64,000 bases of DNA, taken from the NCBI GenBank assembly GCA_937861125.1, contig CALMAY010000038.1, forward strand, positions 27,942 to 91,941, read 5' to 3'. The position numbers and the translations under genes are program-made. The DNA comes from an uncultured bacterium (GTDB taxonomy: Bacteria > Patescibacteriota > Patescibacteriia > Magasanikbacterales > UBA922). The notes below the pieces were generated by a model. The model saw nothing but the letters and a program-made list of their open reading frames with translations, was not told the origin of the DNA and did no database searches. This document shows positions 1-64,000 of this stretch, piece after piece. Positions within the stretch are counted from its first letter, which is position 1. Each line of letters opens with the position of its first letter.

Positions 1-384
1 AAAGCGGGAGCAGTGGTCTGTGTTGTAGGAAAAACACCAAAAGAAGAAGGGGACAACAAAGTGTTTGTTGAAAAAGCATTTGTCCTAACACCTGAGTCAG
101 CACCAGCTGTCGCAAGTCAGCTCGCAGTCGGTGGCAATATGCCTGCACCTGCACCAGCCGCAGCACCCGTAGAAGCACGACTCGAAATTGAGATGACTCA
201 AGAGCAAGTATCAATGGCAGCCGAGAAACTCAAAGGCACATTTATGCGCAATCCAGGACGGACTCGTGTCTATATTCGTGTTGGGTCAAATGTGTTGCGC
301 ACAGATATTTTGGTGGAGCCGTCAGAAGCTTTGAAACAAGAAATTGAGAATGTGGTGGGGGTGGGGAGTGTCGGAAATTTTTAA
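1..384 (+). CDS. Hypothetical protein, C-terminal fragment; frame is open from the window edge. Contains an Ala/Pro-rich linker (PAPAPAAAPVEA).
   Basis: ORF is open from base 1 to the stop at 382-384; no recognisable family motif. Confidence 0.4.
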   Translation, partial: KAGAVVCVVGKTPKEEGDNKVFVEKAFVLTPESAPAVASQLAVGGNMPAPAPAAAPVEARLEIEMTQEQVSMAAEKLKGTFMRNPGRTRVYIRVGSNVLRTDILVEPSEALKQEIENVVGVGSVGNF

Positions 385-553
385 TTAAATTGGTGAATGT
401 TCTTGCCAACTTTTCAATTCATCAAATATTTTGTCATTAAAAGATTTTGGTTTGAATTTGAAAATAGCATCAGCATTTCTCGTGCAATACTCAAGTTCTT
501 TGGCATTGTTTTGACTTGAATACCATTTGAAACTGTCGATAATATTGGCGTTT

Positions 554-1009
554 TTATCTGTTTAGGTGACGAGTACCCTTCAATTTATTAACGGTGGCAA
601 TATATTCACCCGCTTCTCTAATTAATTCTTCGATGGTATGGATATCTTTTTTGGTAATAGCTTCTCTAATTTTTAAAGCAATTTGGTCTATATAAGTTAC
701 TTCTTCAGGTATTTCATCTAGATTTGTTACTCTACGTGCTATATATTGAAGATCCGATATTTTACGGTCTGGATCTGTTATTGATTCTATATATTTTTGG
801 TTTATGTCTTCAAAGAATTTTCTTACAGTTCTAGGTTGATCTTTTATTGCGTCCCAATATTTTTCCTGCCCTGTACGTTTAAAACGATTTAAGTTATGTT
901 GAATTATGCCATATTCATTTTGGTAATGATATAAGTCGTATAGAGCTTCGTTTATTTTTTCTTGTTTTTCTCGGCTAACTTCTAGTTGTATCGGTCTTTC
1001 TCGTTCCAT
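554..1009 (-). CDS. Hypothetical protein, 151 aa, Lys/Glu-rich, in a visibly AT-richer segment.
   Basis: Six-frame ORF. No family motif recognised. A further 58 codons stay open in a neighbouring frame below the stop (see findings). Confidence 0.45.
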   Translation of the reverse strand: MERERPIQLEVSREKQEKINEALYDLYHYQNEYGIIQHNLNRFKRTGQEKYWDAIKDQPRTVRKFFEDINQKYIESITDPDRKISDLQYIARRVTNLDEIPEEVTYIDQIALKIREAITKKDIHTIEELIREAGEYIATVNKLKGTRHLNR

Positions 1010-1109
1010 ATAGTTATATTATAAATAATAAATTTTTTTCTGAGTATGGAGTTTCTATGCATGGATTATTACATAATAATCTTTTATTAATCTTTGATTA
1101 ACAATATAC

Positions 1110-2315
1110 TTAGTATTCATAAATATGCCAATTCGGATCCGGTGTAATCGTATCCCATGATGAAAAATCATGTTTCTGTGCATGTGCATAGCCTGCTACT
1201 GCGATCATGGCTGCATTGTCCATCGAGTATTCGCGAGGACAGGTGAGAAACAAAATATCTAATTTCAAATTACTAATTTCTAATGACAACGTTTCACGAA
1301 GTTTTTGGTTAGCACTCACACCACCAGCGAGGATGACAGTCTTTGGGTTATATTGTTTGATTGCTCTGAGTGTTTTTTGGGTGAGGACATCGACGATGGC
1401 GGTTTCAAAACTGGCACAGAAATCTTCTTTGGTTACGCCCACTACGTCATTCTGAGCGGAGCGAGCCTGAGGTGAGCGGAGTCGAAGAATCCCGAGCATT
1501 TGTCGTATGAAGCTGGGATCTTTCGACTTCACTTCACTTCGTTGCGTTTCGCTCAAGATGACGTGATCGCGCAGCCAGTAGAGTGCCGATGTCTTGAGTC
1601 CTGCAAAACTAAAATCATAGTTTGGCTCTTTGAGCATCGGACGTGGAAACGGTATCGCATCTGTGCGTCCAGTTTTTGCGAGTGCAGAAATTTTTGGTCC
1701 ACCAGGATATTCGAGATCAAGGAGTTTGGCGACTTTATCAAAGCACTCTCCGGCTGCATCGTCGCGCGTCTTGCCGATGAGTTCGTAGACACCATGGTCT
1801 TTCATCAGGATGAGTTCGGTATGTCCACCACTGACAATCAAACAGAGCGTTGGAAATTTTAGATTTGTGATTTCAGATTTTAGATTACCTTTTTGTTCGT
1901 TGAGTAATACTGAGTAAATGTGGCCTTCTATGTGGTTTACACGAATAAGCGGAACATTCCATAGATACGAAAGTGTCTTGGCAGTCTCAACACCAACAAG
2001 TAACCCAGTCAAAAGTCCTGGTCCAGCCGTCACCGCAATAGCATCTGGTACAAATGGTGTACTTTTGGCTTCGCACTTTTGGCTTCGAACTTCACCCAAT
2101 ACTTCCTCAATCACCGGCATAATATTCTCCGCATGTTTGCGCCCAGCAAGTTCTGGAACCACGCCACCGTATGCTTTGTGAATATCAATCTGGCTCGCAG
2201 TTTTTTGTGCTACTACTTCCGCTGTGCCATCTGCGTGAAATGCTAACACAGCGGCGCTAGTGTCGTCGCAGGATGATTCGATGCCGAGGATATAGTAGGG
2301 TGCTTTATTGATCAT
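1110..2315 (-). CDS. tsaD: tRNA N6-adenosine threonylcarbamoyltransferase TsaD (Kae1/YgjD family).
   Basis: N-terminal YILGIESSCDDTSAAV, GPGLLTGLLVG and AGGVSAN motifs are typical of TsaD. Start moved to the internal Met (MINKAPYY), which overlaps the upstream stop by about 4 nt. Carries a roughly 40-aa insertion relative to E. coli TsaD. Confidence 0.9.
   Translation of the reverse strand: MINKAPYYILGIESSCDDTSAAVLAFHADGTAEVVAQKTASQIDIHKAYGGVVPELAGRKHAENIMPVIEEVLGEVRSQKCEAKSTPFVPDAIAVTAGPGLLTGLLVGVETAKTLSYLWNVPLIRVNHIEGHIYSVLLNEQKGNLKSEITNLKFPTLCLIVSGGHTELILMKDHGVYELIGKTRDDAAGECFDKVAKLLDLEYPGGPKISALAKTGRTDAIPFPRPMLKEPNYDFSFAGLKTSALYWLRDHVILSETQRSEVKSKDPSFIRQMLGILRLRSPQARSAQNDVVGVTKEDFCASFETAIVDVLTQKTLRAIKQYNPKTVILAGGVSANQKLRETLSLEISNLKLDILFLTCPREYSMDNAAMIAVAGYAHAQKHDFSSWDTITPDPNWHIYEY
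1444..1564. repeat. Imperfect-palindrome element of about 121 bp inserted in frame inside tsaD (MITE/RPE-like).
   Basis: Terminal inverted repeats ACGTCATTCTGAGCG and CGCTCAAGATGACGT (13/15 complementary). Inner arms GAGTCGAAGAATCCCGAGC and GCTGGGATCTTTCGACTTC are also near-complementary. The tsaD ORF stays open through it. Confidence 0.5.
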
Positions 2316-2821
2316 ATCGTATAGAGATAGAGTGTCGGTTGCTTCTCCCGTTTGATCACCTCTGTTGGTACCCACTGTGGGAGTGGCCAAACATAGGAGA
2401 GTACTATACTGCCAGGTTTGAGCTCTTTTTTCAACTTCTCCATAAGTTTGGGAAACATCTCGGGCATGAGGAAAAAATAGACGTGTGTGGTGTCAGAGAG
2501 ATCGGTGTGCCAGAGATTTTTGTATCTGATCTGTACTCGACTGCGTGCAGGTGAAAACAGTCGTCGTATGTGTGCGATGATGTAGGGGAGGAGAGAGATC
2601 TCTAGTCCTGTGGCACGAGCACCTCGCTCTGCGGCAGCGATAGTGAGTCGTCCGTCACCACAACCGATATCACAAAAGACAGAATCTTTGTTTAGTTTTA
2701 GTGCGTCAATAATTGCTGATACATCATCTTTGCGTGTTGGTACCCATGGCGCGCCCTTGTATCCAGCATAGGCGAAGGTGCCAAAGATAGCGAGGAGGAT
2801 GGTAATGGTAAAAAGTTCCAT
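2312..2821 (-). CDS. Class I SAM-dependent methyltransferase with an N-terminal transmembrane helix.
   Basis: DIGCGDGRL glycine-rich SAM-binding motif; hydrophobic N-terminus. Confidence 0.6.
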   Translation of the reverse strand: MELFTITILLAIFGTFAYAGYKGAPWVPTRKDDVSAIIDALKLNKDSVFCDIGCGDGRLTIAAAERGARATGLEISLLPYIIAHIRRLFSPARSRVQIRYKNLWHTDLSDTTHVYFFLMPEMFPKLMEKLKKELKPGSIVLSYVWPLPQWVPTEVIKREKQPTLYLYTI

Positions 2822-2824
2822 ATA

Positions 2825-3673
2825 TTATCGTTGAAATAGTGACCACATGGTAGAGAGTATCTGCTGCGCAGTGTCTAGTTTGTTTTGACGATGGAGTTCT
2901 GCGGCAAAACGAACACCGCGATAACTCAGTGGTGTTGAGATAATTTCCATGTAGTGTGGGTCATGTGCAAATTCTTTTTTTGCAAAATCCCAACACGCAT
3001 ATGCTTCATCGATATTGTCTGCCTGCCCAACCATCTGGAGTGTGTAGTACACAATGTCATAATATCTAAATGACCAACCACTCCATCCGCTGTCCACAAG
3101 TGTCAGTCTTCCTGTCTGCTTGTCTTTTGCTATATGCCATGGGACGAGATCGTGGTGCTGAAATGCACGAGTATCAAAATGTCGCTTGAGATATGTGTGG
3201 AGCTGTTCTGCTTGTGTCTGAGTGATAAGCGTGTGTTCCAAAAGGTACGTCACATCTGTCTCAAAACGCGGCCAATTGAGCTGACGTCTCTCGTCGCTAT
3301 CATCTCTGATCTCTGTTGGAATATCACTGTAGGGGATGTCTAGACACCATTTCAAAAACGTAAACATTTCCTGTCTGTAACTCTCGAATGCTTGCGCATC
3401 TGCTGCCGTCTGTATGTCCGCTGCGAGCCAGTCATGTGTGGTGCTGATATCGGGGTAGACGAGAGAGGTGCCATCAAATGTAGGCAGGAGAAAATCAAAT
3501 CCCACCTCTTTCCCTTGGGTGTAGTGGTAGAGAAATGTTTGGTTGTGAAACTCGCGGGTGTTTTCTACAATACCTGCCGCTGTCTTGGCGTGTTTTACAA
3601 ATGTCGGTGCGTCACCTGAAAGGTTGCGGAATATATGTATATTGGCTGTTTCTTTGATCGTGTGGTATTCCAT
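2825..3673 (-). CDS. Phosphotransferase-family protein (APH / choline-kinase-like kinase fold).
   Basis: HHDLVPWHI (HxDxxxxN-like catalytic loop) followed by LVDSGWSGW (DFG-equivalent). Confidence 0.5.
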   Translation of the reverse strand: MEYHTIKETANIHIFRNLSGDAPTFVKHAKTAAGIVENTREFHNQTFLYHYTQGKEVGFDFLLPTFDGTSLVYPDISTTHDWLAADIQTAADAQAFESYRQEMFTFLKWCLDIPYSDIPTEIRDDSDERRQLNWPRFETDVTYLLEHTLITQTQAEQLHTYLKRHFDTRAFQHHDLVPWHIAKDKQTGRLTLVDSGWSGWSFRYYDIVYYTLQMVGQADNIDEAYACWDFAKKEFAHDPHYMEIISTPLSYRGVRFAAELHRQNKLDTAQQILSTMWSLFQR

Positions 3674-3736
3674 AGGAGGGGGTTACTATAGTCTACATCA
3701 TAACAAAAAAAAGACCTCATGTATATGAGATCTTTT

Positions 3737-3811
3737 TGGTAGCGCCAAGGGGAATCGAACCCCTGTTCTCAGGATGAAAACCTAATGTCCTAACCACTAG
3801 ACGATGGCGCC
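3737..3811 (-). tRNA. tRNA-Glu (anticodon TTC).
   Basis: Cloverleaf folds by hand: acceptor GGCGCCA, D arm GTC/GAC, anticodon stem TTAGG/CCTGA, loop TTTTCAT, T arm CAGGGGTTCGATTCCCCTT, 3' CCA encoded. Confidence 0.9.
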
Positions 3812-3818
3812 ATGTGCA

Positions 3819-4064
3819 TTATTCAAAAATGCGTCTGTATAATTTTTCTTTTTCACTACTGTTGGTTTTGAGCTGATACTCTCTTTTTCGTGCAAGCGTT
3901 CCTGATACGTATGCTTCGTAGTAGACGAGTTGGTATGGAATTTTTGAACGAATTGATTTGGTTTTACCACTATTGTGTTCCACAAGTCTTTTTCGTAGGT
4001 CTTCAGTGTATCCGATATAGGTGGTTTTGTCTATAGTGGATTGTAAAACGTATGTATAAAACAT
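3819..4064 (-). CDS. GIY-YIG nuclease-domain protein, 81 aa, URI/COG2827-like.
   Basis: YTYVLQS...YIGYTEDLRKRLVEHN matches the GIY-YIG catalytic core. Lies between a complete tRNA-Glu and a duplicated tRNA-Glu 5' half. Confidence 0.8.
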   Translation of the reverse strand: MFYTYVLQSTIDKTTYIGYTEDLRKRLVEHNSGKTKSIRSKIPYQLVYYEAYVSGTLARKREYQLKTNSSEKEKLYRRIFE

Positions 4065-4105
4065 AGTCTTGTCAAGGATGCCACCCTACGGGTGGTCACC
4101 CGCGA

Positions 4106-4144
4106 GGGTGAAAAACCTAATGTCCTAACCACTAGACGATGGCG
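4106..4144 (-). pseudogene. Partial duplicate of tRNA-Glu (5' half through the anticodon loop).
   Basis: 39 nt identical to 3776-3814 (gaaaacctaatgtcctaaccactagacgatggcgccatg) with one extra A. Continues into two GC hairpins (CCACCC-TAC-GGGTGG, TCACCC-GCGA-GGGTGA) instead of a T arm. Confidence 0.7.
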
Positions 4145-4147
4145 CCA

Positions 4148-4413
4148 TGAGTTGAATTGTGAAAACAGTGACAGTATAACTGGTTTTTGGTCGTTCGTCA
4201 ACCCCCTTGACAGATATAGAGATATCCTGTATTCTATCCTCATAACCACAGACAGTAGCTTCCGCCCAAAGCGGATTAAATACGCTACCGAGGTGAATCT
4301 ACTCTCCCTATACATAGGGGATTTGGTCGAAGATTTATCGTTTTACTGTGGTTTTGCCACGGTTTTTTATTTCCCTGTATTTCAGGCAAATAGACCGTTG
4401 TTAAATACTTTCT
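4148..4413 (+). promoter_or_regulatory. Untranslated region upstream of rplJ; possible L10 autoregulatory leader.
   Basis: About 265 nt of non-coding sequence sits directly upstream of rplJ, as in L10-leader operons. Structure not verified. Confidence 0.25.
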
Positions 4414-4938
4414 ATGGCAAAAACACGTGCACAAAAAGAACAAGCAGCAGTGGTGCTCGAACAAACCATGAAAAAAGCCAAAGGCATTGTCTTTGTCAAT
4501 TACCAAGGTTTGACGATTCCACAGACTGATGAGTTGCGTAAAGCATGTCGTGAAAACGACGCGGTGTTTATCGCAAGTAAAAAGACATTGGTGCGTATGG
4601 CACTTGCCAACATTGGCAGTACTGTCGACACCAAATCTTTTGATGGTTCTGTGGCTGTGATTGCAGGTATGAGTGATGAAGTTACTGCGGCTAAAATTGC
4701 AGGTGACTTCGCCAAAAAGAATGACAAACTTGTCTTCTTTGGTGGTGTCCTCGAAGGATCACTTATCGACGCACAGCAGGCAAAAGCACTCGCAGCTCTT
4801 CCAAGTAAGCAACAGCTTCTTGGTCAGCTGGTTGGAACATTGAACGCTCCAGTATCTGGATTTGTCAACGTTCTCGCTGGCAACATCCGTGGATTGGTCA
4901 CAGTCCTCGATGCAGTCAAGAGTCAGAAAGCAGCATAA
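4414..4938 (+). CDS. rplJ: 50S ribosomal protein L10.
   Basis: Typical L10 sequence; immediately followed by L7/L12. Confidence 0.95.
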   Translation: MAKTRAQKEQAAVVLEQTMKKAKGIVFVNYQGLTIPQTDELRKACRENDAVFIASKKTLVRMALANIGSTVDTKSFDGSVAVIAGMSDEVTAAKIAGDFAKKNDKLVFFGGVLEGSLIDAQQAKALAALPSKQQLLGQLVGTLNAPVSGFVNVLAGNIRGLVTVLDAVKSQKAA

Positions 4939-4980
4939 CTTGTTTACTTTTCAAATTATTAACTTGTAATTCAAAAATAT

Positions 4981-5376
4981 ATGTCAGACGTAGTCGTACC
5001 AGAGAAGTTTGCTTCTCTTGTCTCTGAAATCGAAAAGATGTCAGTACTTGATCTCTCAGAGCTCGTAAAAGTGCTTGAAGAGAAATTTGGTGTATCAGCA
5101 GCAGCTCCAGCCATGATGATGGCAGCTCCAGCAGCAGGTGCAGCAGCTCCAGCAGCAGAAGAGAAATCTTCATTTACTGTTGAGCTCACTGAAGCAGGTG
5201 ACAACAAAATCAATGTCATCAAAGCAGTAAAAGAAATCACAGGTCTTGGACTTGCTGATGCAAAAGCTCTCGTTGATGGTGCTCCAAAAGCAGTTAAAGA
5301 AGGCGTAGCAAAAGCAGACGCTGAAGAAATGAAAAAGAAAATCGAAGAAGCAGGTGGTAAAGTCACCTTGAAATAA
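4981..5376 (+). CDS. rplL: 50S ribosomal protein L7/L12.
   Basis: N-terminal dimerisation helix, Ala/Pro hinge ([15 protein letters not shown]) and C-terminal domain ([22 protein letters not shown]). Confidence 0.95.
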
Positions 5377-5398
5377 CACGCAGTGTTATTTCAAGAGT

Positions 5399-5443
5399 GA
5401 TCCTGAGCGAAATCCCGCCGTGGCGGGATGTAGTCGAAGGATC
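5399..5443 (+). other. Nested GC-rich hairpin after rplL with no U-tract.
   Basis: Outer stem GATCCT/AGGATC, inner stem ATCCCGCC-GTG-GGCGGGAT. Shares CTGAGCG, GTCGAAG and ATCCCG motifs with the tsaD element. Confidence 0.35.
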
Positions 5444-5461
5444 TCTCATTCTCTAGATAAT

Positions 5462-5493
5462 AAAAACCCTGTACCTATGGTACAGGGTTTTTG
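5462..5493 (+). terminator. Rho-independent terminator of rplJL.
   Basis: AAAAACCCTGTACC-TAT-GGTACAGGGTTTTT: perfect 9-bp stem with flanking A and T tracts. Confidence 0.8.
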
Positions 5494-5519
5494 TATCGTC
5501 ATGAGCCTTGTGAGCATTC

Positions 5520-5555
5520 TAAGCCTCCTGAGCATTTTAATCCTTTTAAGCCTTA
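5520..5555. repeat. Short dispersed intergenic motif, copy 1.
   Basis: TAAGCCTCCTGAGCATTTTAATCCTTTTAAGCCTTA; about 27/32 identical to 20413-20444. Confidence 0.45.
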
Positions 5556-7745
5556 TAATGAAAAAGAGTACACCACATTGGAATCCAAAATGTACACAGT
5601 TTTGTTTTTTTCATCCACACTCATGCCTGTTGGATTTTTCCACTCTGCTGCGGTATATTGTTTGACCAGTTTTCCTGTCTTGTCTAGTACAACAATACGT
5701 TTATTGGTTGGCTCTAAAATGTAGAGATAGTTGACGTCAGTGTAGGTAAATAGTTCTGTTGGATTGCTCAATGCTGGGTCAAGTCCGGTAATAGAAAATG
5801 CTTCTTCAACTCCTGCAACAAATTTTTTGATTTCTCCTGATGCCGTGAGTATATAGACATCACCATCAATAGCAATCGAGACTGCGTCAGCTAGTGTAGA
5901 TCCTTCGCGCTGTGATTGGATCCATGGCGTGCCTTTGTCATAGCCTGTGGCAGTTGGGTTATGTTTATAGATTTGATTATTTTTTGCGTCTAGTATGTAG
6001 GCTCTGCGGTTGTATAGCGCGATGTCATTTGGTGCTGCATCTGTTGTCGGATAGACGATGGTTTTTTGTGAAATGGTTTGGTTGGTTGGATCAAGTGTGC
6101 CGATACTTTGTGCATCTCCGAGGAAAACAATTGTATCATTTTCTTTTGGTGTGTTGGCACGTAAGAGTGGGGGGAGTGAAGAATGATTGCGTGTATCCAC
6201 TGACCCGCCTACTATTGGTAATACATAATGTGTTGAGTCATTGGTACCATATGCAATGAGGGTATTTTGGATACGAGCGAGGCGGGTAGGGGTGGCTGGT
6301 TTTTCTGCTGTACTTGCAATGGTAGCAAGTACAGTAGGGGAAACGATAGTAATATTACGGACTTGATCCAAAAGAATGGCGATAGAATTGAGAAAAGATT
6401 GGCGTGTCTGTCTTTGTTCGTCTGTATCAGTAGGAAGTTCTTTTGCCTTTGTTTGTGCTGTTGTCAGCAAATTGAGCGCACCGCTTCGATCGTTGTATGT
6501 AAACTGTGCTTGTGCTTTTTCATAGGTACTTTGGATGTCACGTATCGAGAGGGTGTATGCTTGTTTTTGTGCTACTTGTTTTTTGTTGGCACTATAGATG
6601 ACTATGCTACTGATAAATATAGTAATAGCGAGTATGGTCCCAATAAGCAGTACTTTACTGATAAGTGGAAGATGGACAAATGATCGTTTTTTCCCCTCAA
6701 TGCTTCTCGTGAGTGTGTGAATAATTTCAGTTCGTCTATTCTTTTGATTTGTAATCAAAAACCAGACGATGACAATAAGTTCTTTGATACCTACCAAGAT
6801 TCGTTCTAATAGCGCCAGCAACATGCTTGAGGCGGTCAAAAGGACGGTACCAATACCACGTAACAAAGAGACGATAAAGGGAACCGTTGTTGTATCTGGT
6901 TCTACTGAGAGTTGTGTGTTTGTTGGTGATATTGGCTGTTGCGGATGAAATGAAAAGAGACTTTTTGCACTTTGAAGCAGTGATGGGTTGAGTGTTTCTG
7001 CTGTGTTGTCCTGTGTTTCTACAAGTTCATTAATAGAGTCTCCTTTTTGTTTGAGATGAGGTGGAATTTTTCCTGTTTTTGGTAAATCGTGTACAGAGAT
7101 AATTTTGGATACAATACCACCAAATGAGATGTCACTACGTAGGTTGGCTAGGACACGCTGGAGATGGGTAGATCCGCTCATTACATCGCGAGCAGTAATA
7201 ATTTTTTGGATTCTATCTTCTGAAAAATAACGCCCAACAGATGGTGTACCAACAAAAAAGTAATCGTGCATGTGTATACTCCCAGAGAGGACAGAAGAAA
7301 ATAGTTGTGTGGGTGTATCATCTGCTTCATTGATAATGGAGAGGTGTTTGTATTCTTGTTTGTGTTGGTAAAATACGTATGCAATCGGAGCGCCGTGATA
7401 CGATAATAAGATAGTACCACCAATCATCACACCTACAACCGCATCTACCGTTCCATCTGAAAGCATGTGGTGACTTTTACGGTTCATCTGTTCAAGGATG
7501 TGTTCAAATAGTATTTCAGGGTTATCAGTATCTTCACTGTAGTATCGGGATTCTATATCATCGATACATTGTTGTAATTCTTCAATTTGTTCTGTGGTTC
7601 CACCCGTAATTTCAATCAATGCAAATAATGAACCTTTTGGTATTTCTGTAGCAGTGGATGGTTCACTAATATGAAGCAAAACATGAGACGTTTTTCGATT
7701 GCGTCCTTCAACAAAAAATTCTTGAATTTGTGGAAACCCAGACAT
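5553..7745 (-). CDS. Large membrane-anchored hypothetical protein, 730 aa. Possible PP2C-like N-terminal domain, a central transmembrane segment, and C-terminal beta-propeller-like repeats.
   Basis: Long ORF with hydrophobic helices near residues 300 and 360. Repeated YILD/VYIL motifs at the C-terminus. The PP2C-like call (DAVVGVMIGG...HGAPIAYVF) is weak. Confidence 0.55.
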   Translation of the reverse strand: MSGFPQIQEFFVEGRNRKTSHVLLHISEPSTATEIPKGSLFALIEITGGTTEQIEELQQCIDDIESRYYSEDTDNPEILFEHILEQMNRKSHHMLSDGTVDAVVGVMIGGTILLSYHGAPIAYVFYQHKQEYKHLSIINEADDTPTQLFSSVLSGSIHMHDYFFVGTPSVGRYFSEDRIQKIITARDVMSGSTHLQRVLANLRSDISFGGIVSKIISVHDLPKTGKIPPHLKQKGDSINELVETQDNTAETLNPSLLQSAKSLFSFHPQQPISPTNTQLSVEPDTTTVPFIVSLLRGIGTVLLTASSMLLALLERILVGIKELIVIVWFLITNQKNRRTEIIHTLTRSIEGKKRSFVHLPLISKVLLIGTILAITIFISSIVIYSANKKQVAQKQAYTLSIRDIQSTYEKAQAQFTYNDRSGALNLLTTAQTKAKELPTDTDEQRQTRQSFLNSIAILLDQVRNITIVSPTVLATIASTAEKPATPTRLARIQNTLIAYGTNDSTHYVLPIVGGSVDTRNHSSLPPLLRANTPKENDTIVFLGDAQSIGTLDPTNQTISQKTIVYPTTDAAPNDIALYNRRAYILDAKNNQIYKHNPTATGYDKGTPWIQSQREGSTLADAVSIAIDGDVYILTASGEIKKFVAGVEEAFSITGLDPALSNPTELFTYTDVNYLYILEPTNKRIVVLDKTGKLVKQYTAAEWKNPTGMSVDEKNKTVYILDSNVVYSFSL

Positions 7746-7814
7746 AGGGGGTATAGTTGCCTTTTTGGATACTTCCTAGTATACTGCAAGTATACAAAAA
7801 AAACAACCGAATAT

Positions 7815-8417
7815 ATGCTTGAACACTTATTTGGTTCAAAGACTCGCGCAGATATGCTGCGTATTTTCTTTCGTGAACCACAAAAAGCGCTGTACGTACG
7901 TGAATTGACACGACTTTTGGATACACAAATCAATGCGGTTCGTCGCGAAATTGAATCGCTGACGTCGCTGGGTTTGTTGATTGAAAAAGAAGCAGATTTG
8001 ACCGCAGCGCTTGCAGCTGGTGAAGCGGGAGCGGCACTGCGGAAGTATTATGTTGTCAACATGGATCATATTCTTTACAACGAGCTTCGTGCGTTGATTT
8101 TACGTTCTCAAATTGTGGATGAACAGGCGCTGCTGAAAGAGTTGCGAGAAAAAGGGGGTACGATTGATATACTTCTTATTACTGGTGTTTTTACGGGAGA
8201 CAAACATGCACCAGTGGATATGTTGATTGTTGGAGATATCAAGCCACAGCGAGTTGCTAAAAGTATTGAAAATTATGAAGCAAGGTTTGGGTCAAGTATA
8301 CGCTATACGACGATGACAAGACAGGAGTTTGTAGATAGACGTCATATGATGGACAAATTCTTGTTTTCGATTCTTGAGGCAGAACATATTTTTATTGTCA
8401 AAGAACTTGATGTCTAG
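7815..8417 (+). CDS. Winged-HTH domain protein (ArsR/PadR-like N-terminus) with an uncharacterised C-terminal domain.
   Basis: LRIFFREPQKALYVRELTRLLDTQINAVRREIESLTSLGLL resembles a wHTH. Start placed at the internal Met to avoid overlap with the divergent gene. Confidence 0.45.
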   Translation: MLEHLFGSKTRADMLRIFFREPQKALYVRELTRLLDTQINAVRREIESLTSLGLLIEKEADLTAALAAGEAGAALRKYYVVNMDHILYNELRALILRSQIVDEQALLKELREKGGTIDILLITGVFTGDKHAPVDMLIVGDIKPQRVAKSIENYEARFGSSIRYTTMTRQEFVDRRHMMDKFLFSILEAEHIFIVKELDV

Positions 8418-8422
8418 TATAT

Positions 8423-8800
8423 ATGTATTTGGTCATTGATTGTACCAAAAAAGAACAGATAGCACTCTCACTTGTCTGTTCTGCGATAGACATACGAATA
8501 TACGAACAGAGTGGTCGTCAGGTGGAATTACTTATGGCGATTCATACATTTTTTACACGTGAGCATATTGAGCCTCGTCAGGTATCTGGCGTGTGTGCGC
8601 TGACAGGAGAGGGGAGTTTTACCTCAAGTCGGTTGGCAGTGCTCTGTGGTAATGTATTTCATTTTGTGTACGGTGTCCCCGTTGTTACAATGAATACACA
8701 AACCATTTGCTCGTTTGATGCGTTATGTACGTTGTTTCGAAATGCAACGGGTGGGTATGTAGTAGCGACATATAGCGGTCTTCCAAATATACGTTCATAA
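8423..8800 (+). CDS. tsaB: TsaB/YeaZ-like protein (inactive Kae1 paralogue), short form.
   Basis: MYLVIDCT...LTGEGSFTSSRLAVLCGNVF resembles the TsaB N-terminal GPGSFTGxRIG region. Confidence 0.45.
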   Translation: MYLVIDCTKKEQIALSLVCSAIDIRIYEQSGRQVELLMAIHTFFTREHIEPRQVSGVCALTGEGSFTSSRLAVLCGNVFHFVYGVPVVTMNTQTICSFDALCTLFRNATGGYVVATYSGLPNIRS

Positions 8801-8803
8801 TAT

Positions 8804-10300
8804 ATGATCACTGAGTATCAACGGTATCGTTTGTATGAAATATTGCCAGGTCTTTCTATCTGGGGGTCTCTTGTACTTGCCTTGGTATTGAGTATTGTGC
8901 ATCCGGTAGCAATGATTTATTTCATTTTATTGTTTGATGTCTATTGGGTACTTAAAGTACTCAACTATGTGTTATATCTTACAATTGCGTGGCGTCGTTT
9001 TACTCGAGCAAAAGCAATTGATTGGACTAAAAAAATGCGTGTGAGTGCACCTGGATATGAGACCAAAAAACATGTGGTCTTTTTGACGTTATATAATGAA
9101 GAATGGGGGGTTATTAAAACAGCGATGGATAGTTTGGTTGCAAGTGTCTATGATCCACAGGTATTTACGATTGTGGTGGCTGGGGAAGCAAGAAAAGAAG
9201 AACATTGTCGTATGATCTATGCACAGATATGTGATACCTTTCGAGGTGCATTTGCTGATATTGTACTCACTATGCATCCTGCCAATCTCTCTGATGAAAT
9301 TCCTGGAAAAGGCTCTAATCTGCATTACAGTGAGACACAGATGAAACATTATATCGATGAGAAAGGCTGGTCATATGACGATGTGATTGTGACATTGTTT
9401 GATATTGATACCGTGTGTCACGTATCTTATTTTTCATATTTGACGTATCTGTATTGTACACATCCACGTCCAACGCGGAGTTCGTATCAACCAATTGCGC
9501 TTTATAATAATAATATGTGGGAATCTCCTGCGGTGTTGCGTATTATGGCGTTTGGAACCACATTTTGGACGATGATGTCACTTGCTCGTCAAGATGGTTT
9601 AGTTACCTTTTCTTCGCATTCGATGAGTTTTCGAGCGCTTGTGGATGCGGGATTTCATGAAAAAAGAATCGTCTCCGAAGATTCACGTATTTTTTATCAA
9701 TGTTTTTTGGCGTATAATGGTGACTATGAAGTGACGCCAATGTATTCACCTGTATCTATGGATACGGTTCGTGATGATAGCTGGTGGCAAAGTATCAAAA
9801 ACTTGTATCTTCAACAGCGTCGTTGGGCATGGGGTGTAGAGCATGTGCCTTTCTTACTTTGGGAATTTCGTAAAAAGGGTAGTGCTATTCCATTGTGGAA
9901 AAAGATGAAATATCTCTTTTTGGAATGGGAAGGAAAATGGTCGTGGTGTATCGTTGCGATTCTTATTACTGTTGTCGGACGTCTACCACTGTGGGTTTCT
10001 GGTGAAGAGGTTCGTCAGAGTGCATTGTGGTTTAATGCGCCACATGTGCTGGGTTTTTTGATGTCGTTGTCAATGATGGGTATGTTTCTCTCGGCAATTT
10101 TAAGTTTACCGCTGCTTCCACCACGACCTGCATCACACCCACTTCATAAATATATATTTATGTTATTACAATGGCTTTTGTTACCAATATCAATTTTGTT
10201 TGTCAGTGCTATTCCGGGTATTGATGCTGCGACACATTTGATGCGAGGGAAATATCTCGGATTTAATGTGTCACAAAAAAAACGAGCTATTTCTTCTTAG
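8804..10300 (+). CDS. Membrane glycosyltransferase, family 2 (processive, cellulose-synthase-like fold).
   Basis: DID/DxD region and QQRRW (QxxRW) motif; multiple transmembrane helices at both ends. Confidence 0.75.
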   Translation: MITEYQRYRLYEILPGLSIWGSLVLALVLSIVHPVAMIYFILLFDVYWVLKVLNYVLYLTIAWRRFTRAKAIDWTKKMRVSAPGYETKKHVVFLTLYNEEWGVIKTAMDSLVASVYDPQVFTIVVAGEARKEEHCRMIYAQICDTFRGAFADIVLTMHPANLSDEIPGKGSNLHYSETQMKHYIDEKGWSYDDVIVTLFDIDTVCHVSYFSYLTYLYCTHPRPTRSSYQPIALYNNNMWESPAVLRIMAFGTTFWTMMSLARQDGLVTFSSHSMSFRALVDAGFHEKRIVSEDSRIFYQCFLAYNGDYEVTPMYSPVSMDTVRDDSWWQSIKNLYLQQRRWAWGVEHVPFLLWEFRKKGSAIPLWKKMKYLFLEWEGKWSWCIVAILITVVGRLPLWVSGEEVRQSALWFNAPHVLGFLMSLSMMGMFLSAILSLPLLPPRPASHPLHKYIFMLLQWLLLPISILFVSAIPGIDAATHLMRGKYLGFNVSQKKRAISS

Positions 10301-10306
10301 ATTTGT

Positions 10307-11761
10307 ATGAGACACACACGATATATTATTGTTGCAATTATCTGTTTTGTTTTGACACTCGTATCACTGGGTGTATATGGTGCATATACAATGATGCGTC
10401 AATTGACACCAGCAGAAGTGCTCAAAAGTGAGACAGCACGCAACTTTATACGCGATAACCTTCCAGAAGATAAAAAAGTGTTTTTTGATTTACTTCCAGA
10501 CTTATTGGGACTTGAGGCACCAAAGACATATCTTGTTTTATTTCAAAACAATACGGAGTTGCGACCTACTGGTGGATTCATTGGATCATTTGCTGTGATA
10601 CGTGTTTACAAAGGATCATTTGAATTGCTTTCCGTACAGGGGACCGAACAACTTGATTGGCGTACACTCCCGTCTACTGCTCAAAAACCACCCCAACCTA
10701 TTTTGGAGTATCTAGATGTGCCATATTGGTATAGTCGTGATGCAAATTGGTCTCCTGATTTTCGTGTGGCAGTGCCAGATATATTGCGTTTGTATACACA
10801 AGAAGATGGGCCGTATGCGGGTGAAATTGATATGGTGGTGGCAATTACTGCGAGTGTACTTGAAGATGTATTGGCGGATATAGGACCGCTTGAGGTAGAG
10901 GGTCAGACATTTACCGCACAAAATGCGATTGATGTATTGCAGTATGATACGTCATTTGGGTATGCCGATCGTAATATTCCTTGGCAAGATAGAAAACGTA
11001 TGATTGATATATTATCTGCTGAGATTATTCAGCGTATTACGGATGATCCGATTGGGTTGGCGCCAAAGTTGGTATCTACATTAAGTGTTCGTGCGCGTGA
11101 GGGACATGTAGTGCTCTATAGTGTTGATGATGTATTACAGTCTCAATTTGAAGCACAACAAATTGCTGGACGCGTGCTGTCATCAGGTGGTGATGCACTG
11201 ATGTGGGTAGATGCTAATCTAGCTGCACTCAAGACAGATCAAGCAATTAAACGTTCGCTCATATATGCATTACATCAAGACAAGAATTCAAAAGAATGGA
11301 TTGGTACAGCAACAATGCACTATGTACATACAAAAGATTTTGATTGGAAGACGACACGGTATTTGACATACGCACGTGTATTTGTGCCGCAAGGTGCGCA
11401 GATCAAACGAGTCTATACAACACTCAATGGAGGGGAGCAAAAAGACGTAGATATGAAGAAAGTTTCAGGAGGCGTTGAATTGGGAAAACAATGGTTTGGG
11501 TATTATTATTTTTTGGAACCAAAACAGACTGGAACGTTGACATTTGAGTATTCTCTTCCAAAACAGGTGATCACAAAACCGTATACACTTTTTGTTCAAA
11601 AGCAACTTGGTACAGAAGCACATGGTTTGACGCTCGACCTACAATTTGATACAAAGATACAGACAGCAACCCCAGGTGAAACAAAAGATAAGTGGGGGGA
11701 TGCTCGATACCAATATACTACCGATCTTCGGGTAAGTAGGGAGGTACAGGTTGGCTTTTAA
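10307..11761 (+). CDS. DUF4012 family protein, membrane-anchored.
   Basis: N-terminal TM helix plus ELRPTGGFIGSFAVI, the signature I recall for DUF4012. Confidence 0.65.
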   Translation: MRHTRYIIVAIICFVLTLVSLGVYGAYTMMRQLTPAEVLKSETARNFIRDNLPEDKKVFFDLLPDLLGLEAPKTYLVLFQNNTELRPTGGFIGSFAVIRVYKGSFELLSVQGTEQLDWRTLPSTAQKPPQPILEYLDVPYWYSRDANWSPDFRVAVPDILRLYTQEDGPYAGEIDMVVAITASVLEDVLADIGPLEVEGQTFTAQNAIDVLQYDTSFGYADRNIPWQDRKRMIDILSAEIIQRITDDPIGLAPKLVSTLSVRAREGHVVLYSVDDVLQSQFEAQQIAGRVLSSGGDALMWVDANLAALKTDQAIKRSLIYALHQDKNSKEWIGTATMHYVHTKDFDWKTTRYLTYARVFVPQGAQIKRVYTTLNGGEQKDVDMKKVSGGVELGKQWFGYYYFLEPKQTGTLTFEYSLPKQVITKPYTLFVQKQLGTEAHGLTLDLQFDTKIQTATPGETKDKWGDARYQYTTDLRVSREVQVGF

Positions 11762-12776
11762 ACTGCATATGTTAATCAAAAAAGTTGCAATTGATTTGGG
11801 AACCACCAACGTGCTGGTCTATGTACCAAAGCGCGGTATTGTGATCAATGAACCGTCGGTGGTAGCAATTTCTAAAGAAGATAAAAAAGTGTTGGCGGTA
11901 GGTGTTGAGGCAAAGGATATGATTGGTCGTACTCCCGATATGATTATTGCTGAGCGTCCACTCAAAGATGGTGTGATCGCCAACTATCGTACGACTGAGG
12001 CAATGTTGCGGTATTTTATCAACAAAGCACTTGGTGGTGTGCGCCTCTTTCGTCCTGAGGTAATGGTAGCTGTTCCTGGTGGTATTACTAGTACAGAGCG
12101 TCGTGCGGTGATGGAAGCAGCAATGGCTGCGGGTGCACGAGCAGCCTATATTATCAAAGAACCGATTGTGGCGGCGATTGGAGCAGATATTCCGATTGGA
12201 TCTGCGTCGGGAAATATGATTATTGATATTGGTGGTGGTACCGCTGAGATTGCTGTCATTTCACTCGGTGGCATTGTGACAAGTGGATCTGTTCGTATTG
12301 GGGGGACAAGACTTGATGCGTCGATTGGTGAGTATATTCGTCGAAAATATGGTCTAGCAATCGGTGAACGTACGGCTGAAGAAGTAAAGATCAAAGTGGG
12401 TTCAGCTATGTATATGGATAAATCACTGACCATGGAGGTCAAGGGGCGTGATATGATTTCCGGATTACCTCGTACAATGACTATTTCAAGTAATGATATT
12501 ACTGAGGCGCTACAACATGATTTGGAAGGGTTAATTGATGCGATCAAAGACGTGCTCCATCGTACACCACCAGAGCTCTCTGCTGATGTAATGGAAAAGG
12601 GGATTGTGATGAGTGGAGGAAGTAGTCAACTGCGCAATCTTGATGAGCTTGTCTCTCAGGCGACTGGTGTAGCCTGTTATGTGGCGGATGAGCCGCTGCT
12701 CTGTGTGGCCAAAGGGACTGGTATTGCTCTGGAGAATTTGGATAGTTATAAACGTAGTATTTTGGCGACACGTTAG
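11751..12776 (+). CDS. mreB: Rod shape-determining protein MreB.
   Basis: IDLGTTNVLVYV actin-fold phosphate-1 motif and MreB-like sequence throughout. True start may be the internal Met at 11769. Confidence 0.9.
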   Translation: MAFKLHMLIKKVAIDLGTTNVLVYVPKRGIVINEPSVVAISKEDKKVLAVGVEAKDMIGRTPDMIIAERPLKDGVIANYRTTEAMLRYFINKALGGVRLFRPEVMVAVPGGITSTERRAVMEAAMAAGARAAYIIKEPIVAAIGADIPIGSASGNMIIDIGGGTAEIAVISLGGIVTSGSVRIGGTRLDASIGEYIRRKYGLAIGERTAEEVKIKVGSAMYMDKSLTMEVKGRDMISGLPRTMTISSNDITEALQHDLEGLIDAIKDVLHRTPPELSADVMEKGIVMSGGSSQLRNLDELVSQATGVACYVADEPLLCVAKGTGIALENLDSYKRSILATR

Positions 12777-12786
12777 AGAGAATCAT

Positions 12787-13908
12787 ATGGTGATTGGTAT
12801 TGCAATGTACACCGCAAACACCATAGAACGTACCGGGGTGGCCTGGTATGTTTTTCATTTGGTAAAACAGCTTGCTTTGTTGTGTCCGTCAGGTGTTACC
12901 TTTCGTTTGTATGTCGATCGTCCGTTGGTCGCCGATTTTTTTCCATTGCCAGATTGTGTAGAAGTAAGAGTACTACGTCATCCTTTGAAATATGCGTGGA
13001 CACATACTCGATTGTCGTACGAATTATGGCGACATCCTGTGGATGTGCTTTTTGTTCCGTCTCATGTTCTTCCATTATTTTGTCGTATACCGATGGTGAT
13101 GACAATTCATGATGTTGCTGCGATGCATTTACCACAAACATATTCTTTTGCACAACGATGGTATACGATTACGAGTGCACGATTTGCGTTGAAGCGAGCC
13201 AAAGCAGTTATTGTGCCATCTCTCGCGACCAAAAAAGATTTAGAACAATTGATACCAGTGAGTACTGCACGTGTTACGATGGTCCCACTCGCTGTCGATA
13301 CCCAGCAACATTGTGTCGCTTCTCCAGAGGCGGTGAAAACAGTGTTGTCTGAATTGAATATTATTGTGCCGTACTTTTTGTTCGTCGGGAGATTAGAGAG
13401 TAAGAAAAATGTTCAAGGGATTTTGCGGGCGTACGAAGTGTTTCGTCGTCTGAACACATCGTGTGTTCAGTTGGTGTTGGTAGGAAAACGTGGTGTGGGG
13501 TATGAGGAGATTGAGCAGCTGTTTCAAAACCATCCATACAAAAATGACATCATTCTCAAAGAGGGTTGGATAGAACAAGAGAAAGTACAAGCGCTCTATA
13601 CTGGTGCGACTGTTTGTGTGTATCCGAGTTTGTACGAAGGGTTTGGACTCAATGTGCTAGAGTCTTTGTCATATGGCGTGCCTGTGATTGTGAGTGATTC
13701 TGGGTCACTGTCTGAGTTGGGTGGTGACTGTGTGGTGCGCGTTTCGGCGTCAGATACTGAAGCGATTGCGCGGGCTATGGCTACTGTATGTACCGATACT
13801 GCATTTCTCGTACATGTAAAGCAAGATGGTCCGGAGTATGTGAAAACGTATATCTGGGAGCGTACCGCAGTAGAAACGTTACAGGTTTTGACGAACGTGG
13901 TAACATAG
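12787..13908 (+). CDS. Glycosyltransferase family 1 (GT4).
   Basis: EGFGLNVLESLSYGVPVIVSDSGSLSE (EX7E region) and GT-B fold pattern. Confidence 0.85.
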   Translation: MVIGIAMYTANTIERTGVAWYVFHLVKQLALLCPSGVTFRLYVDRPLVADFFPLPDCVEVRVLRHPLKYAWTHTRLSYELWRHPVDVLFVPSHVLPLFCRIPMVMTIHDVAAMHLPQTYSFAQRWYTITSARFALKRAKAVIVPSLATKKDLEQLIPVSTARVTMVPLAVDTQQHCVASPEAVKTVLSELNIIVPYFLFVGRLESKKNVQGILRAYEVFRRLNTSCVQLVLVGKRGVGYEEIEQLFQNHPYKNDIILKEGWIEQEKVQALYTGATVCVYPSLYEGFGLNVLESLSYGVPVIVSDSGSLSELGGDCVVRVSASDTEAIARAMATVCTDTAFLVHVKQDGPEYVKTYIWERTAVETLQVLTNVVT

Positions 13909-13914
13909 TGTTGT

Positions 13915-14790
13915 ATGGAACATATTATTGGTAATACACATATTGTTTCTTTGTTTGAGCGTTTGTTACAAAACGGTCAACTTGGTCATGCATATTGTTT
14001 GGTGGGGCCAGCACATATTGGAAAACACACGATAGCATGTGAGGTTGCGGCTCAGTATTTGGGTACGACCTCAGTACAGCTGCGTATGCACCCAGATATG
14101 TTTGAGTTATCCCCCGAAGACAAAGAAAATGGCAAGATAAAAATAGAAGTAGTTCGGAGTTGTAAAGAATTTCTTTCCCATACATCTGTGCATGGACGTG
14201 GATTGGTGGTGCTTATCGATGATGCGCACACATTGACAGATGAAGCGGCCAATGCGTTATTGAAGTCTATTGAAGAGCCACCCAAGAAAACATTGTTTTT
14301 GTTAGTAACTCCATTTGAATCGCTATTGCCACAGACTATCCGTTCTCGATGTCAGATACTTCAGTGTACGACTGTAGGGAGAGAGGAAATAATTCAGGCA
14401 CTTGTCACACGTGGTACATCTTTAGATGACGCACATATGTATGCGTCATGTGCGGATGGGCGTGTTGGTGTTGCGTTTGGGTGTGCAAGCTCTTTTGATG
14501 TGTATACACAGATCAATGGGTGTCGTATACAGAGTGAACGCTTGCGTCATGCACCGTTGTATGAGAAAATACAAGTAGTCCAAGATGTGACTGACGATGA
14601 GATAGTGTCGCTTTCTGAGCGAATTGCCTGCTGGTGTGTGGCAGATATGCAATATGTTCGTACAGAGATAATTCGTACGGGTACAATTGATACGGCGGTG
14701 TTAGACTATGTGTGTGGTTATCCAAAATTATTAGAAACATTGAGAACAAATACAAATAAACAACTTACTCTTGAACAATTTGTTTTTTAG
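13915..14790 (+). CDS. holB: DNA polymerase III delta-prime subunit.
   Basis: AAA+ clamp-loader pattern: HAYCLVGPAHIGKHT, SRC motif IRSRCQ. Confidence 0.8.
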   Translation: MEHIIGNTHIVSLFERLLQNGQLGHAYCLVGPAHIGKHTIACEVAAQYLGTTSVQLRMHPDMFELSPEDKENGKIKIEVVRSCKEFLSHTSVHGRGLVVLIDDAHTLTDEAANALLKSIEEPPKKTLFLLVTPFESLLPQTIRSRCQILQCTTVGREEIIQALVTRGTSLDDAHMYASCADGRVGVAFGCASSFDVYTQINGCRIQSERLRHAPLYEKIQVVQDVTDDEIVSLSERIACWCVADMQYVRTEIIRTGTIDTAVLDYVCGYPKLLETLRTNTNKQLTLEQFVF

Positions 14791-14798
14791 CTTTTATA

Positions 14799-15884
14799 TT
14801 GTGTATGCGTCGTTATCTTTTCCTTGCTATCATCTGTGCATTACCACTGTTAGGTGCTGGATGTTTATCTGTTGATAAACAGACCAAGACAACTGGTCCA
14901 GCAGGTATGTTTGTTTCTGCAGATAAAGGGGATAACTGGAAGCAGTCTTCCGCAATGCCCACCCTCAAAGGAGTAACGCAACTTGATGGCGTGAGTGTGT
15001 ATCGTATGTTTGAAGATCCAAGTGATCCAAAAGCACTTTACTGGGCATCTCGAGGTGAGGGATTTTTTTATAGTTATGATGACGGTACGACGTGGCAACA
15101 TGCTAAAGCGCCGTTGAATACTGGGATTGTATACAGTATATCAGTTGATCCGGCAGATACGTGTACGGTGTATGTGACAAATGGTAGTAAGCTATACAAA
15201 ACAACAGATTGTAGTCGTAACTGGACTGAAGTATATCGTGAAGATCGTGATATCGCACGCATTGCAACAGTCTATGTGGATAGAATCAAAAATAATCGTG
15301 TATATTTAGGAAAAGCAAATGGAGAATTGCTTGTTTCAAATGATGGTGGTGCGAGTTGGACAATGTTGAAACAATTTACCAAAAAAGCACGTATTACTCA
15401 TCTCGTGGCTGATTCTGTGGATCCAAAAATATTATATCTTGCCACACTCACTGATGGATTGTATCGATCAGTAGATAGTGGGGAGACGTGGACCCATTTG
15501 ATTGACCCAATTAAAAAGTTTTCAAAAGCAACAAATTTTCGTCGATTGGTCGTACATCCAAAACAACAATCAACCCTCTTTTGGGTTTCTGAATATGGAA
15601 TTCTCAAAACAACAAATGGAGGAGATAGTTGGGAAGGGTTGAAATTAGTTACACCTCCTGGGAGTGTTCCAATCTATGCATTTGGTATGAGTGCTCAAAA
15701 TGAAAAAGAGATGTATTATACGACATTTCAAAATGGCCGTACTACATTTTATAAAACCGATGATGGTGGTCAGTCTTGGAGCACGCGCAAGCTTCCAAGT
15801 GGGCAGATACCTACCTTCTTGCGTGTTCATCCAGAAGATGATAGTATCGTCTTTGTTGGGTTTTCAATTCCACCTAAAAAATAA
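14799..15884 (+). CDS. BNR/Asp-box repeat lipoprotein (sialidase-like beta-propeller; Ycf48-like).
   Basis: Six S-x-D-x-G-x-T/S-W repeats (SADKGDNW, SYDDGTTW, SNDGGASW, SVDSGETW, TNGGDSW, TDDGGQSW); signal peptide with Cys. Confidence 0.7.
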   Translation: MCMRRYLFLAIICALPLLGAGCLSVDKQTKTTGPAGMFVSADKGDNWKQSSAMPTLKGVTQLDGVSVYRMFEDPSDPKALYWASRGEGFFYSYDDGTTWQHAKAPLNTGIVYSISVDPADTCTVYVTNGSKLYKTTDCSRNWTEVYREDRDIARIATVYVDRIKNNRVYLGKANGELLVSNDGGASWTMLKQFTKKARITHLVADSVDPKILYLATLTDGLYRSVDSGETWTHLIDPIKKFSKATNFRRLVVHPKQQSTLFWVSEYGILKTTNGGDSWEGLKLVTPPGSVPIYAFGMSAQNEKEMYYTTFQNGRTTFYKTDDGGQSWSTRKLPSGQIPTFLRVHPEDDSIVFVGFSIPPKK

Positions 15885-15899
15885 TGAATTATATATTAT

Positions 15900-16451
15900 A
15901 TGAGCATGTTATCCGTATTTAAAGAACAGATGCAGAACGCTATTGATCATTTAAAAAAAGAGGTTGCGACACTTCGTACCGGTCGTGCTACTCCAGCTAT
16001 TGTTGAGGACGTTTCTATCGAAGCGTATGGTATGCGTCAGCCACTGAAAGCACTAGCTTCTATTAGTATTTTGGATGCAAAAACATTGCAGGTAGAGCCA
16101 TGGGACAAATCACAGATGCAGGCGATTGATTCTGGTATTCGTGCTGGTAACCTTGGGTTTAACCCGGTCAATGATGGAAAGGTGATTCGTATTTCACTTC
16201 CAGACCTTACTGCGGATCGTCGTCAGGAGCTTATTAAAGTACTCAATCGCAAACTAGAAGAAGCACGGGTATCAATTCGTCAGGTACGTGAAGATGCACG
16301 TACAGAGATTGGTAATGCGGTAGATGAGAAGTTGTTGTCTGAGGATGAAAAGTTTAAGCATTTTGATGATATCGAAAAAATGACCAAAGAGTTCAATGAA
16401 ATGACACGAGCAATTGGCGAAGAAAAAGAAAAAGAGATTTTGACTGTGTAA
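15900..16451 (+). CDS. frr: Ribosome recycling factor.
   Basis: Full-length RRF-like sequence. Confidence 0.93.
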   Translation: MSMLSVFKEQMQNAIDHLKKEVATLRTGRATPAIVEDVSIEAYGMRQPLKALASISILDAKTLQVEPWDKSQMQAIDSGIRAGNLGFNPVNDGKVIRISLPDLTADRRQELIKVLNRKLEEARVSIRQVREDARTEIGNAVDEKLLSEDEKFKHFDDIEKMTKEFNEMTRAIGEEKEKEILTV

Positions 16452-16455
16452 CGAT

Positions 16456-16902
16456 ATGCGTTGTGTACTGCAAAAAGTTACACGCGCACAGGTAACTGTG
16501 AATCAAAAAACCGTTGGCGACATTGCCCACGGTTTTGTTCTTTTGCTTGGTGTGACGCATACTGATACTCACAAAGATGTTGAGTATTTAGCCGAAAAAA
16601 TATTGAAGTTACGACTGTTTGCTGATCTTGGGAGTGATACGTTTATGGAGAAAAATATTATTGAAGTTGGTGGAAGTATTTTGATAGTGTCACAATTTAC
16701 ACTGTATGGTGATTGTTCGAAAGGGACGCGACCGAGCTTTACAGATGCTGCCAAGCCCGATGTGGCAAAACCACTCTATGAACACTTCGTTTCGTACATG
16801 CGAGAAAAGGTGGTTGAGGTACAGACAGGGGAGTTTGGTGCACACATGGATGTATCGCTGACAAATGATGGGCCTATTACTCTGGTATTAGAATCAAAAT
16901 AA
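16456..16902 (+). CDS. dtd: D-aminoacyl-tRNA deacylase.
   Basis: Conserved SQFTLY and C-terminal GPITLVLE motifs of Dtd. Confidence 0.9.
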   Translation: MRCVLQKVTRAQVTVNQKTVGDIAHGFVLLLGVTHTDTHKDVEYLAEKILKLRLFADLGSDTFMEKNIIEVGGSILIVSQFTLYGDCSKGTRPSFTDAAKPDVAKPLYEHFVSYMREKVVEVQTGEFGAHMDVSLTNDGPITLVLESK

Positions 16903-16932
16903 AAACACCCCATATATATCGGGGTGTTTTTA
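16899..16932. terminator. Bidirectional rho-independent terminator between dtd and the convergent gene.
   Basis: AAAAACACCCC-atatatatc-GGGGTGTTTTT. Confidence 0.8.
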
Positions 16933-17319
16933 TTATAGCAAAGGACTTTTCTCGGACTGCCAGTATTCTCGCAGAGATGCAATTTTTTCATCTCTGATTT
17001 CCATAATCGCCACTTCTTTCATGTGGACGCGAACGTGGTCGGTATTGTTGTCAAACCAGGCTTCCCATTCAGCGATGAGTGTATCCTCTATAGTGTAGTA
17101 GGTGAGAAGTTTGAATTCGATGTTGGATTGTTCTGTACATACCTTGCTATTCCAGTAGGCGGCGATTTCACTATGTCCGCGCATTGGTTCTCTGAGAACA
17201 CGTTCATGGTATGTTCCATCTTCTGTAAAGATGCTCAAGATTTTTGGTGTGTCTTGTGTTGTCCATGCTTCGCTGTATGTGTGAAGAAGTGTTTCTGCTT
17301 GTGTTTGTGTGAGTGACAT
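16933..17319 (-). CDS. NTF2-like / SnoaL-like small protein.
   Basis: Size and pattern (W..AW...D...F..D) of the ketosteroid-isomerase/SnoaL fold. Start placed at MSLTQTQ. Confidence 0.5.
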   Translation of the reverse strand: MSLTQTQAETLLHTYSEAWTTQDTPKILSIFTEDGTYHERVLREPMRGHSEIAAYWNSKVCTEQSNIEFKLLTYYTIEDTLIAEWEAWFDNNTDHVRVHMKEVAIMEIRDEKIASLREYWQSEKSPLL

Positions 17320-17326
17320 AGTATGT

Positions 17327-17926
17327 TTAGGTATTTGTAATAAGTGTTGTTGGTATTTGTCCGCTTTGCTCCAAAAGAAAGTTGTGACGTGCTGCAAAAG
17401 CAGCTCGCGCCTCAGGGAGCACAATTTTTTTATCCCAATCTTTCATTGCCTTTTTAACATTACCCTGCATGAGCTCGGTGAAATGTGTGCCTGGATTTTC
17501 GTACCACCAGAGTGAAAAGAATGGTCCGATTAAATGTGCACAGCCATCTGCGGAGGAGATAATTTTTATTTCAATGGGTGTCGCATCGCTCCAGAGATCT
17601 ATTTTTTTATCCATGATATCGACATACTCTATTGCGCGCTGTGCAAATGATTCATCAAAGCCATATTCTAGTAGTTTTTCTTTTCCCTTTGTGAGTGTTG
17701 TTTCGTATTGATTGGCAAAATCAAGAATCTTGCCATAATCATGAAGCCAGACGAGCGTATGCACGAGGTCGCGATCTGCTGTTGGATATTTATCACAGAG
17801 CTCAAGAGCTATCTTTTCAACAATGTTGAGGTGGTAGGTGATAAACCATTCGTGGTGAATGAAGTCTGGATTTTGTGAGGCTTCAATGACGTGGGCTTTG
17901 AATTGCTCAATATGTTGTGATGCCAT
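17327..17926 (-). CDS. HD-domain phosphohydrolase.
   Basis: H...LHDYGK (H..HD) metal-binding motif. Confidence 0.7.
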
Positions 17927-17935
17927 AGAGTATTG

Positions 17936-18748
17936 TTATAAAAATAAAAGCAAACTTCCGGCCATCAACATCATTCCAGAAATGAGCCCATAAAGAACAA
18001 TGTGGTGTTCACCAAATTCTTCGGCTGCAGGGATAAGTTCGTCGAGTGAAATATATACCATAATTCCTGCAACACCGGCAAAAATAATACCAAACAGACT
18101 TTCACTAAAAATGTTGCGGAGCAAAAAGAATCCAATAGCCGCGCCAACTGGTTCAGAGAGTCCAGACAAAAAAGACCAAGTAAATGCTTGTACTCGGCTT
18201 TTGGTCGCATAGTATATTGGGATAGCGACAGCAATTCCTTCTGGAATATTGTGAATCGCAATAGCGACGGCAATACTGATACCAAGAAATGGATCGGCAA
18301 TAGCTGCCATAAATGTTGCAAGACCTTCTGGAAAATTGTGAATACCAATAGCAATCGCAGAAAACATGCCCATTCGGTAGAGGTGGTGTGTTTTTGGTTT
18401 TGTGGGATGAGTACCAAGTTCGGTAATCGTATTGAGCTCATCAGGGGTATCTGAGATAGGAACGAGTTTATCAATCAATGCTGCAAGTGCAATCCCACCA
18501 AAAAAAGCAAGAGTTGTGTACAGGTATCCAAGTGCATCGCCATGTACTTCGACGAGAGATATACGTGCTTTTTGAAATATTTCAATAAATGAAACATACA
18601 ACATGACCCCAGCAGAGAAACCAAGTGAAAGGGCGAGAAAGCGATGGCTAAATTGTTTTGAGTATATCGCAATAAGACTTCCGATACCCGTAGAGAGACC
18701 AGCAAGTGCTGTAAGTCCAAAGGCAGTAAGAACGGCATGTGTATCCAT
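17936..18748 (-). CDS. zupT: ZIP-family zinc transporter.
   Basis: Eight transmembrane helices with HNFPEG / HNIPEG metal-binding motifs. Confidence 0.9.
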   Translation of the reverse strand: MDTHAVLTAFGLTALAGLSTGIGSLIAIYSKQFSHRFLALSLGFSAGVMLYVSFIEIFQKARISLVEVHGDALGYLYTTLAFFGGIALAALIDKLVPISDTPDELNTITELGTHPTKPKTHHLYRMGMFSAIAIGIHNFPEGLATFMAAIADPFLGISIAVAIAIHNIPEGIAVAIPIYYATKSRVQAFTWSFLSGLSEPVGAAIGFFLLRNIFSESLFGIIFAGVAGIMVYISLDELIPAAEEFGEHHIVLYGLISGMMLMAGSLLLFL

Positions 18749-18779
18749 AGTATGTCTATACTACCTGTATGCGAGGAGA

Positions 18780-18976
18780 AAATCAAGCCTCTATCTTGAC
18801 TTTTTTCGCTACATTGAGTACTATGAATGTATTCATGATGACGCAGGGTGGCACCTGCCGAGTGAATAGATGTTTCAAGAGTGTCTCGATCTGTATCGAG
18901 AAACTCGGGTGGAACCTCCCTTCGACGCACTTTGTTTGCTCAGGGACCCGAGACAGTTTGTAGCTGTCTTTTTTTA
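18780..18976 (+). promoter_or_regulatory. Candidate T-box leader with intrinsic terminator upstream of glyQS.
   Basis: Two T-box-like sequences, AGGGTGGCACC at 18846 and CGGGTGGAACC at 18906. The second has UGGA, which suits the tRNA-Gly discriminator U. Terminator AGACAG-tttgtag-CTGTCT plus T8 at 18951-18976. Confidence 0.35.
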
Positions 18977-18999
18977 TTTGTTTTCTTACGTTATACTTA

Positions 19000-20403
19000 G
19001 TGTATATGACAAACACAACACTCGACACAATTGTGTCACTGGCGAAGCGTCGTGGGTTTATCTTTCCGGGGAGTGAGATCTATGGTGGTCTGGCCAACTC
19101 TTGGGATTACGGTCCACTTGGAGTTGAACTCAAAAACAATATCAAAAAACTTTGGTGGCAGACCTTTGTGCGTGAGCGCATGGATATGGTCGGACTTGAT
19201 GCTGCGATCCTCATGAATCCTCGTGTGTGGGAAGCGTCTGGACATGTGGGGTCATTTACTGATCCGTTGGTTGATTGTAAAGAATGCAAACAGCGTTTTC
19301 GTGGTGATAAATTACTCGAAGAAAAATTGTTTGTTGAAGAGGTGGCTGGAATCAAACTCGAGGATGTAAGTCCACGTCTGATGAGCGAATCCGTACCGTG
19401 TCCAGCGTGTGGCAAAGTAAACTGGACCGAAGCAAAACGATTCAACCTCATGTTCAAAACAAAGCAAGGTGTTATTGACGGTGAGGGTGCTGATATCTAT
19501 CTGCGTCCTGAGACTGCACAGGGTATTTTTGTGAATTTCAAAAATGTCTCTCAAACACAGCGTCTGAAATTGCCATTTGGAATCGCACAGATCGGAAAAG
19601 CATTTCGCAATGAAATTACTCCAGGAAACTTTACGTTCCGTACTCGCGAATTTGAACAAATGGAAATTGAGTATTTCTTTGATCCAGAAAACACTGATTG
19701 GAAAGTGGTATATGAAAATTGGAAAAATGATACCTGGCAATTTTTGACCAAGACACTTGGGATTCGTGAAGAAAATCTTCGCTTCCGTGATCACGATCCA
19801 GATGAGTTGTCGCATTATTCTAAAGGTACAGTAGATGTGGAGTACAAATTCCCATGGGGTTGGGGAGAGCTCTGTGCTGCGGCAGCGTATCGCACTGATT
19901 TTGATCTCAAACAGCACATGGAATTTAGTGGTGAGGATTTGCGCTATACTGATCCACAGGATCCTCAGCGTAAATTTATTCCACATGTCATGGAGCCATC
20001 ATTTGGGTGTGATCGTGTGGCGCTTGCAGTACTCCTTGATTCATATCAGGAGGAAGCGGCTCAGGATGAAGATGGAGAAGTGCGTGTGATGCTTGGTCTC
20101 GCGAAACGTGTTGCGCCATATCAAATTGCAGTATTACCTCTTTCAAAAAAAGATGAACTCTCAGGAGTATCTCGTGAGATTGTGCAGACACTGGCAAAGC
20201 AGTTTGCAGTCACATACGATGAAACACAGTCAATCGGAAAACGCTATCGCCGTCAGGATGAGATTGGTACACCGTTTTGTGTGACGATAGATTTTGACAC
20301 ACTCAATGACAATGCTGTAACAGTGCGTGAACGTGATAGTATGAAACAGGAACGTATTGCGATTGCAGAGTTGGTTTCTTATTTACAAAAACAGATCGTA
20401 TAG
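19000..20403 (+). CDS. glyQS: Glycyl-tRNA synthetase (alpha2, GlyQS type).
   Basis: Class II aaRS motifs and the GlyRS-specific N-terminus ([14 protein letters not shown]). First ATG at 19006. Confidence 0.95.
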
Positions 20404-20412
20404 TTTGCCGTG

Positions 20413-20444
20413 TAAGCCTCCTAAGCATTTTAAGCCTCTTTAGC
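20413..20444. repeat. Short dispersed intergenic motif, copy 2.
   Basis: TAAGCCTCCTAAGCATTTTAAGCCTCTTTAGC; see copy 1 at 5520-5555. Confidence 0.45.
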
Positions 20445-20455
20445 TTTCAATACAT

Positions 20456-21715
20456 ATGTTCACTCAGTACACTCTCCCAAACAAAACTCGCGTCATCCTC
20501 ATCCCACAAGAGGGGACAATGTCTTTGACAACACAAGTCATGTTTCCAGTCGGTTCACGTTTTGAAACGGAAAAAATGTCTGGTGTTTCTCACTATATTG
20601 AACACCTCATGTTCAAAGGAACTGAGAAACGAAAAAATACGTTGACACTTACTCGCGAGATTGATCGTCTGGGTGCTGAGTACAATGCATTTACTGGCAA
20701 AGAATATACAGGATATTACATCAAAGCAGATACGTCACATGCACGTACTGCGATTGATATTCTTTCAGACATGTTGTTTCACTCCAAATTTGATCCAAAA
20801 GAAATGGAACGTGAAAAAACAGTGATATGCGAAGAGATCAAGATGTATCGTGACAATCCACTGATGAGTATCGACAATGTGTTTGAGGAAGTCATGTTTG
20901 CTGGCTGTCCAATGGGGCGAGATATTGCAGGGACAGAAAAACATGTGATGAGTTTTGATCGAAATGATGTGCTGGCATATAAAGAAAAATATTACCAGCC
21001 AGATAATATGGTGATTGTCTTGGCAGGAAATATTGATGAAAAAGTTCGTGGTTGGGTAGAACAGTATTTTGGTAATGTGACGTCAACAGGAAAAACGTCT
21101 CATGCTAAAAAAGAAGCAGTGTTTGGAGCAACAGCAAAATCAGACCGAATCAAAGTAGTACAAAAACAGGTAGATCAAACACAGCTCATGCTTGGCTTCC
21201 CAGCATTTAATTACAACGATGATCGTAATCCTGCAGCAGCAGTTTTGCATACTATTTTGGGTGGGTCGATGTGCTCTCGTCTCTTTATCCAAGTTCGTGA
21301 ACGTCGTGGCTTGGCCTATATGGTACGTTCTCGTCGTGAAACCTATAGTGATATTGGCTACAGTTATGTGCGTGCAGGACTTGATCCAAAGAATCTCAAC
21401 AAAGCAATTGCAGTCATCCAAGACGAAATCCAAAAAATCATTGATAAAGGTGTGACACCACAAGAGCTCCGTGATGCCAAGTCACATTCTCGTGGTGCAC
21501 TTGCACTTGCACTTGAGGATTCTAGTTTCCGTGCTAATTGGTTTGCACAGGAAAGTCTCTTTGCAAACAAGATTGAGACGCCACAAGAGGTATCCGCAAA
21601 AATGGATGAAGTCAGTAATGAAGATATCAAAAAAGTAGCCAAGACAATTTTTAAGATGAATCAAATGCGAGTCGCAGTAATTGGGCCAACAGACGAGAAA
21701 GATATTGTATTTTAG
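20456..21715 (+). CDS. M16-family zinc peptidase (insulinase-like).
   Basis: Inverted zinc motif HYIEH (HxxEH) near the N-terminus. Confidence 0.85.
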   Translation: MFTQYTLPNKTRVILIPQEGTMSLTTQVMFPVGSRFETEKMSGVSHYIEHLMFKGTEKRKNTLTLTREIDRLGAEYNAFTGKEYTGYYIKADTSHARTAIDILSDMLFHSKFDPKEMEREKTVICEEIKMYRDNPLMSIDNVFEEVMFAGCPMGRDIAGTEKHVMSFDRNDVLAYKEKYYQPDNMVIVLAGNIDEKVRGWVEQYFGNVTSTGKTSHAKKEAVFGATAKSDRIKVVQKQVDQTQLMLGFPAFNYNDDRNPAAAVLHTILGGSMCSRLFIQVRERRGLAYMVRSRRETYSDIGYSYVRAGLDPKNLNKAIAVIQDEIQKIIDKGVTPQELRDAKSHSRGALALALEDSSFRANWFAQESLFANKIETPQEVSAKMDEVSNEDIKKVAKTIFKMNQMRVAVIGPTDEKDIVF

Positions 21716-21731
21716 ACTATACATTATTTGT

Positions 21732-22487
21732 ATGAAATATATCTTTGGAAACTGGAAGCTCTATCTCACCGATGAACAATCAGGTGTATTAGCACAGTCA
21801 TTATCAGCACTAACATTCGATACAGAACAATTGCGTGTTGCTGTTTTTCCATCTACTCTTTCTTTTTCTCGTGTCGCTGGTATGTTGAGTGAGGGTGAGA
21901 TTGCTGTGGGTGTGCAAAACGTCGGCTACACACCATTGGGTGCATACACTGGTGAAGTATCTGCACATGTGTTTGCACAGGCGGGTGCCACCTATGCTTT
22001 GGTTGGACACTCAGAACGTCGTCATATCTTTGGTGAAGATACTGAGGCGACAGTCAAAAAGATGCAGGCATGTCTGGATGAGGGAATTACACCTGTACTA
22101 TGTATCGGTGAGACCAAAGAGGATGTAGAAGAAAACAAGATCGAGTATCGTCTGCGCCGTCAGCTGATTCCAGTGTTGGAAGGTGTGAATGGGATCAAAG
22201 AAAAGAACTGGTTGATAGCATACGAGCCAGTCTGGGCGATCTCAACTGGTGGAAATGGAACACCTTGCCCAGCAGTAGACGCATTGGAGCGTCATAATGC
22301 AATTCGTGCAATCTGCACTGAGTTTGGAGTTGACAACGTACCGGTACTCTATGGTGGGAGTGTCAGTGTGGATAATGTAGAGGAGTATGTGACTACACCT
22401 GGTATCGATGGGGTACTTGTTGGTCATGCGAGTGTTGATAGTGCTACATTTACTTCGTTGGTTGAAAAAGTTGGGCAGTTGGTGTAA
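21732..22487 (+). CDS. tpiA: Triosephosphate isomerase.
   Basis: NWK...VGHSERR...AYEPVWAIGTG-type TIM motifs. Confidence 0.9.
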   Translation: MKYIFGNWKLYLTDEQSGVLAQSLSALTFDTEQLRVAVFPSTLSFSRVAGMLSEGEIAVGVQNVGYTPLGAYTGEVSAHVFAQAGATYALVGHSERRHIFGEDTEATVKKMQACLDEGITPVLCIGETKEDVEENKIEYRLRRQLIPVLEGVNGIKEKNWLIAYEPVWAISTGGNGTPCPAVDALERHNAIRAICTEFGVDNVPVLYGGSVSVDNVEEYVTTPGIDGVLVGHASVDSATFTSLVEKVGQLV

Positions 22488-22499
22488 GATATAAGTCTT

Positions 22500-23390
22500 A
22501 TGAGTTTTATTGGACCTGTCATTTTATTTCTTGTTTCGGCCAGTTTGGTTGGTTTTGTCTTGTCCAAAAAATGGCGTCAGGTGTCATTGCTTAATGTTGA
22601 TTCGATTCCAGAAGTCAAAGAACAGCGCAAGAAAGAGGAAATCTTGGCCAAGCGTATTGAATTACAGGCGCAGTCTCTTCAGGAGAGAATCAAAAAACAA
22701 TTGATACCAGTTGTTGAATCATATCAACAATTTCGTGTGGCAATGCGTAGTTATATCTCTCGCATTGAGAAAGATATGGTTCGTTCAAAGCGAAAAGCTG
22801 CTAAAGCTGCAGCTGCTGCAGTAGATCCTACTGAACTTGCACAGGTTCTTGAGGGTGCACATCGCTTTGCTTCTGCAAAAGAGTGGCAAAAAGCAGAAGA
22901 GGCATATATTGCAATCTTGCGTACATCACCAAAAAATATAGAAGCCTATCGTGGTTTGGCCAAGGTGTACTATGAGCAGGATCAGCTCAAAGAGGCCAAA
23001 GAGACATATCAGTTCGTGCTGCATCTGGAACCGCAAGATGATGGCACTTATGTTATGTTGGGAGACATTGCTATGGAAGAGAAAAAATACGAAGAGGCAG
23101 TAGAAGCATATCAGCAGGCTGTTTTGATCAATCCACAACTTTCTCCTCGTTTTTTCAAGCTTTCTGAAGCGTTTCTTGCGTTAGCTCAGCCACAGACAGC
23201 TCTTGAGGCGATAAAGCAGGCTGTGTCGCTTGAGCCACAAAATCCAAAGTATCTTGACAGTTTGGTAGAAACTGCTATACTATGCCGCGAAGCCGATGTT
23301 GCTACTGAGGCACTGCAACAGCTTCGAATGGTCAACCCAGAAAATCAAAAGTTAGTTCTTTTTAAAGAAAAAATTTCAGCATTAGTATAG
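22500..23390 (+). CDS. TPR-repeat protein with an N-terminal transmembrane anchor.
   Basis: N-terminal hydrophobic helix; repeated 34-residue A/Y/L pattern (AYRGLAKVYYEQDQLKEAKETYQ...). Confidence 0.65.
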   Translation: MSFIGPVILFLVSASLVGFVLSKKWRQVSLLNVDSIPEVKEQRKKEEILAKRIELQAQSLQERIKKQLIPVVESYQQFRVAMRSYISRIEKDMVRSKRKAAKAAAAAVDPTELAQVLEGAHRFASAKEWQKAEEAYIAILRTSPKNIEAYRGLAKVYYEQDQLKEAKETYQFVLHLEPQDDGTYVMLGDIAMEEKKYEEAVEAYQQAVLINPQLSPRFFKLSEAFLALAQPQTALEAIKQAVSLEPQNPKYLDSLVETAILCREADVATEALQQLRMVNPENQKLVLFKEKISALV

Positions 23391-23397
23391 TTTTAAT

Positions 23398-23473
23398 GCC
23401 ATCTTAGCTCAGCTGGTAGAGCAACGGTTTTGTAAACCGTGGGTCGCGAGTTCGATTCTCGCAGATGGCTCCA
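23398..23473 (+). tRNA. tRNA-Thr (anticodon TGT).
   Basis: Perfect acceptor GCCATCT/AGATGGC, anticodon stem ACGGT/ACCGT, loop TTTGTAA, 3' CCA encoded. Confidence 0.9.
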
Positions 23474-23482
23474 AAGTAAATA

Positions 23483-23565
23483 GGGTCGGTTCTAGAGCGG
23501 TCAAATAGGGCAGACTGTAAATCTGCTGGCGTACGCCTTCGCAGGTTCGAATCCTGCCCGGCCCA
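23483..23565 (+). tRNA. tRNA-Tyr (anticodon GTA) with long variable arm.
   Basis: Acceptor GGGTCGG/CCGGCCC, anticodon arm GCAGA-CTGTAAA-TCTGC, long variable arm. Closely follows the E. coli tRNA-Tyr pattern. Confidence 0.88.
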
Positions 23566-23571
23566 CAAATA

Positions 23572-23603
23572 AACAACCTTTCATAAGGTTGTTTTGTTTT
23601 TTT
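23572..23603 (+). terminator. Rho-independent terminator after the tRNA-Thr/tRNA-Tyr pair.
   Basis: AACAACCTT-tcat-AAGGTTGTT followed by a T-rich tract. Confidence 0.8.
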
Positions 23604-23706
23604 ATCTTGTATCTTTTTTTGTTTTGTTCTACACTATAGGGGTGAGGGGATATTATTCATAATATGTGTCTATATGTGCAAAACAATGTGTAAAGGGAAA
23701 TCATGT

Positions 23707-24015
23707 ATGCTCGCCTGCGCAGCTCAATGGCTGGTGCTTGTAGGAGCGATCAACTGGGGACTTATAGGAGTTGGTTATTTTGTAGGAGGTAGTGATTGGA
23801 ATGTGGTACGTATGATTTTTGGAAGTATTGAGTGGCTTGAGGCATTGGTATATATTGTTGTTGGTGCAAGTGCTGTGGTGGCTATCGTTGGCTGTAAATG
23901 TGGCATGTGCAAAGGCGGCGCATGTGCAGGTAGTGCGTGCTGTAAATCAGCAGAAGGTGAAAAAGAAGAAGAAGGCTGTTGTGGTGGCTCATGTGGCTGT
24001 GAAGAAAAAAAATAA
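23707..24015 (+). CDS. DUF378 small membrane protein with a Cys-rich metallothionein-like C-terminal tail.
   Basis: AINWGLIGVGYF...NVVRMIFG matches the DUF378 core. The tail CKCGMCKGGACAGSACC...GCCGGSCGC has 13 Cys in about 40 aa. Alternative upstream starts at 23674 or 23686 would add MCKTMCKGKSC. Confidence 0.6.
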   Translation: MLACAAQWLVLVGAINWGLIGVGYFVGGSDWNVVRMIFGSIEWLEALVYIVVGASAVVAIVGCKCGMCKGGACAGSACCKSAEGEKEEEGCCGGSCGCEEKK

Positions 24016-24029
24016 GAGATATTTTAAAG

Positions 24030-24062
24030 TAAAAAACTCGCACAGCTAGTGCGAGTTTTTTA
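24030..24062. terminator. Bidirectional terminator between the DUF378 gene and bcp.
   Basis: AAAAAACTCGCAC-agcta-GTGCGAGTTTTTT. Confidence 0.8.
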
Positions 24063-24512
24063 TTATGAGAGTGCTTGGATATCTTTGAGTACTTCTGTCG
24101 GGTGCTCTTCTGCTTTGACTTTGGTGTAATGTTTAAGAATATTACCTGATTCATCAATGAGAAATGATTCTCGATTGATACCATGAAAAAGTCTTCCGTA
24201 TAAACTTTTTTCTTTCCATACACCGTATGCAGCGACGATAGTTCGGTCTGTATCAGCGAGGAGGGGGAAGTTGAGATGGAATTTCTCTGCAAATTTTTTG
24301 TGTGACGCAACATCATCACAGCTAACACCGATAACCTGCACCCCTTTACCCTGTAGATCATTGAGACTGTCTCTGAATCCGCAGGCTTCTTTGGTGCATC
24401 CAGGTGTGTCGTCCTTTGGGTAGAAGTAGAGCAATACTTTCTTTCCATTGTAGTCACTGAGTGAATGGAGGGTCCCATCTTGGTCTGGGAGGGTAAAATC
24501 AGGGGCTTTCAT
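24063..24512 (-). CDS. bcp: Thiol peroxidase / peroxiredoxin Bcp.
   Basis: FYPKDDTPGCTKEAC active-site motif. Start placed at MKAPDFTLPDQDG. Confidence 0.9.
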   Translation of the reverse strand: MKAPDFTLPDQDGTLHSLSDYNGKKVLLYFYPKDDTPGCTKEACGFRDSLNDLQGKGVQVIGVSCDDVASHKKFAEKFHLNFPLLADTDRTIVAAYGVWKEKSLYGRLFHGINRESFLIDESGNILKHYTKVKAEEHPTEVLKDIQALS

Positions 24513-24557
24513 AAAGAGGAATGATTGTGTATGATATGGATTGATTGTAACAAACAT

Positions 24558-25418
24558 ATGCCAGAATTACCAGAGGTAGAAACCGTTCGTCGTGATTTAC
24601 AAAAACATATTGTACACAAGACAGTTGACCGTCTAACTTTGGGTAACACAAAAGTGATTCGTCCTACCCATGCGCGATTAAAAAAAGTACTGGTGGGAAA
24701 TAGTATTGCTGACGTACAAAGAGTGGGAAAATTATTGATAGTACAGCTCCGGAGCGGAGATGAGTCTATACTCATACATCTCAAGATGACGGGGCAGTTG
24801 ATCTATCGTGACCAAAAGATGGTGATTGCTGGTGGACATTCGCTATCAGAATCTATCCAATCACTTCCAAATAAACATACTCGTGCGGTGATTCATTTTA
24901 CTGATGGCTCTGAGTTGTTTTTCAATGACATGCGATTGTTTGCCTATCTCGCACTTGCAGATGAGAAAGAATTGATTCGAGTAAAACAGATGTATGGTAT
25001 TGAGCCAGGTACAGTTGCATTTACCAAAGAAGCATTTCAACATATTTTTGTACGACGAACTGCTCCGGTAAAAGCAGTGTTACTCAATCAAACATTGATT
25101 GCAGGGGTGGGAAATATTTATGCAGACGAGGCTTGTTTCCTTGCACATATTCTTCCAATGCGTCGATCCAATACATTGACCAAAAAAGAGATTGATCAGT
25201 TATGGAAGGCGACAGATAAGGTGATTCGGTTGGGGATAGAAAAACGTGGTACCACATTCAACCATTTTGTCGATGGTGATGGAAACAAGGGTGGATTTCT
25301 CCCATTTTTGCGTGTCTATGGCCGAGCAGGAAAACCGTGTAAAAAATGCAAAACACCAATAGTAAAAACATACTCGGCTGGACGTGGGACACACTATTGC
25401 CCACAGTGTCAAAAGTGA
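24558..25418 (+). CDS. mutM: Formamidopyrimidine-DNA glycosylase.
   Basis: N-terminal MPELPEVE and C-terminal zinc finger CKKC...CPQC. Confidence 0.92.
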   Translation: MPELPEVETVRRDLQKHIVHKTVDRLTLGNTKVIRPTHARLKKVLVGNSIADVQRVGKLLIVQLRSGDESILIHLKMTGQLIYRDQKMVIAGGHSLSESIQSLPNKHTRAVIHFTDGSELFFNDMRLFAYLALADEKELIRVKQMYGIEPGTVAFTKEAFQHIFVRRTAPVKAVLLNQTLIAGVGNIYADEACFLAHILPMRRSNTLTKKEIDQLWKATDKVIRLGIEKRGTTFNHFVDGDGNKGGFLPFLRVYGRAGKPCKKCKTPIVKTYSAGRGTHYCPQCQK

Positions 25419-25429
25419 GAAAGAAGCGG

Positions 25430-25458
25430 TTGACAAAACGACGCATTTTTTGTATACT
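25430..25458 (+). promoter_or_regulatory. Sigma-70-type promoter for tRNA-Thr(GGT).
   Basis: TTGACA, 17-nt spacer, TATACT; about 18 nt upstream of the tRNA 5' end. Confidence 0.6.
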
Positions 25459-25476
25459 CTCGTACACAAAATACAT

Positions 25477-25549
25477 GCCGTTGTAGCTCAGTTGGTAGAG
25501 CGTGTCCATGGTAAGGACAAGGTCTCGGGTTCGATCCCCGACAATGGCT
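25477..25549 (+). tRNA. tRNA-Thr (anticodon GGT).
   Basis: Acceptor GCCGTTG/CAATGGC, anticodon arm TGTCC-ATGGTAA-GGACA. CCA not encoded. Confidence 0.88.
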
Positions 25550-25624
25550 CAAGTAAGCCCCGCTCTTCGTATCCGAAAGTGGGGCTTTCACTTATGTCTT
25601 TGAGCGTGCTATACTCTTATCTGT

Positions 25625-26905
25625 ATGTCTTCTCAAAAAGTACAATCACAACCATCATTTTTTACCTCCCTCTCTGTAGGGTGGTTTTTGGCTACACGTG
25701 ATTTGGCTCGGGCGAGTCGTTGGACGACATTGCTTATCATCTCTGTGATGACACTGACTTTTCTCAATCTTGTGGTGGTGTCTGGAATTTTGGTTGGACT
25801 TATCCAGGGGTCGGTTGATGCAAATAAACGACAGTACACGAGTGATATTTTTATCACAGAACCATTGAGCAAGGTGTATATTGAAGATAGTCGGCTGTTG
25901 GCAAGTACTGCTCGGGCGACAGAGGGTGTGATTGGTGTGACTGAACGATATCTCAGTAGTGCCAAAATCGAGGCGAATTATAAACGACAAGTGCAGGCGG
26001 ATGAGACGCGAGATACAGCCAATGCTTCGGTAGCCGGTATTTCTCCTGTGGATGAAGATATCGTGACAGGGCTGTCGTCTGAAATTGCAGAAGGTGAATA
26101 TCTCGAACCAGGTGAGACTGGATCTATTTTGATGGGTGCAGATTTGTTGTATAAATATAATCAAATTACCTCACCTGATATTCAGGTGCTTGATGAAGTT
26201 ACTATTGGTGACACTGTTCGGGTTACTATTGGAGACACAGTCAATGAGTTTGTTGTGAAAGGTATTTTGGATAGCAAACTGAGTGAAATTGACTTGCGTA
26301 TTTTTATGAATGAGGGTGAGTTACGTCAACTGATTAATCGACGTGCGACCAATGCGGATGAGATTGCGATCATGGTGGAGCCTGGCACTGATCTCGTACC
26401 AATTTTGGACACACTGCGGTCACTCTCTGGTCCTGATGGAGCACTCGTTCGTACTGCAGAAGAGGCTCAACCAAAATTCCTTCAGGATATCACTGCAACG
26501 TTTGCTATTTTGGGAAATGCGATTGGGTCTATCGGGTTGGCAGTCGCTTCGATCACTATTTTCATTGTGATTTTTGTCAACGCGATTACACGCCGTCGAT
26601 TTATTGGTATTCTCAAGGGTATCGGTATTACCTCCACTGCGATTCAGTGGTCATATATGTTTCAATCGTTATTTTATGCAGGGGCGGGTATTGCGATTGG
26701 TATGTGTCTCGTGTTTGGAGTACTCAAACCATTTTTTGCCGAGCATCCAATTGATTTCCCGTTCAGTGATGGTATCTTGGTTGCAACAATGGGTGGGACA
26801 CTGCTTCGTGCAGGATTGCTTTTGATTGCGACAGTGATTGCAGGATTTTTACCAGCAAAAATTGTTGTGCGTCAAAACACGCTCGATGCTATTTTGGGGA
26901 GATAA
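25625..26905 (+). CDS. ABC transporter permease, FtsX/MacB-like, with a large extracytoplasmic domain between TM1 and TM2.
   Basis: N-terminal transmembrane helix, roughly 250-aa loop, three C-terminal helices. Stop overlaps the ATPase start. Confidence 0.8.
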   Translation: MSSQKVQSQPSFFTSLSVGWFLATRDLARASRWTTLLIISVMTLTFLNLVVVSGILVGLIQGSVDANKRQYTSDIFITEPLSKVYIEDSRLLASTARATEGVIGVTERYLSSAKIEANYKRQVQADETRDTANASVAGISPVDEDIVTGLSSEIAEGEYLEPGETGSILMGADLLYKYNQITSPDIQVLDEVTIGDTVRVTIGDTVNEFVVKGILDSKLSEIDLRIFMNEGELRQLINRRATNADEIAIMVEPGTDLVPILDTLRSLSGPDGALVRTAEEAQPKFLQDITATFAILGNAIGSIGLAVASITIFIVIFVNAITRRRFIGILKGIGITSTAIQWSYMFQSLFYAGAGIAIGMCLVFGVLKPFFAEHPIDFPFSDGILVATMGGTLLRAGLLLIATVIAGFLPAKIVVRQNTLDAILGR

Positions 26906-26906
26906 T

Positions 26907-27596
26907 ATGAATATTATTGAAGCAAAACAACTGACAAAAGTGTATCATACGGGGGTGCTCGATGTGCATGCGCTCAAGGATGTTTCTTTGTCTATTGCAG
27001 AGGGTGAATTTGTGGCAATCACTGGACGGTCTGGTTCTGGTAAAAGTACACTGCTGTATCAGCTTGGTTTACTCGATCATCCGAGCAGTGGATCTGTACA
27101 GATAGATGGGATTGAGACGATTGGACTCTCTAGTGATCAGCGGACGGTGATGCGTCTTTCTGTGCTTGGATATGTGTTTCAGGATTATGCACTGATTCCA
27201 TCATTGACAGCGTTGGAAAATATTTTGGTACCACTGCTCATGCAGGGTGATGTATATGGTGTCGCGGAGCAAAAAGCCAAAGATGCACTGCAACGAGTGC
27301 GATTACTCGATCGTGCAAACAATTTACCGAGTCAGATGTCTGGTGGACAGCAACAGCGTGTTTCGATTGCGCGTGCGATTGCACATAGTCCAAAGATTGT
27401 CTTTGCAGATGAGCCAACAGCCAATTTGGATTCTGAAACATCTCGAGCAATTTTGGATACATTTTTGGATCTTCATACGCAGGGACAGACGATTGTGATG
27501 GTGACACACGAGCCAGAGTTTGCGGCCCTTGCGCAGCGAGAAATTATTATGTCAGATGGTGTTATTACCAATGTGATTACCCACAAATCATCCTAA
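26907..27596 (+). CDS. ABC transporter ATP-binding protein (MacB/LolD family).
   Basis: Walker A GRSGSGKST, signature LSGGQQQRV, Walker B IVFADEPT. Confidence 0.92.
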   Translation: MNIIEAKQLTKVYHTGVLDVHALKDVSLSIAEGEFVAITGRSGSGKSTLLYQLGLLDHPSSGSVQIDGIETIGLSSDQRTVMRLSVLGYVFQDYALIPSLTALENILVPLLMQGDVYGVAEQKAKDALQRVRLLDRANNLPSQMSGGQQQRVSIARAIAHSPKIVFADEPTANLDSETSRAILDTFLDLHTQGQTIVMVTHEPEFAALAQREIIMSDGVITNVITHKSS

Positions 27597-27604
27597 GTAC
27601 TACT

Positions 27605-28462
27605 ATGCCTATCATTGGTGCTCATGTCTCCGCAGCTGGCGGACTTCATAACTGTTTCAAAAACGCTTCAGATATCGGTGCTCAAGCGTTGCAGATTTTT
27701 GTTTCTTCACCGCGTGCATTTCAGGTCAAGGTGCCAACAGAAGAGATTGTCTCACAATTCAAACAAGCACAAAAAGAGACAAAGCTTGGTCCCGTCTTTG
27801 CACATGCAGCGTATTTGGTTAATCTCGCATCAGCGGATAAAAAAACACAAAACGCTGGGATACAAAGTTTGGTGGCACATCTCTCAATTTGCGAAACACT
27901 TGGGATTGTTGGGCTTGTTTTTCATCTGGGGTCCATTGCTAAAGGTGGAACAAAAGAAGAGGGAATTGCACGTACCGCAGAAGCAATGAACAAGGTACTT
28001 CAAAAAGTACCAGGGAAAAGTTTTTTGATTATGGAAAATTCCTCTGGTGGGGGAGGTAAGCTCGGGAATACACCAGAAGAAATCGGTGAGATGTTTCGTC
28101 TCGCCAACAATTCGCGTATTAAAGTGTGTCTGGATACTGCACATGCGTTTGCGGCGAACGAACTCGGTGAGAGTGTGACGGACAAAACAGTGGATTCGTT
28201 TGTCTCTCGTTGTGACACATCATTTGGGTGGGAGAATGTCGTCTGTATTCACTTCAATGATTCCAAAGTCGCTGCCGGAACATTTACTGATCGTCATGAA
28301 AACATTGGCGAGGGGTTGATTGGGACCAAAGGGTTAAAAGCAATTGCGTTGCATCCAAAAATGAAGAATCTTCCGCTTGTGATGGAGGTGCCTGGATTTG
28401 GAGACGATGGGTCAGATATGGAAAATATACAACGATTGAAAAACATATGTGGAATCAAATAA
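27605..28462 (+). CDS. nfo: Endonuclease IV (AP endonuclease family 2).
   Basis: IGAHVSAAGG N-terminus and TIM-barrel metal-ligand pattern (HxxY, E..G, H.ND). Confidence 0.9.
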   Translation: MPIIGAHVSAAGGLHNCFKNASDIGAQALQIFVSSPRAFQVKVPTEEIVSQFKQAQKETKLGPVFAHAAYLVNLASADKKTQNAGIQSLVAHLSICETLGIVGLVFHLGSIAKGGTKEEGIARTAEAMNKVLQKVPGKSFLIMENSSGGGGKLGNTPEEIGEMFRLANNSRIKVCLDTAHAFAANELGESVTDKTVDSFVSRCDTSFGWENVVCIHFNDSKVAAGTFTDRHENIGEGLIGTKGLKAIALHPKMKNLPLVMEVPGFGDDGSDMENIQRLKNICGIK

Positions 28463-28890
28463 TACGTACAGTACAAATTTGTTCGTTCATGGTAGGAGTA
28501 TATCTGATAGGGTTGTATTTTACATATATTTATCCTGCGTTTGAGTTGTTTGTTTGGATGAGTCCGCTTATGCATACGTTGGGTGGGCTTGCTACTGCAT
28601 TTACTCTTGATCAGTTCTATCGTCAATGTAGTGTTAGGTGGAAGGTGCGTATTGAACCGGTGGGCGTGTATATGGTGTACCTCATTGCAATGACGGTCTG
28701 TGTGGGGGTGGTGTGGGAGATACATGAGTATCTTCATGATGTGCTCTTTGCTAGTGTTTGGCAACCGGGTATAGGAGATACACTTCTTGATTTGGTGATG
28801 GATACGGTTGGGGCAGTCCTGTATGTACTCTTTTTCTTGACAATAGAGCCTAAAAAGATACAAAAAACAAAAGGGAGAGGTAGGGCTTGA
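28447..28890 (+). CDS. Hypothetical integral membrane protein.
   Basis: Four predicted transmembrane helices; no family motif recognised. Confidence 0.5.
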   Translation: MWNQIIRTVQICSFMVGVYLIGLYFTYIYPAFELFVWMSPLMHTLGGLATAFTLDQFYRQCSVRWKVRIEPVGVYMVYLIAMTVCVGVVWEIHEYLHDVLFASVWQPGIGDTLLDLVMDTVGAVLYVLFFLTIEPKKIQKTKGRGRA

Positions 28891-28915
28891 CAGATAGAGC
28901 TGTTTTTGCTATACT
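28887..28915 (+). promoter_or_regulatory. Sigma-70-type promoter for rpmG.
   Basis: TTGACA, 17-nt spacer, TATACT. Confidence 0.55.
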
Positions 28916-28969
28916 AAGGCACATATTGATTTGATTTTCTCTGTTTAGCTTTTTAATTTTTCCACGTGT

Positions 28970-29125
28970 ATGTCACAAGATAACATGATCAAAATGGAGT
29001 GTACGACTTGCAAAATGCCTCGTTATTTCTCCACAAAAAACAAGAAAAAACTCCGCAATCGTCTCGAGCTCAGTAAATACTGCAAAGTCTGCAAAGCGCA
29101 CGTCTTGCACAAAGAGACAAAGTAA
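28970..29125 (+). CDS. rpmG: 50S ribosomal protein L33 (51 aa; shorter than the ORF-track minimum, so absent from it).
   Basis: [51 protein letters not shown], with the L33 Cys4 pattern (CxxC...CxxC). Confidence 0.85.
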
Positions 29126-29133
29126 GTTACAAT

Positions 29134-29156
29134 AAAATCCCCGAAAGGGGATTTTG
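29134..29156 (+). terminator. Hairpin after rpmG.
   Basis: AAAATCCCC-gaaa-GGGGATTTT. Confidence 0.7.
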
Positions 29157-29184
29157 AATATGGGCTCGTACTGAGCTCGTCGAA

Positions 29185-29258
29185 GGGCGCTTCGTATAAT
29201 GGTAGTACTACGGTCTCCAAAACCGTATGCGTAGGTTCGATTCCTACAGCGCCTGCCA
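29185..29258 (+). tRNA. tRNA-Trp (anticodon CCA).
   Basis: Acceptor GGGCGCT/AGCGCCT, anticodon arm ACGGT-CTCCAAA-ACCGT, T arm GTAGGTTCGATTCCTAC, 3' GCCA. Confidence 0.88.
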
Positions 29259-29263
29259 AAAAC

Positions 29264-29298
29264 AAAAAAGTAGCTTAGTTGCTACTTTTTTGTTTTTT
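29264..29298 (+). terminator. Rho-independent terminator after tRNA-Trp.
   Basis: AAAAAAGTAGC-ttagtt-GCTACTTTTTT. Confidence 0.8.
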
Positions 29299-29559
29299 TG
29301 TCTGAGTATTTGTTGTGGTAGTATAAGTTATTTTTATTCTGTGGTAGGAGGATGTGTACGGACATGATTTTTGGTATATTGGATATAAAATAAGATGAAT
29401 GTAAAACTCTGTATATTTGTATAGGGTTTTTGCTACATGCACAATAAAAAGATAGGATAAGTTATCCACAAAAACATATTGTAAAGTATAAAACTGTGTT
29501 ATACTTCTACAGATAAATAATTTTATTATCCATCTTTGTTTTTAAGATAGCAGTTTTTT

Positions 29560-32500
29560 ATGTACACACCATTTTCTTGGTTGACTGGAGTAAACCCGAG
29601 ACATATTTTGCGCAGTACACTTGTTGTCCTGTCTTTTTTTATTGTGACAGGCGCAGTGTTGTATGCATATCAGCAGGTATTTGCCTTTTCTGGATCAGGA
29701 TCTGGTACTGCGGAAGATCCGTATATTATCATGACCTGTGAACAGCTCGCAGAAGTTGATAATGATTTAGCAGCACACTATCGTTTGGGTGATTATATTG
29801 GGTGTGGTGCTGAAAATTTTCCACTTGCTCGTGTGATGGATGGATCTGATTTGGACGCTGGGTTTGGCGGGTTTACTGGTGTGTTTGATGGAGATGGGTA
29901 TACAATTAGTTATCAAAAAAATGTACCAGCAGAAATCGATGACCAAAATTACCTCGGGTTGTTTGGGTATCTTAATGGTGCAACAATTAGAGATCTACAT
30001 ATTGTAGCTGGGTGGGAACAGGGACCTGGAGGTACTGATGTGTTGTATGGGGGAAGTTTTGTGGGTTCTCTGGCTGGAAAAGCAGTCAATACGCTGATTA
30101 TTAATGTAAGCGCATCAAATAACATCCAGAGTGCAAATACTACTGGAGGGTTGGTCGGACAGATGAACAACTCTCGTATTGTTGGAGGCTCATTTGAAGG
30201 AAGTATTGATGCCACATCACAAAGTGGTGGGTTGGTTGGTGAGGTATCTGGAAATTATGAGGGTGATTTGCCTGCTATAGAACAGTCATACACATTTGGT
30301 TCTTTTACGGCTGGGTGGGGTGTTGGTAATGTTGGAGGATTAGTTGGGTATATGACGACAGCAGAGATACTCAATTCGTATTCACAGATGGATGTAAATG
30401 CATATAACAATGTTGGTGGTTTGGTCGGAAATGCGATTGGGTCTAGTATTGTAAATGCGTATGCGTCAGGGAGTGTAACTGGAAATAACACTGTCGGTGG
30501 TTTGGTTGGAAGAGTATTTTCAAGTGGTTCGAGTATAGAAAATGCATTTGCAGCTGGTATCATTACTGGGTCTAGTTATATTGGAGGTGTGGTTGGTGGT
30601 GTAGGGGATTTTGGAGGTGATAATCCATCTTTTCTTTCTACGACAAACACGTACTGGGATGCAACGATGACTGGTATGAGTGAATGTAGTGGTTTAGCAG
30701 AAGAAACATGGGCTGGGTGTACGATGATTACACCTGGAGATCCGACGACATATTGGAAATTGGGTGGTGTTGAGCCGATGTTAACTTGGAATACTACAGA
30801 CATTTGGAATCTTGATTCCATGTCTAACTATCCTTGGTTATTTGCTTATACTGAACCTACATTTGCTAGTGGTACTGGTGTTGAAGGTGATCCATATGTT
30901 ATTACAAATTGCACACAACTTCAGTTGATGAACACGGTGCTGGATGCACATTTTGTGTTGGGAAGTGATATCGATTGTTTGGAGACAGAAGGGTGGAATG
31001 AAAATACAGCTGAGTGGGTAGATGGGGTGGTGGATGGAGAGTTGATTCCTGATAGTTACAATGATATTCCTGGTGTATATGGGGCAGTATCAAACAATGG
31101 ATACTATGGTTTTGAGCCAATTGGGTCCGACGGAGATCCGTTTACTGGCGTGTTTGATGGAGATGGATATACGATTAATGATTTGTGGATATTTCGAAAA
31201 GAACAAGATAATGTTGGTTTATTTGGCTATACTGCTGGCGCAACAATTGAAGATTTTGATTTAGTTGCAGCAGACATTGTTGGCGAGTCAAATGTGGGTG
31301 GCGTTGTAGGTACCATGGAAGATACGTCGATTTCTGATGTGACTATATTCGATAGTCATGTGCGAGCATATTTGAGTTATTACGGCGGAGGAATTGCCGG
31401 TATTATGATGGAAAATACTGGAACAAGCACTATCTCATATGTGACTATGTCTGGTGGTGGGGTGCATGGAAGTGGAAATATTATTGGTGGTTTGATTGGT
31501 AAAATGTATGATGGTATTCTCACATATGCTAATTCTTCTGCATCGGTGGATGGTGGATTTAGTATCGGTGGTGCGATTGGAGAAATGTCTACTGGTTCAG
31601 TGTCGTATGTTGATATAACGGGGTCAGTTCATTCAGATCGTACTGAAGGTGAATTTATTGCAAAATCTGGTGAAAATACAGGTGGATTTGTTGGATATAT
31701 GTATGAAGGGACTATCACTAGTTCTACTGCGAGCGGTGATGTGGAGTGTGAGGGTGGAAAGTGTGGTGGATTTATCGGATATGCTGCGAGTGGAAACGCG
31801 CTCATTACAAACTCTTCTGCCTCAGGTGATGTGACTGTTGTTGATGGGTTTTCACCGTCATACATTGGCGGATTTGCTGGGTATGTGGAAAACAGTGGAT
31901 ATAATTGGGAGGATCCGTATGTATATGGCGTTGAATGGGTAAATCTGTCTGCTGCTGGTTCTGTCTTTGCAACCTCTTCTGATTCTGTAGGTGGTTTTGC
32001 TGGGCGTGTCTACGGATATGATCTTTCTTCTGTATCTTCGACAGGTGGTGTGGTAATAGGTGATAGTTATGTCGGTGGTTTTGTTGGTGAGATATTTAAC
32101 TCCTCTGTGTCGTCGAGCACTGCTTCTTCTACTGTTACAGGTATGGATAACTATATTGGTGGCTTTGCTGGTTATTCAGGTTGTCAGAGTCGGTTTACTC
32201 GGTCACAAGCTTTTGGAGATGTGTTTGGTGCTGCTGCGGTAGGTGGTTTTTCTGGCGCAGATGGATGTGAGGGGTATGGATCGACGTTTACAGAGGTGTA
32301 TACAACAGGTGATGTGGTTGCGTCTGTAGTTGCAGCTGGAGGTTTGATCGGAGAAGCATATTTAACTACAGTAGAGCGCTCGTATGCGTTGGGAAATGTT
32401 ACTGCGACAGGAGATAATGTGGGTGGATTGATTGGACAAATGATTGGGTATGATGGGTATGAACATTCGTCTGTGACAGATTCATACGCTCGAGGGAATG

Positions 32501-34527
32501 TTGAATCAACCTCAGGGGTTCAGGTCGGTGGTTTGGTTGGGTATATTGGTGCATATACTGATATGGTCAATGTGTATGCGACAGGTGTCGCATCTGGTAC
32601 GACTGCTGTTGGAGGTCTTTATGGCGGTGGAGACGTTTCCACTGCAGCATTTTGGGATATTGAGACATCTGGTCTTTCTGCGGGGTGTGGATATGGATGT
32701 GACGACACTGCTGTAGGGACAAGCACTGAGCGTATGAAGACACAATCGATGTATACAGATGCTGGCTGGGATTTTGAAACAGTGTGGACATTTGAGGGGG
32801 CAAACATAGTAAATGATGGGTACCCAATTTTACAATTTCAAACAGTAGGAGAAGATACTGAAACATTGACTCCTGAATTACTTTCACCGGAGGATGGTTC
32901 TTCTCACGATGTAGATGCAGAGATGGATATCACTTTTGTGCTTCCTGAGACACCGTTGTCAAATAGTATTACTATTGCATTCTTACCAGAAGTGGGTGAT
33001 CCAATAGTGCTACAGTTGCGTGATGCTGCGCCTGAGGTGGAAAACACCTTTACGATTATACCAAATCAGAATCTTTCTTTGGTTGAAGAGGTGCTTTCTG
33101 CTTCGACAAGCACTATTCCAACTGGTACATATACAATATTACTCGCATACCAAGATGTATTTGGAAACCCTGTTGCTACTGATAGTGTTTCAGAAGTGTT
33201 ATTATACGAATTTCCTGAGTTAGTTATGGGTGAGACAACTGGTATCGGACAGACACAGGCGACGTTGAATGCAAGTGTTGTCGATGGTTCTGTGGAATTG
33301 TTTAGTGAGTATGCATTGTATGGATTTATCGTGAGTGAAAATTCAGATCCAACAGTTGAAAATGCGGTTGCAATACCTGGTCCTGTCGTTATCGAAGAGT
33401 TGGGTTCATATGAATGGATTTTTGGGGATGACGATGGTGAGGTGCTTGAGTGTGGTACGACGTACTATGTGCGTGCACTCGGAGTGTTGATGTATGGTGA
33501 AACTCTCTTGACGAGTGAAAATGTAGATTCGTTTACAACACTTGATTGTGATGAAGAAGAAGGAGAAGAAGAGCCACGTCCTCGTTCTGGTGGTGGGTCT
33601 TCTGTCTCTATTTCTCGTCCTCGTCCAACAGACAACACGACAGCAACTACTGGGGCACTCGTTATCAATAATGGTGATGAGACTACAACAAGTAGAACTG
33701 TTTCTTTGAAAATTAATGCAACAAATGCAGTAGAGATGGCAATCAGTAATAGTCCGCTATTTAGCGATAGTACGTATATCCCATTTACTTCTTCTGCAAA
33801 GCATACACTTAGTGCTGGTGAGGGGCAAAAAACAGTGTATGTAAAGCTTCGTTCTGCTACCGGTGGTACTCTTCTGGTTTTAGATTCGATTCAGTTGTCT
33901 AATGTGGTGAATAAAAAACCATCTGACATTGTTCCTTTAGTACTAACCACCCCAATCCCACAAAACGGCCTCCAATGCACTACTAACCTTGTTCTCACTA
34001 CTCCAGTCAAACTCGGAGCCCCCAACAATCCAAACGACGTCAAACTCCTCGAGCAGTTCCTCAATACCTATGAAGGCACTAACCTCCCAGTCAATGGAAT
34101 ATATGAAACAGCAGACTTCAACGCAGTAGTGAAGTGGCAAGAGAAATATGCCTCTGACATCCTCACTCCATGGGGACTCACCAAAGGCTCAGGATATGTC
34201 TACACCACATCTTTGAAAAAAATCAAAGAGATCCACGAAAAGAACTGTGCAACAGCAGGAACGACACCAGTGCAACCAACCACACCAGTATCAGCAAGTT
34301 GTCTCAACACACAAACAACCCTGACACAAGGTATGACAGGAGCACTCGTTACCACCGCACAAACACTCCTCCAAAAACTCAACTACTTCACTGTCACACC
34401 AACCGGCTTCTTTGGCCCAGTCACCACCGCCTCAGTCAAAGCCTTCCAAAGTGCAAACGGCATTGACCCTGTCGGCTACATCGGACCAGCAACCAGAGCC
34501 AAGCTTAATGAGTTGGGGTGTCGGTAG
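29560..34527 (+). CDS. Giant (1655 aa) surface protein with GGLVG (GLUG-like) repeats. Layout: N-terminal membrane anchor, two PYxIxxCxQL + FTGVFDGDGYTI modules, long arrays of xGGLVG/IGGFAG repeats, an Ig-like domain, a Thr/Pro linker, and two C-terminal peptidoglycan-binding (PG_binding_1-like) domains.
   Basis: More than 30 recurrences of GG[LFI][VIA]G at roughly 20-residue spacing. C-terminal LLQKLNYF...GFFGPVTTASVKAFQSANGIDPVGYIGPATRAKL matches the PG-binding consensus, with a second copy just upstream. Confidence 0.85.
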   Translation: MYTPFSWLTGVNPRHILRSTLVVLSFFIVTGAVLYAYQQVFAFSGSGSGTAEDPYIIMTCEQLAEVDNDLAAHYRLGDYIGCGAENFPLARVMDGSDLDAGFGGFTGVFDGDGYTISYQKNVPAEIDDQNYLGLFGYLNGATIRDLHIVAGWEQGPGGTDVLYGGSFVGSLAGKAVNTLIINVSASNNIQSANTTGGLVGQMNNSRIVGGSFEGSIDATSQSGGLVGEVSGNYEGDLPAIEQSYTFGSFTAGWGVGNVGGLVGYMTTAEILNSYSQMDVNAYNNVGGLVGNAIGSSIVNAYASGSVTGNNTVGGLVGRVFSSGSSIENAFAAGIITGSSYIGGVVGGVGDFGGDNPSFLSTTNTYWDATMTGMSECSGLAEETWAGCTMITPGDPTTYWKLGGVEPMLTWNTTDIWNLDSMSNYPWLFAYTEPTFASGTGVEGDPYVITNCTQLQLMNTVLDAHFVLGSDIDCLETEGWNENTAEWVDGVVDGELIPDSYNDIPGVYGAVSNNGYYGFEPIGSDGDPFTGVFDGDGYTINDLWIFRKEQDNVGLFGYTAGATIEDFDLVAADIVGESNVGGVVGTMEDTSISDVTIFDSHVRAYLSYYGGGIAGIMMENTGTSTISYVTMSGGGVHGSGNIIGGLIGKMYDGILTYANSSASVDGGFSIGGAIGEMSTGSVSYVDITGSVHSDRTEGEFIAKSGENTGGFVGYMYEGTITSSTASGDVECEGGKCGGFIGYAASGNALITNSSASGDVTVVDGFSPSYIGGFAGYVENSGYNWEDPYVYGVEWVNLSAAGSVFATSSDSVGGFAGRVYGYDLSSVSSTGGVVIGDSYVGGFVGEIFNSSVSSSTASSTVTGMDNYIGGFAGYSGCQSRFTRSQAFGDVFGAAAVGGFSGADGCEGYGSTFTEVYTTGDVVASVVAAGGLIGEAYLTTVERSYALGNVTATGDNVGGLIGQMIGYDGYEHSSVTDSYARGNVESTSGVQVGGLVGYIGAYTDMVNVYATGVASGTTAVGGLYGGGDVSTAAFWDIETSGLSAGCGYGCDDTAVGTSTERMKTQSMYTDAGWDFETVWTFEGANIVNDGYPILQFQTVGEDTETLTPELLSPEDGSSHDVDAEMDITFVLPETPLSNSITIAFLPEVGDPIVLQLRDAAPEVENTFTIIPNQNLSLVEEVLSASTSTIPTGTYTILLAYQDVFGNPVATDSVSEVLLYEFPELVMGETTGIGQTQATLNASVVDGSVELFSEYALYGFIVSENSDPTVENAVAIPGPVVIEELGSYEWIFGDDDGEVLECGTTYYVRALGVLMYGETLLTSENVDSFTTLDCDEEEGEEEPRPRSGGGSSVSISRPRPTDNTTATTGALVINNGDETTTSRTVSLKINATNAVEMAISNSPLFSDSTYIPFTSSAKHTLSAGEGQKTVYVKLRSATGGTLLVLDSIQLSNVVNKKPSDIVPLVLTTPIPQNGLQCTTNLVLTTPVKLGAPNNPNDVKLLEQFLNTYEGTNLPVNGIYETADFNAVVKWQEKYASDILTPWGLTKGSGYVYTTSLKKIKEIHEKNCATAGTTPVQPTTPVSASCLNTQTTLTQGMTGALVTTAQTLLQKLNYFTVTPTGFFGPVTTASVKAFQSANGIDPVGYIGPATRAKLNELGCR

Positions 34528-34546
34528 AAATGTTTTTGATAAAATA

Positions 34547-34580
34547 CAAAAACAGCCTTGAAAAGCTGTTTTTGTTTTTA
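34547..34580. terminator. Bidirectional terminator between the giant gene and the ABC-F gene.
   Basis: AACAGC-cttgaaaa-GCTGTT with flanking A and T tracts. Confidence 0.75.
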
Positions 34581-36377
34581 TTATATACGTCCATATTTTG
34601 CTTCCAAATCACCGAGCTTTTCTTGCACTCCAAACCATTGTGACTCTTTTTCTTTGAGGAGGAGCTCTACTATCTGGAGTTGCTTTGTTTTTTCAATTGA
34701 GTACTTACCGGGATGTTTGAGAAACCATTTATGAATACTATGTTGTTCTTTTTCTAGGTCAGCAACTTCTTCTTCAATATCACGTAACAACTTTTTCTGT
34801 TCTTTAATCTCCTCCTTGAGTCGTGGGCGTTCATCATCTGATGCGAGAGCTGGAATTGTTTTTTCTGGAATAGCTGGTCGTCGATTGCGACCGATGATAT
34901 CACCGAGGTGATAGACATACTCCTCGTATGAGTGGTGATAGCGTTTTACAGATCCATCATTTACCTCAATGATACCTGTGGCTATTTTTTCTACAAAGGC
35001 ACGATTGTGACTGATGAGTAATATGGTACGATTGGTTTCGTGAAGTGCTTGGGCGAGCGACTCTACTGTTTCAAAATCAAGATGGTTGGTCGGTTCATCC
35101 AGTAGTAGAACCTGATCTTTTCCAAGCATTAACCCAGCGAGACACAGGCGTGCTCTCTCACCTCCACTAAGTACTGACAAGGGTTTTTCGATGTCTCCTG
35201 CACGGAACAAAAAATTTCCAGCAATTTCAAGTACATCTTGTGTGCTTCGATGAATACTTCCGGCTCGTTCGAGATATCCAAGGACTGTATCAAACGGATT
35301 GAGCTGATCAGTCATGTGCTGAGCATAGTAGCCAATAGAAACAGTTGGGTGCCATGTGGCGGTGCCAGAGAGTGGGAGGAGGTCTTTGGCGAGTGTACGT
35401 AGGAGTGTTGTTTTGCCTTGTCCGTTGTCTCCGACAATGGCGACATGTTCACCGCGGTGGATTTCAAACGTGATATCACTTGCCACAGGTGACTCTTTGG
35501 TATATCCCATACTGAGTTCTTCTGTTCGCAGTACAATTCCTTTTTTATTTTCACAATTTGGGACGTGTATACGGGTGGTGTGTAGTGGTGCTTCGATTTC
35601 AATTGTTTTGAGTTTTTCAAGATATTTCATCTTTGATTGTGCTTGTGTTGCTTTGCTTGCTTTGGCACGGAAACGGTCGATAAATTCTTGGACATGAGCA
35701 CGTTCTTTCTCAACTTTTTTATTATATTTTTTTTGCATTTCAAGTTGCGCTTTTTTGTATTCTAGATATGCATCAATTTGTCCGGGGTATGAATACGCTC
35801 TACCACGCTCAATATCAAGTGTCTCGGTACAGACATCACGCAAGAATGCGCGATCGTGTGAGATGAGGAGAAAGCTGCCAGTGTATTGTTTCAAAAAATC
35901 TCCTAAAAGCAAGATAGTAGAGAGGTCGAGAAAGTTTGTTGGCTCGTCGAGTAAGAGGACGTTGGGATCTTGGAGCAGCATGCCAACAAGTTTGATACGC
36001 ATACGATACCCCCCAGAGAGGTTTTTGAGTTGGGAGTTGAGATGTGTTTCGTTCAGTTCAAATTTATGTGCGAGTTTGGCCGCCTGCCATGATTCTTTTT
36101 TAGATGTGCGTATTAGATAGGAGAGGGCTGTTTCACTCAGATCCATGTCGTCGTGCTGTGCGATGTGTCCGAGTCGAGCACTGTTGTGAAGTTGTACTGT
36201 CCCGCTATCAGCTTCTTCTTGTCCGAGAATGATGCGAAAGAGGGTTGATTTTCCTGCACCATTTCTCCCGATTACACCGATTTTCTGACGTTCAGAGACG
36301 GTAAAGGTCGCTCCCATGAGGATAGGGCGTTCGCCATAGCTTTTTTGAATGTCATTGACGGCGAGAAGAAGTGCCAT
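34581..36377 (-). CDS. ABC-F family ATPase (two ABC domains; Uup/EttA/YheS-like).
   Basis: Two Walker A (GRNGAGKST, GDNGQGKTT), two signatures (LSGGYRMR, LSGGERAR), inter-domain linker, C-terminal coiled coil, no transmembrane domain. Start placed at MALLLAVNDIQ. Confidence 0.85.
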   Translation of the reverse strand: MALLLAVNDIQKSYGERPILMGATFTVSERQKIGVIGRNGAGKSTLFRIILGQEEADSGTVQLHNSARLGHIAQHDDMDLSETALSYLIRTSKKESWQAAKLAHKFELNETHLNSQLKNLSGGYRMRIKLVGMLLQDPNVLLLDEPTNFLDLSTILLLGDFLKQYTGSFLLISHDRAFLRDVCTETLDIERGRAYSYPGQIDAYLEYKKAQLEMQKKYNKKVEKERAHVQEFIDRFRAKASKATQAQSKMKYLEKLKTIEIEAPLHTTRIHVPNCENKKGIVLRTEELSMGYTKESPVASDITFEIHRGEHVAIVGDNGQGKTTLLRTLAKDLLPLSGTATWHPTVSIGYYAQHMTDQLNPFDTVLGYLERAGSIHRSTQDVLEIAGNFLFRAGDIEKPLSVLSGGERARLCLAGLMLGKDQVLLLDEPTNHLDFETVESLAQALHETNRTILLISHNRAFVEKIATGIIEVNDGSVKRYHHSYEEYVYHLGDIIGRNRRPAIPEKTIPALASDDERPRLKEEIKEQKKLLRDIEEEVADLEKEQHSIHKWFLKHPGKYSIEKTKQLQIVELLLKEKESQWFGVQEKLGDLEAKYGRI

Positions 36378-36503
36378 ATTTTTGCCTATATTAACAGAAA
36401 AAGAGTGTTTCGTAAAGATTACTATGTTATCCACAGGGGGGTACGAAGAGCTGGTTTTGTGTGGTATACTATATACATATTTATTTATCTATATTTTTTA
36501 TAT

Positions 36504-36941
36504 ATGAAACAGTTTGCATGTTTATTCTTGCTTGGCGGTGTATTGTTAGCTTCACCTGCACTTGCGGTTGATGAAACATCGTCCTCTACAACACCAGTAA
36601 CTGAAACAGCATCTGGTTTGGAATGTATTCAAGATGCAATTGAAACAAGAGATACTGCACTTATTGATGCATTGAGTTCATATCACGCTGCTGCAAAAAC
36701 AGCATTAGAGACACGTATCGCTGAATTAAAATCTGCGTGGGAGCAACCAAAAGGGACATATCGTAAAGCTGATATTAAAGATGTGTGGACTGAGTATCGA
36801 ATAGATCTTCGAAATGCACGAAAAGAGTTTAAATTAGATAAAAAAGTAGCGTGGGATGTATTTAAAAAGGCTAAAGCTGCATGTAAGGGTGTGCAGGTTT
36901 CGGATGATACTGGCAATTCAGCCGCAGATACAACATTATAA
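36504..36941 (+). CDS. Secreted hypothetical protein with signal peptide.
   Basis: MKQFACLFLLGGVLLASPALA signal peptide followed by a helical Lys/Glu-rich domain. Confidence 0.5.
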   Translation: MKQFACLFLLGGVLLASPALAVDETSSSTTPVTETASGLECIQDAIETRDTALIDALSSYHAAAKTALETRIAELKSAWEQPKGTYRKADIKDVWTEYRIDLRNARKEFKLDKKVAWDVFKKAKAACKGVQVSDDTGNSAADTTL

Positions 36942-37023
36942 TATTTGTACTAAAAGACATCCCTGTAATTCTGGGATGTCTTTTAATTTTATGGTATACT
37001 ATCTGTACTATTGTCCATGTATT

Positions 37024-38379
37024 ATGTCACAAAAAAAAGCATATATTGTTGCAGTCGATATGGGGTACGGTCATCAGCGTGCTGTTCATCCGTTGTTTGA
37101 CATCTCTCGTGCTCCAAAAGGATGGGATCATGATTCTGCGATGATTATCTGTGCAAATAAATATCCAGGTATACCTGAGATTGATTTTAAACGATGGAAT
37201 GGAAGCCAGGGGGTGTATGAATTGATTTCACGCATGAAACGTCTGCCAATTGTTGGTGATTGGATTTTTGGTGCTATGGATTATTTTCAGCGGATTGAGG
37301 TGTTTTATCCCAAACGTGATCTGAGTAAGCCAACTATACAGTTGAGTCAGATTTATAACATGATCAAAAAAGGGTGGGGAAGACACTTGATTGATGAGCT
37401 GAATCGTGACCCACTTCCACTTATTACCTCTTTTTTTATCCCAGCATTTTTTGCGGAAGAGCATGGGTACAAGGGTGAGATATATTGTCTGTGTACCGAT
37501 ACGGATGTTTCTCGTGCTTGGGCACCGCTGCATCCGCAAAAGAGTCGTATCACTTATTTAGCTCCAAATAAGCGTGTTCGAGAACGTCTCAAGCTTTATG
37601 GTGTACGTCCAGAAAAGATTTTTATTACAGGCTTTCCGTTGCCAAAAGAAAATATTGGTTCACCTGATACTGTTAAAACACTCAAGACATCACTTGGGTG
37701 CCGTATAGGCAATCTCGATCCACATGGTCGGTACCAAAAGAAATACCAGCAAATGCTTCAGTTTTACCTTGGTTCGCCATTTTGTGATTTGCGGGCCAAG
37801 CATCCGTTTACTATTACCTTTGCAGTAGGAGGTGCGGGGGCACAGCGAGAAGTGGGAATCGAGATTTTGCAAAGTTTGCGGACGCACATTGATGCTGGTG
37901 CTGTGAGGCTTAATCTTGTTGCCGGATCTCGCGCTGATGTGTTTAGTTTTTATGAAGCAGAAATTAAACGTTTGGGCTTGGATCATCGTCATGATCAAAC
38001 AGTTCGTATTATTTATGATGAAGATAAGTTCCGTTATTTTCAAAAATTTGATGAAGCATTACTCACCACAGACGTGCTGTGGACCAAACCAAGTGAATTG
38101 TCATTTTACGCTGGGCTAGGACTTCCGATCATTATTGCCCCAACGATCGGTTCTCAAGAAGAGTATAATAAAGCTTGGTTACACGCAATTGGTGCTGGGT
38201 TTGAGCAAAACGATTCACGATATACTCATGAGTGGTTATTTGATTGGCTAGAGAGCGGTTGGCTCGCAGAGGCTGCGATGAGTGGATTTTTACATGCACC
38301 GAGAAATGGGGCGTATCATATTGCGGATATTGTACTCAACGGCAAGAAGAGTGAAATTGAAGATGTGCATTTGTTGTAG
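37024..38379 (+). CDS. GT-B glycosyltransferase, MGDG-synthase/UgtP-like (GT28-like N-terminus).
   Basis: AYIVAVDMGYGHQRA resembles the G-x-GH-x-x-A motif at the N-terminus of GT28/MGDG-synthase-type enzymes. Confidence 0.5.
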   Translation: MSQKKAYIVAVDMGYGHQRAVHPLFDISRAPKGWDHDSAMIICANKYPGIPEIDFKRWNGSQGVYELISRMKRLPIVGDWIFGAMDYFQRIEVFYPKRDLSKPTIQLSQIYNMIKKGWGRHLIDELNRDPLPLITSFFIPAFFAEEHGYKGEIYCLCTDTDVSRAWAPLHPQKSRITYLAPNKRVRERLKLYGVRPEKIFITGFPLPKENIGSPDTVKTLKTSLGCRIGNLDPHGRYQKKYQQMLQFYLGSPFCDLRAKHPFTITFAVGGAGAQREVGIEILQSLRTHIDAGAVRLNLVAGSRADVFSFYEAEIKRLGLDHRHDQTVRIIYDEDKFRYFQKFDEALLTTDVLWTKPSELSFYAGLGLPIIIAPTIGSQEEYNKAWLHAIGAGFEQNDSRYTHEWLFDWLESGWLAEAAMSGFLHAPRNGAYHIADIVLNGKKSEIEDVHLL

Positions 38380-38381
38380 AT

Positions 38382-39131
38382 ATGACTTCTTTCGCACTTA
38401 TTCCATTTGCATTTCTCTCTGGTATCCTCATGTTTTTGGCACCTTGTTCATTACCACTTGTTCCAGGGTATTTGGCATTTTTGTCTGGCAATACTGATTT
38501 GCGTATGTGGAATGAACGGACTGTTCGATGGCGGATGGTGCGTCAAGCATGTTTTGTCTCGCTTGGATTTGGTGGTGTATTTATTTTTTTGGGTGTTTTG
38601 TTTGGGCTTGGTGGTGTCGTATTATTGCCATATCGAGAGGTGCTGAGTCGCGTTGGTGGTGTACTAATTATGTTGTTTGGTCTTGCACTGCTGGGAGTGT
38701 TTTCTCTGCCATCATTTTCTTTTGTTTCACGTCTAGTTGCATACAAACAGATACATCCAAACACACCAGGTGCTGCTATATTATTTGGAGGTATTTTGGC
38801 GCTCGGATGGTCGCCATGTGTCGGGCCTATTTTGGGGACTATTTTGTTGCTGGCTGCATCTAGCGCAACGGTTGTTTCTGGCGGCTTCCTTTTGGCTGTT
38901 TTTTCTCTTGGGTTTAGTGTGCCGTTTATTCTCACTGCATTTGGCGCTGGGCATATATCACAATGGTTACAGAGATTCAGCAGTGTACAGAGGGTGCTTA
39001 CGGTTATCGGTGGCATGAGTTTGATCGTCATGGGGTATCTCATGGCTACGAACATGATGGGAGTGTGGAATGGTTTTTTTTATGGATTGTTTGATTTTAT
39101 GTCGTACGATTCATTATTACGTTTTTATTAG
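38382..39131 (+). CDS. ccdA: Cytochrome c-type biogenesis / thiol-disulfide transporter, CcdA/DsbD-core family.
   Basis: APCSLPLVPGYL (first Cys in TM1) and WSPCVGPILG (second Cys); six transmembrane helices. Confidence 0.8.
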   Translation: MTSFALIPFAFLSGILMFLAPCSLPLVPGYLAFLSGNTDLRMWNERTVRWRMVRQACFVSLGFGGVFIFLGVLFGLGGVVLLPYREVLSRVGGVLIMLFGLALLGVFSLPSFSFVSRLVAYKQIHPNTPGAAILFGGILALGWSPCVGPILGTILLLAASSATVVSGGFLLAVFSLGFSVPFILTAFGAGHISQWLQRFSSVQRVLTVIGGMSLIVMGYLMATNMMGVWNGFFYGLFDFMSYDSLLRFY

Positions 39132-39134
39132 TCT

Positions 39135-40070
39135 ATGCATTGGTTTCTTCTTTCATTGGTTGGATATGTCTGTCTTGCGCTTGTCTTTATTCTCGATAAG
39201 CTTATCTTGACCAAGTCGGTCGAGAAGCCAGTGGTCTATACATTTTACTCAACCATTTTCTTGGCGGTTGTATTATGTGCACTACCGTTTGGTGGAGAAT
39301 TATTACATACACCATTTGATTGGGGGGTTGCAACGCTCTCTGGTCTTGGGTTTGGGTTTGGGTTGTGGGCGATGTTTCTCGCGCTGCATTATGGAGAGAC
39401 GAGTCATATTTCTCCGTTCATTGGTGCGATGGTGACTGTCTCTACCTTTGTACTCTCTGCATTGTGGCTCGGAGAATCGCTCACTGATGTCCAAAAAATT
39501 GGTGTAGTGATTTTAGTGTTTGCTTCACTTCTGCTCTCATTTGAAAAAAGTAAACAACACAGTGGATTCCATGTTGGATTTTTGTGGGCGATACTTGCTG
39601 GCGTCTGTTTTGGTATCTCTCATGTAGCAGCCAAATATATCTATGACCTCTATCCGTTTTTGACTGGTTTTATCTGGACACGTGCGACGATTGCCCTAGT
39701 GGGTGTCATTACATTGTTTGTCCCAAGTGTCTGGAAGTCTTTGTTTGGTAAAAAGACAGCTGTGAGTAAAAAAGTAAGTGTTGAAAGTCAAAAAACATTT
39801 GGTCATCGCCATGCATTTGCAATCGTCTTAAGCAATAAGGTGTTGGGTGTTTTGGGCGTAGTGCTCATTCAAGCTGCTATCTCTTCTGGGAGCGTGACAC
39901 TTGTCAATGCATTGAGCGGTATGCAGTATGTATTGATGTTTGTACTTGTCTTTATCTCTAGTAAAATAAGTCCGCAAGTATTTAAAGAATATTTTACAAA
40001 ACGTGAAATCATTGTTCAGACAATTGCTATTTTGCTCGTTTGCCTTGGCTCTGTATGTTTCGTTCTCTAG
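39135..40070 (+). CDS. Integral membrane protein, DMT/EamA-like (10 TM).
   Basis: Two roughly 5-TM halves; no sharper motif. Confidence 0.45.
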   Translation: MHWFLLSLVGYVCLALVFILDKLILTKSVEKPVVYTFYSTIFLAVVLCALPFGGELLHTPFDWGVATLSGLGFGFGLWAMFLALHYGETSHISPFIGAMVTVSTFVLSALWLGESLTDVQKIGVVILVFASLLLSFEKSKQHSGFHVGFLWAILAGVCFGISHVAAKYIYDLYPFLTGFIWTRATIALVGVITLFVPSVWKSLFGKKTAVSKKVSVESQKTFGHRHAFAIVLSNKVLGVLGVVLIQAAISSGSVTLVNALSGMQYVLMFVLVFISSKISPQVFKEYFTKREIIVQTIAILLVCLGSVCFVL

Positions 40071-41065
40071 TTCGTCATATTTTTCATTTTATACTTTTTT
40101 TTGTTGGTACTATTAGTATTGTATATGGTATTTCTTGGTTGTTGTCACAAAAAAATTTTCAGCCAGAGTATGGTATCAGCTTCAATCATGAGCATGCATT
40201 ACATCTGGAACTTGATTGGAAATTGGTATATGGAGATATCCTCACTGACTTGCAGCCAAAATATATTCGTCTTGCGGCTATGTGGGATGAGGTAGAACCT
40301 CAAAAAGGAGAATGGTTTTTTGAACATGTTGATTTTATGCTTGATGCAGCAGCGGCAAACAATACCAAAGTATTGCTGGTGGTAGGGCAAAAAGCACCAC
40401 GGTGGCCAGAATGTCACATTCCACAGTGGGCTGAAGACGTATCTGTTCATGATAGGCGTGAGCAGGTGATGTCATATGTGAGTACTGTGGTAGAGCGATA
40501 CAAGGATCATCCTGCGCTTGAATATTGGCAGATAGAAAATGAGCCGTACATTCCGTTTACTTTTGGAGAGTGTGCAGCATTTGATCAAACTATCGTCGAA
40601 GCAGAGGTTTCGTTGGTCAAACAAATTGATCCGAATCATCCTGTGGTACTCACAGACAGTGGTGAAATGTCTATATGGTATCCAGCTGCTGTTGGCGGAG
40701 ATGTATTTGGGACGACACTTTATCGTATTGTACGTACTCCATCTGGGCGTATTTGGAATTATGATTGGATGCCACCAGGATTTTATCGTCTCAAGTCTGA
40801 GTTGTTTGGGCTATCACCTGAGACTTTTTTTGTTGCCGAATTGCAGGCTGAGCCATGGTTTACGGGAGATGGACCAAACGGTACTTCACTTGAAAGCCAG
40901 CAGGAGACAATGACTCCAGAACGTATGGCCCAACATATCGCATATGCGGACCATGTAGGTGCGTCTCGGGTGTATTTGTGGGGAGCAGAGTGGTGGTACT
41001 GGATGAGGGAGAGACACAATAATAGTTCGTTTTGGGATATAGCCAGAGATATATTGACAAGATAA
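40055..41065 (+). CDS. Membrane-anchored glycoside hydrolase, GH5-like (TIM barrel).
   Basis: WQIENEPY (catalytic NEP motif of the clan GH-A/GH5 acid-base) and N-terminal transmembrane anchor. Start uncertain (40040 or 40055). Confidence 0.5.
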   Translation: MFRSLVRHIFHFILFFVGTISIVYGISWLLSQKNFQPEYGISFNHEHALHLELDWKLVYGDILTDLQPKYIRLAAMWDEVEPQKGEWFFEHVDFMLDAAAANNTKVLLVVGQKAPRWPECHIPQWAEDVSVHDRREQVMSYVSTVVERYKDHPALEYWQIENEPYIPFTFGECAAFDQTIVEAEVSLVKQIDPNHPVVLTDSGEMSIWYPAAVGGDVFGTTLYRIVRTPSGRIWNYDWMPPGFYRLKSELFGLSPETFFVAELQAEPWFTGDGPNGTSLESQQETMTPERMAQHIAYADHVGASRVYLWGAEWWYWMRERHNNSSFWDIARDILTR

Positions 41066-41082
41066 AAAAAATGGGATACACT
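41054..41082 (+). promoter_or_regulatory. Sigma-70-type promoter for tRNA-Val.
   Basis: TTGACA, 17-nt spacer, TACACT. Confidence 0.55.
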
Positions 41083-41095
41083 ATTCCCATTCGAT

Positions 41096-41169
41096 GCGCG
41101 CCTAGCTCAGTTGGTTAGAGCATCTCGTTTACACCGAGAGGGTCAGGGGTTCGAATCCCTTGGCGCGCA
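41096..41169 (+). tRNA. tRNA-Val (anticodon TAC).
   Basis: Perfect acceptor GCGCGCC/GGCGCGC, anticodon arm TCTCG-TTTACAC-CGAGA. CCA not encoded. Confidence 0.88.
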
Positions 41170-41174
41170 CAGGT

Positions 41175-41206
41175 AAACACACTCATCTTTGGTGAGTGTG
41201 TTTATA
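41175..41206 (+). terminator. Rho-independent terminator after tRNA-Val, followed by an extended -10 (TGGTATAAT) for the permease.
   Basis: ACACACTCA-tctttgg-TGAGTGTGT then TTTAT. Confidence 0.75.
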
Positions 41207-41226
41207 TTGTGGTATAATATTTGTAT

Positions 41227-42303
41227 ATGAATACAAATATTCCACTCGCTACACATCACGGTATTTTTCGTCAGCAAATTTCATTATTTCAAGCAGTGGC
41301 TTTGATTGTCTCTGGTACTGTTGGTGCTGGAATTTTGGGTATTCCATATGCCATCGCACAGGTAGGTTGGTTGCCTGGGTTTTTTAGTATTGTACTTATT
41401 GGGTTGTTGATGATGGGGGTCAATTTATTGATTGCACGTATTGTGATTGGTACAAATCAACAGCTTCATTTTGTCGGGTTGGCAAATAGATATTTAGGTG
41501 CTGTGGGGAAGTATTTGATGTCTGTTATTATGTACGGTATGTTGTTTGGTATTTTGGTTGTCTATATTTTGGGAGTTGGTGAATCGTTAGCTGCATTGTT
41601 TGGTTGGGATCCTCGACTGTGGAGTACAGTATTCTTTTTACTTGGTGCGATCTGTATTTTGTTTGGTCTACGCACGATCAAATCTGTTGAGTTTTTTCTC
41701 AGTCTTGGTATTTTGTGTGTTGTGCTTATTATCTCTGCGACACTTGTTCCAAGTATTGAGACAACTCATTTTGGATTTGTTTCTCTTCATAATGTGTTGG
41801 TACCATATGGTGTGCTGTTATTTGCATTTCATGGAGCAACGAGTCTACCTGAGGTATATAGTCTTGTACAAAACAAAGAAAAGTTTTTTATAGAAGCAGT
41901 AAAGGTTTCATCGGTGATTGTGATTGCTATTTATGCGTTGTTTACTTTTGTGGTACTTGGTGTCACTGGTCCATATACGACAGAGATTGCCACAGTCGGT
42001 CTGGGACAAGCAATCGGTCCTGTCATGCTGGTACTGGGAAATATTTTTGCAGTACTCGCGATGGGGACGAGTTATTTGGTTGCTGGACTTGCATTGCGTG
42101 ACTCATTGACATGGGATATGAACATGTCTCGACCGCTGGCAACCGCAGCGGTGACGTGTATTCCGTATTTGATCTTTTTATTTTTTGCAACCAGTTTTGT
42201 TGGGATGATTGATTTGGTTGGTGGGGTGTTTATGACGTCTGAGATTGTACTTTTGTTGATTATCTATGTGGTGGCGAAGAGGAGAGGGGATGTACATGGA
42301 TAA
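41227..42303 (+). CDS. Amino-acid permease (APC-superfamily, 10-11 TM; aromatic/hydroxy amino-acid permease-like).
   Basis: LFQAVALIVSGTVGAGILGIPYA N-terminal consensus of amino-acid transporters. First ATG lies 9 nt after the -10, so the mRNA is probably leaderless. Confidence 0.65.
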   Translation: MNTNIPLATHHGIFRQQISLFQAVALIVSGTVGAGILGIPYAIAQVGWLPGFFSIVLIGLLMMGVNLLIARIVIGTNQQLHFVGLANRYLGAVGKYLMSVIMYGMLFGILVVYILGVGESLAALFGWDPRLWSTVFFLLGAICILFGLRTIKSVEFFLSLGILCVVLIISATLVPSIETTHFGFVSLHNVLVPYGVLLFAFHGATSLPEVYSLVQNKEKFFIEAVKVSSVIVIAIYALFTFVVLGVTGPYTTEIATVGLGQAIGPVMLVLGNIFAVLAMGTSYLVAGLALRDSLTWDMNMSRPLATAAVTCIPYLIFLFFATSFVGMIDLVGGVFMTSEIVLLLIIYVVAKRRGDVHG

Positions 42304-42363
42304 AATTGTCTATATTAAAAAGCCGCTTGAATAAAGCGCTTTTTTTTGTTAGTATAGCCATAT

Positions 42364-43161
42364 ATGACTTTTATCCAAGCAATCGTCCTTGGTCTAGTTC
42401 AGGGGCTCACAGAATTTCTTCCAGTATCTAGCTCTGGGCATCTTATTTTTTTTCCGTACCTATTTGGTTGGACCGATCAAGGGGTACTATTTGATTTGAT
42501 ACTGCACATGGGGACACTTGGTGCCGTTGTATTGTTTTATCGTCATAAACTACTCTCGTTGGCTCAAGCAGCTTTTTCATGTCAAAAAGAAAACGAGTCA
42601 GAACGTCGATTGGCTTGGTATATCGCTCTGTCGGTGTTTCCAGCAGGGATTGCAGGCTATTTGATTGAGACCAATGATCGATCTGCAACTATTGTTGGTA
42701 TTTCGCTTATTGTTTGGGGTGTCGTACTGTATGTGGCTGATCGGTATGCACAGCGACGTGCTCGTACAGTAGTGCCAACTGAATTAACACATGTATCTTG
42801 GAAGGATATTGCGACGATGAGTATTGCACAAGCGGTGGCATTGATTCCAGGTACAAGTCGATCGGGGATTACGATGAGTGCTGGATTGTTTCGTGGTTTG
42901 TCCAAAACAGCTGTAGCAGATATTTCATTTCTCATGAGTGTGCCAGTACTTACGATTGCTGGTGCTGTTAAAATTTTTGAGGCAGTGTCACTGGGAACAG
43001 TTGATATACCTATCATGATGCTTGTGACTGGTTTTTTGACATCGTTTACTTCTGGCATGTTTGCGATTTCGTTTTTGTTGAAAATTATTAAAAAGTTTGA
43101 TTTTACACCGTTTGTGGTGTATAGAATTGTTGTGGGGATTTTGATTTTGTGGTTACTGTAG
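42364..43161 (+). CDS. uppP: Undecaprenyl-diphosphatase.
   Basis: LGLVQGLTEFLPVSSSGH and PGTSRSG motifs. Confidence 0.92.
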   Translation: MTFIQAIVLGLVQGLTEFLPVSSSGHLIFFPYLFGWTDQGVLFDLILHMGTLGAVVLFYRHKLLSLAQAAFSCQKENESERRLAWYIALSVFPAGIAGYLIETNDRSATIVGISLIVWGVVLYVADRYAQRRARTVVPTELTHVSWKDIATMSIAQAVALIPGTSRSGITMSAGLFRGLSKTAVADISFLMSVPVLTIAGAVKIFEAVSLGTVDIPIMMLVTGFLTSFTSGMFAISFLLKIIKKFDFTPFVVYRIVVGILILWLL

Positions 43162-43165
43162 TCGT

Positions 43166-44689
43166 ATGACAGAAAAAGAATTATTTCCAATCATCGCAAC
43201 TCTTGCCGAAAAACTTGATGTAGAAGTATACGCTGTTGGTGGTCATGTGCGTGATCGCTTGCTTGGTATTGAACAAAAAACAGTTGTGGTAGAAGAAAAC
43301 AGAATTATAGCGGCGCAAAAAAAAGATATTATCGAAGGTGGAGATGATGTAGTAGTTGAGACAATTATCAAAAAGCGTGATATTGATTTTGTGGTTGTAC
43401 CTGGAAAGACTGATATTGGTGGTGTTGCGTTTGCGACTGCATTTGATGAGGTGATGGAGCAGTCAGGAAGTTTGGTATTGTTTGAACAATTTAATACCGC
43501 ACGCTATGTATTTGACGATATTGAGATAGAATTTGCTGGTGCACGTAAAGAAGCCTATGACCCATCATCGCGCAAACCGATTGTGGTGAGTGGAACACTC
43601 CTCGAAGATCTGGCTCGACGTGATTTTACCGTCAATGCAATGGCGCAACGTGTGACGAATGATGGTCTTGGTGAGATAGTTGACCCATATGACGGACAGA
43701 AAGATTTAGCAGAAAAAATACTTCGTACACCGCTAGATCCAATGGAAACATTTTCAGAGGATCCACTGCGTATTATGCGTGCAGCGCGCTTTGCTGCACA
43801 ACTCAATTTTAGTATTGAAGCTGCAACGCTCAAGGCGATGTATGATGTGCGTGAACGTCTCTCTATTATCTCAGCTGAGCGTATTGCTGAAGAGTTTTTC
43901 AAATTACTTGGTACAACACAGCCATCCGTCGGGCTTTGGATTCTGTATCAGACACACATCTTTGATCAATTCTTGCCTGAAGTGCCAGCACTGAGCGGAG
44001 TAGAGGAGATCGGTGGTCAGGGACACAAGGACAATCTGACACATACATTCAAAGTGGTGGACAATCTTGCGACACGAACAAACAAACCACTGTTGCGTTA
44101 CGCAGGGCTGATGCATGATATTGGCAAGCCTGAGACCAAGAGTTTTATCAAAGGTCGTGGGTGGGCGTTTGATATGCACGAGCATGTTGGTAAGCGGATT
44201 GTTCATGAAGTTGCTAAACGTTTGAAGATGAGCATCGCGGATACACGCTATGTTGCAAAACTCGTTCGCTGGCATCAACAGCCGATTGCATTGATGGATG
44301 CGACAATTACCGACAGTGCTGTACGGCGTTTGGTTGTCTCACTTGGTGACGAGATTGACGATCTTTTGAAGTTATGTCGCAGCGATATTACCACTGGTAA
44401 TCCAAACAAGCTCGAGAAGCGCTTGAAAAATTACGATGTTCTCGAAAAGAAAATTATTGAAGTGATAGAAAAAGACAAGCTTCGTGCCTTTCAGTCTCCA
44501 CTTCGTGGTGAAGAAATTATGCAGCTCTCAGGACTCAAACCTGGCCCAACGATTGGAAAAATCAAAGAGGCGATTGAGGAGGCGATTCTAGAAGGTGAGA
44601 TTCCAAATGAGTATGAGGCGGCCAAAGCGTATTATGAGAAAATTAAAGATACATATTTGAAAGATGTGAATGATTGGGAAAAAGAATAA
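43166..44689 (+). CDS. cca: CCA-adding tRNA nucleotidyltransferase with HD domain.
   Basis: Pol-beta head VYAVGGHVRDRLLG and HD motif LMHDIGKP. Carries a roughly 45-aa insertion (EQKTVVVEENRIIAAQKKD...) in the head domain. Confidence 0.8.
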   Translation: MTEKELFPIIATLAEKLDVEVYAVGGHVRDRLLGIEQKTVVVEENRIIAAQKKDIIEGGDDVVVETIIKKRDIDFVVVPGKTDIGGVAFATAFDEVMEQSGSLVLFEQFNTARYVFDDIEIEFAGARKEAYDPSSRKPIVVSGTLLEDLARRDFTVNAMAQRVTNDGLGEIVDPYDGQKDLAEKILRTPLDPMETFSEDPLRIMRAARFAAQLNFSIEAATLKAMYDVRERLSIISAERIAEEFFKLLGTTQPSVGLWILYQTHIFDQFLPEVPALSGVEEIGGQGHKDNLTHTFKVVDNLATRTNKPLLRYAGLMHDIGKPETKSFIKGRGWAFDMHEHVGKRIVHEVAKRLKMSIADTRYVAKLVRWHQQPIALMDATITDSAVRRLVVSLGDEIDDLLKLCRSDITTGNPNKLEKRLKNYDVLEKKIIEVIEKDKLRAFQSPLRGEEIMQLSGLKPGPTIGKIKEAIEEAILEGEIPNEYEAAKAYYEKIKDTYLKDVNDWEKE

Positions 44690-44721
44690 GAATAAGATTA
44701 TCAAACAGTATTATCATATCA

Positions 44722-44760
44722 AATCTTAATTTTTAATCTCAATCTTAGTCTTATTTTTCA
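44722..44760 (+). promoter_or_regulatory. Conserved AT-rich upstream motif, copy 1 (upstream of yidC).
   Basis: TTTTTAATCTCAATCTTA is identical to 48086-48103 upstream of hsp20. Confidence 0.45.
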
Positions 44761-44808
44761 CATTGCGTCTTGCTTCTCACATCAAAATACGCTACACTAT
44801 ACCTATAT

Positions 44809-45561
44809 ATGCTCGAAACATTTTGGTACACCTTTCTCTACCAACCTACATTTAATGCCTTGATCTGGCTCTATAATCATGGTACCAATGAAAATCTTGG
44901 TGTGGCGATTATTTTGTTAACGTGCATCCTCCGTGTTGGACTACTTCCGTTTAGTGTATTTGAGATTTTTGCAAGAAAAAGAAATGAAACATTGGCTGCT
45001 GAGATTGCAGCGATTCAAAAATCATACAAAAATGATCCCATCATGATGAAAGAGGAAGTGCGACGACATCTGCGTAAAAAACATATCACTCCATGGGCTC
45101 GATTTGTGGTACTTGGGGTCCAGTTGTTGGTACTGTTTCTTTTGTATCAAGTATTTATGCAGGGGGTATCCGGAGAAAGAGTACTTGCTACATTGTACCC
45201 GTTTGTTTCTGTTCCCGGAACGATTAATACAGTCTTTTTTGGATATGATATTGCACAGCGGTATAGTGTATTTTGGCCCGGTCTTATCTTTGCTTGGTTG
45301 TTTACGGAAATTTATTGGGGGTATCACAAAAACAAACAGATTAAAGCCGATGCGTCTGATGTTACGTATCTCTTTTTATTTCCGTTTTTTGTCTTTTTCT
45401 TGCTATACCTCCTTCCGATTGTAAAATCATTATTTGTACTGACATCTATGGTATTTTCATTTGTAACATATCCAGTATTGGAGGCTTGTATTGGATTGTT
45501 TCAAAAAAAGCCAGGAGATGCACATGCAGCGGGCCATGGACATGGTGAAAAACATCACTAA
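44809..45561 (+). CDS. yidC: Membrane protein insertase YidC/Oxa1 family (short form) with a His-rich C-terminus.
   Basis: GVAIILLTCILRVGLLPF...ARKRNETLAAEIAAIQKSYKNDP...KKHITPWARF matches the YidC core helices. Ends HAAGHGHGEKHH. Confidence 0.8.
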   Translation: MLETFWYTFLYQPTFNALIWLYNHGTNENLGVAIILLTCILRVGLLPFSVFEIFARKRNETLAAEIAAIQKSYKNDPIMMKEEVRRHLRKKHITPWARFVVLGVQLLVLFLLYQVFMQGVSGERVLATLYPFVSVPGTINTVFFGYDIAQRYSVFWPGLIFAWLFTEIYWGYHKNKQIKADASDVTYLFLFPFFVFFLLYLLPIVKSLFVLTSMVFSFVTYPVLEACIGLFQKKPGDAHAAGHGHGEKHH

Positions 45562-45597
45562 TTTTGCTCTATGTAGAAAAAAAGTGTATTTTTGCTC

Positions 45598-45626
45598 TTG
45601 CAAAAAGAGTAAAAATATGTTATGCT
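45598..45626 (+). promoter_or_regulatory. Sigma-70-type promoter for the SPFH gene.
   Basis: TTGCAA, 17-nt spacer, TATGCT; 24 nt upstream of the ATG. Confidence 0.5.
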
Positions 45627-45650
45627 ATCTATCGTATTTAATCCACTTTT

Positions 45651-46244
45651 ATGTCTGATGATTCTATTGATAAGCTGATGTACTCCTTTGTAATGGACGA
45701 CGTCCTCAAAGGTTTTTTTATCAAAGTGCCACCAGGATACGTGGCATGTGTCTACGATCTTGGTCGTGGCGTGCTCAAAAAAGTGCATACTCCAGGACTT
45801 CACTTCAAGATTCCTTTCTGGCAGAAAGCCAAACTTTTTAATACTCAGACGCTTGAATACGGTATTTCTCGCAATTTTACTCTTACTAACGAACGTGCGA
45901 TGGGTGATATTCCAATCGCGGCGGTGACTCAGGATGGCAAGCGTATCGGTGTAGAGGGAACGATTTTACTTCGTTTGGATGTACATCAGATCCCATCTAT
46001 TTGGCAGACTGTCGGTGAGGATTTTGTCGCCAAGATTATCCGTCCTACGGTTCGCAGTCGCATTCGTATGGTTGCTAGCCGCTTTGATATGCAGGAGATG
46101 ATCGGTGCCAAGCGTGATGCAGTGGAGACTGAACTCAAGAATGAGCTGGAACGTATCTTCTACTCTCGTGGTATTTATGTTGAGAATGTGCTCTTGAGTG
46201 AGATCGGTGACATTTCTGAGTACAAGCATACGGCTGGAGAGTAA
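45651..46244 (+). CDS. SPFH/band-7 domain protein.
   Basis: Prohibitin/stomatin-like core (GVEGTILLRLD...IRPTVRSRIRMVASRFDMQEMIGAKRDAVETELKNELE). Confidence 0.8.
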   Translation: MSDDSIDKLMYSFVMDDVLKGFFIKVPPGYVACVYDLGRGVLKKVHTPGLHFKIPFWQKAKLFNTQTLEYGISRNFTLTNERAMGDIPIAAVTQDGKRIGVEGTILLRLDVHQIPSIWQTVGEDFVAKIIRPTVRSRIRMVASRFDMQEMIGAKRDAVETELKNELERIFYSRGIYVENVLLSEIGDISEYKHTAGE

Positions 46245-46282
46245 CGGAGTTTGCGAAGTTGGCTGAGTTTTCTAAGTTGAGA

Positions 46283-46308
46283 TCCCTCGTGAATGCGAGG
46301 GGTTTTTG
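46283..46308 (+). terminator. Rho-independent terminator after the SPFH gene.
   Basis: CCCTCG-tgaatg-CGAGGGG TTTTT. Confidence 0.75.
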
Positions 46309-46323
46309 TTGTGGATAACCCCC

Positions 46324-46352
46324 TTGACTTCCTCTTTTATCACTCGTATAAT
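46324..46352 (+). promoter_or_regulatory. Sigma-70-type promoter of the hrcA heat-shock operon.
   Basis: TTGACT, 17-nt spacer, TATAAT. Confidence 0.65.
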
Positions 46353-46363
46353 ATGAGTGCTAA
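46337..46363. promoter_or_regulatory. CIRCE operator (HrcA binding site) overlapping the -10.
   Basis: TTATCACTC-N9-GAGTGCTAA against consensus TTAGCACTC-N9-GAGTGCTAA. Right arm exact, left arm 7/9. Confidence 0.7.
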
Positions 46364-46364
46364 T

Positions 46365-47057
46365 ATGACTATATCAGAACGACAACAACATATTTTACGC
46401 CTCGTGATTGAGGAGTTTATTGCTACTGCTGAGCCGGTTGGGTCTCAGTCTTTGACTGACAATAAAGACCTCGATGTTTCAGCTGCGACGATTCGCAATG
46501 AGCTTCGTGATCTCGAGGATCTAGGCTTTTTGACTCATCCACACACGAGTGCTGGACGTATGCCGACAGAGCAGGGATATCGATACTATGTCGATACACT
46601 TATGAAGCCAAAGGCGCCGAGCAGTGGGGAAGTTGAGGCGATAGCGAGATGCGTGGCGCAGTGTAGCGATGTTGAGCAGGCACAAAAGCAGGTGGCACAG
46701 TATATCGCCACATCACTCCAAGACGCAGTGATTATCGTGCGAGGTCGTGAACGGCTGTACTATACTGGACTTTCGGCGCTCTTTACTCAGCGTGAGTTTC
46801 AAGACTACAGTTATACTATCTCGGTTTCACAGATATTTGATCATTTTGAACAAAACCTTGATCAGATGTATGACTGTATCACTAGTGTGGGTCCACAGAC
46901 CTGTATCGGGAGTCAAAACCCACTTGGGAGTACGACGAGTCTGGTGGGGACGCGGATGGGGGAGAATGATCTGTTTCTCATCTTTGGTCCACTCCGACTC
47001 GATTATGCGCGAGCGGTCGGAACTATTAACTATTTAACACAAGTGCTTTCTCAATAA
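46365..47057 (+). CDS. hrcA: Heat-inducible transcription repressor HrcA.
   Basis: N-terminal wHTH (SERQQHILRLVIEEFIATAEPVGSQSL...SAATIRNELRDLEDLGFLTHPHTSAGR). Start placed at the second ATG, because the first lies inside the -10/CIRCE. Confidence 0.85.
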   Translation: MTISERQQHILRLVIEEFIATAEPVGSQSLTDNKDLDVSAATIRNELRDLEDLGFLTHPHTSAGRMPTEQGYRYYVDTLMKPKAPSSGEVEAIARCVAQCSDVEQAQKQVAQYIATSLQDAVIIVRGRERLYYTGLSALFTQREFQDYSYTISVSQIFDHFEQNLDQMYDCITSVGPQTCIGSQNPLGSTTSLVGTRMGENDLFLIFGPLRLDYARAVGTINYLTQVLSQ

Positions 47058-47072
47058 TGTTTTTTATACAAT

Positions 47073-47609
47073 ATGTCTGATGAACAAACACAACAACCTC
47101 TTGATGAGCAGTTGGATCAAGATGGTGTACAGCAATCAGAGGTGCAAGAAGAAATAATGTCAAAACCAACAGAAGAAAATATTGACTACAAAGACAAGTG
47201 GCTCCGTGCGCAGGCGGACTATAGTAATCTGGTCAAAGAAACCAATGCACGTCGAGCTGAGTGGGTCGCATACAGTGAAGCACAGATTCTCGAAGAGTTT
47301 CTTCCTGTATATGATAATTTTTGCAAAGCCTTTGCGCATGAGATAAAAAACGGTGAAAAAGATTTTGAGAGTTGGAAAAAAGGAATTGAGTACATCATGC
47401 AGCAATTTTGGACAGTGCTCAAAAATCACAATATAGAGAAAATTGAGACAAGCGGAAAACAATTTGATCCAAATATGCACGAGGCAGTGGGTCAAGAGAG
47501 TGTAGAGGGGAAACAGGAAGGTGATATTATTCGTGAGGTTGATCCTGGATATAGTATGAGAGGAAAGGTGATCAAGGTGGCGAAGGTGATTACAAATACT
47601 ACACATTAA
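47073..47609 (+). CDS. grpE: Nucleotide exchange factor GrpE.
   Basis: GrpE long helix and C-terminal beta-domain (FDPNMHEAV...GYSMRGKVIKVAKV). Confidence 0.9.
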   Translation: MSDEQTQQPLDEQLDQDGVQQSEVQEEIMSKPTEENIDYKDKWLRAQADYSNLVKETNARRAEWVAYSEAQILEEFLPVYDNFCKAFAHEIKNGEKDFESWKKGIEYIMQQFWTVLKNHNIEKIETSGKQFDPNMHEAVGQESVEGKQEGDIIREVDPGYSMRGKVIKVAKVITNTTH

Positions 47610-47611
47610 TT

Positions 47612-48082
47612 ATGTTAACTTCTAATTATATGAATATGGCCGAAAGAGGAATTATACATGAGTTTCCCCGTTCTGAGTCTCAGTCTTTTGAGGATTTACA
47701 GTTGTCACTTATTATTGAGGCTACAGATAATGCCCGTGCAAACAATCCAGCATATTCGTATAAGGACAGTATTCGTCAATTGGTTGATGAAGGAAAAATT
47801 GTACGTGCTGATCTTGAAAGGCTTGCTGAAGAGATAGATAAAAAAATAAAAGACCACTCATATTTTGATGATTTATCTGGTGAACAGTTAGAAGCTGTAG
47901 AAGCTGTACGAGATTATCTTGATACTGCAGTATTTGGAACGGGTTCTCTTGGTAAAGAGTTAGATCGCGATGCAGATCCAGGAATAGAGATAATTGGTAG
48001 GCCTGCAGCTACACGTAATAATAGTGACACGGAGCTAGAAATAGATGAGGATCTCGGGCTTGGTGTCAAAGATGCTGCATAA
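47612..48082 (+). CDS. Hypothetical acidic protein embedded in the heat-shock operon.
   Basis: ORF tightly packed between grpE and hsp20; no family recognised. Confidence 0.45.
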   Translation: MLTSNYMNMAERGIIHEFPRSESQSFEDLQLSLIIEATDNARANNPAYSYKDSIRQLVDEGKIVRADLERLAEEIDKKIKDHSYFDDLSGEQLEAVEAVRDYLDTAVFGTGSLGKELDRDADPGIEIIGRPAATRNNSDTELEIDEDLGLGVKDAA

Positions 48083-48084
48083 AA

Positions 48085-48116
48085 TTTTTTAATCTCAATC
48101 TTAATCTTTTATTCAT
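48085..48116 (+). promoter_or_regulatory. Conserved AT-rich upstream motif, copy 2 (abutting the hsp20 start codon).
   Basis: TTTTTTAATCTCAATCTTAATCTTTTATTCAT. Same 18-nt core as 44729-44746. Confidence 0.45.
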
Positions 48117-48560
48117 ATGTCACTCATTCGTTTCTCCCCAATGTGGGACCCATTCTCAGAGATGGAAGAGGTGATGAATCGCCTCCCAGCAACAGTCGGT
48201 CAAAACAGCATGCAGGCATTTGTGCCAGCGGTCAATGTCTATGAGACCAAAGAGGCTGTGGTGGTTGAGTCAGCGCTCGCGGGGATTGACCCAAACAATG
48301 TCGAAGTCAGTGTTGAAAACGGACTCTTGAGTATCTCAGGAGATACAAAAAAAGAACACGAAGTAGAAGAAAAAAACTACTATCGTAAAGAAGTTCGTAG
48401 TGGTAGTTTCCGCCGTCAGATTCCACTTCCTACTGCAGTGGATGAAGAAAAAGTAGAAGCAGTGTTTGAAGATGGAATGCTCAAAATTACTTGTCCAAAA
48501 GTGTCTGTGGTTGAACCAAAAAAGATTAGTGTGAAGGTGGTGAAGAAAGAGAAGAAATAA
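48117..48560 (+). CDS. Small heat-shock protein, Hsp20/alpha-crystallin family.
   Basis: Alpha-crystallin domain (PAVNVYETKEAVVVESALAGIDPNNVEVSV...FRRQIPLP...LKIT). Confidence 0.9.
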   Translation: MSLIRFSPMWDPFSEMEEVMNRLPATVGQNSMQAFVPAVNVYETKEAVVVESALAGIDPNNVEVSVENGLLSISGDTKKEHEVEEKNYYRKEVRSGSFRRQIPLPTAVDEEKVEAVFEDGMLKITCPKVSVVEPKKISVKVVKKEKK

Positions 48561-48568
48561 AATAACGT

Positions 48569-49048
48569 ATGACTATTCGTCCATATCAAGAACAAGATAA
48601 ATCTAGAATTGTACAATTGTTTCAGGATTTTCAGACATATCTTGCTAATTTGGATCCGATGGGGTTAATTCAGGTGGATCCGCGGTATGGATCATTGAAA
48701 GTACAAGAGTTGATAACACAATTGAACGAAGAGAATATATTTCTTGTCGCTCAAGAAGATAGTATCGTAATAGGATGTGTTCTTGTTTCTATATATACGA
48801 CAAATGATATTGAAAAAATCGAATGGTCTGTAGAAAAGTATGGTGAAATAAAGGAGTTGTTTGTGGACGTGGAGTATCGTGCAAAAGGAGTTGGAAAAAA
48901 ACTCGTTGAGGCAGCGGAACAATATGTAAAAGAAAAAGGATGTGGTGCGATGTTTATCGAAGTATTCTTGCCAAATACATCAGCAAAACAGTTTTACGAA
49001 AAGCTTGGTTATGAAGATAGAAGTGTAGAAATGATGAAATTACTTTAA
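48569..49048 (+). CDS. GNAT-family N-acetyltransferase.
   Basis: Acetyl-CoA binding motif A (VDVEYRAKGVGKKLV). Confidence 0.8.
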   Translation: MTIRPYQEQDKSRIVQLFQDFQTYLANLDPMGLIQVDPRYGSLKVQELITQLNEENIFLVAQEDSIVIGCVLVSIYTTNDIEKIEWSVEKYGEIKELFVDVEYRAKGVGKKLVEAAEQYVKEKGCGAMFIEVFLPNTSAKQFYEKLGYEDRSVEMMKLL

Positions 49049-49082
49049 AAATTAGTATTTACTAATTACAAATTATTAATAT

Positions 49083-51017
49083 ATGCCAAAAGTATTAGGA
49101 ATTGACCTCGGAACAACAAACAGTTGTATGGCCATCATCGAGGGTGGTCAGCCAAAAGTCCTCGAAAACAAAGAAGGAGATCGTACAACACCAAGTATGA
49201 TTGCACAGAGTAAGACAGGTGAACGATTGGTCGGAAAACTCGCCAAACGTCAGGCAGTGACTAATCCAAAAAACACGCTTTACTCAGTCAAACGTCTCAT
49301 CGGTCGCCGTAGTGGTGACAAAGAGGTGACATACGTCAAGGAACATGCGCCATACGAAGTGGTCGCAGACGGTGATCGCGTCAAAGTCAAACTCGGTGAT
49401 GAGGCCAAGACTGCACCAGAAATTTCAGCCATGGTGTTGCAGAAACTCAAAGCTGATGCAGAAGAACGTTTGGGTGAAAAAATTACTCAGGCTGTTATTA
49501 CTGTGCCAGCGTACTTTGACGACTCACAGCGTCAGGCAACCAAAGATGCAGGTGCAATTGCAGGGCTCGAAGTGCTTCGTATTATCAACGAGCCAACTGC
49601 TGCAGCCTTTGCTTACGGATTTGACAAAACTGGTGAGCAAAAGATTTTGGTCTATGATCTAGGTGGTGGTACATTTGATGTCTCAGTGCTTGAAATCTCA
49701 CATGACAAAGAAACGAACCAATCAACGGTAGAAGTACTCGCCACAAATGGTGATACACACCTCGGAGGAGATGACTTTGATAAAGTCTTGATTCAATATA
49801 TCCTCGATACATTCAAAAAAGATGAAGGAGTAGATCTCAGTAAAGACCCACTCTCACTTCAGCGCATCAAAGAAGCTGCTGAGAAGGCAAAAATTGAGCT
49901 CTCAACAGCACAGGAAACTGAAATCAACGAACCATTTATCACATCAACTGCGGACGGTCCAAAACATCTCAACATCAAACTCTCTCGTGCAAAACTCGAA
50001 GAGTTGGTGATGGATTTGGTGGACAAGACGATGGTGCCAGTGAAAAAAGCACTTGAGGACTCAGGAGTAGACAAGGGTGCGATTAACGAAATCGTGATGG
50101 TCGGTGGTATGACTCGCATGCCACTCGTGCTCAAAAAAGTAGAAGAGTTCTTTGGTAAAAAACCAAACGTCAGTGTGAACCCAGATGAGGTGGTGGCAAT
50201 TGGTGCTGCAATTCAGGCTGGACAGCTCCAGGGTGATCTTGGTAAAGAAATTCTCTTGCTTGATGTCACACCACTTTCATTTGGTATTGAAACTATGGGT
50301 GGAGTATGTACCAAGATTATCGAGCGAAATACCACAATCCCAACAAGTAAATCACAAGTGTTTAGTACAGCAGCAGACAATCAGCCAAGTGTCGAGATCA
50401 AGGTGCTCCAGGGTGAGCGTCAGATGGCTGCGGACAACAAGATGCTTGGGGTATTTCACCTCGATGGTATCCCTATGGCGCCACGTGGCGTGCCACAGAT
50501 TGAAGTGACCTTTGATATCGATGCCAACGGTATTCTCAATGTAAAAGCAAAGGATAAAGGCACAAACAAAGAACAATCAATCCGTATCGAAGCATCATCA
50601 GGTCTCAGTAAAGAAGAGATTGAGCGTATGAAAAAAGATGCAGAGATGCATGCAGATGAGGACAAGAAAAAAGGTGAGCTGGTAGAAGCACGAAATATCG
50701 CTGACACGATGATCTATACATCTGAAAAAATGATGAAAGATATCGCTGAGAAAAACATTGCTATTACTGATGATGAGAAAAAAGCGGTCGAGGATGCTAT
50801 CACAAAGCTCAAAGAAGTGAAAGATAAAGATGATCTCGAAGCGATCAAGGCTGCGAGTGAGGTGCTCAGTAAAGCTGGCCAAGCAGTCGGACAAAAAATG
50901 TACGCTGCGGAGCAGGGAGCAAAGGGCGGTGATCAGGGTTCAGGAAATCAACCAAACGGTGACTCAAAAAATGAAGGTCCTGTTGAAGGGGAAGTGGTGG
51001 ATGATAAAAAAGAATAA
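49083..51017 (+). CDS. dnaK: Molecular chaperone DnaK (Hsp70).
   Basis: [21 protein letters not shown] and the rest of the Hsp70 signature set. Confidence 0.97.
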
Positions 51018-51101
51018 TAGTTTTCTCTACTTCAGCCTGTCTAAAGGAAACTTTGGACAGGTGATTGTGAAGAGAATTAATTCTTGGTATACTAGTGTTA
51101 T

Positions 51102-51293
51102 ATGCGTGAACATTTTCATCTCTACAAACGAAATCATCGCCGTACTATTCTTGCTACTGGGATGTTTTTCTTATATTTCTTAACAATTGGTGTTGCTGGG
51201 TGGCTCGGTATGGACCCAAATGGGATTTGGATTATTGGCGGGTTGTTTGTGATTGTAACGTTGGTGATGGAGGCAATGTTTGAACACTATTAA
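51102..51293 (+). CDS. Possible small membrane protein between dnaK and dnaJ (low confidence).
   Basis: 63-aa ORF with two hydrophobic helices. Confidence 0.3.
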   Translation: MREHFHLYKRNHRRTILATGMFFLYFLTIGVAGWLGMDPNGIWIIGGLFVIVTLVMEAMFEHY

Positions 51294-51319
51294 TAGGTGC
51301 GGCGTTGTATTGATTCTTT

Positions 51320-52411
51320 ATGTCTAAAGACTATTACAAAATTCTTGGTGTTGAAAAAAATGCTTCAGCAGATGAGATAAAGAAATCCTTTCGTAAGCTC
51401 GCACATCAATATCATCCAGATAAACAAGGTGGTGATGAGACAAAATTCAAGGAGATCAACGAAGCATACCAAGTATTGAGCGATACAGACAAGCGTCAAA
51501 AATACGATCAGTTTGGCTCTGATTTTGAACAGCAGGGCGGTTTTGGTGGTGGTGCTGGGTGGGATGATTTTATGCGTGCGGCTCGCGGTGGCGGCGGATC
51601 TGGATTTAATTTTAACTTCGGTGGGGACATAGGGGATATTTTTGGTGATTTTTTTGGTGGTGGATCTCGTGGTGGCCGTCAAAAGCGTGGAAACGACATA
51701 CAAGTTGATGTAGAACTTTCATTTTCTGAGGCGGCATTTGGTATTGAGCGTGAGATACAGTTGACCAAAAATAATGCTTGTGATGTTTGTGAAGGAAGTG
51801 GAGCTGAACCCGGAGCAGGATTTGAGAATTGTGCTACGTGTGGTGGCCGAGGACAGACAGTACAGGTACAGCGAACTATTTTGGGTGCGATGCAGGTGGC
51901 TGTACAGTGTACTGATTGTCAGGGACAAGGAAAGCGACCAAAAAAGAAATGTAAGCATTGTGGTGGCGATGGAGTAGTACGCAGTGATACAAAACTTACT
52001 GTCAAAATTCCTGGTGGTATCGATGATGGTCAATCTATTCGTCTCTCTGGAAAAGGGGAGAGTATTGGTGCAAATGGGCAGGCTGGAGATCTCTATATCG
52101 TGGTGCATGTGAAATCGGACAAGCGATTTGAGCGTGATGGATTTGACGTCTATACCGAAACTCGGATACCATACCCACTGGCAGTGCTCGGTGGTGAGAC
52201 AGATGTGGAGACGCTCGATGGTACAAAGACGATCAAGATTCCAGAGGGAACACAGTCACACACACAGATTCGTCTGAGAGGCTATGGCACCAAGACGGTC
52301 AATCGTGAAGACCGAGGAGATCTGTTTGTCAAAGTGATTGTGGATGTGCCAAAAAAAATAAGTAAACAAGCAAAAAAATTACTTGATGAATTACGTCAGG
52401 AATTATCTTAA
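51320..52411 (+). CDS. dnaJ: Molecular chaperone DnaJ.
   Basis: J-domain with HPD (HQYHPDK), G/F region, four CxxCxGxG zinc-finger repeats. Confidence 0.95.
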   Translation: MSKDYYKILGVEKNASADEIKKSFRKLAHQYHPDKQGGDETKFKEINEAYQVLSDTDKRQKYDQFGSDFEQQGGFGGGAGWDDFMRAARGGGGSGFNFNFGGDIGDIFGDFFGGGSRGGRQKRGNDIQVDVELSFSEAAFGIEREIQLTKNNACDVCEGSGAEPGAGFENCATCGGRGQTVQVQRTILGAMQVAVQCTDCQGQGKRPKKKCKHCGGDGVVRSDTKLTVKIPGGIDDGQSIRLSGKGESIGANGQAGDLYIVVHVKSDKRFERDGFDVYTETRIPYPLAVLGGETDVETLDGTKTIKIPEGTQSHTQIRLRGYGTKTVNREDRGDLFVKVIVDVPKKISKQAKKLLDELRQELS

Positions 52412-52417
52412 AACACT

Positions 52418-52918
52418 ATGTGGTTTCCGCTTCCAGTAGGAAATACGACTATTCTCGTTGGGTTTGCGGTGTTATTGTTCCTTCATTTTTTGTTTGTCAG
52501 TAAATCGCGGTTGTTTATCGATATGGTGGCGGTATACGCAGCACTGTTGTTACTCTGGGTGTTGCCGTTGTTTGTTTCGTCTATTGCTACACTCTTTAGT
52601 ACACAACCATTCGCTCGTATTTTTTCCTTTTTTGCGATAGTCGCACTACTTCATATTGTGCTTTGGCATAGTAATTTGCGTGAGCCATCCACGCTTATTC
52701 GTCCATTTATGTTTGCGACGTCAGTGGTGTATCGGGTGAGTGTCGTTGGGCTGTTTGTTACCACTCTTGTCTATCTTTTGCCCGAAGCGTTTCGTGGAGT
52801 GATTTCTGGTTGGGTGGGGTTCATGTTCGCAAGTTATGCTGGCTTACTCATCTGGTTGTTACTGCCAGCGCTTCTAGCCTTTACCTATCGATTTCACGCC
52901 AAAAATGGCTGGTTCTAG
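52418..52918 (+). CDS. Hypothetical integral membrane protein (4-5 TM).
   Basis: Hydrophobic ORF only. Confidence 0.45.
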   Translation: MWFPLPVGNTTILVGFAVLLFLHFLFVSKSRLFIDMVAVYAALLLLWVLPLFVSSIATLFSTQPFARIFSFFAIVALLHIVLWHSNLREPSTLIRPFMFATSVVYRVSVVGLFVTTLVYLLPEAFRGVISGWVGFMFASYAGLLIWLLLPALLAFTYRFHAKNGWF

Positions 52919-52939
52919 TCCTCTCTTCAAGTATTATCT

Positions 52940-52968
52940 CAACACCCTGTAACAAACAGGGTGTTTTG
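52940..52968 (+). terminator. Hairpin terminator before the ECF sigma gene.
   Basis: AACACCCTGT-aacaa-ACAGGGTGTT TTT. Confidence 0.6.
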
Positions 52969-53020
52969 ACGTATAATACAGCATAAGACACTCAATGCAT
53001 TGCACTTCTTATCCCTACAT

Positions 53021-53569
53021 ATGATTCACACAAATACAGTACCGGCCCAAGACGCTTTGTTTCTCTCTTGGTATGACAGCTATGCGGCTGACATCTATCG
53101 GTACGTTATCCTTCGTATTGGCGTCAAAGAGGTGGCGGAGGACATTGTTAGCGAGATCTTTCTCTCAGCCTGGAAACATCGAGCACGGTACAATTCAGGC
53201 AAGGCAAGTGCGAAAACTTGGTTATTTACTATTGCCAAGAATGCGCTGATTGATCACTATCGCAAAACGAAACCACAGTCAGAGCTGTTTGAAAACATCA
53301 AAGACGGTACTGATTTGATGGAGACGATACACTGGAATCTGCTCTCAGATGAGATACAAGTAGCATTACAAAAATTAACTAAAGAACAACGTGAGATAGT
53401 AGAACTACGTGTGTGGCATGGATTTTCTCACGCAGAGATTGCTCAGCTTGTATCCAAAGATGAACGAGCGGTACGTGTGATGTTTCATCGATCTCTACAG
53501 TCGCTCAAAAAACATATTTCCCCACAGTCATATTTATCATTTCTCTTTTTCCCATTTTTATTTTCTTAA
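53021..53569 (+). CDS. ECF-subfamily RNA polymerase sigma factor (sigma-70 regions 2 and 4).
   Basis: Region 2 (YRYVILRIG...AEDIVSEIFLSAWKH...WLFTIAKNALIDHYRK) and region 4 HTH (REIVELRVWHGFSHAEIAQLV...VRVMFHRSLQSLKK). Confidence 0.8.
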   Translation: MIHTNTVPAQDALFLSWYDSYAADIYRYVILRIGVKEVAEDIVSEIFLSAWKHRARYNSGKASAKTWLFTIAKNALIDHYRKTKPQSELFENIKDGTDLMETIHWNLLSDEIQVALQKLTKEQREIVELRVWHGFSHAEIAQLVSKDERAVRVMFHRSLQSLKKHISPQSYLSFLFFPFLFS

Positions 53570-53570
53570 T

Positions 53571-55127
53571 ATGAACAAACTTGATATTCAAAATATTGTC
53601 GAGGATATCCTTCGACTGGACCCGACACTCGTGTCCAAAAAAGCAGAACTAGAAAAACTTATTACTGCAATGCTTGCGCAAAAACCAAATATTACTGTAG
53701 ATGATGCATTCCTCTCACGTCTGCGCAGTCGTCTGGTGGATCAGATCGAAGAATCTCAGTCAAAATCATTTTCATTTGGTCAATTATTTGTCTCACATAA
53801 ACTGGTATTTGCTGGAGCACTTGGGTGTTTGACTGTGGGGATTGTGTCGGCGTCATTATTGTACTCGCCAACACAACATATAAGAATTGCGTCAGTGAAT
53901 GGATTTGGATCGTTGGTAACATCTCCTGCTACAGGAGAAACAGTCACAGCATTATCTGCTAGTGCGCCCACCTCTTTTTCTGCGAGTGACACGAGTGTTG
54001 GGATGGTGGCGCCAGCAGTATCTCGAGCACAATCAGGTGGGGGAGCGGATAATGCCTCAAAAATGATGATATATCCACCAATTGATGGTGAATATGGTCA
54101 GTATTCCTTTGTGTTGCGCGGTGACGTTGCTGTTCCGCCAGAACAAATGGATGTCTATGGGTATCTGCTATCAAATGAGGTAAATCGTATTGTTGATAAG
54201 GCAATGTCAGGATTGTGGGGTGTTGTGTTTACTGAGCGGAGTGTTGATGTGCGAGGACAGAGTTTGGGTGGAACTATCTCAGTTGATTCCGGTTCATATA
54301 TAGTGTCTGTGGATGCACAACGGGGTGTTTTGTATCTTTCACGATTTGAACCGTACACACCTACCGACATTCAATGTTTTCGTGCGCCTTGTGGTGTATA
54401 CCAACCACTTGAAAAGAAAGATATACCAGCAGACGATACTATCATCGGTTGGGCACAATCTTTTGTTGATGAGTTAGGTATTGATGTGTCATCTTTTGGA
54501 GAACCAAAACTTATTCCTCCAGTAATGTATATGATTATGAATGAATCTGGTACATCTGTAGAATCATTTGGAGAGATGGTTGATGTTATATATCCGCTTG
54601 TATTGGATGACATTATGACAGTAGATTCTTCTGGTGTTTCAAATGTTGGCTTGCGTATTTCTATTAATCTTCGTACACAACAGGTACAAAGTATTTCTGA
54701 ATTACCATTAGGTGACCTCGGTTCTTCTACATATACTCTTGTTACTGATGTTGAACGTATTACACAGGTAGCAGAATTGGGTGGGCAGTATGGTATGTGG
54801 GGTATTAAAACAAAAGAGGCAATTGGATTGGGTGCACCAACACTTGTATATACCTCAATTTGGAAACAAGATAAAAATATACCTGAAGGACGTTCATTGT
54901 TGGTACCAGCGTATCGTTTTGATATTGTATACCCAGATGAAATTCGTGATACGCAATTTATGCAGCAGGCGATTGTTATTCCGTTAGAAAAAGAACTGTT
55001 TGAGCAAGCGGAACGTGATGCGCTCAGTCGTCACAATCAAGGTGAGTATCCGGTCCCGATGCCATTTATCAAGACAATGGAAGCTGGGAGTACTGGTGCT
55101 GAAATACTCGTCGATCCTGCTCAATAA
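53571..55127 (+). CDS. Putative anti-sigma factor: short cytoplasmic N-domain, one transmembrane helix, about 430-aa extracytoplasmic domain.
   Basis: Start is 2 nt after the ECF sigma stop. Single TM at about residues 75-97. Topology is typical of ECF anti-sigma factors; no sequence-level confirmation. Confidence 0.45.
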   Translation: MNKLDIQNIVEDILRLDPTLVSKKAELEKLITAMLAQKPNITVDDAFLSRLRSRLVDQIEESQSKSFSFGQLFVSHKLVFAGALGCLTVGIVSASLLYSPTQHIRIASVNGFGSLVTSPATGETVTALSASAPTSFSASDTSVGMVAPAVSRAQSGGGADNASKMMIYPPIDGEYGQYSFVLRGDVAVPPEQMDVYGYLLSNEVNRIVDKAMSGLWGVVFTERSVDVRGQSLGGTISVDSGSYIVSVDAQRGVLYLSRFEPYTPTDIQCFRAPCGVYQPLEKKDIPADDTIIGWAQSFVDELGIDVSSFGEPKLIPPVMYMIMNESGTSVESFGEMVDVIYPLVLDDIMTVDSSGVSNVGLRISINLRTQQVQSISELPLGDLGSSTYTLVTDVERITQVAELGGQYGMWGIKTKEAIGLGAPTLVYTSIWKQDKNIPEGRSLLVPAYRFDIVYPDEIRDTQFMQQAIVIPLEKELFEQAERDALSRHNQGEYPVPMPFIKTMEAGSTGAEILVDPAQ

Positions 55128-55146
55128 CCTACACCATGTCGTGGAT

Positions 55147-55177
55147 AAAAAACCCGCTTATGTAAGCGGGTTTTTTG
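55147..55177. terminator. Bidirectional terminator between the anti-sigma gene and the convergent operon.
   Basis: AAAAAACCCGCTT-atgt-AAGCGGGTTTTTT. Confidence 0.8.
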
Positions 55178-55853
55178 TATTTTGATGTTCTTGTATTTGT
55201 TTGTGTTCCATGTCCATTTGCCAGAGTTCTTTGCTGGTTTTGGATATGACAATGAGTATGCCGATAAGTGAAAAAACAAGGAGATAAGGGAGACTAAATG
55301 CGAGATGTGTTTTGCCAAAGAAAATAAGAAGTGTATTGATCATGATAAATAGCAGGCGAATCTCTGTCGGACCAATACCGAGATAGGTAATTTGAAATCT
55401 ATTTGTGGCAGCAAAACTTAAATAAGAGTTGATCATAAAGCCACTAAAAATAGCGAGGACAAATAACATAAGGATGTTAAACGATGGTGGGAGGATGAGT
55501 GTGTATCCAATGATGATTGCACAGAGAAAAAAGTAATCAAGGAGATGATCCATGTAGTATCCCCACTTGACCAGTCCAGTGTTGCGAGATCTTCCTACTG
55601 CTCCGTCAAGTGAGTCAGTGAGCCACTGTAAAAAGATACAAAAAGAAACGAGCCAGAGCCAGTTGATATTGGTATTAGCAAAATAACTTGCAACGATAAT
55701 GCCGAGTGACCAGACGATAGTGGAGTAGGTGAGTTGAGACGTGCTGATCCAGAGTGGTACTTTTGGTACCGCAAAACGGATGAATGCTTGTTCTGGTTTG
55801 TGGAGTATAGATGTACCAAATTTTTTGTCTCCAGCGAACGGTTGTGTGGACAT
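55158..55853 (-). CDS. CDP-alcohol phosphatidyltransferase family protein.
   Basis: DSLDGAVGRSRNTGLVKWGYYMDHLLD fits D-G-x2-A-R-x8-G-x3-G-x3-D-x3-D; multiple transmembrane helices. Confidence 0.7.
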   Translation of the reverse strand: MSTQPFAGDKKFGTSILHKPEQAFIRFAVPKVPLWISTSQLTYSTIVWSLGIIVASYFANTNINWLWLVSFCIFLQWLTDSLDGAVGRSRNTGLVKWGYYMDHLLDYFFLCAIIIGYTLILPPSFNILMLFVLAIFSGFMINSYLSFAATNRFQITYLGIGPTEIRLLFIMINTLLIFFGKTHLAFSLPYLLVFSLIGILIVISKTSKELWQMDMEHKQIQEHQNTKNPLT

Positions 55854-55854
55854 A

Positions 55855-56259
55855 CTATTGTTGATCAAGAACTTTATTTACCTCAGCATCGGCTTCTTTG
55901 TTGAGCTCACGAGGGATATGTTGGAGAGAGTAGCTTTTGGGGAATGTTTGGAGGAGTTTGTATACCTCTAGTACGAGTGGTTGGAGGCTTGGTTCTTTTA
56001 CCTTCCATCGACCCGATACTTGTTCAATGACGAGTTTACTATCTGCTTTACAGATGATTTTTTCTGCGCCCAACTCTTTGGCTTTTTTGAGTCCTGAGAT
56101 GAGCGCACTATATTCAGCAAAGTTGTTGGTTTGTTCGCCGAGATATTCGCCATAGTTCGCGATTGTTTCATTCGTTTCGTTTTTAATAACAATGCCGGTG
56201 GCGGCTGGACCTGGGTTACCACGGGCACCGCCGTCGGTGTAGAGGGTAAATGTGGACAT
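55855..56259 (-). CDS. rnhA: Ribonuclease HI.
   Basis: YTDGGARGNPGPA...NNFAEY catalytic core. Confidence 0.85.
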   Translation of the reverse strand: MSTFTLYTDGGARGNPGPAATGIVIKNETNETIANYGEYLGEQTNNFAEYSALISGLKKAKELGAEKIICKADSKLVIEQVSGRWKVKEPSLQPLVLEVYKLLQTFPKSYSLQHIPRELNKEADAEVNKVLDQQ

Positions 56260-56260
56260 A

Positions 56261-58039
56261 TTATTCGTGTTTGCGTAAATCAACAATAGTGAGCTGTAAC
56301 TCCCGATTTCCATTCCACTCATTGATGTCTACCTCAAAGACAAGATCAACTAAATCGCCACTCCCGACCTGTTTGGTCCAATCAATTGAATCAGGATTTT
56401 TGTCACTACCACAGAGTCCCCAGCCAATTGTTTTGTGAATCTTTGGGGAGTTGTGTTTGACCATCATGGAGAGATGATGTGAGCCGTTGCCGACACATTT
56501 CATGGTGTGGACTGTCACACCTCTGGCCAAGTATTTTGGTTTCTCGTTACATTGTCCAAACGGTTTGAATTTATCAAGTACGTCGTAGAGATCCCAATTG
56601 ACGTCAGTGAGTGAGAGTTCTGCGTCGATCATGAGGGTTGGTTCTACTGAGATACCTTCTGTTTTTTTGTAGTAGGCTTCGATAAAGGCTTTTTTCATCT
56701 CTTCATATTTTTCTTCGCTCGCCAGAGTAAATCCACACGCCTGAGGATGTCCACCAAATTTGAGGAAGTACTGTGGCATTTCTTGGAGCGTGGCGATCAT
56801 GTTGAAGATATCGATACTGCGTCCAGAGCCGACGATAAAACCGTCGTTGTGTGTGAGCGCAAAAACTGGTTTTTGATATTTTTCTTTGAGTTTGCTCGCG
56901 ATGAGTCCGACGATACCAGCGGACCATGAGTATCCTTTGACAAAAAGTACTGGTGCGTCTTTTTGGTCTTTTTCTACTTGCTCACAGGCTTCTTTGACGT
57001 ACTGTTCTGTCAATTTTTGACGATCAATGTTGTTATTGTTGAGTTCAAATGCAAGATCAGTTGCCTCAATCGGACTCTTAGTAAAGAGGAGATTGTAGGC
57101 AACGTTTGCGTGATTCATGCGACCAGCCGCATTGAGGCGTGGTGCGATTTGAAAGCTGATCGTCGTCGTATCAAATTCTTTTTTCTTACTCCCATCATCA
57201 GCAATGAGTTTTGCTTCTGCGAGTAGTTTTTGTAATCCGACATGACGTGTCTTGTTGAGTACGAGTAAGCCGTATTTGGTGAGGGTACGACTCTCGCCAA
57301 GTAGCGGAACCATGTCAGATACACTCGCAATTGCAACGAGATCAATCAACCATTTTTCAAATGTATCGTGTGTTTCGCCATTTGGGAGTGTACTGTGTGT
57401 TTCTTTGTGTTTTTTGAACATCCCTTGCAGGAGTTTGAAAGCAACGCCCGCGCCACAGAGTCCGTCATCTGGATATGTTTCTCCTTCGCGTTTGGGGTGG
57501 ATGATGGCGACTGCTGGTGGGAGGGTTGCAGGAAGTGCATGGTGATCTGTAACGATCACATCAACACCAAGCGTGTTTGCTAAGGTAATTTCCTCGACAT
57601 TACTGACACCACAGTCGCACGTGATGATGAGTTTTGTTCCTTCGTTTGCGAGAAGTTGAACATTTTTTTTGTTGAGTCCGTATCCATCTGTTTCACGGTG
57701 AGGGAGAAAGACAGATGCATTGGTATGTCCGAGTGCATAAAGCATCTCCATCAAAATTGTCGCAGCGCAGACACCATCTGCATCGTAGTCACCGTGAATG
57801 GTGATTTTTTCATTTTGTTCGATGGCGCGATTGATTCGGTCAATCGCTTTTTGCATGTCCAAAAAGAGATATGGGTCAAAGATATCTTGGGTGTAATCAG
57901 GATTGAGAAACTCATCAATTTTTTCTGCATCAGTTACACCGCGGTGGTACAACAAATTCGCCACAATTGGTGGAAGTTCTGGGTGTTGCTCCAGAAATGA
58001 TTGTGGGGGTGTTTCACGGACGATCCATTTTTTTTGCAT
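56261..58039 (-). CDS. recJ: Single-stranded-DNA-specific exonuclease RecJ.
   Basis: DHH motifs (HGDYDADGV, DHHALP) and DHHA1 (GGHPQACG). Confidence 0.9.
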   Translation of the reverse strand: MQKKWIVRETPPQSFLEQHPELPPIVANLLYHRGVTDAEKIDEFLNPDYTQDIFDPYLFLDMQKAIDRINRAIEQNEKITIHGDYDADGVCAATILMEMLYALGHTNASVFLPHRETDGYGLNKKNVQLLANEGTKLIITCDCGVSNVEEITLANTLGVDVIVTDHHALPATLPPAVAIIHPKREGETYPDDGLCGAGVAFKLLQGMFKKHKETHSTLPNGETHDTFEKWLIDLVAIASVSDMVPLLGESRTLTKYGLLVLNKTRHVGLQKLLAEAKLIADDGSKKKEFDTTTISFQIAPRLNAAGRMNHANVAYNLLFTKSPIEATDLAFELNNNNIDRQKLTEQYVKEACEQVEKDQKDAPVLFVKGYSWSAGIVGLIASKLKEKYQKPVFALTHNDGFIVGSGRSIDIFNMIATLQEMPQYFLKFGGHPQACGFTLASEEKYEEMKKAFIEAYYKKTEGISVEPTLMIDAELSLTDVNWDLYDVLDKFKPFGQCNEKPKYLARGVTVHTMKCVGNGSHHLSMMVKHNSPKIHKTIGWGLCGSDKNPDSIDWTKQVGSGDLVDLVFEVDINEWNGNRELQLTIVDLRKHE

Positions 58040-58047
58040 ACACGCTA

Positions 58048-59832
58048 TTATCGTTTCAATACAGCTAAATATGCCTCTGTTGGGATTTCTACTTTTCCAC
58101 GACCCAACTCTTTCATTTTCTTCTTTCCTTTCTTTTGTTTGTCGAGCAATTTATTCTTTCGTGTCACATCTCCACCGTATAATTTCGCGATCACATCTTT
58201 ACGAAGCGCTGAGAGACGTTCACCTGCAATAACTTTACCACCGATTGCTGCTTGAATCTTGAGTTCAAACTGTTGGCGAGGCATGCTCTCTTTGAGAGAT
58301 TCGACAATTTTTTTGCCCACTGTATGTGCGTCGTCACGCCAGACGAGACAGGCGAGTGCTTCCTCGACTTCTTCGGCAATCATAATATCGAGCTTCACCA
58401 CGTCGGTCTTGCGATATTCTTTGAACTCGTAGTTGAGTGAGGCGTACCCACTCGTCACAGTCTTGAGTTTGTCGTAGAAATCAGTAATTAAAGAGGCGAG
58501 TGGAATCTCATATCGTAAAATGGCGCGTTTACCAGCGCCCATACTGAGATATTCGGTTGTTTGGTAGTTTCCTTTTCGTTCTGCTACGAGTGACATGACA
58601 TTACCGATGTAGTCTTCTGGAGTAATAATTTCAGCGACCATCCACGGCTCTTCGATGCGTTCTATTTTTTGTACCTCTGGGAGATCTTGTGGACTTTTGA
58701 TGATGAGATCAGTTCCGTTGGTTTGAAAAATATGGTAGGCAACAGAGGGGATAGTAGCGACAATATCAATATCAAATTCACGACGTAAGCGTTCCTGGAA
58801 AATATCGAGATGTAACATACCAAGGAATCCGCAGCGGAATCCAAAACCAAGCGCCTGTGAGTGTTCTGGCTCATATTGCAATGCTGAGTCAGAAAGCTTT
58901 AGCTTATCAATAGCATCTCGCATCGCATTGTAGTTGTCTCCCTCGTTTGGAAAGATACCAGCGAACACCATCGGACGGACTTCTTTATATCCATCGAGTG
59001 CGTGTGGACTTGGTGTTTTTTGGAGCGTAATTGTATCACCGACACGAACATTTCCCAGTTCTTTGAGTCCCGTAACGACGTACCCAATATGTCCGTCAGT
59101 TAGCTCTGCTTCAGAAACAAGTTTGGGTGTGTAGCGTCCCACTTCTAGTATTTCGGCAGTAGCACCAGTACGCATAAAAAGGATTTTGTCAGCTTTTTTG
59201 AGCGTGCCACCTTTCATGCGGACTGAAGCAATCACACCGCGATAATCATCGTAGAACGAATCAAAGATGAGGCCTTGGACATTTTCTACTCCTTCACTTG
59301 GTGCTGGTACGCGAGCAATGATGGCATCCAGAAGCTCTGGTACACCCTGTCCAGTTTTGCCAGATGTGTGCAAGATGTCTTTTGGGTCGCATCCGAGCAA
59401 GTGAACAATTTCTGCAGTTGTTTTTTCGAGATCTGAATTTGGTAGGTCAATTTTATTGAGTACAGGAATAATTGTCAGTCCCTGATCAATCGCAAGATAG
59501 AGGTTGGCAATGGTTTGTGCCTGTACACCCTGTGTTGAGTCAACGAGTAAAATAGCACCCTCTACCGCAGCCAAAGAGCGAGAGACTTCGTAGGTAAAGT
59601 CCACGTGGCCGGGGGTATCGATGAGGTTCAGTGCAAAACCTTTGTATTGCATACGGGCCGGCTGGAGTTTGATCGTAATACCTCTCTCTTTTTCGAGCTC
59701 CATGGTATCGAGCATCTGGTCCTGCATGTTGCGCTTATCAATGGTGCCGGTAATCTCAAGAAACCGATCCGCGAGGGTCGATTTGCCATGATCGATATGT
59801 GCTATGATACAAAAATTTCTTATGTTATTCAT
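58048..59832 (-). CDS. lepA: Elongation factor 4 (LepA).
   Basis: IRNFCIIAHIDHGKSTLADR G-domain and the LepA-specific C-terminal domain. Confidence 0.95.
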   Translation of the reverse strand: MNNIRNFCIIAHIDHGKSTLADRFLEITGTIDKRNMQDQMLDTMELEKERGITIKLQPARMQYKGFALNLIDTPGHVDFTYEVSRSLAAVEGAILLVDSTQGVQAQTIANLYLAIDQGLTIIPVLNKIDLPNSDLEKTTAEIVHLLGCDPKDILHTSGKTGQGVPELLDAIIARVPAPSEGVENVQGLIFDSFYDDYRGVIASVRMKGGTLKKADKILFMRTGATAEILEVGRYTPKLVSEAELTDGHIGYVVTGLKELGNVRVGDTITLQKTPSPHALDGYKEVRPMVFAGIFPNEGDNYNAMRDAIDKLKLSDSALQYEPEHSQALGFGFRCGFLGMLHLDIFQERLRREFDIDIVATIPSVAYHIFQTNGTDLIIKSPQDLPEVQKIERIEEPWMVAEIITPEDYIGNVMSLVAERKGNYQTTEYLSMGAGKRAILRYEIPLASLITDFYDKLKTVTSGYASLNYEFKEYRKTDVVKLDIMIAEEVEEALACLVWRDDAHTVGKKIVESLKESMPRQQFELKIQAAIGGKVIAGERLSALRKDVIAKLYGGDVTRKNKLLDKQKKGKKKMKELGRGKVEIPTEAYLAVLKR

Positions 59833-59994
59833 ATTATGGGCGATGCCTGTCCGCCTTGGGCGGAATACAGAAATTGCGGATGTTGTTCATATGTAGAAAT
59901 GCTTGACAAAAATCATTGGTTGTGTTATTTTTTGCTTTAAACAGGAAAAGTGCCATAATAGATTTTCGCGGGTCTTGAAGTGGTCTTTCCTGTT

Positions 59995-60066
59995 AGCGAG
60001 GTAGCTCAGTGGTAGAGCCCCGGGTTCATAACCCAGATGTCGCAGGTTCGATCCCTGCCCTCGCAA
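59995..60066 (+). tRNA. tRNA-Met (anticodon CAT); A1-A72 mismatch at the top of the acceptor stem.
   Basis: Anticodon arm CCGGG-TTCATAA-CCCAG with three G-C pairs next to the loop. T arm GCAGGTTCGATCCCTGC. CCA not encoded. Confidence 0.8.
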
Positions 60067-60070
60067 TTTT

Positions 60071-60112
60071 GACCCACCCCGACATCGTCGTGCGGTGGGT
60101 CTCTCTTTTTTT
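60071..60112. terminator. Bidirectional terminator between tRNA-Met and murJ.
   Basis: GACCCACC-(15-nt loop)-GGTGGGTC followed by TCTCTTTTTTT. Confidence 0.7.
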
Positions 60113-61724
60113 ATAGACTATTTTCACTATCTACCAGTTCCATAATAACTGGTTTTTTTGTAAAGAATTTTCGTTGAATTTGTGCTTTGATAATACGTAT
60201 TTCATCAACTCGAAATAGGTAGAGGATACCTACATAGCAAAGTAGCCCTATTGTGGCAGTAATAGCTCCTTGAGTCAAGATGCCAAAGCCTGTGTCCATG
60301 TTCACTAGTAGACTAACTGGTGCCTTGAGGGATTGGATCATGAAGGCCATCACAATACTCCCTCCAGTTACCACAGACAAGAAACGAAGTAATGGTAGGG
60401 TTTTGAGGTCGTGTTGACGGTGGGTGAGGAAAAGAAAGAGAAGTGAAACCTGGACTATAGACGAGATGGAGATAGATAGTGCAAGTCCTGGAATGCCCAT
60501 GTATGGTTTGAGTATGTATCCAAGTCCAATAGCAATGAGTACTCCAAACATCGCGATAAGGGATGGGGTTTTGGTATCTTTTTTTGCAAAAAAGCCACGG
60601 GTAAGGAGTGGGATAAGACACTGTGCAAAAAGAGATAGTGCAAAAAATCCTAGGGTGTTGCCTGTGATAATAGTGTCTGTCCAGTCAAATGCACCGCTGC
60701 CAAGTAGTACACGAACAATTTGCATGCGTAGAAGTAGAAATATAATTGCAAGAGGGACAATACAGATCAAAATAGTTCGTAGTGTTTGCAAGATATGTGT
60801 CATAAATACCTCTTCTTTGCGTGATTGTGCGGCAGTGGACAGTGTTGGAAATGCAGCAATAGCAAAACTAATTCCAATGAGACCGATTGGAAATGATTGA
60901 ATATTGTTGGCAAAGGTAAACATCGAGACACCACCAGCTGTGAGGGTGGAGGCAAATCCAACCATGATAATCGTTTGTATCTGACTACTACCGAGAGAAA
61001 AGATGCGTGGGATGGATGCGGTGCACATGTGGGAGAACTCTCTGACGTCATATCCACGCACAATTGGTTTGTAACCAATATAGATGAGTGACGGGAGTTG
61101 GATGAGGAGATGGAGCGCAGCACCAATGATCACCCCATATGCAAGTGCGATGGGGCCATACGTTGGAACAAGAAAGAGTGCCCCTATGATAATACCAAGG
61201 TTGTAGAGAATTGGTGAGAGAGAGGTAACGAAAAAAAGTTTTTGTGACTGGAGAGCTCCGCTCACTACACTACTGATACCCATGATAAGTGGTGAGAATA
61301 ACATGATGCGTGTCATGAGAATACTCAAGGTTTGTGCTTCTGGTGTGAGTCCTGGTGCGAGCAGTGGTATCAATGTTGGTGTACACAGCATAAGACCAGA
61401 TATTCCAACAAATATGGTGATACCACATACTATCAGTGTAGCGTTAAAAAACTTCCACCCATTATCTGTATTTTCGTCTCTTTGGGAAATAAAAGATGGG
61501 ATAAAGCTGGCAGAGAGTGCGCCAACAATCAAGAGTGTGTAAATAAAATCAGGAATGAGAAAGGCGCTATAGTAGGCGTCAAGTGTTGGCCCGGCACCAA
61601 AGAGGTGTGCTAAAAGTCTATCACGGAGTAATCCAATAAGACGACTCAAAAATGACGCTGCACCAATAAAGAGGGCGGCATGTGTAATGGTGTCTAGTGG
61701 TTTTGAAAAAATATTTCGGATCAT
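60111..61724 (-). CDS. murJ: Lipid II flippase MurJ (MviN).
   Basis: 14-TM MOP-superfamily pattern with the MurJ N-terminus (FLSRLIGLLRDRLLAHLFGAG...DAYYSAFLIPD). Confidence 0.9.
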   Translation of the reverse strand: MIRNIFSKPLDTITHAALFIGAASFLSRLIGLLRDRLLAHLFGAGPTLDAYYSAFLIPDFIYTLLIVGALSASFIPSFISQRDENTDNGWKFFNATLIVCGITIFVGISGLMLCTPTLIPLLAPGLTPEAQTLSILMTRIMLFSPLIMGISSVVSGALQSQKLFFVTSLSPILYNLGIIIGALFLVPTYGPIALAYGVIIGAALHLLIQLPSLIYIGYKPIVRGYDVREFSHMCTASIPRIFSLGSSQIQTIIMVGFASTLTAGGVSMFTFANNIQSFPIGLIGISFAIAAFPTLSTAAQSRKEEVFMTHILQTLRTILICIVPLAIIFLLLRMQIVRVLLGSGAFDWTDTIITGNTLGFFALSLFAQCLIPLLTRGFFAKKDTKTPSLIAMFGVLIAIGLGYILKPYMGIPGLALSISISSIVQVSLLFLFLTHRQHDLKTLPLLRFLSVVTGGSIVMAFMIQSLKAPVSLLVNMDTGFGILTQGAITATIGLLCYVGILYLFRVDEIRIIKAQIQRKFFTKKPVIMELVDSENSL

Positions 61725-61738
61725 GCACTATCTATATA

Positions 61739-62662
61739 CTAAAGCCATTTTTTTCGTCTCATGTACATGATAAACAACATAGTCAGTATGCCGAGAAGTC
61801 CAAACATTGACCAGACAATTATCGGGTGATTGGCATATGGTAGATGAACAAGGTTCATGCCATAGATACTACTCAGTAGGGTAAACGGCATGAGTCCCAC
61901 AGAGATAAAGGTCAAGAAACTGATCACCTGTGTGGTACGTTGATTGGTCACTGATTCGAGGGTAACATGAAGTCCCTCAATCGTGTCACGAAATGATTCG
62001 AGTATAGACCATTGTTTGTTGAGGAAGTCTGTCAGGTCATCAAAGTATACACCTAGTGATTCATCCAAAAAGGTACGATGTGTATGAGAGAGTGATGAAA
62101 TAAGATAGCGCTGCGGATCGATAACACGGCGGAATTTGAGGATGTCACGTCGATACATGGCAATTTCTTTGATCAATGAAATATCTGGACTATCTTGAAA
62201 AATTTCTTCTTCGGCTTCAGAGAGTCGTTTACCGAGTTCACTGAGAATTGGTTGGGTGGTATGGAGTACTGATTCGATGATGTTGTATACCAAAAAACCA
62301 GATGATCCGCTCATCCACTCATTTCGCACGTCGTCTGTTTTCATGCAACGATAAAAAATGTTTTTCATTACTGATGTACGTTCTGGTTCAATTGTGATGA
62401 CGTAGTCATCACCAAAGAAAATGTACACCTCTTGTCTGGTGATAGATTTTTTTCCATCTTTCCACTGTGGAAATTGGAGCACCAAAAAAAGATAGTCTTT
62501 GTATGTATCCAACTTTGGTACTTGGCTACCACCAGTCTGTACGTCTTCGATATCTAACGGGTGAAAGCGATGATTTTTTTCTAAAAACGCAATGGTCTCC
62601 TCGTCAGTTGAATCAATATATGTCCAGGTGAGATTTTTTTCTTTGATTTTTTTCATTGACAT
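61739..62662 (-). CDS. corA: Magnesium/cobalt transporter CorA.
   Basis: YGMN motif in the loop between two C-terminal transmembrane helices. Confidence 0.9.
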   Translation of the reverse strand: MSMKKIKEKNLTWTYIDSTDEETIAFLEKNHRFHPLDIEDVQTGGSQVPKLDTYKDYLFLVLQFPQWKDGKKSITRQEVYIFFGDDYVITIEPERTSVMKNIFYRCMKTDDVRNEWMSGSSGFLVYNIIESVLHTTQPILSELGKRLSEAEEEIFQDSPDISLIKEIAMYRRDILKFRRVIDPQRYLISSLSHTHRTFLDESLGVYFDDLTDFLNKQWSILESFRDTIEGLHVTLESVTNQRTTQVISFLTFISVGLMPFTLLSSIYGMNLVHLPYANHPIIVWSMFGLLGILTMLFIMYMRRKKWL

Positions 62663-62684
62663 AAGACAGGCGTATTAAAAAATT

Positions 62685-63371
62685 CTAAGGAAGTTCGGTA
62701 ATATTGAGTTCCAAAATGACTTCGTCTGTACCACGATCAGTTGGGGATGGATCAATAATGCGGAGTGTTCCGTTGATTGGCTCACTTGTGTGGGTAAAAG
62801 TAATTTCTTCGGAATACTGTGGAGTGACTGGTGTGGTGGTGACGATAAATCCTGTTTTTGTTAATTCGTCAGTGTAGTATTCCTTGATAAATGAAGGTCT
62901 AGCGGAGAGATGTGTCCAGTGGATAGTAAAGGTGCTGTTGTTGGCAAAAAGAGGTTTGTTGATAATTTGTTTGAAGCGATCTGTACCACTGAGATTGCGT
63001 GTGTCTGAGAGAATTTGATAGTTGCTCGGGAGATATTGTTCAACCATGAGGTACAGTGGTGTGATAATGACTTTTGGGACGTAGGCGAGACGTTCGAGCG
63101 TATTACCTTTTTCCTGTGCTGAGAGGTAGGTGATACCCTCGATGTTCTCCTTGTCATACATTGGGATAAGGTTACTGGGGAATGAATCAGGAAGTGTCTT
63201 GAACTCTTTGAGACTTGGTACAGCCAAAAGACGTACCAAAAGCAAAAAGGCGATACAGATAAGAAAGAGGCATCCGCACCCTCCAAAACAACTTCGTTTG
63301 AGGCATGATCGGTTTTTTCCGAGGGTCTGGATGGTTGGTTCTTGGATTTCAATTGTTTCGCGTTTTGGCAT
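62685..63371 (-). CDS. Hypothetical membrane-anchored protein (N-terminal transmembrane helix, Cys cluster CFGGCGC).
   Basis: ORF plus hydrophobic segment only. Confidence 0.45.
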   Translation of the reverse strand: MPKRETIEIQEPTIQTLGKNRSCLKRSCFGGCGCLFLICIAFLLLVRLLAVPSLKEFKTLPDSFPSNLIPMYDKENIEGITYLSAQEKGNTLERLAYVPKVIITPLYLMVEQYLPSNYQILSDTRNLSGTDRFKQIINKPLFANNSTFTIHWTHLSARPSFIKEYYTDELTKTGFIVTTTPVTPQYSEEITFTHTSEPINGTLRIIDPSPTDRGTDEVILELNITELP

Positions 63372-63630
63372 AGGGATATGTGTGATAGTATATCACGATT
63401 GAGGTGTTTAGTCCACTCGTTTGTGTGTCTAGATGACTTTTAAAGATACAAATTATTTTGCCACAGCATTATCCAGTCTCGCGACGGAAAAGATACAAGG
63501 ATACAAACAAATTAAAAATATCGACTGATGCAATGTATTGGAATTTTTAATTTGGTTATTGTTTGCATCTTGTGTCCTTTTTCTTTTTTCTTTTCTTTTG
63601 TATACTAGATATATTCTAAATATAACGTCT

Positions 63631-64000
63631 ATGAAACTCCATTTCTGCGGTGCCAATAAAGAAGTTACCGGTTCATGCCACCTCCTAGAAGTTGCGGGAA
63701 AAAAGTTGTTGATTGACTGTGGGATGTATCAGGGAAGTGATTATGCTGAAGGAAAAAACTTTGAAGATTTTCCATTTGATGTTCGTAGTGTTGATGCAGT
63801 GCTTGTTACGCACGCCCACCTCGACCACATCGGGCGTCTGCCAAAGTTGTTTACTGATGGATATCACGGACCTGTGTATGCGACCCATGCGACGTGCGAT
63901 ATCATTCCACTTGAGCTCGATGATGCGTATCAGATTATGGCGTACAATCATCGTAAGTTTCAGTATCCAATGCTCTACAGAGAAGAGGATATTGCAAAAC
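63631..64000 (+). CDS. Metallo-beta-lactamase-fold RNA-processing hydrolase (beta-CASP / RNase J-like), N-terminal fragment running off the window.
   Basis: MKLHFCGANKEVTGSCHLLE...VDAVLVTHAHLDHIGRLP gives the HxHxDH motif and the beta-CASP-type N-terminus. No stop before the window end. Confidence 0.7.
   Translation, partial: MKLHFCGANKEVTGSCHLLEVAGKKLLIDCGMYQGSDYAEGKNFEDFPFDVRSVDAVLVTHAHLDHIGRLPKLFTDGYHGPVYATHATCDIIPLELDDAYQIMAYNHRKFQYPMLYREEDIAK

What the first reader, a model, noticed from the sequence alone, without database searches (positions are those of the whole stretch)
1444..1564. In-frame palindromic (MITE/RPE-like) element inserted inside tsaD
A roughly 121-bp segment inside the tsaD coding sequence is an imperfect palindrome. 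Its termini ACGTCATTCTGAGCG and CGCTCAAGATGACGT are 13/15 complementary. The inner arms GAGTCGAAGAATCCCGAGC and GCTGGGATCTTTCGACTTC are also near-complementary, so the DNA or RNA could fold into one long hairpin. The tsaD reading frame nevertheless stays open. The element sits where this TsaD carries about 38 extra residues relative to E. coli TsaD, between the GLKT...LRD and FxxAxVDVL helices. This pattern matches Rickettsia palindromic elements, which insert in frame into essential genes and add a surface loop. Pieces of the same motif (CTGAGCG, GTCGAAG[G/A]ATC, ATCCCG) recur in hairpins after rplL (5399-5443) and upstream of tRNA-Trp (29163-29190), suggesting a small family of palindromic elements in this genome.
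Basis: partly seen in the sequence, partly recalled or inferred. Interest (0 to 1): 0.65.

Follow-up and report, generated by a model that had tools for sequence, protein, structure and literature searches.

The report
In-frame palindromic repeat inside tsaD
A 121-bp hairpin-forming repeat of a family found in many bacterial phyla and some phage contigs sits in frame inside the essential tRNA-modification gene tsaD of a candidate-phyla-radiation bacterium, adding about 40 residues to a variable loop, as Rickettsia palindromic elements do.

Summary
Window 1444-1564 is an imperfect palindrome (RNA fold -51.6 kcal/mol, z -5.1) lying in frame in tsaD (1113-2315, minus strand).

It encodes residues 251-291. 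In Thermotoga TsaD the matching stretch is 3 residues long. AlphaFold gives it low confidence between two confident helices.

It is not private to this genome. The same termini and inner arms occur in at least 120 stretches from about 15 phyla and in phage contigs, mostly between genes.

The element is an inverted dimer of two stem-loop units: tag (C/T)GTC, a 5-bp stem starting with AT, and a G/A-rich module. The stem covaries within each arm (94 of 110). This fits the "CGTC-tagged REP" superfamily, which includes Rickettsia RPE-4 and RPE-6 and Neisseria dRS3, but the stem and loop sizes differ.

Relatives 81% identical lack the palindrome. A relative at 77% carries a different family member at the same loop. 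19 of 121 homologues carry such inserts, needing at least 13 gains or losses.

Real in-frame copies also sit in recG and a miaB-like gene of other CPR bacteria. No transposase, target-site duplication or Rfam family was found.

Verdict: a REP/RPE-like selfish repeat tolerated in a permissive loop. It is a new member of a known kind.

The parts
1444..1564 (.). Whole palindromic element: an inverted dimer of two REP-like units plus a central stem-loop. It lies in frame in tsaD and encodes residues 251-291 (HVILSETQRSEVKSKDPSFIRQMLGILRLRSPQARSAQNDV).
1446..1490 (+). Unit A. Tag (C)GTC; stem ATTCT...AGAAT; loop module GAGCG-GAGCGAGCCTGAGGTGAGCG-GAGTCGA, which contains an internal duplication of TGAGCGGAG; tail CCC.
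   Evidence: The unit scan found 3 units in the window against 0.07 expected from shuffles. Loop-module motif.
1518..1562 (-). Unit B, read on the minus (tsaD sense) strand. Tag (C)GTC; stem ATCTT...AAGAT; loop module GAGCGAAACGCAACGAAGTGAAGTGAAGTCGA; tail CCC. Its stem is complementary within the arm but not to unit A's stem.
1491..1517 (.). Centre of the element. The distal part of the inter-arm stem (CCGAGC / GCTGGG) and the about 14-nt apical loop (ATTTGTCGTATGAA). This is the part that varies between family members.
1110..2315 (-). Host gene tsaD (tRNA N6-adenosine threonylcarbamoyltransferase), 401 aa plus the stop codon, starting at the ATG at 2315.
   Evidence: PF00814, best hit 93% identity; PDB TsaD, E 1e-70; AF2 mean pLDDT 89.6.
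5397..5442 (+). Solitary unit of the same family, 21 nt after the rplL stop codon on the rplL strand and upstream of the intrinsic terminator. Tag GTG; stem ATCCT...AGGAT; loop module GAGCGAA + hairpin ATCCCGCC-GTGG-CGGGAT + GTAGTCGA; tail CTC.
   Evidence: (ssDNA -11.3 kcal/mol, z -3.3, folds as predicted).
18915..18950 (-). Degenerate unit-like relic in an apparently intergenic stretch that overlaps two unverified ORFs (18475-18930 and 18783-19028, minus strand): TCCCT-GAGC-AAACAAAGTGC-GTCGA-AGGGA. It lacks the GTC tag and the AT start.
29172..29185 (+). Loop-module fragment TGAGCTCGTCGAAG abutting the 5' end of tRNA-Trp. It has no outer stem. Weak evidence.

Best explanation
The segment is a non-autonomous, REP/RPE-like palindromic repeat: two inverted stem-loop units joined by a short self-complementary spacer. 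It inserted into a permissive loop of tsaD and persists because it keeps the reading frame open.

**Anatomy (shown)**
- Each unit has an unpaired tag (C/T)GTC and a 5-bp stem that starts with AT.
- The stem closes a G/A-rich module (consensus GAGCGAAGCGA, often expanded by an extra hairpin) and is followed by a C-rich tail.
- The two units face each other, so the whole element can also fold into one long hairpin.

**Origin (part shown, part inferred)**
- The family is present in many phyla and in phage contigs. It has amplified recently within one phage contig, so it is or was mobile (shown).
- The mobilising enzyme is unknown and not linked to the copies. Transposition as a single-stranded hairpin by an enzyme acting in trans is inferred by analogy with REP/RAYT and IS200/IS605 elements.

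**Why it survives here (part shown, part inferred)**
- Two of the three frames of each arm lack stop codons (read from the sequence).
- The target is a hypervariable loop between two conserved helices of the TsaD fold (shown).
- So the element is translated as about 40 extra, poorly ordered residues without destroying the enzyme (inferred).
- In compact CPR genomes with little intergenic space, such loops are among the few places an insertion can survive (inferred).
- No function for the host is needed. A side effect on tsaD mRNA stability or translation is possible but not shown.
For: **The hairpin is real.** RNA z -5.1.

**It belongs to a wide family**
- The hits share the inner arm (A/G)AG(T)CGAAGAATC but have variable centres.
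- The base before the element is T in 107 of 125 copies and the base after is A in 99 of 125. There is no target-site duplication.

**Each arm is its own stem-loop**
- Inner and outer pentamers of the right arm are complementary in 94 of 110 copies: ATCCT/AGGAT 56, ATTCT/AGAAT 34, ATCTT/AAGAT 4.
- Shuffling gives 48 expected and 65 at most. Fisher p = 6e-20.
- The left arm was fixed as ATTCT by the search pattern.
- Further pair types ATTGC/GCAAT, ATTCC/GGAAT, ATCCC/GGGAT and ATCTC/GAGAT occur in TsaD inserts.

**The window holds 3 units** against 0.07 expected.

**The insertion is lineage-specific**
- P0001 (93% identity) has the identical element.
- P0002, P0003, P0004 and P0006 (78-81%) have a non-palindromic loop of a type conserved in 41 homologues.
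- P0005 (77%) has a different palindrome, GTCATTGCGAGG...CGCAATGAC, at the same loop.
- 19 of 121 homologues carry such inserts, needing at least 13 state changes on a neighbour-joining tree.

**The site is a loop in the protein**
- T. maritima TsaD has 3 residues where the query has 250-292.
- AF2 gives pLDDT 49-61 for residues 251-290, between helices 238-251 and 296-322 that lie in blocks scoring 88-98.

**The same family sits in frame in other CPR genes:** recG (L010) and a miaB-like gene (L088), both confirmed by Pfam.

**The inserts are probably translated.** Indels between orthologous inserts are 12 and 18 nt, so in frame.

**The family has been mobile.** A phage-like contig carries 7 co-oriented copies, 6 of them sharing the same centre.

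**It fits published classes.** Tag, AT-start stem, head-to-head dimers, intragenic copies and lack of a linked transposase match the CGTC-tagged REP superfamily. That superfamily includes RPE-4, RPE-6 and dRS3 (PMC3733652).
Against: - No empty-site allele was found, so the exact junction and the act of insertion are inferred from comparison with relatives whose loop is not alignable.
- The native roughly 20-aa loop core is missing in the insert-bearing proteins. A plain insertion does not explain that.
- Only 64 kb of this genome is available, and it holds just 3 units and 2 relics.
- No mobilising enzyme was identified.
- Nearest-neighbour energies do not support the 5-bp unit stems of the two tsaD arms on their own. 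That support comes from covariation, which copies related by descent can inflate.
- Orthologous inserts are somewhat better conserved than the rest of the gene (87 vs 77%, 76.5 vs 73%, 96 vs 88%). A purely neutral passenger does not predict this.
- Translation of the insert has not been observed.
Confidence: 0.78

Rival explanations
1. The hairpin is a selected cis-regulatory structure of the tsaD transcript or gene. It could act as an RNase III or degradation site, a translational pause or a replication/transcription barrier. It would then be kept for that function rather than as selfish DNA.
For: - The fold is strong.
- Orthologous inserts are more conserved than the gene average.
- Their stem changes are compensatory or wobble: ATCTT/AAGAT to ATCTC/GAGAT, and A to G giving U.G.
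- There are no differences in the 121 nt between the window and L001, against 108 in the other 1082 nt.
Against: - The 3' half of the gene is generally little diverged between the window and L001 (12 differences in 503 nt), so zero in the element is not exceptional.
- The closest relatives at 78-81% identity do without any palindrome.
- Different family members and unrelated repeat-derived peptides occupy the same loop, with at least 13 gains or losses.
- The same sequence occurs between unrelated genes in about 15 phyla and in phage contigs.
- The strand that folds better as RNA is antisense to the host gene in tsaD, recG and miaB.
Confidence: 0.1
2. The segment is an intervening sequence removed before or after translation, such as a hairpin excised from the RNA or a protein-level splice. 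The mature TsaD would then lack the extra residues.
For: - The element is a self-contained structure with sharply defined conserved ends.
- CPR bacteria are known for intervening sequences in rRNA genes (own knowledge, not tested here).
Against: - All 19 TsaD inserts and the recG and miaB inserts are stop-free and in frame.
- Indels between orthologues are multiples of three.
- An excised sequence would not need either property.
- No Rfam intron or ribozyme family matches.
- The peptide has no intein-like features (read from the sequence).
Confidence: 0.04
3. The segment is an ordinary lineage-specific protein loop, and its nucleotide palindromy is incidental.
For: - This TsaD loop is hypervariable in length (9 to 60 aa).
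- Many homologues carry non-palindromic loops there.
Against: - 0 of 200 shuffles fold as well.
- The 13-nt termini and the inner arms are identical to those of elements lying between genes in unrelated phyla.
- Six other TsaD lineages have palindromes with the same GTCAT...ATGAC ends at this loop.
Confidence: 0.02

Closest known systems
Rickettsia palindromic elements (RPE), in particular RPE-4 and RPE-6, which Di Nocera et al. 2013 class as CGTC-tagged REPs (PMC3733652)
   Same: - Short palindromic repeats inserted in frame into housekeeping genes of a small, host-dependent genome.
- They are translated as extra segments.
- They carry a CGTC-type terminal tag.
- No linked transposase is known.
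   Different: - The host phylum differs (Patescibacteria/CPR).
- Sequence similarity to any RPE consensus was not tested here.
- This family is spread across many phyla and occurs in phage contigs, whereas RPEs are described from Rickettsia.
CGTC-tagged REP superfamily (families CGTC-1 to CGTC-4; includes Neisseria dRS3)
   Same: - Unpaired tag CGTC, often TGTC.
- Stem whose first two pairs are A-T and T-A.
- Short C-rich tail.
- Mostly head-to-head dimers.
- Some intragenic copies.
- No dedicated transposase found.
   Different: - Described stems are 8-9 bp with 4-5 nt loops.
- Here only 5 Watson-Crick pairs close an 11-nt G/A-rich module, which may continue the stem through G.A pairs and is often expanded by an extra hairpin.
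- The dimers enclose a 20-60 nt self-complementary spacer.
- The published consensus figures could not be read, so family-level identity is open.
REPINs (REP doublets forming hairpins), mobilised by RAYT tyrosine transposases
   Same: - Two inverted REP units separated by a spacer.
- The whole forms a hairpin of about 100 nt.
- Arms are conserved and the centre is variable.
- Solitary units look like remnants.
   Different: - REPINs carry a GTAG tag and flank a RAYT gene in the same genome.
- They are lineage-specific.
- Here the tag is (C/T)GTC, no RAYT was seen near 120 copies, and the arms are nearly identical across phyla.
Bacterial MITEs found inside genes (Coxiella MITEs, enterobacterial RU/ERIC, Neisseria Correia elements)
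   Same: Small non-autonomous repeats with inverted ends that can lie in frame and add peptide segments.
   Different: - MITEs have target-site duplications and a parent insertion sequence with the same terminal repeats.
- Neither was found here.

Membership tests
CGTC-tagged REP superfamily (Di Nocera et al. 2013) | Unpaired terminal tetranucleotide CGTC (TGTC or CCTC variants allowed) | tested here: met
   - The window element has CGTC at both outer ends (ACGTCAT... / ...ATGACGT).
- The family at large has T before GTCAT in 107 of 125 copies and C in 12 of 125.
CGTC-tagged REP superfamily (Di Nocera et al. 2013) | Stem whose first and second positions are complementary A-T / T-A | tested here: met
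   - Stems seen: ATTCT/AGAAT, ATCTT/AAGAT, ATCCT/AGGAT, ATTGC/GCAAT, ATTCC/GGAAT, ATCCC/GGGAT.
- 94 of 110 right arms are complementary within the arm.
CGTC-tagged REP superfamily (Di Nocera et al. 2013) | Stem of 8-9 bp and loop of 4-5 nt | tested here: not met
   - Only 5 Watson-Crick pairs close an 11 to over 40 nt module.
- The consensus unit folds at only -1.9 kcal/mol in the ssDNA model.
- A 9-pair stem is possible only if tandem G.A pairs and a GCGAAGC mini-hairpin are counted. That rests on my own knowledge and was not tested.
CGTC-tagged REP superfamily (Di Nocera et al. 2013) | Short unpaired tail (consensus CCA) after the stem | tested here: inconclusive
   The units are followed by CCC, CTC or CTA. 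This resembles the published tail but is not identical to it.
CGTC-tagged REP superfamily (Di Nocera et al. 2013) | Mostly head-to-head dimers; no linked transposase | tested here: met
   - All 126 pattern hits are inverted dimers, but the search pattern required that.
- No GIY-YIG gene was found and no transposase between paired copies.
- No protein family recurs near more than 5 of 120 loci.
Rickettsia palindromic elements (RPE-1 to RPE-8) | Sequence similarity to an RPE consensus | not tested
Only the shared CGTC tag is documented.
Rickettsia palindromic elements (RPE-1 to RPE-8) | Palindromic repeat inserted in frame in genes that still encode the conserved protein | tested here: met
   - tsaD in the window.
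- recG in L010 and a miaB-like gene in L088.
REPIN / RAYT system | GTAG tag on each REP unit | tested here: not met
   The tag is (C/T)GTC.
REPIN / RAYT system | A RAYT (Y1/HUH) gene flanked by the repeats in the same genome | not testable with these tools
   - Only 64 kb of the source genome and 8-kb stretches around other copies are held.
- Nothing recurrent was seen next to 120 copies.
MITE | Target-site duplication flanking the terminal inverted repeats | tested here: not met
   - Beyond T at -1 and A at +1 there is no flank conservation and no direct repeat.
- The window flanks are CCCACT and GATCGC.
MITE | A parent insertion sequence with the same terminal repeats | tested here: not met
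   - Genes between paired copies are ordinary housekeeping or transport genes.
- This covers the fetched loci only.
Any Rfam RNA family | A covariance-model match | tested here: not met
   - Nothing at the gathering score in the window or in 18 loci with canonical copies.
- Only chance-level miRNA matches at E 2-10.

The most novel reading that the evidence does not exclude
The (C/T)GTC-ATnnn...nnnAT hairpin unit may be the recognition site of a mobilising activity that has not been identified. That activity would work across at least 15 phyla and travel on phages.

It would supply the missing engine of the 'orphan' CGTC class of REPs, and so also of some Rickettsia RPEs. Supporting points:
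- The arms are nearly identical across phyla.
- The stem covaries within each arm.
- The seven copies in one phage contig are co-oriented.
- In three host genes the better-folding strand is antisense.

The last two points would reflect strand-specific, single-strand transposition. On this reading, the recurrent hits in the same TsaD loop of CPR bacteria could be partly targeted rather than only filtered by selection.
Probability: 0.2. Interest if true: 0.75.

Novelty: new member of a known kind. Interest (0 to 1): 0.5.

Why it matters
**In-frame repeats beyond Rickettsia**
- The 'protein-coding palindrome' phenomenon, known from Rickettsia, also operates in candidate-phyla-radiation bacteria. 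These are another group with small, gene-dense genomes.
- One loop of the universal enzyme TsaD has absorbed such insertions many times independently.
- This explains part of the unexplained extra segments in CPR proteins.
- Annotators and structure predictors should treat such segments as repeat-derived.

**An unnamed, widely shared repeat family**
- The work points to a repeat family shared almost unchanged by very distant bacteria and by phages, with no known transposase.
- That makes it a concrete starting point for finding how this class of REP-like elements moves.

Tried and rejected
1. **GIY-YIG link.** I recalled from memory that such palindromes accompany small GIY-YIG nuclease genes, and the window has one at 3819-4064. 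A phmmer search with that protein against all ORFs of 120 element-bearing loci gave 0 hits. Rejected.
2. **Composite transposon.** ORFs between paired copies (L005, L006, L019, L086) are transporters, amidohydrolase-like proteins and similar. Rejected.
3. **A recurrent neighbouring gene.** All-against-all blastp of 2204 nearby ORFs found no family in more than 5 of 120 loci.
4. **Target-site duplication.** None found.
5. **Rfam.** No family matched.
6. **Literature strings.** The sequence motifs and their peptide translations occur in no relevant paper of the library. Keyword searches for CPR plus palindromic elements found nothing relevant.
7. **Special conservation of the element between the window and L001.** The difference is significant against the whole gene but not against the little-diverged 3' half. 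Not used as evidence.
8. **RNA-level selection on the mRNA strand.** Sense against antisense fold energies show no consistent advantage for the sense strand.
9. **Metagenome scan for TsaD loci.** It returned only distant homologues (35-48% identity) with few inserts at this loop, so it was of little use.
10. **The repeat finder on 1350-1650.** It reported no inverted repeat. This is a limit of ungapped extension, not evidence of absence.
Full report
**1. What is in the sequence**

Window 1444-1564 reads ACGTCATTCTGAGCG...CGCTCAAGATGACGT. The two 15-nt ends are 13/15 complementary, and the inner arms are also near-complementary.

- As mRNA-sense RNA, the 131-nt stretch folds into one long hairpin of -51.6 kcal/mol. 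Shuffles give -33.2 +/- 3.6, so z is -5.1, and none of 200 shuffles does as well.
- As plus-strand ssDNA it gives z -2.8.
- A word-7 blastn finds the element's own reverse complement at E 1.6e-8.
- The repeat finder saw nothing because the arms differ by small indels.

The segment lies inside the minus-strand ORF 1110-2390. Its conserved part starts at the ATG at 2315 and encodes a 401-aa TsaD. The frame stays open, and the element encodes residues 251-291.

**2. It is extra relative to other TsaD proteins and sits in a loop**

- Against solved Thermotoga maritima TsaD (6n9a_D, E 1e-70), query residues 9-249 match chain 6-224 and 293-397 match 228-329. So query residues 250-292 replace three residues.
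- An AlphaFold2 model built on 121 sequences has mean pLDDT 89.6 and pTM 0.88. Confidence drops to 49-61 over residues 251-290. The flanking helices 238-251 and 296-322 lie in blocks scoring 88-98.
- I could not measure distances to the TsaB or TsaE interfaces, so 'surface loop away from the interfaces' remains an inference.

**3. The insertion is lineage-specific and coincides with the palindrome**

The best hits are CPR proteins, and some are named Candidatus Magasanikbacteria.

| Homologue | Identity | State of the loop |
|---|---|---|
| P0001 | 93% | The identical element |
| P0002, P0003, P0004, P0006 | 78-81% | 30-aa loop DNKLSISNGFTSFLPNLLGHFGMSTPAITRED; its DNA does not fold (-12.2 kcal/mol, z -0.2) |
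| P0005 | 77% | A different palindrome, ACGTCATTGCGAGGAGCC...CATCGCAATGACGT (-55.6 kcal/mol) |

The non-palindromic loop type is conserved at the protein level in 41 of 121 homologues. I therefore take it as the native state.

DNA of six more TsaD genes with suspicious loop peptides was fetched (L205-L211). All contain palindromes ending (T/C)GTCAT...ATGAC(A/G).

By peptide signature, 19 of 121 homologues carry such an insert. On a neighbour-joining tree of the conserved columns this needs at least 13 gains or losses. Other repeat-like peptides (PPFQGGE, LQRRRLGGG) also occur in this loop. This points to a permissive site rather than targeting by one element.

One thing is not explained by simple insertion. 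The insert-bearing proteins lack the roughly 20-aa core of the native loop.

**4. The element belongs to a very widely distributed family**

The hosts include:

- Oscillospiraceae and other Clostridia
- Acidobacteriota and Chloroflexota
- Hymenobacter, Pedobacter, Alistipes and Bacteroides
- Verrucomicrobiota, Planctomycetota, Nitrospirota and Armatimonadota
- Desulfobacterota, Binatus, several Pseudomonadota, Campylobacterota and Elusimicrobiota
- CPR groups: Parcubacteria, Moranbacteria, Uhrbacteria and Saccharibacteria

The 126 copies share more than the searched termini. The consensus is T|GTCATTCTGAGCG [optional extra hairpin] (A/G)AG(T)CGAAGAATC(T/C) ... variable self-complementary centre ... 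GAT(T/C)CTTCG ... CGCTCAG(A/G)ATGAC|A.

- There is no target-site duplication.
- Most copies lie between genes.
- Of the long ORFs that span a copy, only two are real genes by Pfam. These are recG in a Parcubacteria genome (L010) and a miaB-like methylthiotransferase (L088) in an unnamed 'uncultured bacterium' bin, whose element matches the CPR copies of L010 and L042. In both, the element adds 39 in-frame residues between domains.
- The other spanning ORFs that were scanned (seven of eleven) have no Pfam match and look spurious.

**5. Architecture: an inverted dimer of stem-loop units**

In 77 of 126 copies the outer pentamer of the right arm is AGGAT. That does not match the left arm's ATTCT, but it does match the pentamer ATCCT further in on the same arm.

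- Overall, 94 of 110 right arms are complementary within the arm: ATCCT/AGGAT 56, ATTCT/AGAAT 34, ATCTT/AAGAT 4.
- Shuffling gives 48 expected and 65 at most. Fisher p = 6e-20.
- The TsaD inserts add ATTGC/GCAAT, ATTCC/GGAAT, ATCCC/GGGAT and ATCTC/GAGAT.
- In the window, one arm has ATTCT/AGAAT and the other ATCTT/AAGAT.

So each arm is a unit: tag (C/T)GTC, a 5-bp stem beginning AT, a G/A-rich module, then a C-rich tail. The caveat is that related copies are not independent, although six or more pair types argue for repeated compensation.

Nearest-neighbour energies do not by themselves support the short stems of the two tsaD arms. The solitary unit after rplL does fold as predicted, at -11.3 kcal/mol and z -3.3.

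A scan for such units finds three in the window against 0.07 expected: the two tsaD arms and 5397-5442. The loop-module motif TGAGC-N1-31-GTCGAAR occurs 6 times against 0.45 expected. This adds relics at 18920-18942 and at 29172-29185.

**6. Comparison with what is known**

Di Nocera et al. 2013 (PMC3733652) defined a CGTC-tagged REP superfamily. Its features are:

- a terminal tag CGTC, often TGTC
- stems that start with A-T and T-A
- a short tail
- mostly head-to-head dimers
- intragenic copies in some species
- no dedicated transposase

Neisseria dRS3 and Rickettsia RPE-4 and RPE-6 belong to it. The present units meet the tag, AT-start, dimer and no-transposase criteria. They do not meet the 8-9 bp stem and 4-5 nt loop sizes.

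The dimer-with-spacer form resembles REPINs. However, the GTAG tag is absent and no linked RAYT gene was seen. MITE criteria fail on both counts: no target-site duplication and no parent insertion sequence.

No Rfam family matches. No paper in the library contains the motif strings.

**7. Mobility and the missing enzyme**

- A phage-like contig (L216; terminase and structural genes, all on one strand) carries seven co-oriented copies in 14 kb. Six share the same centre, which indicates recent amplification.
- No GIY-YIG gene, no transposase between paired copies and no recurrent neighbouring protein family was found.
- How the element moves is therefore unknown. Single-strand hairpin transposition by a trans-acting enzyme is an analogy, not a result.

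**8. Is the hairpin itself under selection?**

- Orthologous inserts are somewhat better conserved than their genes (87 vs 77%, 76.5 vs 73%, 96 vs 88%).
- Their stem changes are compensatory or wobble, and their indels are 12 and 18 nt.
- Between the window and L001 the element has no differences, but the whole 3' half of the gene is little diverged (12 differences in 503 nt).
- Sense and antisense RNA folds show no consistent advantage for the mRNA strand. In tsaD, recG and miaB the antisense strand folds better.

I read this as weak evidence for maintenance of the structure and no evidence for a tsaD-specific function.

**9. Verdict**

The element is a REP/RPE-like palindromic repeat, an inverted dimer of (C/T)GTC-tagged units, inserted in frame in a hypervariable TsaD loop of a CPR bacterium.

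Its family is not lineage-private. It is spread across phyla and occurs in phage contigs. The phenomenon is of a known kind. What is new:

- the host group
- the recurrence at one loop of a universal enzyme
- the breadth of the family
- the within-arm covariation

Noticed in passing
window 2061-2092, 1856-1886 and 1254-1284 (all inside tsaD): Three short tandem repeats lie in frame in tsaD: period 14 (ACTTTTGGCTTCGA x2.3) and two of period 7. They encode the extra segments EVRSQKCEAKS, NLKSEITNLKF and EISNLKLD. The second coincides with a low-confidence AF2 block (residues 141-150, pLDDT 59) and with another length-variable site in the alignment.
   Followed up: partly
window 3819-4064 (-) and tRNA at 3740-3811 (-): A small stand-alone GIY-YIG-like ORF (81 aa) lies directly upstream of a tRNA gene on the same strand. 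I tested it as a possible partner of the palindromes and found no association.
   Followed up: partly
L216 (IMGVR_UViG_3300031555_011079), copies at 712, 1139, 4895, 6434, 11757, 12470, 12610: A phage-like contig (GC 59%, terminase and structural genes all on one strand) carries seven co-oriented copies of the same element family between its genes. Six have nearly the same centre.
   Followed up: partly
window tsaD against L001 (gene positions 1-750 against 751-1203): Divergence is mosaic: about 96 differences in the 5' 750 nt but only 12 in the 3' 503 nt. This suggests recombination between close lineages within the gene.
   Followed up: no
TsaD homologues P0022, P0035, P0036, P0079, P0112 and locus L128 (same loop): The same TsaD loop in other CPR and related lineages holds peptides typical of other repeat families (SPPFQGGDQEGV, PPFQGGE, HMWGGQGG, LQRRRLGGG, SPPLLAKERGLGERL). 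Their DNA was not examined.
   Followed up: no
L010 1528-1640, L088 1406-1518, L042 4680-4790: Three copies (Parcubacteria, an unnamed 'uncultured bacterium' bin, Moranbacteria) share an extra side hairpin (CGTCCGAGTACGGAC or CGTTCGAGTACGAAC) in one arm and a similar centre. They lie in different places (recG, a miaB-like gene, one unassigned), so they look like a CPR subfamily that has moved between genes.
   Followed up: partly
window tsaD element, L010 recG, L088 miaB: In all three in-frame insertions the strand that folds much better as RNA (more G.U pairs: -63 vs -49, -54 vs -49, -63 vs -48 kcal/mol) is antisense to the host gene. This could reflect strand-specific insertion or selection against strong mRNA hairpins. 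Three cases are too few to tell.
   Followed up: partly
L006 (Acidobacteriota), about 2500-6600: The same 8-kb stretch holds several other palindrome families. They show up as spurious peptides (AEILRCAQDD, CHPERSEGS, FAGMT, HFRGNDA) next to the searched family. Such genomes appear to carry many related (C/T)GTCAT-type repeats.
   Followed up: no

What the first reader, a model, noticed from the sequence alone, without database searches (positions are those of the whole stretch)
3737..4147. GIY-YIG nuclease ORF sandwiched between tRNA-Glu and a 39-nt duplicate of its 5' half
On the minus strand the order is: a partial tRNA-Glu (positions 1 to about 38, identical to the functional copy apart from one extra A in the anticodon-loop region), two GC hairpins, an 81-aa GIY-YIG (URI-domain) nuclease gene, then 7 nt, then the complete tRNA-Glu. 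Even the 4 nt upstream (CATG) and a TTATAC(A/T)G box about 30 nt upstream are shared by both copies. This layout looks like the footprint of a small mobile element or homing-endonuclease cassette that targeted the tRNA-Glu gene and duplicated its 5' part. A tandem tRNA duplication that decayed after a GIY-YIG gene inserted is the alternative. The GIY-YIG ORF has no separate promoter or SD, since the ATG is 6 nt after a TTGACA hexamer, so it may be read through from the fragment's tRNA-type promoter.
Basis: seen in the sequence. Interest (0 to 1): 0.6.

Follow-up and report, generated by a model that had tools for sequence, protein, structure and literature searches.

The report
Tiny nuclease cassette inside tRNA-Glu gene
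A 335-base selfish DNA cassette, carrying only an 81-amino-acid nuclease gene and a pair of hairpins, has inserted into the anticodon loop of the bacterium's tRNA-Glu gene and rebuilt an intact tRNA next to itself; the same compact design, apparently undescribed, recurs at more than a hundred tRNA genes in other bacteria.

Summary
An exact 38-nt direct repeat (CAT plus tRNA-Glu nt 1-35) flanks an intact 81-codon GIY-YIG gene, and a complete tRNA-Glu(UUC) follows 7 nt after the stop. One correction: the two hairpins lie inside the anticodon loop of the orphan copy, between U35 and C36, and the tRNA sequence resumes after them for 6 nt.

A close relative (L085) has the empty site. Removing 335 bp restores its tRNA-Glu exactly, with the same promoter and terminator.

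The layout recurs widely. In 80 genome loci, 50 of 80 assessable homologous ORFs have a tRNA or tmRNA starting within 40 nt of the stop, against about 0.1 expected. A metagenome search with the hairpin pair alone found 25 loci; 23 carry the nuclease gene within about 45 nt.

Some loci hold a fuller form. In L004 a resident tRNA-Glu is split at 35|36 by a cassette that carries its own, different tRNA-Glu.

The protein is a UPF0213/Slx1-like nuclease core under purifying selection.

Best reading: a mobile, homing-like cassette expressed from the tRNA promoter. The mobility mechanism and the role of the hairpins are inferred. I found no description of it. The closest analogues are T4 SegB and fungal mitochondrial mobile ORFs.

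The parts
4173..4201 (-). Resident tRNA-Glu promoter, TTGACG-17-TATACT. It now drives orphan fragment, hairpins, nuclease ORF and tRNA as one unit (inferred).
   Evidence: 10/12 match; the only strong match on this strand. The same -35 and -10 hexamers and an identical 32-nt stretch up to tRNA +1 are present in the empty allele L085.
4112..4149 (-). Upstream copy of the 38-nt direct repeat: CAT plus tRNA-Glu nt 1-35. This is the orphan 5' part of the interrupted resident gene.
   Evidence: The flank upstream of it is identical to the flank of the intact tRNA in L085.
4081..4111 (-). Hairpin pair H: H1 TCACCC-TCGC-GGGTGA at 4096-4111 and H2 CCACCC-GTA-GGGTGG at 4081-4095. It is inserted between U35 and C36 of the orphan copy.
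   Evidence: The same 31-mer is found in L004. 54 distinct versions exist with compensatory stem changes. The loops of H1 and H2 are complementary. H predicts the ORF in 23 of 25 metagenome loci.
4075..4080 (-). CATCCT, tRNA nt 36-41, resuming after the hairpins. It keeps up to 3 bp of the anticodon stem that closes the hairpin pair into a three-way junction.
   Evidence: The inner tRNA piece has a mode of 6-7 nt across loci (41 of 77).
4065..4074 (-). 10-nt spacer TGACAAGACT before the ATG, with no clear Shine-Dalgarno.
   Evidence: The spacer is not conserved between loci.
3819..4064 (-). 81-codon gene for a minimal GIY-YIG nuclease (UPF0213/Slx1-like core, no extra domain).
   Evidence: Y5, Y16, G18, R26, H30, E62 invariant; dN/dS 0.04-0.18; pLDDT 95.4; Slx1 TM 0.66-0.73.
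3812..3818 (-). 7-nt junction TGCACAT between the stop codon and the tRNA. An 'AT' just before tRNA +1 is common at this junction in other loci.
3737..3811 (-). Functional tRNA-Glu(UUC) with encoded CCA. Nt 1-35, with CAT at 3812-3814, form the downstream copy of the repeat (3777-3814).
   Evidence: It is 75/75 identical to the tRNA of the empty allele L085.
3708..3737 (-). Intrinsic terminator after the tRNA (13-bp stem plus T run).
   Evidence: It is identical in L085.
3777..4111 (-). The 335-bp insertion relative to the empty allele, drawn at 35|36. By sequence alone it could be placed anywhere within the 38-nt repeat.
   Evidence: deleting it regenerates the L085 tRNA exactly. The 35|36 placement follows from loci where outer tRNA halves abut H.

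Best explanation
Window 3777-4111 is a 335-bp selfish cassette inserted into the anticodon loop, between U35 and C36, of the organism's tRNA-Glu(UUC) gene.

From 5' to 3' on the minus strand it holds:
- a 31-nt pair of hairpins;
- 6 nt of tRNA (nt 36-41);
- a 10-nt spacer;
- a gene for an 81-aa GIY-YIG nuclease core of the UPF0213/Slx1 type;
- 7 nt;
- a second copy of tRNA nt 1-35.

The second copy joins the old 3' part of the gene, so an intact tRNA-Glu is restored. The old 5' part is left upstream as an orphan.

Shown: the insertion polymorphism, the recurrence of the design at many tRNA genes, the obligatory pairing of hairpins and ORF, and an intact, selected nuclease.

Inferred, expression: the resident tRNA promoter transcribes orphan fragment, hairpins, nuclease mRNA and tRNA as one RNA. 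RNase P then frees the tRNA and creates the 3' end of the mRNA.

Inferred, spread: the nuclease starts a break or nick at tRNA genes, and repair copies the cassette from an occupied allele (homing-like gene conversion). Fuller relatives carry a whole replacement tRNA between two hairpin pairs. The window's form is either a one-ended derivative of that, or the product of repair joining inside the tRNA.

The hairpin pair, closed by 2-3 bp of tRNA stem, would form a three-way junction. It is most likely either the structure this Slx1-like nuclease recognises or an insert that disables the target in the disrupted copy.
For: 1. Empty site. L085 has the same promoter, an identical 32-nt leader, a 75/75-identical tRNA, the same terminator and the same downstream gene (neighbour protein 82% identical), but no cassette. 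Deleting 335 bp from the window restores it exactly. L086 is also empty and keeps the rplJ synteny.

2. Recurrence. 50 of 80 assessable homologous ORFs have a tRNA or tmRNA start within -30..+40 nt of the stop on the same strand. The background rate is 0.0015 per such window. The 5' part of that tRNA is duplicated upstream, with z-scores above 20 in many loci.

3. Hairpin pair.
   - 54 distinct versions were found.
   - 10 of 12 stem pairs show compensatory changes.
   - The loops of H1 and H2 are complementary, a signal my hairpin search did not impose.
   - H lies in tRNA loops, at 35|36 in 60 instances.
   - Searching for H alone recovers the ORF in 23 of 25 loci.

4. Foreign cargo. In L004 the outer 5' and 3' halves differ from the inner tRNA-Glu at nt 2, 4, 6, 7 and at exactly their pairing partners. 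The outer halves therefore form one tRNA, split by a cassette that carries another. L099 and L020 are similar.

5. Tandem arrays of the unit fit repeated cutting of the surviving intact target.

6. Protein.
   - Catalytic residues are invariant.
   - dN/dS is 0.04-0.18.
   - The closest solved structures are UPF0213 and the Slx1 nuclease domain, not I-TevI.

7. One promoter upstream of the orphan fragment and one terminator after the tRNA. ORF and tRNA are always on the same strand.
Against: - No biochemical or expression data exist, so cutting, its site and co-transcription are all inferred.
- The protein is only the 81-aa catalytic core, with no DNA-binding domain that could read a long homing site. 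Related proteins are associated with at least seven different tRNAs and three different loops.
- An intact tRNA, which would still be a target, sits right beside the nuclease gene.
- In the window both copies of nt 1-35 are resident-type, identical to the empty allele. Plain homing from a foreign donor does not predict that. It requires a conspecific donor, later gene conversion, or a duplication made from the target at insertion.
- The window has only the left hairpin pair, and the cassette is single-copy within the 64 kb.
- The length of the target duplication varies between loci, from 11 nt to more than 100 nt, so no single simple cut geometry fits all of them.
Confidence: 0.72

Rival explanations
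1. It is a transposon-like element rather than a homing element. The hairpin pair is the element end, recognised as a DNA structure. The GIY-YIG protein acts as a minimal transposase or nickase on it. The duplicated tRNA segment is made from the target by staggered cuts and fill-in.
For: - Both copies of nt 1-35 in the window are resident-type and identical, as a target-site duplication would be.
- H is quasi-palindromic and occurs in both orientations relative to the tRNA.
- There is a second recurrent breakpoint 6-7 nt from H.
- Complete forms carry near-identical H pairs at both ends.
- Class B relatives are bounded by 13-22 bp inverted repeats and also occur at non-tRNA sites.
Against: - The duplication length is not fixed: 11, about 35-48, or more than 100 nt.
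- Class A has no terminal inverted repeats around the ORF (2 of 47).
- Class B shows no target duplication at non-tRNA sites.
- Related proteins keep the same tRNA target across phyla, as homing elements do.
- The L004 mosaic looks like an insertion by recombination.
- No GIY-YIG transposase is known in bacteria (my own knowledge).
Confidence: 0.17
2. A host-serving or toxin-antitoxin-like module. The nuclease acts on tRNA or in tRNA-linked repair. The orphan tRNA fragment with hairpins is its regulatory leader or an RNA decoy, not a relic of insertion.
For: - The ORF is under strong purifying selection.
- It is always co-oriented and probably co-transcribed with a tRNA.
- The hairpins sit exactly where anticodon nucleases cut, so a non-cleavable substrate mimic is conceivable.
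Against: - There is presence/absence polymorphism between close relatives.
- Tandem arrays and debris of pseudo-tRNAs are common.
- Many different tRNAs and loops are hit.
- H can lie 3' of the ORF and in either orientation.
- The fragments lack a T arm and 3' acceptor strand, so they are poor tRNA mimics.
- GIY-YIG enzymes are DNA nucleases (established knowledge of the superfamily).
- There is no match to defence families.
Confidence: 0.05
3. A tandem duplication of tRNA-Glu whose first copy decayed, with an unrelated GIY-YIG gene landing between the copies.
For: Two co-oriented tRNA-Glu sequences flank the ORF. Tandem tRNA genes do occur, for example two intact tRNA-Glu genes in L082.
Against: - The same breakpoints (35|36, then 6-7 nt) and the same hairpin pair recur in dozens of unrelated genomes and in other tRNAs.
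- The orphan part is 35/35 identical to the functional gene rather than decayed.
- Relatives have a single tRNA-Glu.
Confidence: 0.03
4. An intron (group I or a new kind) with a homing-endonuclease ORF in the anticodon loop, or an integrase-type island using tRNA-Glu as its attachment site, or an assembly duplication.
For: Anticodon-loop position 35|36 is a known site of group I introns in Patescibacteria tRNAs (PMC13011429). Integrative elements duplicate tRNA parts.
Against: - No ribozyme or other Rfam family matches the region at E <= 1.
- The downstream tRNA is uninterrupted, so nothing needs to be spliced.
- There is no recombinase gene, the cassette is 335 bp, and the 5' part is duplicated rather than the 3' part.
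- The identical protein is on 9 contigs, and the design recurs in independent assemblies.
Confidence: 0.02

Closest known systems
Phage T4 SegB, a free-standing GIY-YIG homing endonuclease in the T4 tRNA gene cluster (PMC2330249; PMC13096335)
   Same: - It is a free-standing GIY-YIG gene lying among tRNA genes.
- It cuts tRNA-gene DNA of relatives that lack it and is inherited by break repair with co-conversion of flanks.
- It was recently reported to drive segmental amplification of tRNA loci, which resembles the tandem arrays seen here.
   Different: - SegB is a phage protein with a DNA-binding part in addition to the catalytic domain (my own knowledge). The protein here is an 81-aa core in bacterial chromosomes, nearly absent from phage and plasmid collections.
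- SegB lies between genes. This cassette lies inside a tRNA gene and rebuilds it.
- SegB has no hairpin pair.
- By fold, this protein is closer to Slx1/UPF0213 than to I-TevI-type enzymes.
Fungal mitochondrial mobile ORFs (mORFs): an endonuclease gene plus a carried replacement gene end, for example Allomyces atp6 and Glomus atp6/atp9/cox2/nad3 (PMC3630166)
   Same: - An endonuclease ORF inserts into an essential gene and brings a copy of the displaced gene part. The gene stays functional and the native part remains as a duplicated relic.
- The carried part can be foreign, as in L004 and L099 here.
- The ORF is co-transcribed with the host gene.
   Different: - Those elements hit the 3' ends of protein-coding genes in mitochondria and use full-size LAGLIDADG or GIY-YIG enzymes.
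- Here the targets are loops of bacterial tRNA and tmRNA genes.
- The carried part is the 5' part or a whole tRNA.
- A conserved hairpin pair marks the junction, and the enzyme is a bare catalytic core.
UPF0213 (YhbQ/YazA, BH0048, EF2693) and the nuclease domain of Slx1, the structure-specific endonuclease
   Same: These are the best sequence and fold matches: 1zg2 at E = 2.7e-13, and Slx1 at TM 0.66-0.73 with rmsd 2.1-3.3 A. The catalytic residues are the same.
   Different: - Slx1 has a RING domain and works with Slx4 on branched DNA in repair.
- UPF0213 proteins have no known mobile context (my own knowledge; nothing found).
- Whether this protein cuts branched DNA is untested.
Integrase-borne genomic islands and prophages that insert into tRNA and tmRNA genes
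   Same: The insertion is within a tRNA or tmRNA gene. The element carries a copy of the displaced part, so the gene is regenerated and a partial tRNA is left as a direct repeat.
   Different: Those elements use tyrosine or serine recombinases, are kilobases long and regenerate the 3' part (established knowledge). Here there is no recombinase, the cassette is 335 bp, and the 5' part is regenerated in the window.
REP doublets (REPINs) with their RAYT transposase
   Same: Short GC-rich hairpins occur as inverted doublets, physically linked to one small nuclease-type gene.
   Different: RAYTs are HUH/Y1 enzymes, and REPINs are scattered in tens to hundreds of extragenic copies (my own knowledge). 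Here there is one hairpin pair in 64 kb, always inside a tRNA loop next to the ORF.

Membership tests
GIY-YIG nuclease superfamily | Match to the family profile above the curated cut-off | tested here: met
   Pfam PF01541, 50.5 bits against a cut-off of 22.6, E = 2.7e-13, covering profile positions 1-74 of 78.
GIY-YIG nuclease superfamily | Catalytic residues: Tyr of GIY, Tyr-x-Gly of YIG, Arg, His, Glu | tested here: met
   Y5, Y16, G18, R26, H30 and E62 are invariant in 39 homologues. N31 is at least 90% conserved.
GIY-YIG nuclease superfamily | Three-stranded sheet flanked by helices | tested here: met
   AlphaFold model with pLDDT 95.4 and topology beta-beta-alpha-alpha-beta-alpha-alpha. 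Best fold matches are UPF0213 BH0048 and the Slx1 nuclease domain.
UPF0213 / Slx1-like branch of GIY-YIG | Closer in sequence and fold to UPF0213/Slx1 than to I-TevI/UvrC | tested here: met
   By sequence: 1zg2 at 2.7e-13, 1ywl at 2.2e-10, SLX1 at 1e-5, against I-TevI at 3e-3 and UvrC at 0.47. By fold: Slx1 TM 0.66-0.73 against I-TevI 0.44-0.50.
UPF0213 / Slx1-like branch of GIY-YIG | Structure-specific cutting of branched DNA | not testable with these tools
   Needs enzyme assays.
Free-standing homing endonuclease gene | Presence/absence polymorphism at a conserved site in an essential gene | tested here: met
   Empty alleles L085 and L086.
Free-standing homing endonuclease gene | Sequence-specific DNA-binding part that reads a long target | tested here: not met
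   The protein is 81 aa, and the whole length is the catalytic core.
Free-standing homing endonuclease gene | Cuts the empty allele; the occupied allele is immune | not testable with these tools
   An intact tRNA persists beside the gene. Tandem arrays hint at re-cutting.
Free-standing homing endonuclease gene | Co-conversion of flanking markers | tested here: inconclusive
   In L004 and L017 the copies are identical near the junction and differ only in the acceptor stem. tRNA-Glu is in any case most conserved there.
Group I intron with homing endonuclease | Ribozyme core; host gene interrupted and in need of splicing | tested here: not met
   No Rfam hit other than tRNA in 3300-4700 at E <= 1. 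The functional tRNA is uninterrupted.
Integrase-type tRNA-targeting island | Tyrosine or serine recombinase gene; duplication of the 3' part of the tRNA | tested here: not met
   GIY-YIG is the only ORF in the 335 bp. The 5' part is the duplicated one.
Classical insertion sequence (terminal inverted repeats plus fixed target duplication) | Inverted repeats at both ends and a target duplication of fixed length | tested here: not met
   Class A: inverted repeats around the ORF in 2 of 47, and the duplication length varies. Class B relatives do have inverted repeats (27 of 40) but no target duplication at non-tRNA sites.
REPIN/RAYT | HUH/Y1 transposase; many dispersed hairpin doublets | tested here: not met
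   The protein is GIY-YIG. There is one hairpin pair in 64 kb.

The most novel reading that the evidence does not exclude
The 81-aa nuclease has no sequence specificity of its own. The cassette's nucleic acid supplies the targeting. The tRNA-derived arms on either side of the hairpin pair would pair with an intact tRNA gene, as RNA or as single-stranded DNA, and the hairpins would bulge out as a three-way junction exactly at the loop. The Slx1-like core would then cut that junction. Such an element retargets simply by acquiring new arms, which would explain how one tiny protein family serves Glu, Cys, Tyr, Arg, Asp, Leu and Ser tRNAs at D, anticodon and T loops. In its full form, which destroys the resident tRNA and carries its own, it would also behave as a natural cleave-and-rescue drive that the host cannot lose.
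Probability: 0.12. Interest if true: 0.9.

Novelty: new variant of a known kind. Interest (0 to 1): 0.78.

Why it matters
If the reading is right, this is one of the smallest self-contained mobile units known in bacteria: about 300 bp, a single 81-codon gene and a 31-nt structured DNA motif. It survives inside an essential single-copy tRNA gene by rebuilding or replacing that gene.

- It gives a biological context to a large branch of the uncharacterised UPF0213-type GIY-YIG proteins. The family has 5,292 clusters at 50% identity with E <= 1e-3, and at least 574 loci in species-representative genomes.
- It explains a class of partial tRNA genes and pseudo-tRNA debris in reduced-genome (Patescibacteria-type) bacteria and Bacteroidota. 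That matters for tRNA annotation.
- It shows horizontal replacement of a tRNA gene by an element-borne copy (L004, L099).
- It poses a sharp question: how does a bare nuclease core find tRNA loops? The conserved three-way-junction motif makes that question testable in vitro.
- A structure-guided or arm-guided targeting mode would interest genome engineers. A natural cleave-and-rescue design would interest gene-drive and selfish-element biologists.

Tried and rejected
- **Intron or ribozyme.** An Rfam scan of 3300-4700 at E <= 1 found only the tRNA, the L10 leader and chance hits.
- **Other copies in the window.** There is no second GIY-YIG, hairpin pair or tRNA fragment near the other six tRNAs.
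- **Inverted repeats around the window's ORF.** None were found.
- **An internal promoter for the ORF or the tRNA.** No convincing match. There is one 9/12 match inside the ORF.
- **Phage or plasmid carriers.**
  - One weak viral-contig hit.
  - Eleven weak hits in phage records, all below 47% identity.
  - No plasmid hit.
- **Defence or phage families.** Only marginal motif-level hits.
- **NCBIfam.** Only a sub-threshold hit to the group I intron endonuclease family, 18 bits against a cut-off of 56.
- **MAFFT alignment of occupied against empty allele.** It misplaced the upstream flank, so I replaced it with direct comparison.
- **Single-sequence folding of the window's leader.** Only weakly better than shuffles (z = -1.9 as RNA, -1.8 as DNA). 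The case for the hairpins rests on comparison between loci, not on energy.
- **Literature.** Seven full-text searches and two papers read in part found no description of GIY-YIG genes with hairpin pairs inside bacterial tRNA genes. Papers outside the held library cannot be excluded.
Full report
**1. What is in the window**

Reading the minus strand from 4201 to 3708 gives this order:

- a promoter match, TTGACG-17-TATACT (4201..4173, 10 of 12);
- a 26-nt leader ending in CAT;
- tRNA-Glu nt 1-35 (4146-4112);
- two adjacent hairpins, TCACCC-TCGC-GGGTGA (4111-4096) and CCACCC-GTA-GGGTGG (4095-4081);
- CATCCT, which is tRNA nt 36-41 (4080-4075);
- a 10-nt spacer;
- an 81-codon ORF (4064-3819);
- 7 nt;
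- a complete tRNA-Glu(UUC) with encoded CCA (3811-3737; Rfam 63.2 bits);
- a strong intrinsic terminator (3737..3708).

The direct repeat is exact over 38 nt, 3777-3814 and 4112-4149. The hairpins do not follow a truncated fragment. They interrupt the anticodon loop of the orphan copy between U35 and C36, and the copy continues for 6 nt after them.

The ORF is a GIY-YIG domain (Pfam E = 2.7e-13). The window holds no second GIY-YIG gene, hairpin pair or tRNA fragment.

**2. It is an insertion**

The gene downstream of the tRNA encodes a 282-aa protein. Its 82%-identical homologue lies on contig L085. That contig has:

- the same -35 and -10 hexamers;
- a 32-nt stretch up to tRNA +1 that is identical to the sequence upstream of the window's orphan fragment;
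- one intact tRNA-Glu, identical at 75 of 75 positions to the window's functional tRNA;
- the same terminator and the same downstream gene.

It has no nuclease gene. Deleting 335 bp at 35|36 from the window regenerates that allele exactly.

A more distant relative, L086, keeps the rplL-rplJ / tRNA-Glu / 285-aa-gene synteny and is also empty. The ancestral state is therefore a single tRNA-Glu, and the window's lineage gained 335 bp.

The identical protein occurs on 9 contigs, so an assembly artefact is excluded.

**3. The design recurs**

The best 80 loci were kept.

In these loci, 50 of 80 assessable ORFs have a tRNA or tmRNA gene starting between -30 and +40 nt of the stop on the same strand. 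The background rate in the same loci is 0.0015 per such window.

The closest relatives (56-70% identity) sit at tRNA-Glu. More distant ones sit at Ala, Lys, Cys, Ser, Leu, Ile, Arg, Tyr and Gly tRNAs and at one tmRNA.

Hosts named in the records include many Patescibacteria lineages, Cytophagales and other Bacteroidota, and an Elusimicrobia genome.

The family is almost absent from viral contigs, phage records and plasmids.

**4. Two architectures**

*Class A* is the window's type, seen in about 46 of the loci. It has the hairpin pair, here called H.

The typical order is: tRNA nt 1..x, H, a few more tRNA nt, a non-conserved spacer, the ORF, then the full tRNA.

Mapping H flanks onto the local tRNA gave these positions:

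| Position of H | Instances | Where |
|---|---|---|
| 35\|36 | 60 | tRNA-Glu anticodon loop |
| 34\|35 | 5 | Tyr, Cys, Arg, Ser |
| T loop | 3 | |
| D loop or D arm | 6 | |

The tRNA piece on the ORF side of H has a sharp mode of 6-7 nt (41 of 77). That is just enough to keep 2-3 bp of the tRNA stem that closes H into a three-way junction.

In 15 of 24 tRNA-Glu loci compared, the orphan nt 1-35 are identical to the functional gene.

*Class B* covers 27 of the 40 remaining ORFs. It has no H. Instead the ORF is enclosed by a 13-22 bp inverted repeat (GCCCCTCAC... / ...GTGAGGGGC) whose right arm runs into tRNA nt 1-4, and tRNA nt 1-11 are duplicated upstream. I did not pursue class B further.

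**5. The hairpin pair is a conserved partner of the ORF**

I found 54 distinct H sequences. On 35 gap-free 30-mers, the two-hairpin structure is 99.3% paired and 10 of 12 pairs show compensatory changes. A caveat applies: these sequences were picked by a hairpin search, so the high pairing is partly built in.

Two signals were not built in.

- The loop of H1 is complementary to the loop of H2. Columns 7-24 are AU in 16 and UA in 15 sequences; columns 9-22 are AU in 16 and CG in 12. H2 is therefore an inverted copy of H1 and the whole unit is a quasi-palindrome. In L022 it is a perfect 32-nt palindrome. In the window the RNA minimum-energy fold prefers one long hairpin.
- At least five distinct H pairs lie in the inverted order relative to the tRNA. 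This points to a DNA-level entity.

Searching metagenome contigs with the H pattern alone gave 25 loci. In 23 of them a GIY-YIG homologue lies within about 45 nt of H. In the other two, H is at or near a contig end, so linkage could not be fully assessed.

H and the ORF are therefore one unit.

**6. Fuller forms and what they imply**

Several loci have H pairs on both sides: orphan 5' part, H, ORF, full tRNA, spacer, short tRNA piece, H, orphan 3' part (L004, L016, L025, L029-L031, L070).

L004 is the clearest case.

- The outer 5' half differs from the inner tRNA-Glu at nt 2, 4, 6 and 7.
- The outer 3' half differs at exactly the pairing partners of those positions, and there is also a compensated T-stem pair.
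- The two outer halves therefore form one genuine tRNA-Glu, split at 35|36 by a cassette that carries a different, complete tRNA-Glu.

L099 and L020 also have outer 3' halves of a different tRNA-Glu type.

Mirror forms also exist, in the order full tRNA, ORF, short piece, H, 3' part (L007, L009, L042, L082).

Tandem arrays are common. L082 has 3.3 units of 380 bp in a 4.9-Mb genome, and L012, L096-L100 and L107-L110 show others.

Disrupted copies accumulate further hairpin insertions. The functional copy never has one.

The window has the left-end-only form. That form is expected in two ways. Recombination between the cargo tRNA and the outer 3' half could delete the right end. Alternatively, break repair could rejoin within the tRNA.

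**7. The protein**

- Y5, Y16, G18, R26, H30 and E62 are invariant across 39 homologues.
- dN/dS is 0.04-0.18 in the six pairs that could be assessed.
- The closest solved structures by sequence are the UPF0213 proteins BH0048 and EF2693, then SLX1.
- A confident model (pLDDT 95.4) superposes best on BH0048 and on the Slx1 nuclease domain (TM 0.66-0.73). The fit to I-TevI is worse (0.44-0.50).
- The 81 residues are the catalytic core and nothing more.
- The wider family has 5,292 clusters at 50% identity with E <= 1e-3 and 261 with E <= 1e-10.

**8. How it most likely works**

*Shown:* the insertion into the tRNA gene, restoration of an intact tRNA, recurrence and horizontal spread, the H-ORF linkage, and a selected nuclease.

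*Inferred from anatomy:* expression depends on the resident tRNA promoter. There is one promoter and one terminator, the ORF and tRNA are always co-oriented, and there is no conserved upstream signal. RNase P cleavage at tRNA +1 would release both products.

*Inferred from analogy and patterns:* the nuclease initiates a break or nick at tRNA genes, and repair copies the cassette from an occupied allele. Four observations favour this:

- related proteins stay faithful to the same tRNA across phyla;
- the L004-type mosaics;
- the tandem arrays, which suggest the surviving intact tRNA is re-cut and repaired out of register, much as reported for T4 SegB (PMC13096335);
- the variable length of the duplicated segment.

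*Unresolved:*

- what H does;
- how a bare catalytic core finds loops of many tRNAs;
- how the adjacent intact tRNA is spared;
- why both copies of nt 1-35 in the window are resident-type while the 10 nt after CATCCT are not.

The last point keeps a transposition-like model alive, in which H is the element end and the duplication is made from the target. I give it about 0.17.

**9. Comparison with what is known**

The cassette works like two known kinds of element.

- One is a free-standing homing-endonuclease gene, of which T4 SegB in the phage tRNA cluster is the example (PMC2330249).
- The other, and the closer analogue, is the fungal mitochondrial mobile ORF. These insert into essential genes and carry a replacement gene end, leaving the native end as a relic (PMC3630166).

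It differs from both in five ways:

- it is chromosomal in bacteria;
- it targets tRNA and tmRNA loops;
- it regenerates the 5' part or brings a whole tRNA;
- it always comes with a quasi-palindromic hairpin pair;
- it uses an 81-aa Slx1/UPF0213-type core with no DNA-binding domain.

It fails the defining tests for group I introns, integrase islands, classical insertion sequences and REPIN/RAYT systems; the membership table lists them.

Seven full-text searches found no description of it. A recent survey of tRNA introns in Patescibacteria does not mention it.

**10. Verdict**

The feature is a member of a widespread, apparently undescribed family of miniature tRNA-gene-invading GIY-YIG cassettes. 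I rate it a new variant of a known kind, namely endonuclease-driven selfish elements that repair the gene they interrupt. Interest is 0.78. That it is a mobile cassette is near certain; the mobility mechanism is only moderately supported.

Noticed in passing
L036, L039, L041, L051, L052, L054, L057-L060, L065, L066, L071 (tmRNA); non-tRNA sites L035, L046-L049, L063, L068, L076, L078-L081: This is a second architecture, class B. The GIY-YIG ORF is enclosed by a 13-22 bp inverted repeat (GCCCCTCAC+N just 5' of the ATG; N'+GTGAGGGGC overlapping the last codons and tRNA nt 1-4), with tRNA nt 1-11 duplicated upstream. It is seen in 27 of 40 ORFs outside class A, against 2 of 47 in class A. The variable inner part of the repeat co-varies between loci. 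No target duplication is evident at non-tRNA sites.
   Followed up: partly
L061 3274-3294, L075 about 3256-3294, L033 about 3330-3374: ORF-less 'solo' hairpins (for example CCCCTCTGCTCG/CGAGCAGAGGGG), preceded by tRNA nt 1-11, sit just 5' of an intact tRNA-Ala or tRNA-Lys. They look like class B elements that have lost the ORF.
   Followed up: no
L082 2760-4353 (same contig as L083): In a 4.9-Mb genome, two intact tRNA-Glu genes are followed by 3.3 tandem 380-bp units. Each unit holds the ORF, a hairpin pair in the T loop, the tRNA 3' end and the duplicated terminator/flank. The last ORF is truncated.
   Followed up: partly
L004, L008, L010, L014, L016, L020, L022 (ORF ends 22 nt inside the tRNA): In several loci the ORF has lost its own stop codon and reads into the tRNA. 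The C-terminal tails ...PSSNG* are the translation of tRNA-Glu nt 5-22, and the stop is the TAG of GGTTAG.
   Followed up: partly
L003, L015, L022, L037, L064, L107 (D arm of the orphan tRNA copies); L019 and L028 (position 8|9): Disrupted tRNA copies carry further insertions: single hairpins such as CCTGCC...GGCAGG, or longer inserts. The functional copy never does. These may be independent small mobile hairpins or repeated action of the same system.
   Followed up: no
window 4228-4378 (+): A ribosomal protein L10 leader lies ahead of rplJ (4414-4938), at 43.5 bits, just under the Rfam gathering score of 44. It shares the divergent intergenic region with the tRNA-Glu promoter; a second promoter match, TTGACA-17-TATTCT, lies at 4207-4235 on the plus strand.
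   Followed up: no
window 3822-3848 (-) compared with 4150-4178 (-): The last codons of the ORF (AAA TTA TAC AGA CGC ATT TTT GAA) resemble the resident -10 and leader (TATACTGTCACTGTTTT...CAT), and MAFFT even aligned them. The motif encodes the conserved (K/E)LYxRIF tail, so it is probably a coding constraint. A weak internal promoter for the tRNA is not excluded.
   Followed up: partly
H1-H11: Rhizobium phages RHph_Y65, RHph_TM30 and relatives (about 107 kb into records of about 200 kb): The only phage relatives are annotated GIY-YIG proteins in a group of Rhizobium jumbo phages, at 44-46% identity over 79% of the query. I did not examine their context, including whether tRNA genes are nearby.
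   Followed up: no
L013 about 3290-3313: A run of N masks the tRNA expected after the ORF. Several other loci end inside the repeat unit (L012, L027, L040). The repeats evidently break assemblies, so counts of tRNA adjacency are lower bounds.
   Followed up: no

Follow-up and report, generated by a model that had tools for sequence, protein, structure and literature searches.

The window, i.e., the whole 64,000-nucleotide stretch of DNA analysed here, which comes from an uncultured bacterium of candidate-phyla (Patescibacteria-like) type, encodes a small two-helix membrane protein of the DUF378/YuzA family with cysteine-rich ends, which we interpret, at a probability of about one half, as carrying a putative zinc clasp made from both ends, together with additional metallothionein-like cysteines, and as being the product of a gene that would stand alone. 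Of the readings compared below, metal binding suits the Cys-rich tail best. The gene and its surroundings comprise the following features:

23398 to 23566, plus strand: tRNA-Thr(TGT) and tRNA-Tyr(GTA), upstream of the DUF378 gene and followed by a terminator-like hairpin at 23571-23594
23622 to 23661, plus strand: conserved upstream block, holding a promoter-like TCTACA-17-TATTAT (23628-23656) and GGGGTGAGGGG
23674 to 24015, plus strand: DUF378/YuzA-family gene, 113 aa, recognised by Pfam match, AF2 helices, dN/dS and recurrence in assemblies
23704 to 23706, plus strand: codon of C11, the predicted N-terminal ligand position, 16 residues before N27 of NWG
23893 to 23910, plus strand: juxtamembrane C-K-C-G-M-C (C74, C76, C79), directly after TM2, with the signature C-x-C-x2-C
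23911 to 24012, plus strand: distal polycysteine Gly/Lys-rich extension, with C84, C89, C90, an acidic spacer and then CCGGSCGC
24028 to 24064, no strand assigned: bidirectional intrinsic-terminator hairpin between DUF378 and bcp, -20.9 kcal/mol, z -8.1, with flanking A-run and T-run
24063 to 24557, minus strand: bcp/PrxQ-type thioredoxin-dependent peroxiredoxin (AhpC-TSA E 3.7e-42; NCBIfam PRK09437 167.1 bits against a cutoff of 140)
24558 to 25418, plus strand: mutM/fpg formamidopyrimidine-DNA glycosylase (Fapy_DNA_glyco, H2TH and zf-FPG; TIGR00577 249.6 bits against a cutoff of 203.3)

Residues 14-72 of the protein match PF04070 (DUF378) with 40.9 bits against a gathering cutoff of 25 (E 1.9e-10), DUF378 being the only Pfam domain found in it, and the family motifs NWGL and Y-x2-VG are present, with N27, W28, G29, L30, Y60 and G64 invariant in our alignment A2. 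AF2 places helices at residues 9-37 (12-38 in a second run), 44-49 and 53-73 and leaves the tail disordered, with a mean pLDDT of 58.6 in a run with 22 sequences and of 61.2 in one with 42, and values below 50 at both ends; no solved structure was found among the relatives. The layout is that of an N-terminal Cys segment (1-15), TM1 (~16-37), a loop helix (44-49), TM2 (53-73) and a tail (74-113), and it confirms the DUF378 gene with a two-helix core that a first-pass annotation of this DNA had recognised. The same annotation had counted 13 cysteines in a tail of about 40 residues, where the actual number is 10 (C74, C76, C79, C84, C89, C90, C102, C103, C107 and C109, in 40 residues); with four more at the N-terminus (C2, C6, C11 and C15) and none inside the helices, the protein has 14 in total. 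Background Cys content in the window's ORFs is 1.05%, every other 40-residue stretch has at most five, and the chance of finding at least 10 in 40 is P ~1e-11 per stretch.

The Cys-rich tail is not an artefact, because its dN/dS is only 0.043 at a dS of ~1 in the comparison with a 90% identical relative (L001), the corresponding values being 0.017 for the core and 0.18 for the N-terminus. Codon comparison with this relative shows every cysteine to be under purifying selection: all 14 are retained, and at five of these positions TGT and TGC are exchanged. An origin as a frameshifted or non-coding stretch of low complexity, or as the precursor of a Cys-rich RiPP (SCIFF-like), would suit the low-complexity composition and the antisense ORF that overlaps the DUF378 ORF, but it has a negligible probability: selection is strong and accompanied by an in-frame indel, the same protein or tail, identical in sequence, is found in many independent assemblies (NCBI, ENA, JGI, Logan), and neither an NCBIfam SCIFF match (the six-Cys-in-45 model of SCIFF/ranthipeptides) nor an adjacent radical-SAM maturase gene was found. 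The frameshift artefact, which the first-pass annotation had itself allowed for, is excluded by this recurrence and by purifying selection. Its suggestion that an upstream start would add N-terminal cysteines is borne out by support for ATG 23674: L001 and two further close relatives (L088 and L087) retain both the reading frame and the four N-terminal Cys, the ~10 nt immediately 5' of this ATG (23662-23672) diverge across the three, with an indel, and the third ATG is absent from the relatives P0002 and P0004. Gene callers differ on the start, giving forms of 113, 109 or 102 aa, the last of which would lose C11.

DUF378 proteins range from 60 to 110 aa and form a broad family, with 2941 cluster representatives at 50% identity matching DUF378/YuzA. 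The classical members (Firmicutes, Proteobacteria and archaea) share with the window protein the two-helix core, G-x-[IL]-N-W-G-L-x-G, the loop N-[VL]-V and Y-x2-V-G, but their own N-termini are short and of MKxLDY type and their own tails basic and Cys-free, whereas the window protein and its Patescibacteria relatives have ligand-bearing ends and a longer DWNVV loop, and the 14 cysteines set the window protein apart from the classical forms. At least two tail Cys occur in 37 of 84 GTDB loci, and these 37 come almost entirely from Patescibacteria; in Firmicutes, Proteobacteria and archaea most loci have none, and the Pfam core is likewise devoid of them. Among the 182 top homologues, the tail holds at least two Cys in 151, at least four in 65 and at least eight in 11, while in a gut-dominated metagenome contrast set Cys tails occur in 3/85 among the matches listed, which are mainly gut Firmicutes DUF378, the best of them 43% identical to the window protein. 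Across the homologues compared, Cys-rich ends are the rule in a large Patescibacteria DUF378 subfamily; the initial view that such tails are foreign to DUF378 is correct for the Pfam core and the classical members, but not for this subfamily. No functional study of DUF378/YuzA was found in the literature searched, where true mentions were expression tables and most matches concerned other families (DUF3780, DUF3781 and DUF3787); no literature was found on PF04070, that found on YuzA was unrelated, and nothing relevant was found on cysteine-rich proteins in Patescibacteria.

The commonest motif after TM2 in the subfamily is C-x-C-x2-C, which aligns with the H-x3-C-x2-C of His-type relatives, and at least 90% of the sequences in alignment A2 share C76 and C79. 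Proteins with C-x-C-x2-C tails have a Cys 16 residues before NWG (NWG-16) in 53 of 77 cases, the other 24 missing it as called, partly through start-codon uncertainty; 29 of the 33 with H-x3-C-x2-C tails have a His at NWG-13; and the 73 with ligand-free tails have the His in three cases and the Cys in four. Presence or absence of ligands on the N and C sides is associated with an odds ratio of 20, and the Cys numbers of the two ends correlate (rho 0.74), a covariation that is not phylogenetically independent (9 co-located ligand changes against 4.3 expected on a noisy NJ tree). C11 is also invariant in alignment A5, whose sequences were chosen for having it. We define the subfamily by C-x-C-x2-C or H-x3-C-x2-C after TM2 together with Cys at NWG-16 or His at NWG-13, and the window protein belongs to it through C74, C76, C79 and C11. 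As mean K+R is ~1.9 at the N end and ~2.2 at the start of the tail against 0.2 in the loop, we infer from the positive-inside rule that both ends are probably cytoplasmic.

Since the end ligands covary, the alignments indicate a four-ligand site (Cys4 or His2Cys2) built from both cytoplasmic ends, for which the metal is most likely zinc. An exchange of Cys and His from one homologue to another is a typical feature of mononuclear Zn sites. In the mechanism that we propose, the gene product is a small DUF378/YuzA-family hairpin in the membrane, both of its ends would lie in the cytoplasm, and in the Patescibacteria subfamily these ends would provide one ligand before TM1 and three after TM2 (candidates in the window protein being C11, and C74, C76 and C79) for a mononuclear site at the inner membrane face; the metal, probably Zn2+, would clasp the two hairpin ends together, or else neighbouring subunits. 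Here we infer the identity of the metal, the meeting of the ends and the physiological role.

Ends of the opposite topology, i.e., extracytoplasmic and disulfide-bonded, could be substrates or partners of the thiol-disulfide machinery of the envelope, of DsbA-like and CcdA-like type. The divergent neighbour is indeed a DsbA-like CPFC protein in 9-12 of the 37 Cys-rich loci, a TM protein that conserves a CxxC comes next in 14 loci, and a DsbD_TM/CcdA-like protein is encoded in the window at 38382-39131; in the one CPR clade concerned, the DsbA-like neighbour could mean disulfide chemistry instead of a metal site. However, the block with the DsbA-like gene is confined to that clade, includes rpoD and dnaG, may reflect inherited synteny and is absent from the window. 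K/R are moreover strongly concentrated at the two ends and missing from the loop, and His-for-Cys covariation makes no sense for disulfides, so that we hold such a role to be highly improbable. A 235-aa conserved neighbour was considered as a thioredoxin-like protein and rejected for want of a Pfam match.

The proposed zinc site has a counterpart in the ZAS anti-sigma factors, where HX3CX2C plus an upstream Cys/His is an established zinc motif (C11/H37/C41/C44 in RsrA) and most sites are redox-insensitive (PMC3177212); the site of ChrR is Zn(Cys)2(His)2 (PMC6432622). His-type DUF378 relatives, with an N-terminal His and H-x3-C-x2-C, reproduce this ligand arrangement, and the window type has Cys for His, but DUF378 has no anti-sigma domain or homology and its site is split between the hairpin ends. 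For the window protein, which has C-x-C-x2-C and, in place of a cognate ECF sigma gene, tRNAs and bcp as neighbours, the likeness is one of ligand pattern only. By analogy with RsrA and ChrR, the juxtamembrane Cys4/His2Cys2 site might serve as a zinc-thiolate redox switch, binding Zn when reduced and releasing it on thiol oxidation with a change of conformation or partner binding, which would partly rescue the idea of a redox role, as a sensor and not a buffer. The ligand pattern identical to that of ZAS proteins, the many closely spaced extra Cys that could form disulfides, the adjacency of bcp in three close relatives and the position of DUF378 just downstream of rpoD in 14 CPR genomes would all fit; with neither an anti-sigma domain nor a partner gene, with redox-insensitivity prevailing among ZAS sites and with a bcp linkage that is lineage-local, we nevertheless consider a switch unlikely. 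Distinctly unlikely is an iron-sulfur cluster, or a rubredoxin-like Fe, that would serve membrane-associated electron transfer at the termini: it could draw on four Cys ligands and further CxxC/CC motifs, and a DUF378 gene of Methanosarcina barkeri is strongly induced under extracellular electron uptake conditions (PMC12195604), but a site that occurs in both a Cys4 and a His2Cys2 form would require homologues to carry clusters of different types, the sampled Methanosarcinales DUF378 (L047) has no Cys ends, and the loci show no linked partner for Fe-S assembly or redox reactions.

In addition to the zinc clasp, the window protein and its close relatives have about 10 extra Cys (C2, C6 and C15; C84 to C109), of which C84-C109 would sit in a disordered Gly/Lys/Glu-rich tail, and which may form a membrane-tethered, metallothionein-like thiolate cluster region that binds or buffers a soft metal (Zn or Cu) at the membrane. 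The distal extension is metallothionein-like in composition only. It resembles SmtA/BmtA and MymT in being short, Cys-dense (25% Cys), Gly/Lys-rich and probably disordered as an apo-peptide, with clusters of 4-6 Cys and a spacer between them, but differs in being covalently tethered to a membrane hairpin and in that its metal binding is putative. No metallothionein model is matched, the tail alone returning no family at E<=10 and NCBIfam giving no match at E<=0.1, and the extension itself has neither a Pfam nor an NCBIfam match. The arrangement of its cysteines varies among the close relatives P0002-P0004, with Cys richness retained. The mercury transporters MerF, MerE and MerT are also small (<120 aa) two- or three-helix proteins, with cytoplasmic-side Cys pairs that pass on a thiophilic metal, but the window protein matches only DUF378 in Pfam (no Mer family at E<=0.01), has no Cys in its helices and has no mer operon nearby, merA and merR being absent from the annotated 60 kb.

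The DUF378 gene would form a unit by itself, with a conserved promoter and a terminator of its own, and lies next to bcp and mutM in a local lineage only. The upstream block is near-invariant in the window, L001, L088 and L087, despite a different upstream gene in L087; neither a second copy in the window nor a significant fold was found for it. An AT-rich 7-2-7 palindrome on the -10 box (ATATTAT-TC-ATAATAT), Fur/PerR-like in appearance, was rejected, its right arm not being conserved in L001 and L088. The tRNA pair upstream of the gene is kept in L001 and L088, and an Rfam scan of 23300-25700 returned, apart from tRNAs, only leader look-alikes that score below threshold and fall on the terminator, whose stem shows compensatory changes in L001. 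A horizontally acquired islet, i.e., a tRNA-flanked segment, was also considered and rejected, as no GC anomaly or other compositional sign was found.

On the other side of the terminator, the bcp product carries TPGCTKEAC, with the peroxidatic and resolving Cys of TPGCTxxxC, and starts at 24557 or, more likely, at M16 (24512), the L001 gene call being the shorter form; the mutM product has the PELPEVE N-terminus, H2TH and the C-terminal zinc finger. The first-pass annotation was right about both identities, for which PRK09437 and TIGR00577 score above their cutoffs, and about the divergent pairing of the two genes and the bidirectional terminator common to DUF378 and bcp, but the coordinated oxidative-stress module that it drew from them finds no support. 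DUF378 is convergent with bcp, and bcp divergent from mutM, and the genes therefore form three transcription units. A module in which the tail acts as a membrane redox or metal buffer is very unlikely, even though the three genes lie within 1.75 kb, the arrangement is kept in L001 and its bcp part in L087, and thiol or oxidative chemistry is common to all three products: the genes are not co-oriented, a strong terminator separates DUF378 from bcp, no motif common to the DUF378 and bcp promoter regions was found, and the linkage is not conserved across divergent genomes. The gene for bcp lies next to DUF378 in three of four close relatives (the window, L001 and L087), the adjacency being lost in L088 with a core 88% identical. 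Within 3 kb of 35 more distant Cys-rich loci, bcp is never found and mutM once, and the 21 Cys-rich loci outside the rpoD block have no recurrent neighbour family, redox or other (ZnuA, VIT1 and CNNM once each). The survey of Cys-tailed homologues and their neighbours that had been proposed as a check, with common tails never linked to redox genes speaking against the module, went against it on the first count, the tails being common, and only partly on the second, linkage to bcp and mutM being lineage-local and not nil. An "oxidative-stress island" is thus unsupported, the position beside bcp and mutM looks incidental, and this adjacency is no basis for annotating the DUF378 protein as an oxidative-stress factor.

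These results suggest that the end ligands define a Patescibacteria-specific elaboration of DUF378, of which the polycysteine tail is an extreme form, and the covarying ligands provide a concrete and cheaply testable hypothesis, i.e., a zinc site bridging the hairpin ends. If the tail binds metal, it would represent an unusual membrane-tethered metallothionein in minimal-genome bacteria. More tentatively, Patescibacteria may have made of this ancient two-helix protein a membrane-tethered zinc/thiolate device, whether metal buffer, metal sensor or redox switch; its parts would be a Cys4/His2Cys2 clasp of both cytoplasmic ends and, in lineages such as the present one, also the metallothionein-like polycysteine tail, and it would work at the membrane of organisms without most of the canonical metal- and redox-homeostasis systems. 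If true, DUF378 would gain its first functional handle, and bacterial metallothioneins their first membrane-anchored example.

The window has a GC content of 42%, and its region is also present in the ENA metagenome contigs ERZ724549 NODE_11 (107.6 kb) and ERZ724532 NODE_4 (266.7 kb). The closest named genomes for its DUF378 gene are Candidatus Nomurabacteria and other Patescibacteria, at no more than 52% identity. Matches above the Pfam threshold and the NCBIfam equivalog cutoffs show that the first-pass annotation had the gene anatomy (DUF378, bcp, mutM) right, its cysteine count excepted.

Features of the DUF378 locus
23398-23566: tRNA-Thr and tRNA-Tyr
23674-24015, + strand: DUF378 ORF, 113 aa, above the Pfam DUF378 threshold over residues 14-72
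24028-24064: strong hairpin, -20.9 kcal/mol, z -8.1
24063-24557, - strand: bcp, passing the NCBIfam equivalog cutoff
24558-25418, + strand: mutM, passing the NCBIfam equivalog cutoff
25477: tRNA-Thr

The Cys-rich tail is real, although it holds 10 Cys in 40 residues and not the 13 first counted; the whole protein has 14, including four at the N-terminus. The share of Cys across the window ORFs is 1.05%, with at most 5 in any other 40-residue stretch, so that the density of the tail is far beyond chance. The identical protein or tail is recorded in NCBI, ENA, JGI and Logan assemblies. In the syntenic relative L001 (90% identical, synonymous divergence ~1), dN/dS is 0.017 for the core, 0.043 for the tail and 0.18 for residues 1-15; none of the 14 Cys is lost (five show TGT/TGC swaps), and the sole indel in the gene is in frame. 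This recurrence across assemblies, together with the low dN/dS and the in-frame indel, excludes a frameshift artefact. The suggested upstream start with additional N-terminal Cys is likewise borne out: a start at ATG 23674 is supported by conservation of frame and Cys in the relatives L001, L088 and L087, by divergence, with a 1-nt indel, of the ~10 nt just 5' of it, and by the lack of the third ATG in the homologues P0002 and P0004; gene callers differ on protein length (113, 109 or 102 aa).

Four relatives share, with no or almost no nucleotide change, a 40-nt block upstream of the gene (TTTGTTCTACACTATAGGGGTGAGGGGATATTATTCATAA) together with its first eight codons (23622-23697). Because L087 keeps this block despite a different upstream gene, and synonymous divergence is ~1 elsewhere in the gene, it suggests a promoter, operator or translation-initiation signal travelling with the gene and overlapping the coding start. 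In L087 (185-1248), an HTH/SocA_Panacea antitoxin-like gene and a 128-aa ORF replace the tRNAs and TPR gene upstream of DUF378; the flank is evidently often rearranged.

The distribution of Cys-rich ends was surveyed by word-index search, a scan of GTDB representative genomes and an exhaustive profile search. The first yielded 41 homologues, among them many that have Cys before TM1 and C-K-C-x-x-C-K after TM2. Among 84 non-redundant GTDB loci, 37 have at least 2 tail Cys, nearly all from Patescibacteria (Nomura-, Paceibacterota, Saccharibacteria, Peribacteria, Gracilibacteria, Magasanik-, Woese- and Daviesbacteria), and none of the Firmicutes, Proteobacteria or archaeal members in that scan does. 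The profile search gave 2941 cluster representatives; in the 182 top parsable sequences, tail Cys number at least 2 in 151, at least 4 in 65 and at least 8 in 11, and the window protein, with its 14 Cys, stands near the top, below the homologues P0178 (17 Cys) and P0095 (16). In contrast, only 3 of 85 DUF378 proteins among the matches listed for a gut-dominated metagenome sample have Cys tails. Thus, by these surveys, Cys-rich ends lie outside the Pfam core and constitute a trait shared lineage-wide within the candidate phyla radiation, of which the window gene is an extreme case; the view that such tails are foreign to DUF378 holds for the Pfam core and for Firmicutes, Proteobacteria and archaea, but not for Patescibacteria, where they are widespread. 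Patescibacteria-type Cys-rich DUF378 also occurs in MAGs titled 'uncultured Gammaproteobacteria' (L015, L031, L037, L038, L048 and L052), a label that looks wrong: RpoD of L015 is ~89% identical to that of the Paceibacterota genome L017. A literature search for DUF378 found true mentions only in two papers, on Methanosarcina barkeri MSBRM_3095 (in the context of steel corrosion, induced 24-fold in the presence of activated carbon and 11-fold in that of Geobacter; PMC12195604) and Xanthomonas oryzae PXO_RS16940 (2.5-fold higher in a response-regulator mutant whose tolerance of oxidative stress is altered; PMC7698356).

The proposal that DUF378, bcp and mutM form a coordinated oxidative-stress module is not supported by comparison. 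DUF378 and bcp are convergent and, as first noted, share a bidirectional terminator (the -20.9 kcal/mol hairpin, with compensatory changes in L001), and bcp and mutM are divergent; the three genes therefore form three transcription units. The convergent bcp neighbour is kept in L001 and, seen as a C-terminal fragment of Bcp, in L087 (70% identical), and lost in L088 (core 88% identical), where a gene of >1573 aa follows DUF378. In tblastn of 35 more distant Cys-rich loci, bcp was near none and mutM near only one (L023); measured against the refuting condition set with the first-pass annotation, Cys tails are common, and bcp is a neighbour only in close relatives. Around 21 Cys-rich loci that do not belong to the block described below, each Pfam family recurs in 3 neighbours at most, and none of those is redox-related. 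No compositional anomaly was found at the locus.

Several other genes of the window are recorded here. The longest bcp ORF begins at 24557, abutting the mutM ATG at 24558, and the L001 gene caller prefers an internal Met (24512 in the window), leaving the divergent pair at most 45 bp for two promoters with either start (24512-24558). An FtsX/ABC transporter pair downstream of mutM is followed, two genes from mutM, by an endonuclease IV-type AP endonuclease (AP_endonuc_2, 27605-28462), placing two base-excision-repair genes within 4 kb, in the same order in L001. A ZIP-family zinc/iron permease (17936-18748, - strand), also syntenic in L001, is encoded 5 kb upstream of the DUF378 gene, too far and with too many intervening genes to claim linkage. 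A DsbD_TM/CcdA-like membrane thiol-disulfide transporter (38382-39131), directly after a 507-aa DUF6938 protein (36856-39131 for the pair), shows that the organism has envelope thiol-redox machinery, ~14 kb from the DUF378 gene. This genome also encodes a second juxtamembrane Cys cluster: in a 228-aa protein without any Pfam match (62685-63371, - strand), the sole hydrophobic helix is directly preceded by the Cys-rich stretch SCLKRSCFGGCGC.

A different neighbourhood is common to 14 Paceibacteria-type genomes. In it, dnaG and rpoD are followed by an oppositely oriented gene for a DsbA-like CPFC protein, then by the Cys-rich DUF378 gene and a GT2 glycosyltransferase gene; the last member, a 235-aa protein anchored by a TM segment, matches nothing in Pfam and carries an invariant CxxC that mostly reads C[ST]EC.

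Location of the dnaG-rpoD-DUF378 block
~2000-8400 in each of L002, L006-L008, L010, L013, L015, L017-L019, L022, L030, L036 and L043

The block does not occur at loci whose DUF378 lacks Cys. It could hint at thiol chemistry; since it is limited to one clade, contains housekeeping genes and does not occur in the window, it is treated here as inherited synteny, of uncertain meaning.

The central pattern is covariation within the protein. When 261 parsed sequences were grouped by the motif immediately following TM2 and the residues close ahead of TM1 were compared (numbered from the Asn of the NWG motif, N27 in the window protein), tails with H-x3-C-x2-C (n=33) had His at -13 in 29 and Cys at -16 in none, tails with C-x-C-x2-C (n=77) had Cys at -16 in 53, and tails without ligands (n=73) had 3 His and 4 Cys at those positions. 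H-x3-C-x2-C aligns onto the window tail with its His in the C74 column and its two Cys in those of C76 and C79. Because tail motif tracks the -13/-16 residue and the columns align, one N-side and three C-side ligands are present, absent or switched in chemistry jointly, as Cys4 or His2Cys2. Having ligands on one side goes strongly with having them on the other (odds ratio 20, uncorrected). On a rough NJ tree, changes share a branch in 9 cases versus 4.3 expected, a suggestive but not decisive result. Exchange of Cys for His among homologues is typical of mononuclear zinc sites and hard to reconcile with disulfides or a single Fe-S cluster type. Basic residues average ~1.9 before TM1, 2.2 after TM2 and 0.2 in the loop, and by the positive-inside rule both ends would be cytoplasmic. 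ZAS anti-sigma factors bind zinc through an established motif, HX3CX2C plus a Cys or His upstream (PMC3177212), and PMC6432622 gives ChrR a Zn(Cys)2(His)2 site; the ligand logic is alike, but there is no homology to DUF378.

In the model proposed here, with metal, topology and physiological role as inferences, the window protein would fold as a two-helix hairpin, its cytoplasmic ends joined by a tetrahedral site (C11, C74, C76, C79) that most likely binds Zn. Some ten further thiols would extend this site in the lineage: C2, C6 and C15 at the N-terminus, and in the tail a proximal cluster (C84, C89, C90), an acidic spacer and a distal CCGGSCGC cluster. Cys order varies among the close relatives P0002, P0003 and P0004 while richness persists, and no family model matches the extension, for which disorder is predicted; these features fit a composition-driven, metallothionein-like metal-thiolate region that would be tethered to the membrane. 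The window gene thus represents a Cys-rich variant of the uncharacterised DUF378 family, within a large, apparently undescribed Patescibacteria subfamily whose proteins probably form a zinc site from both their ends.
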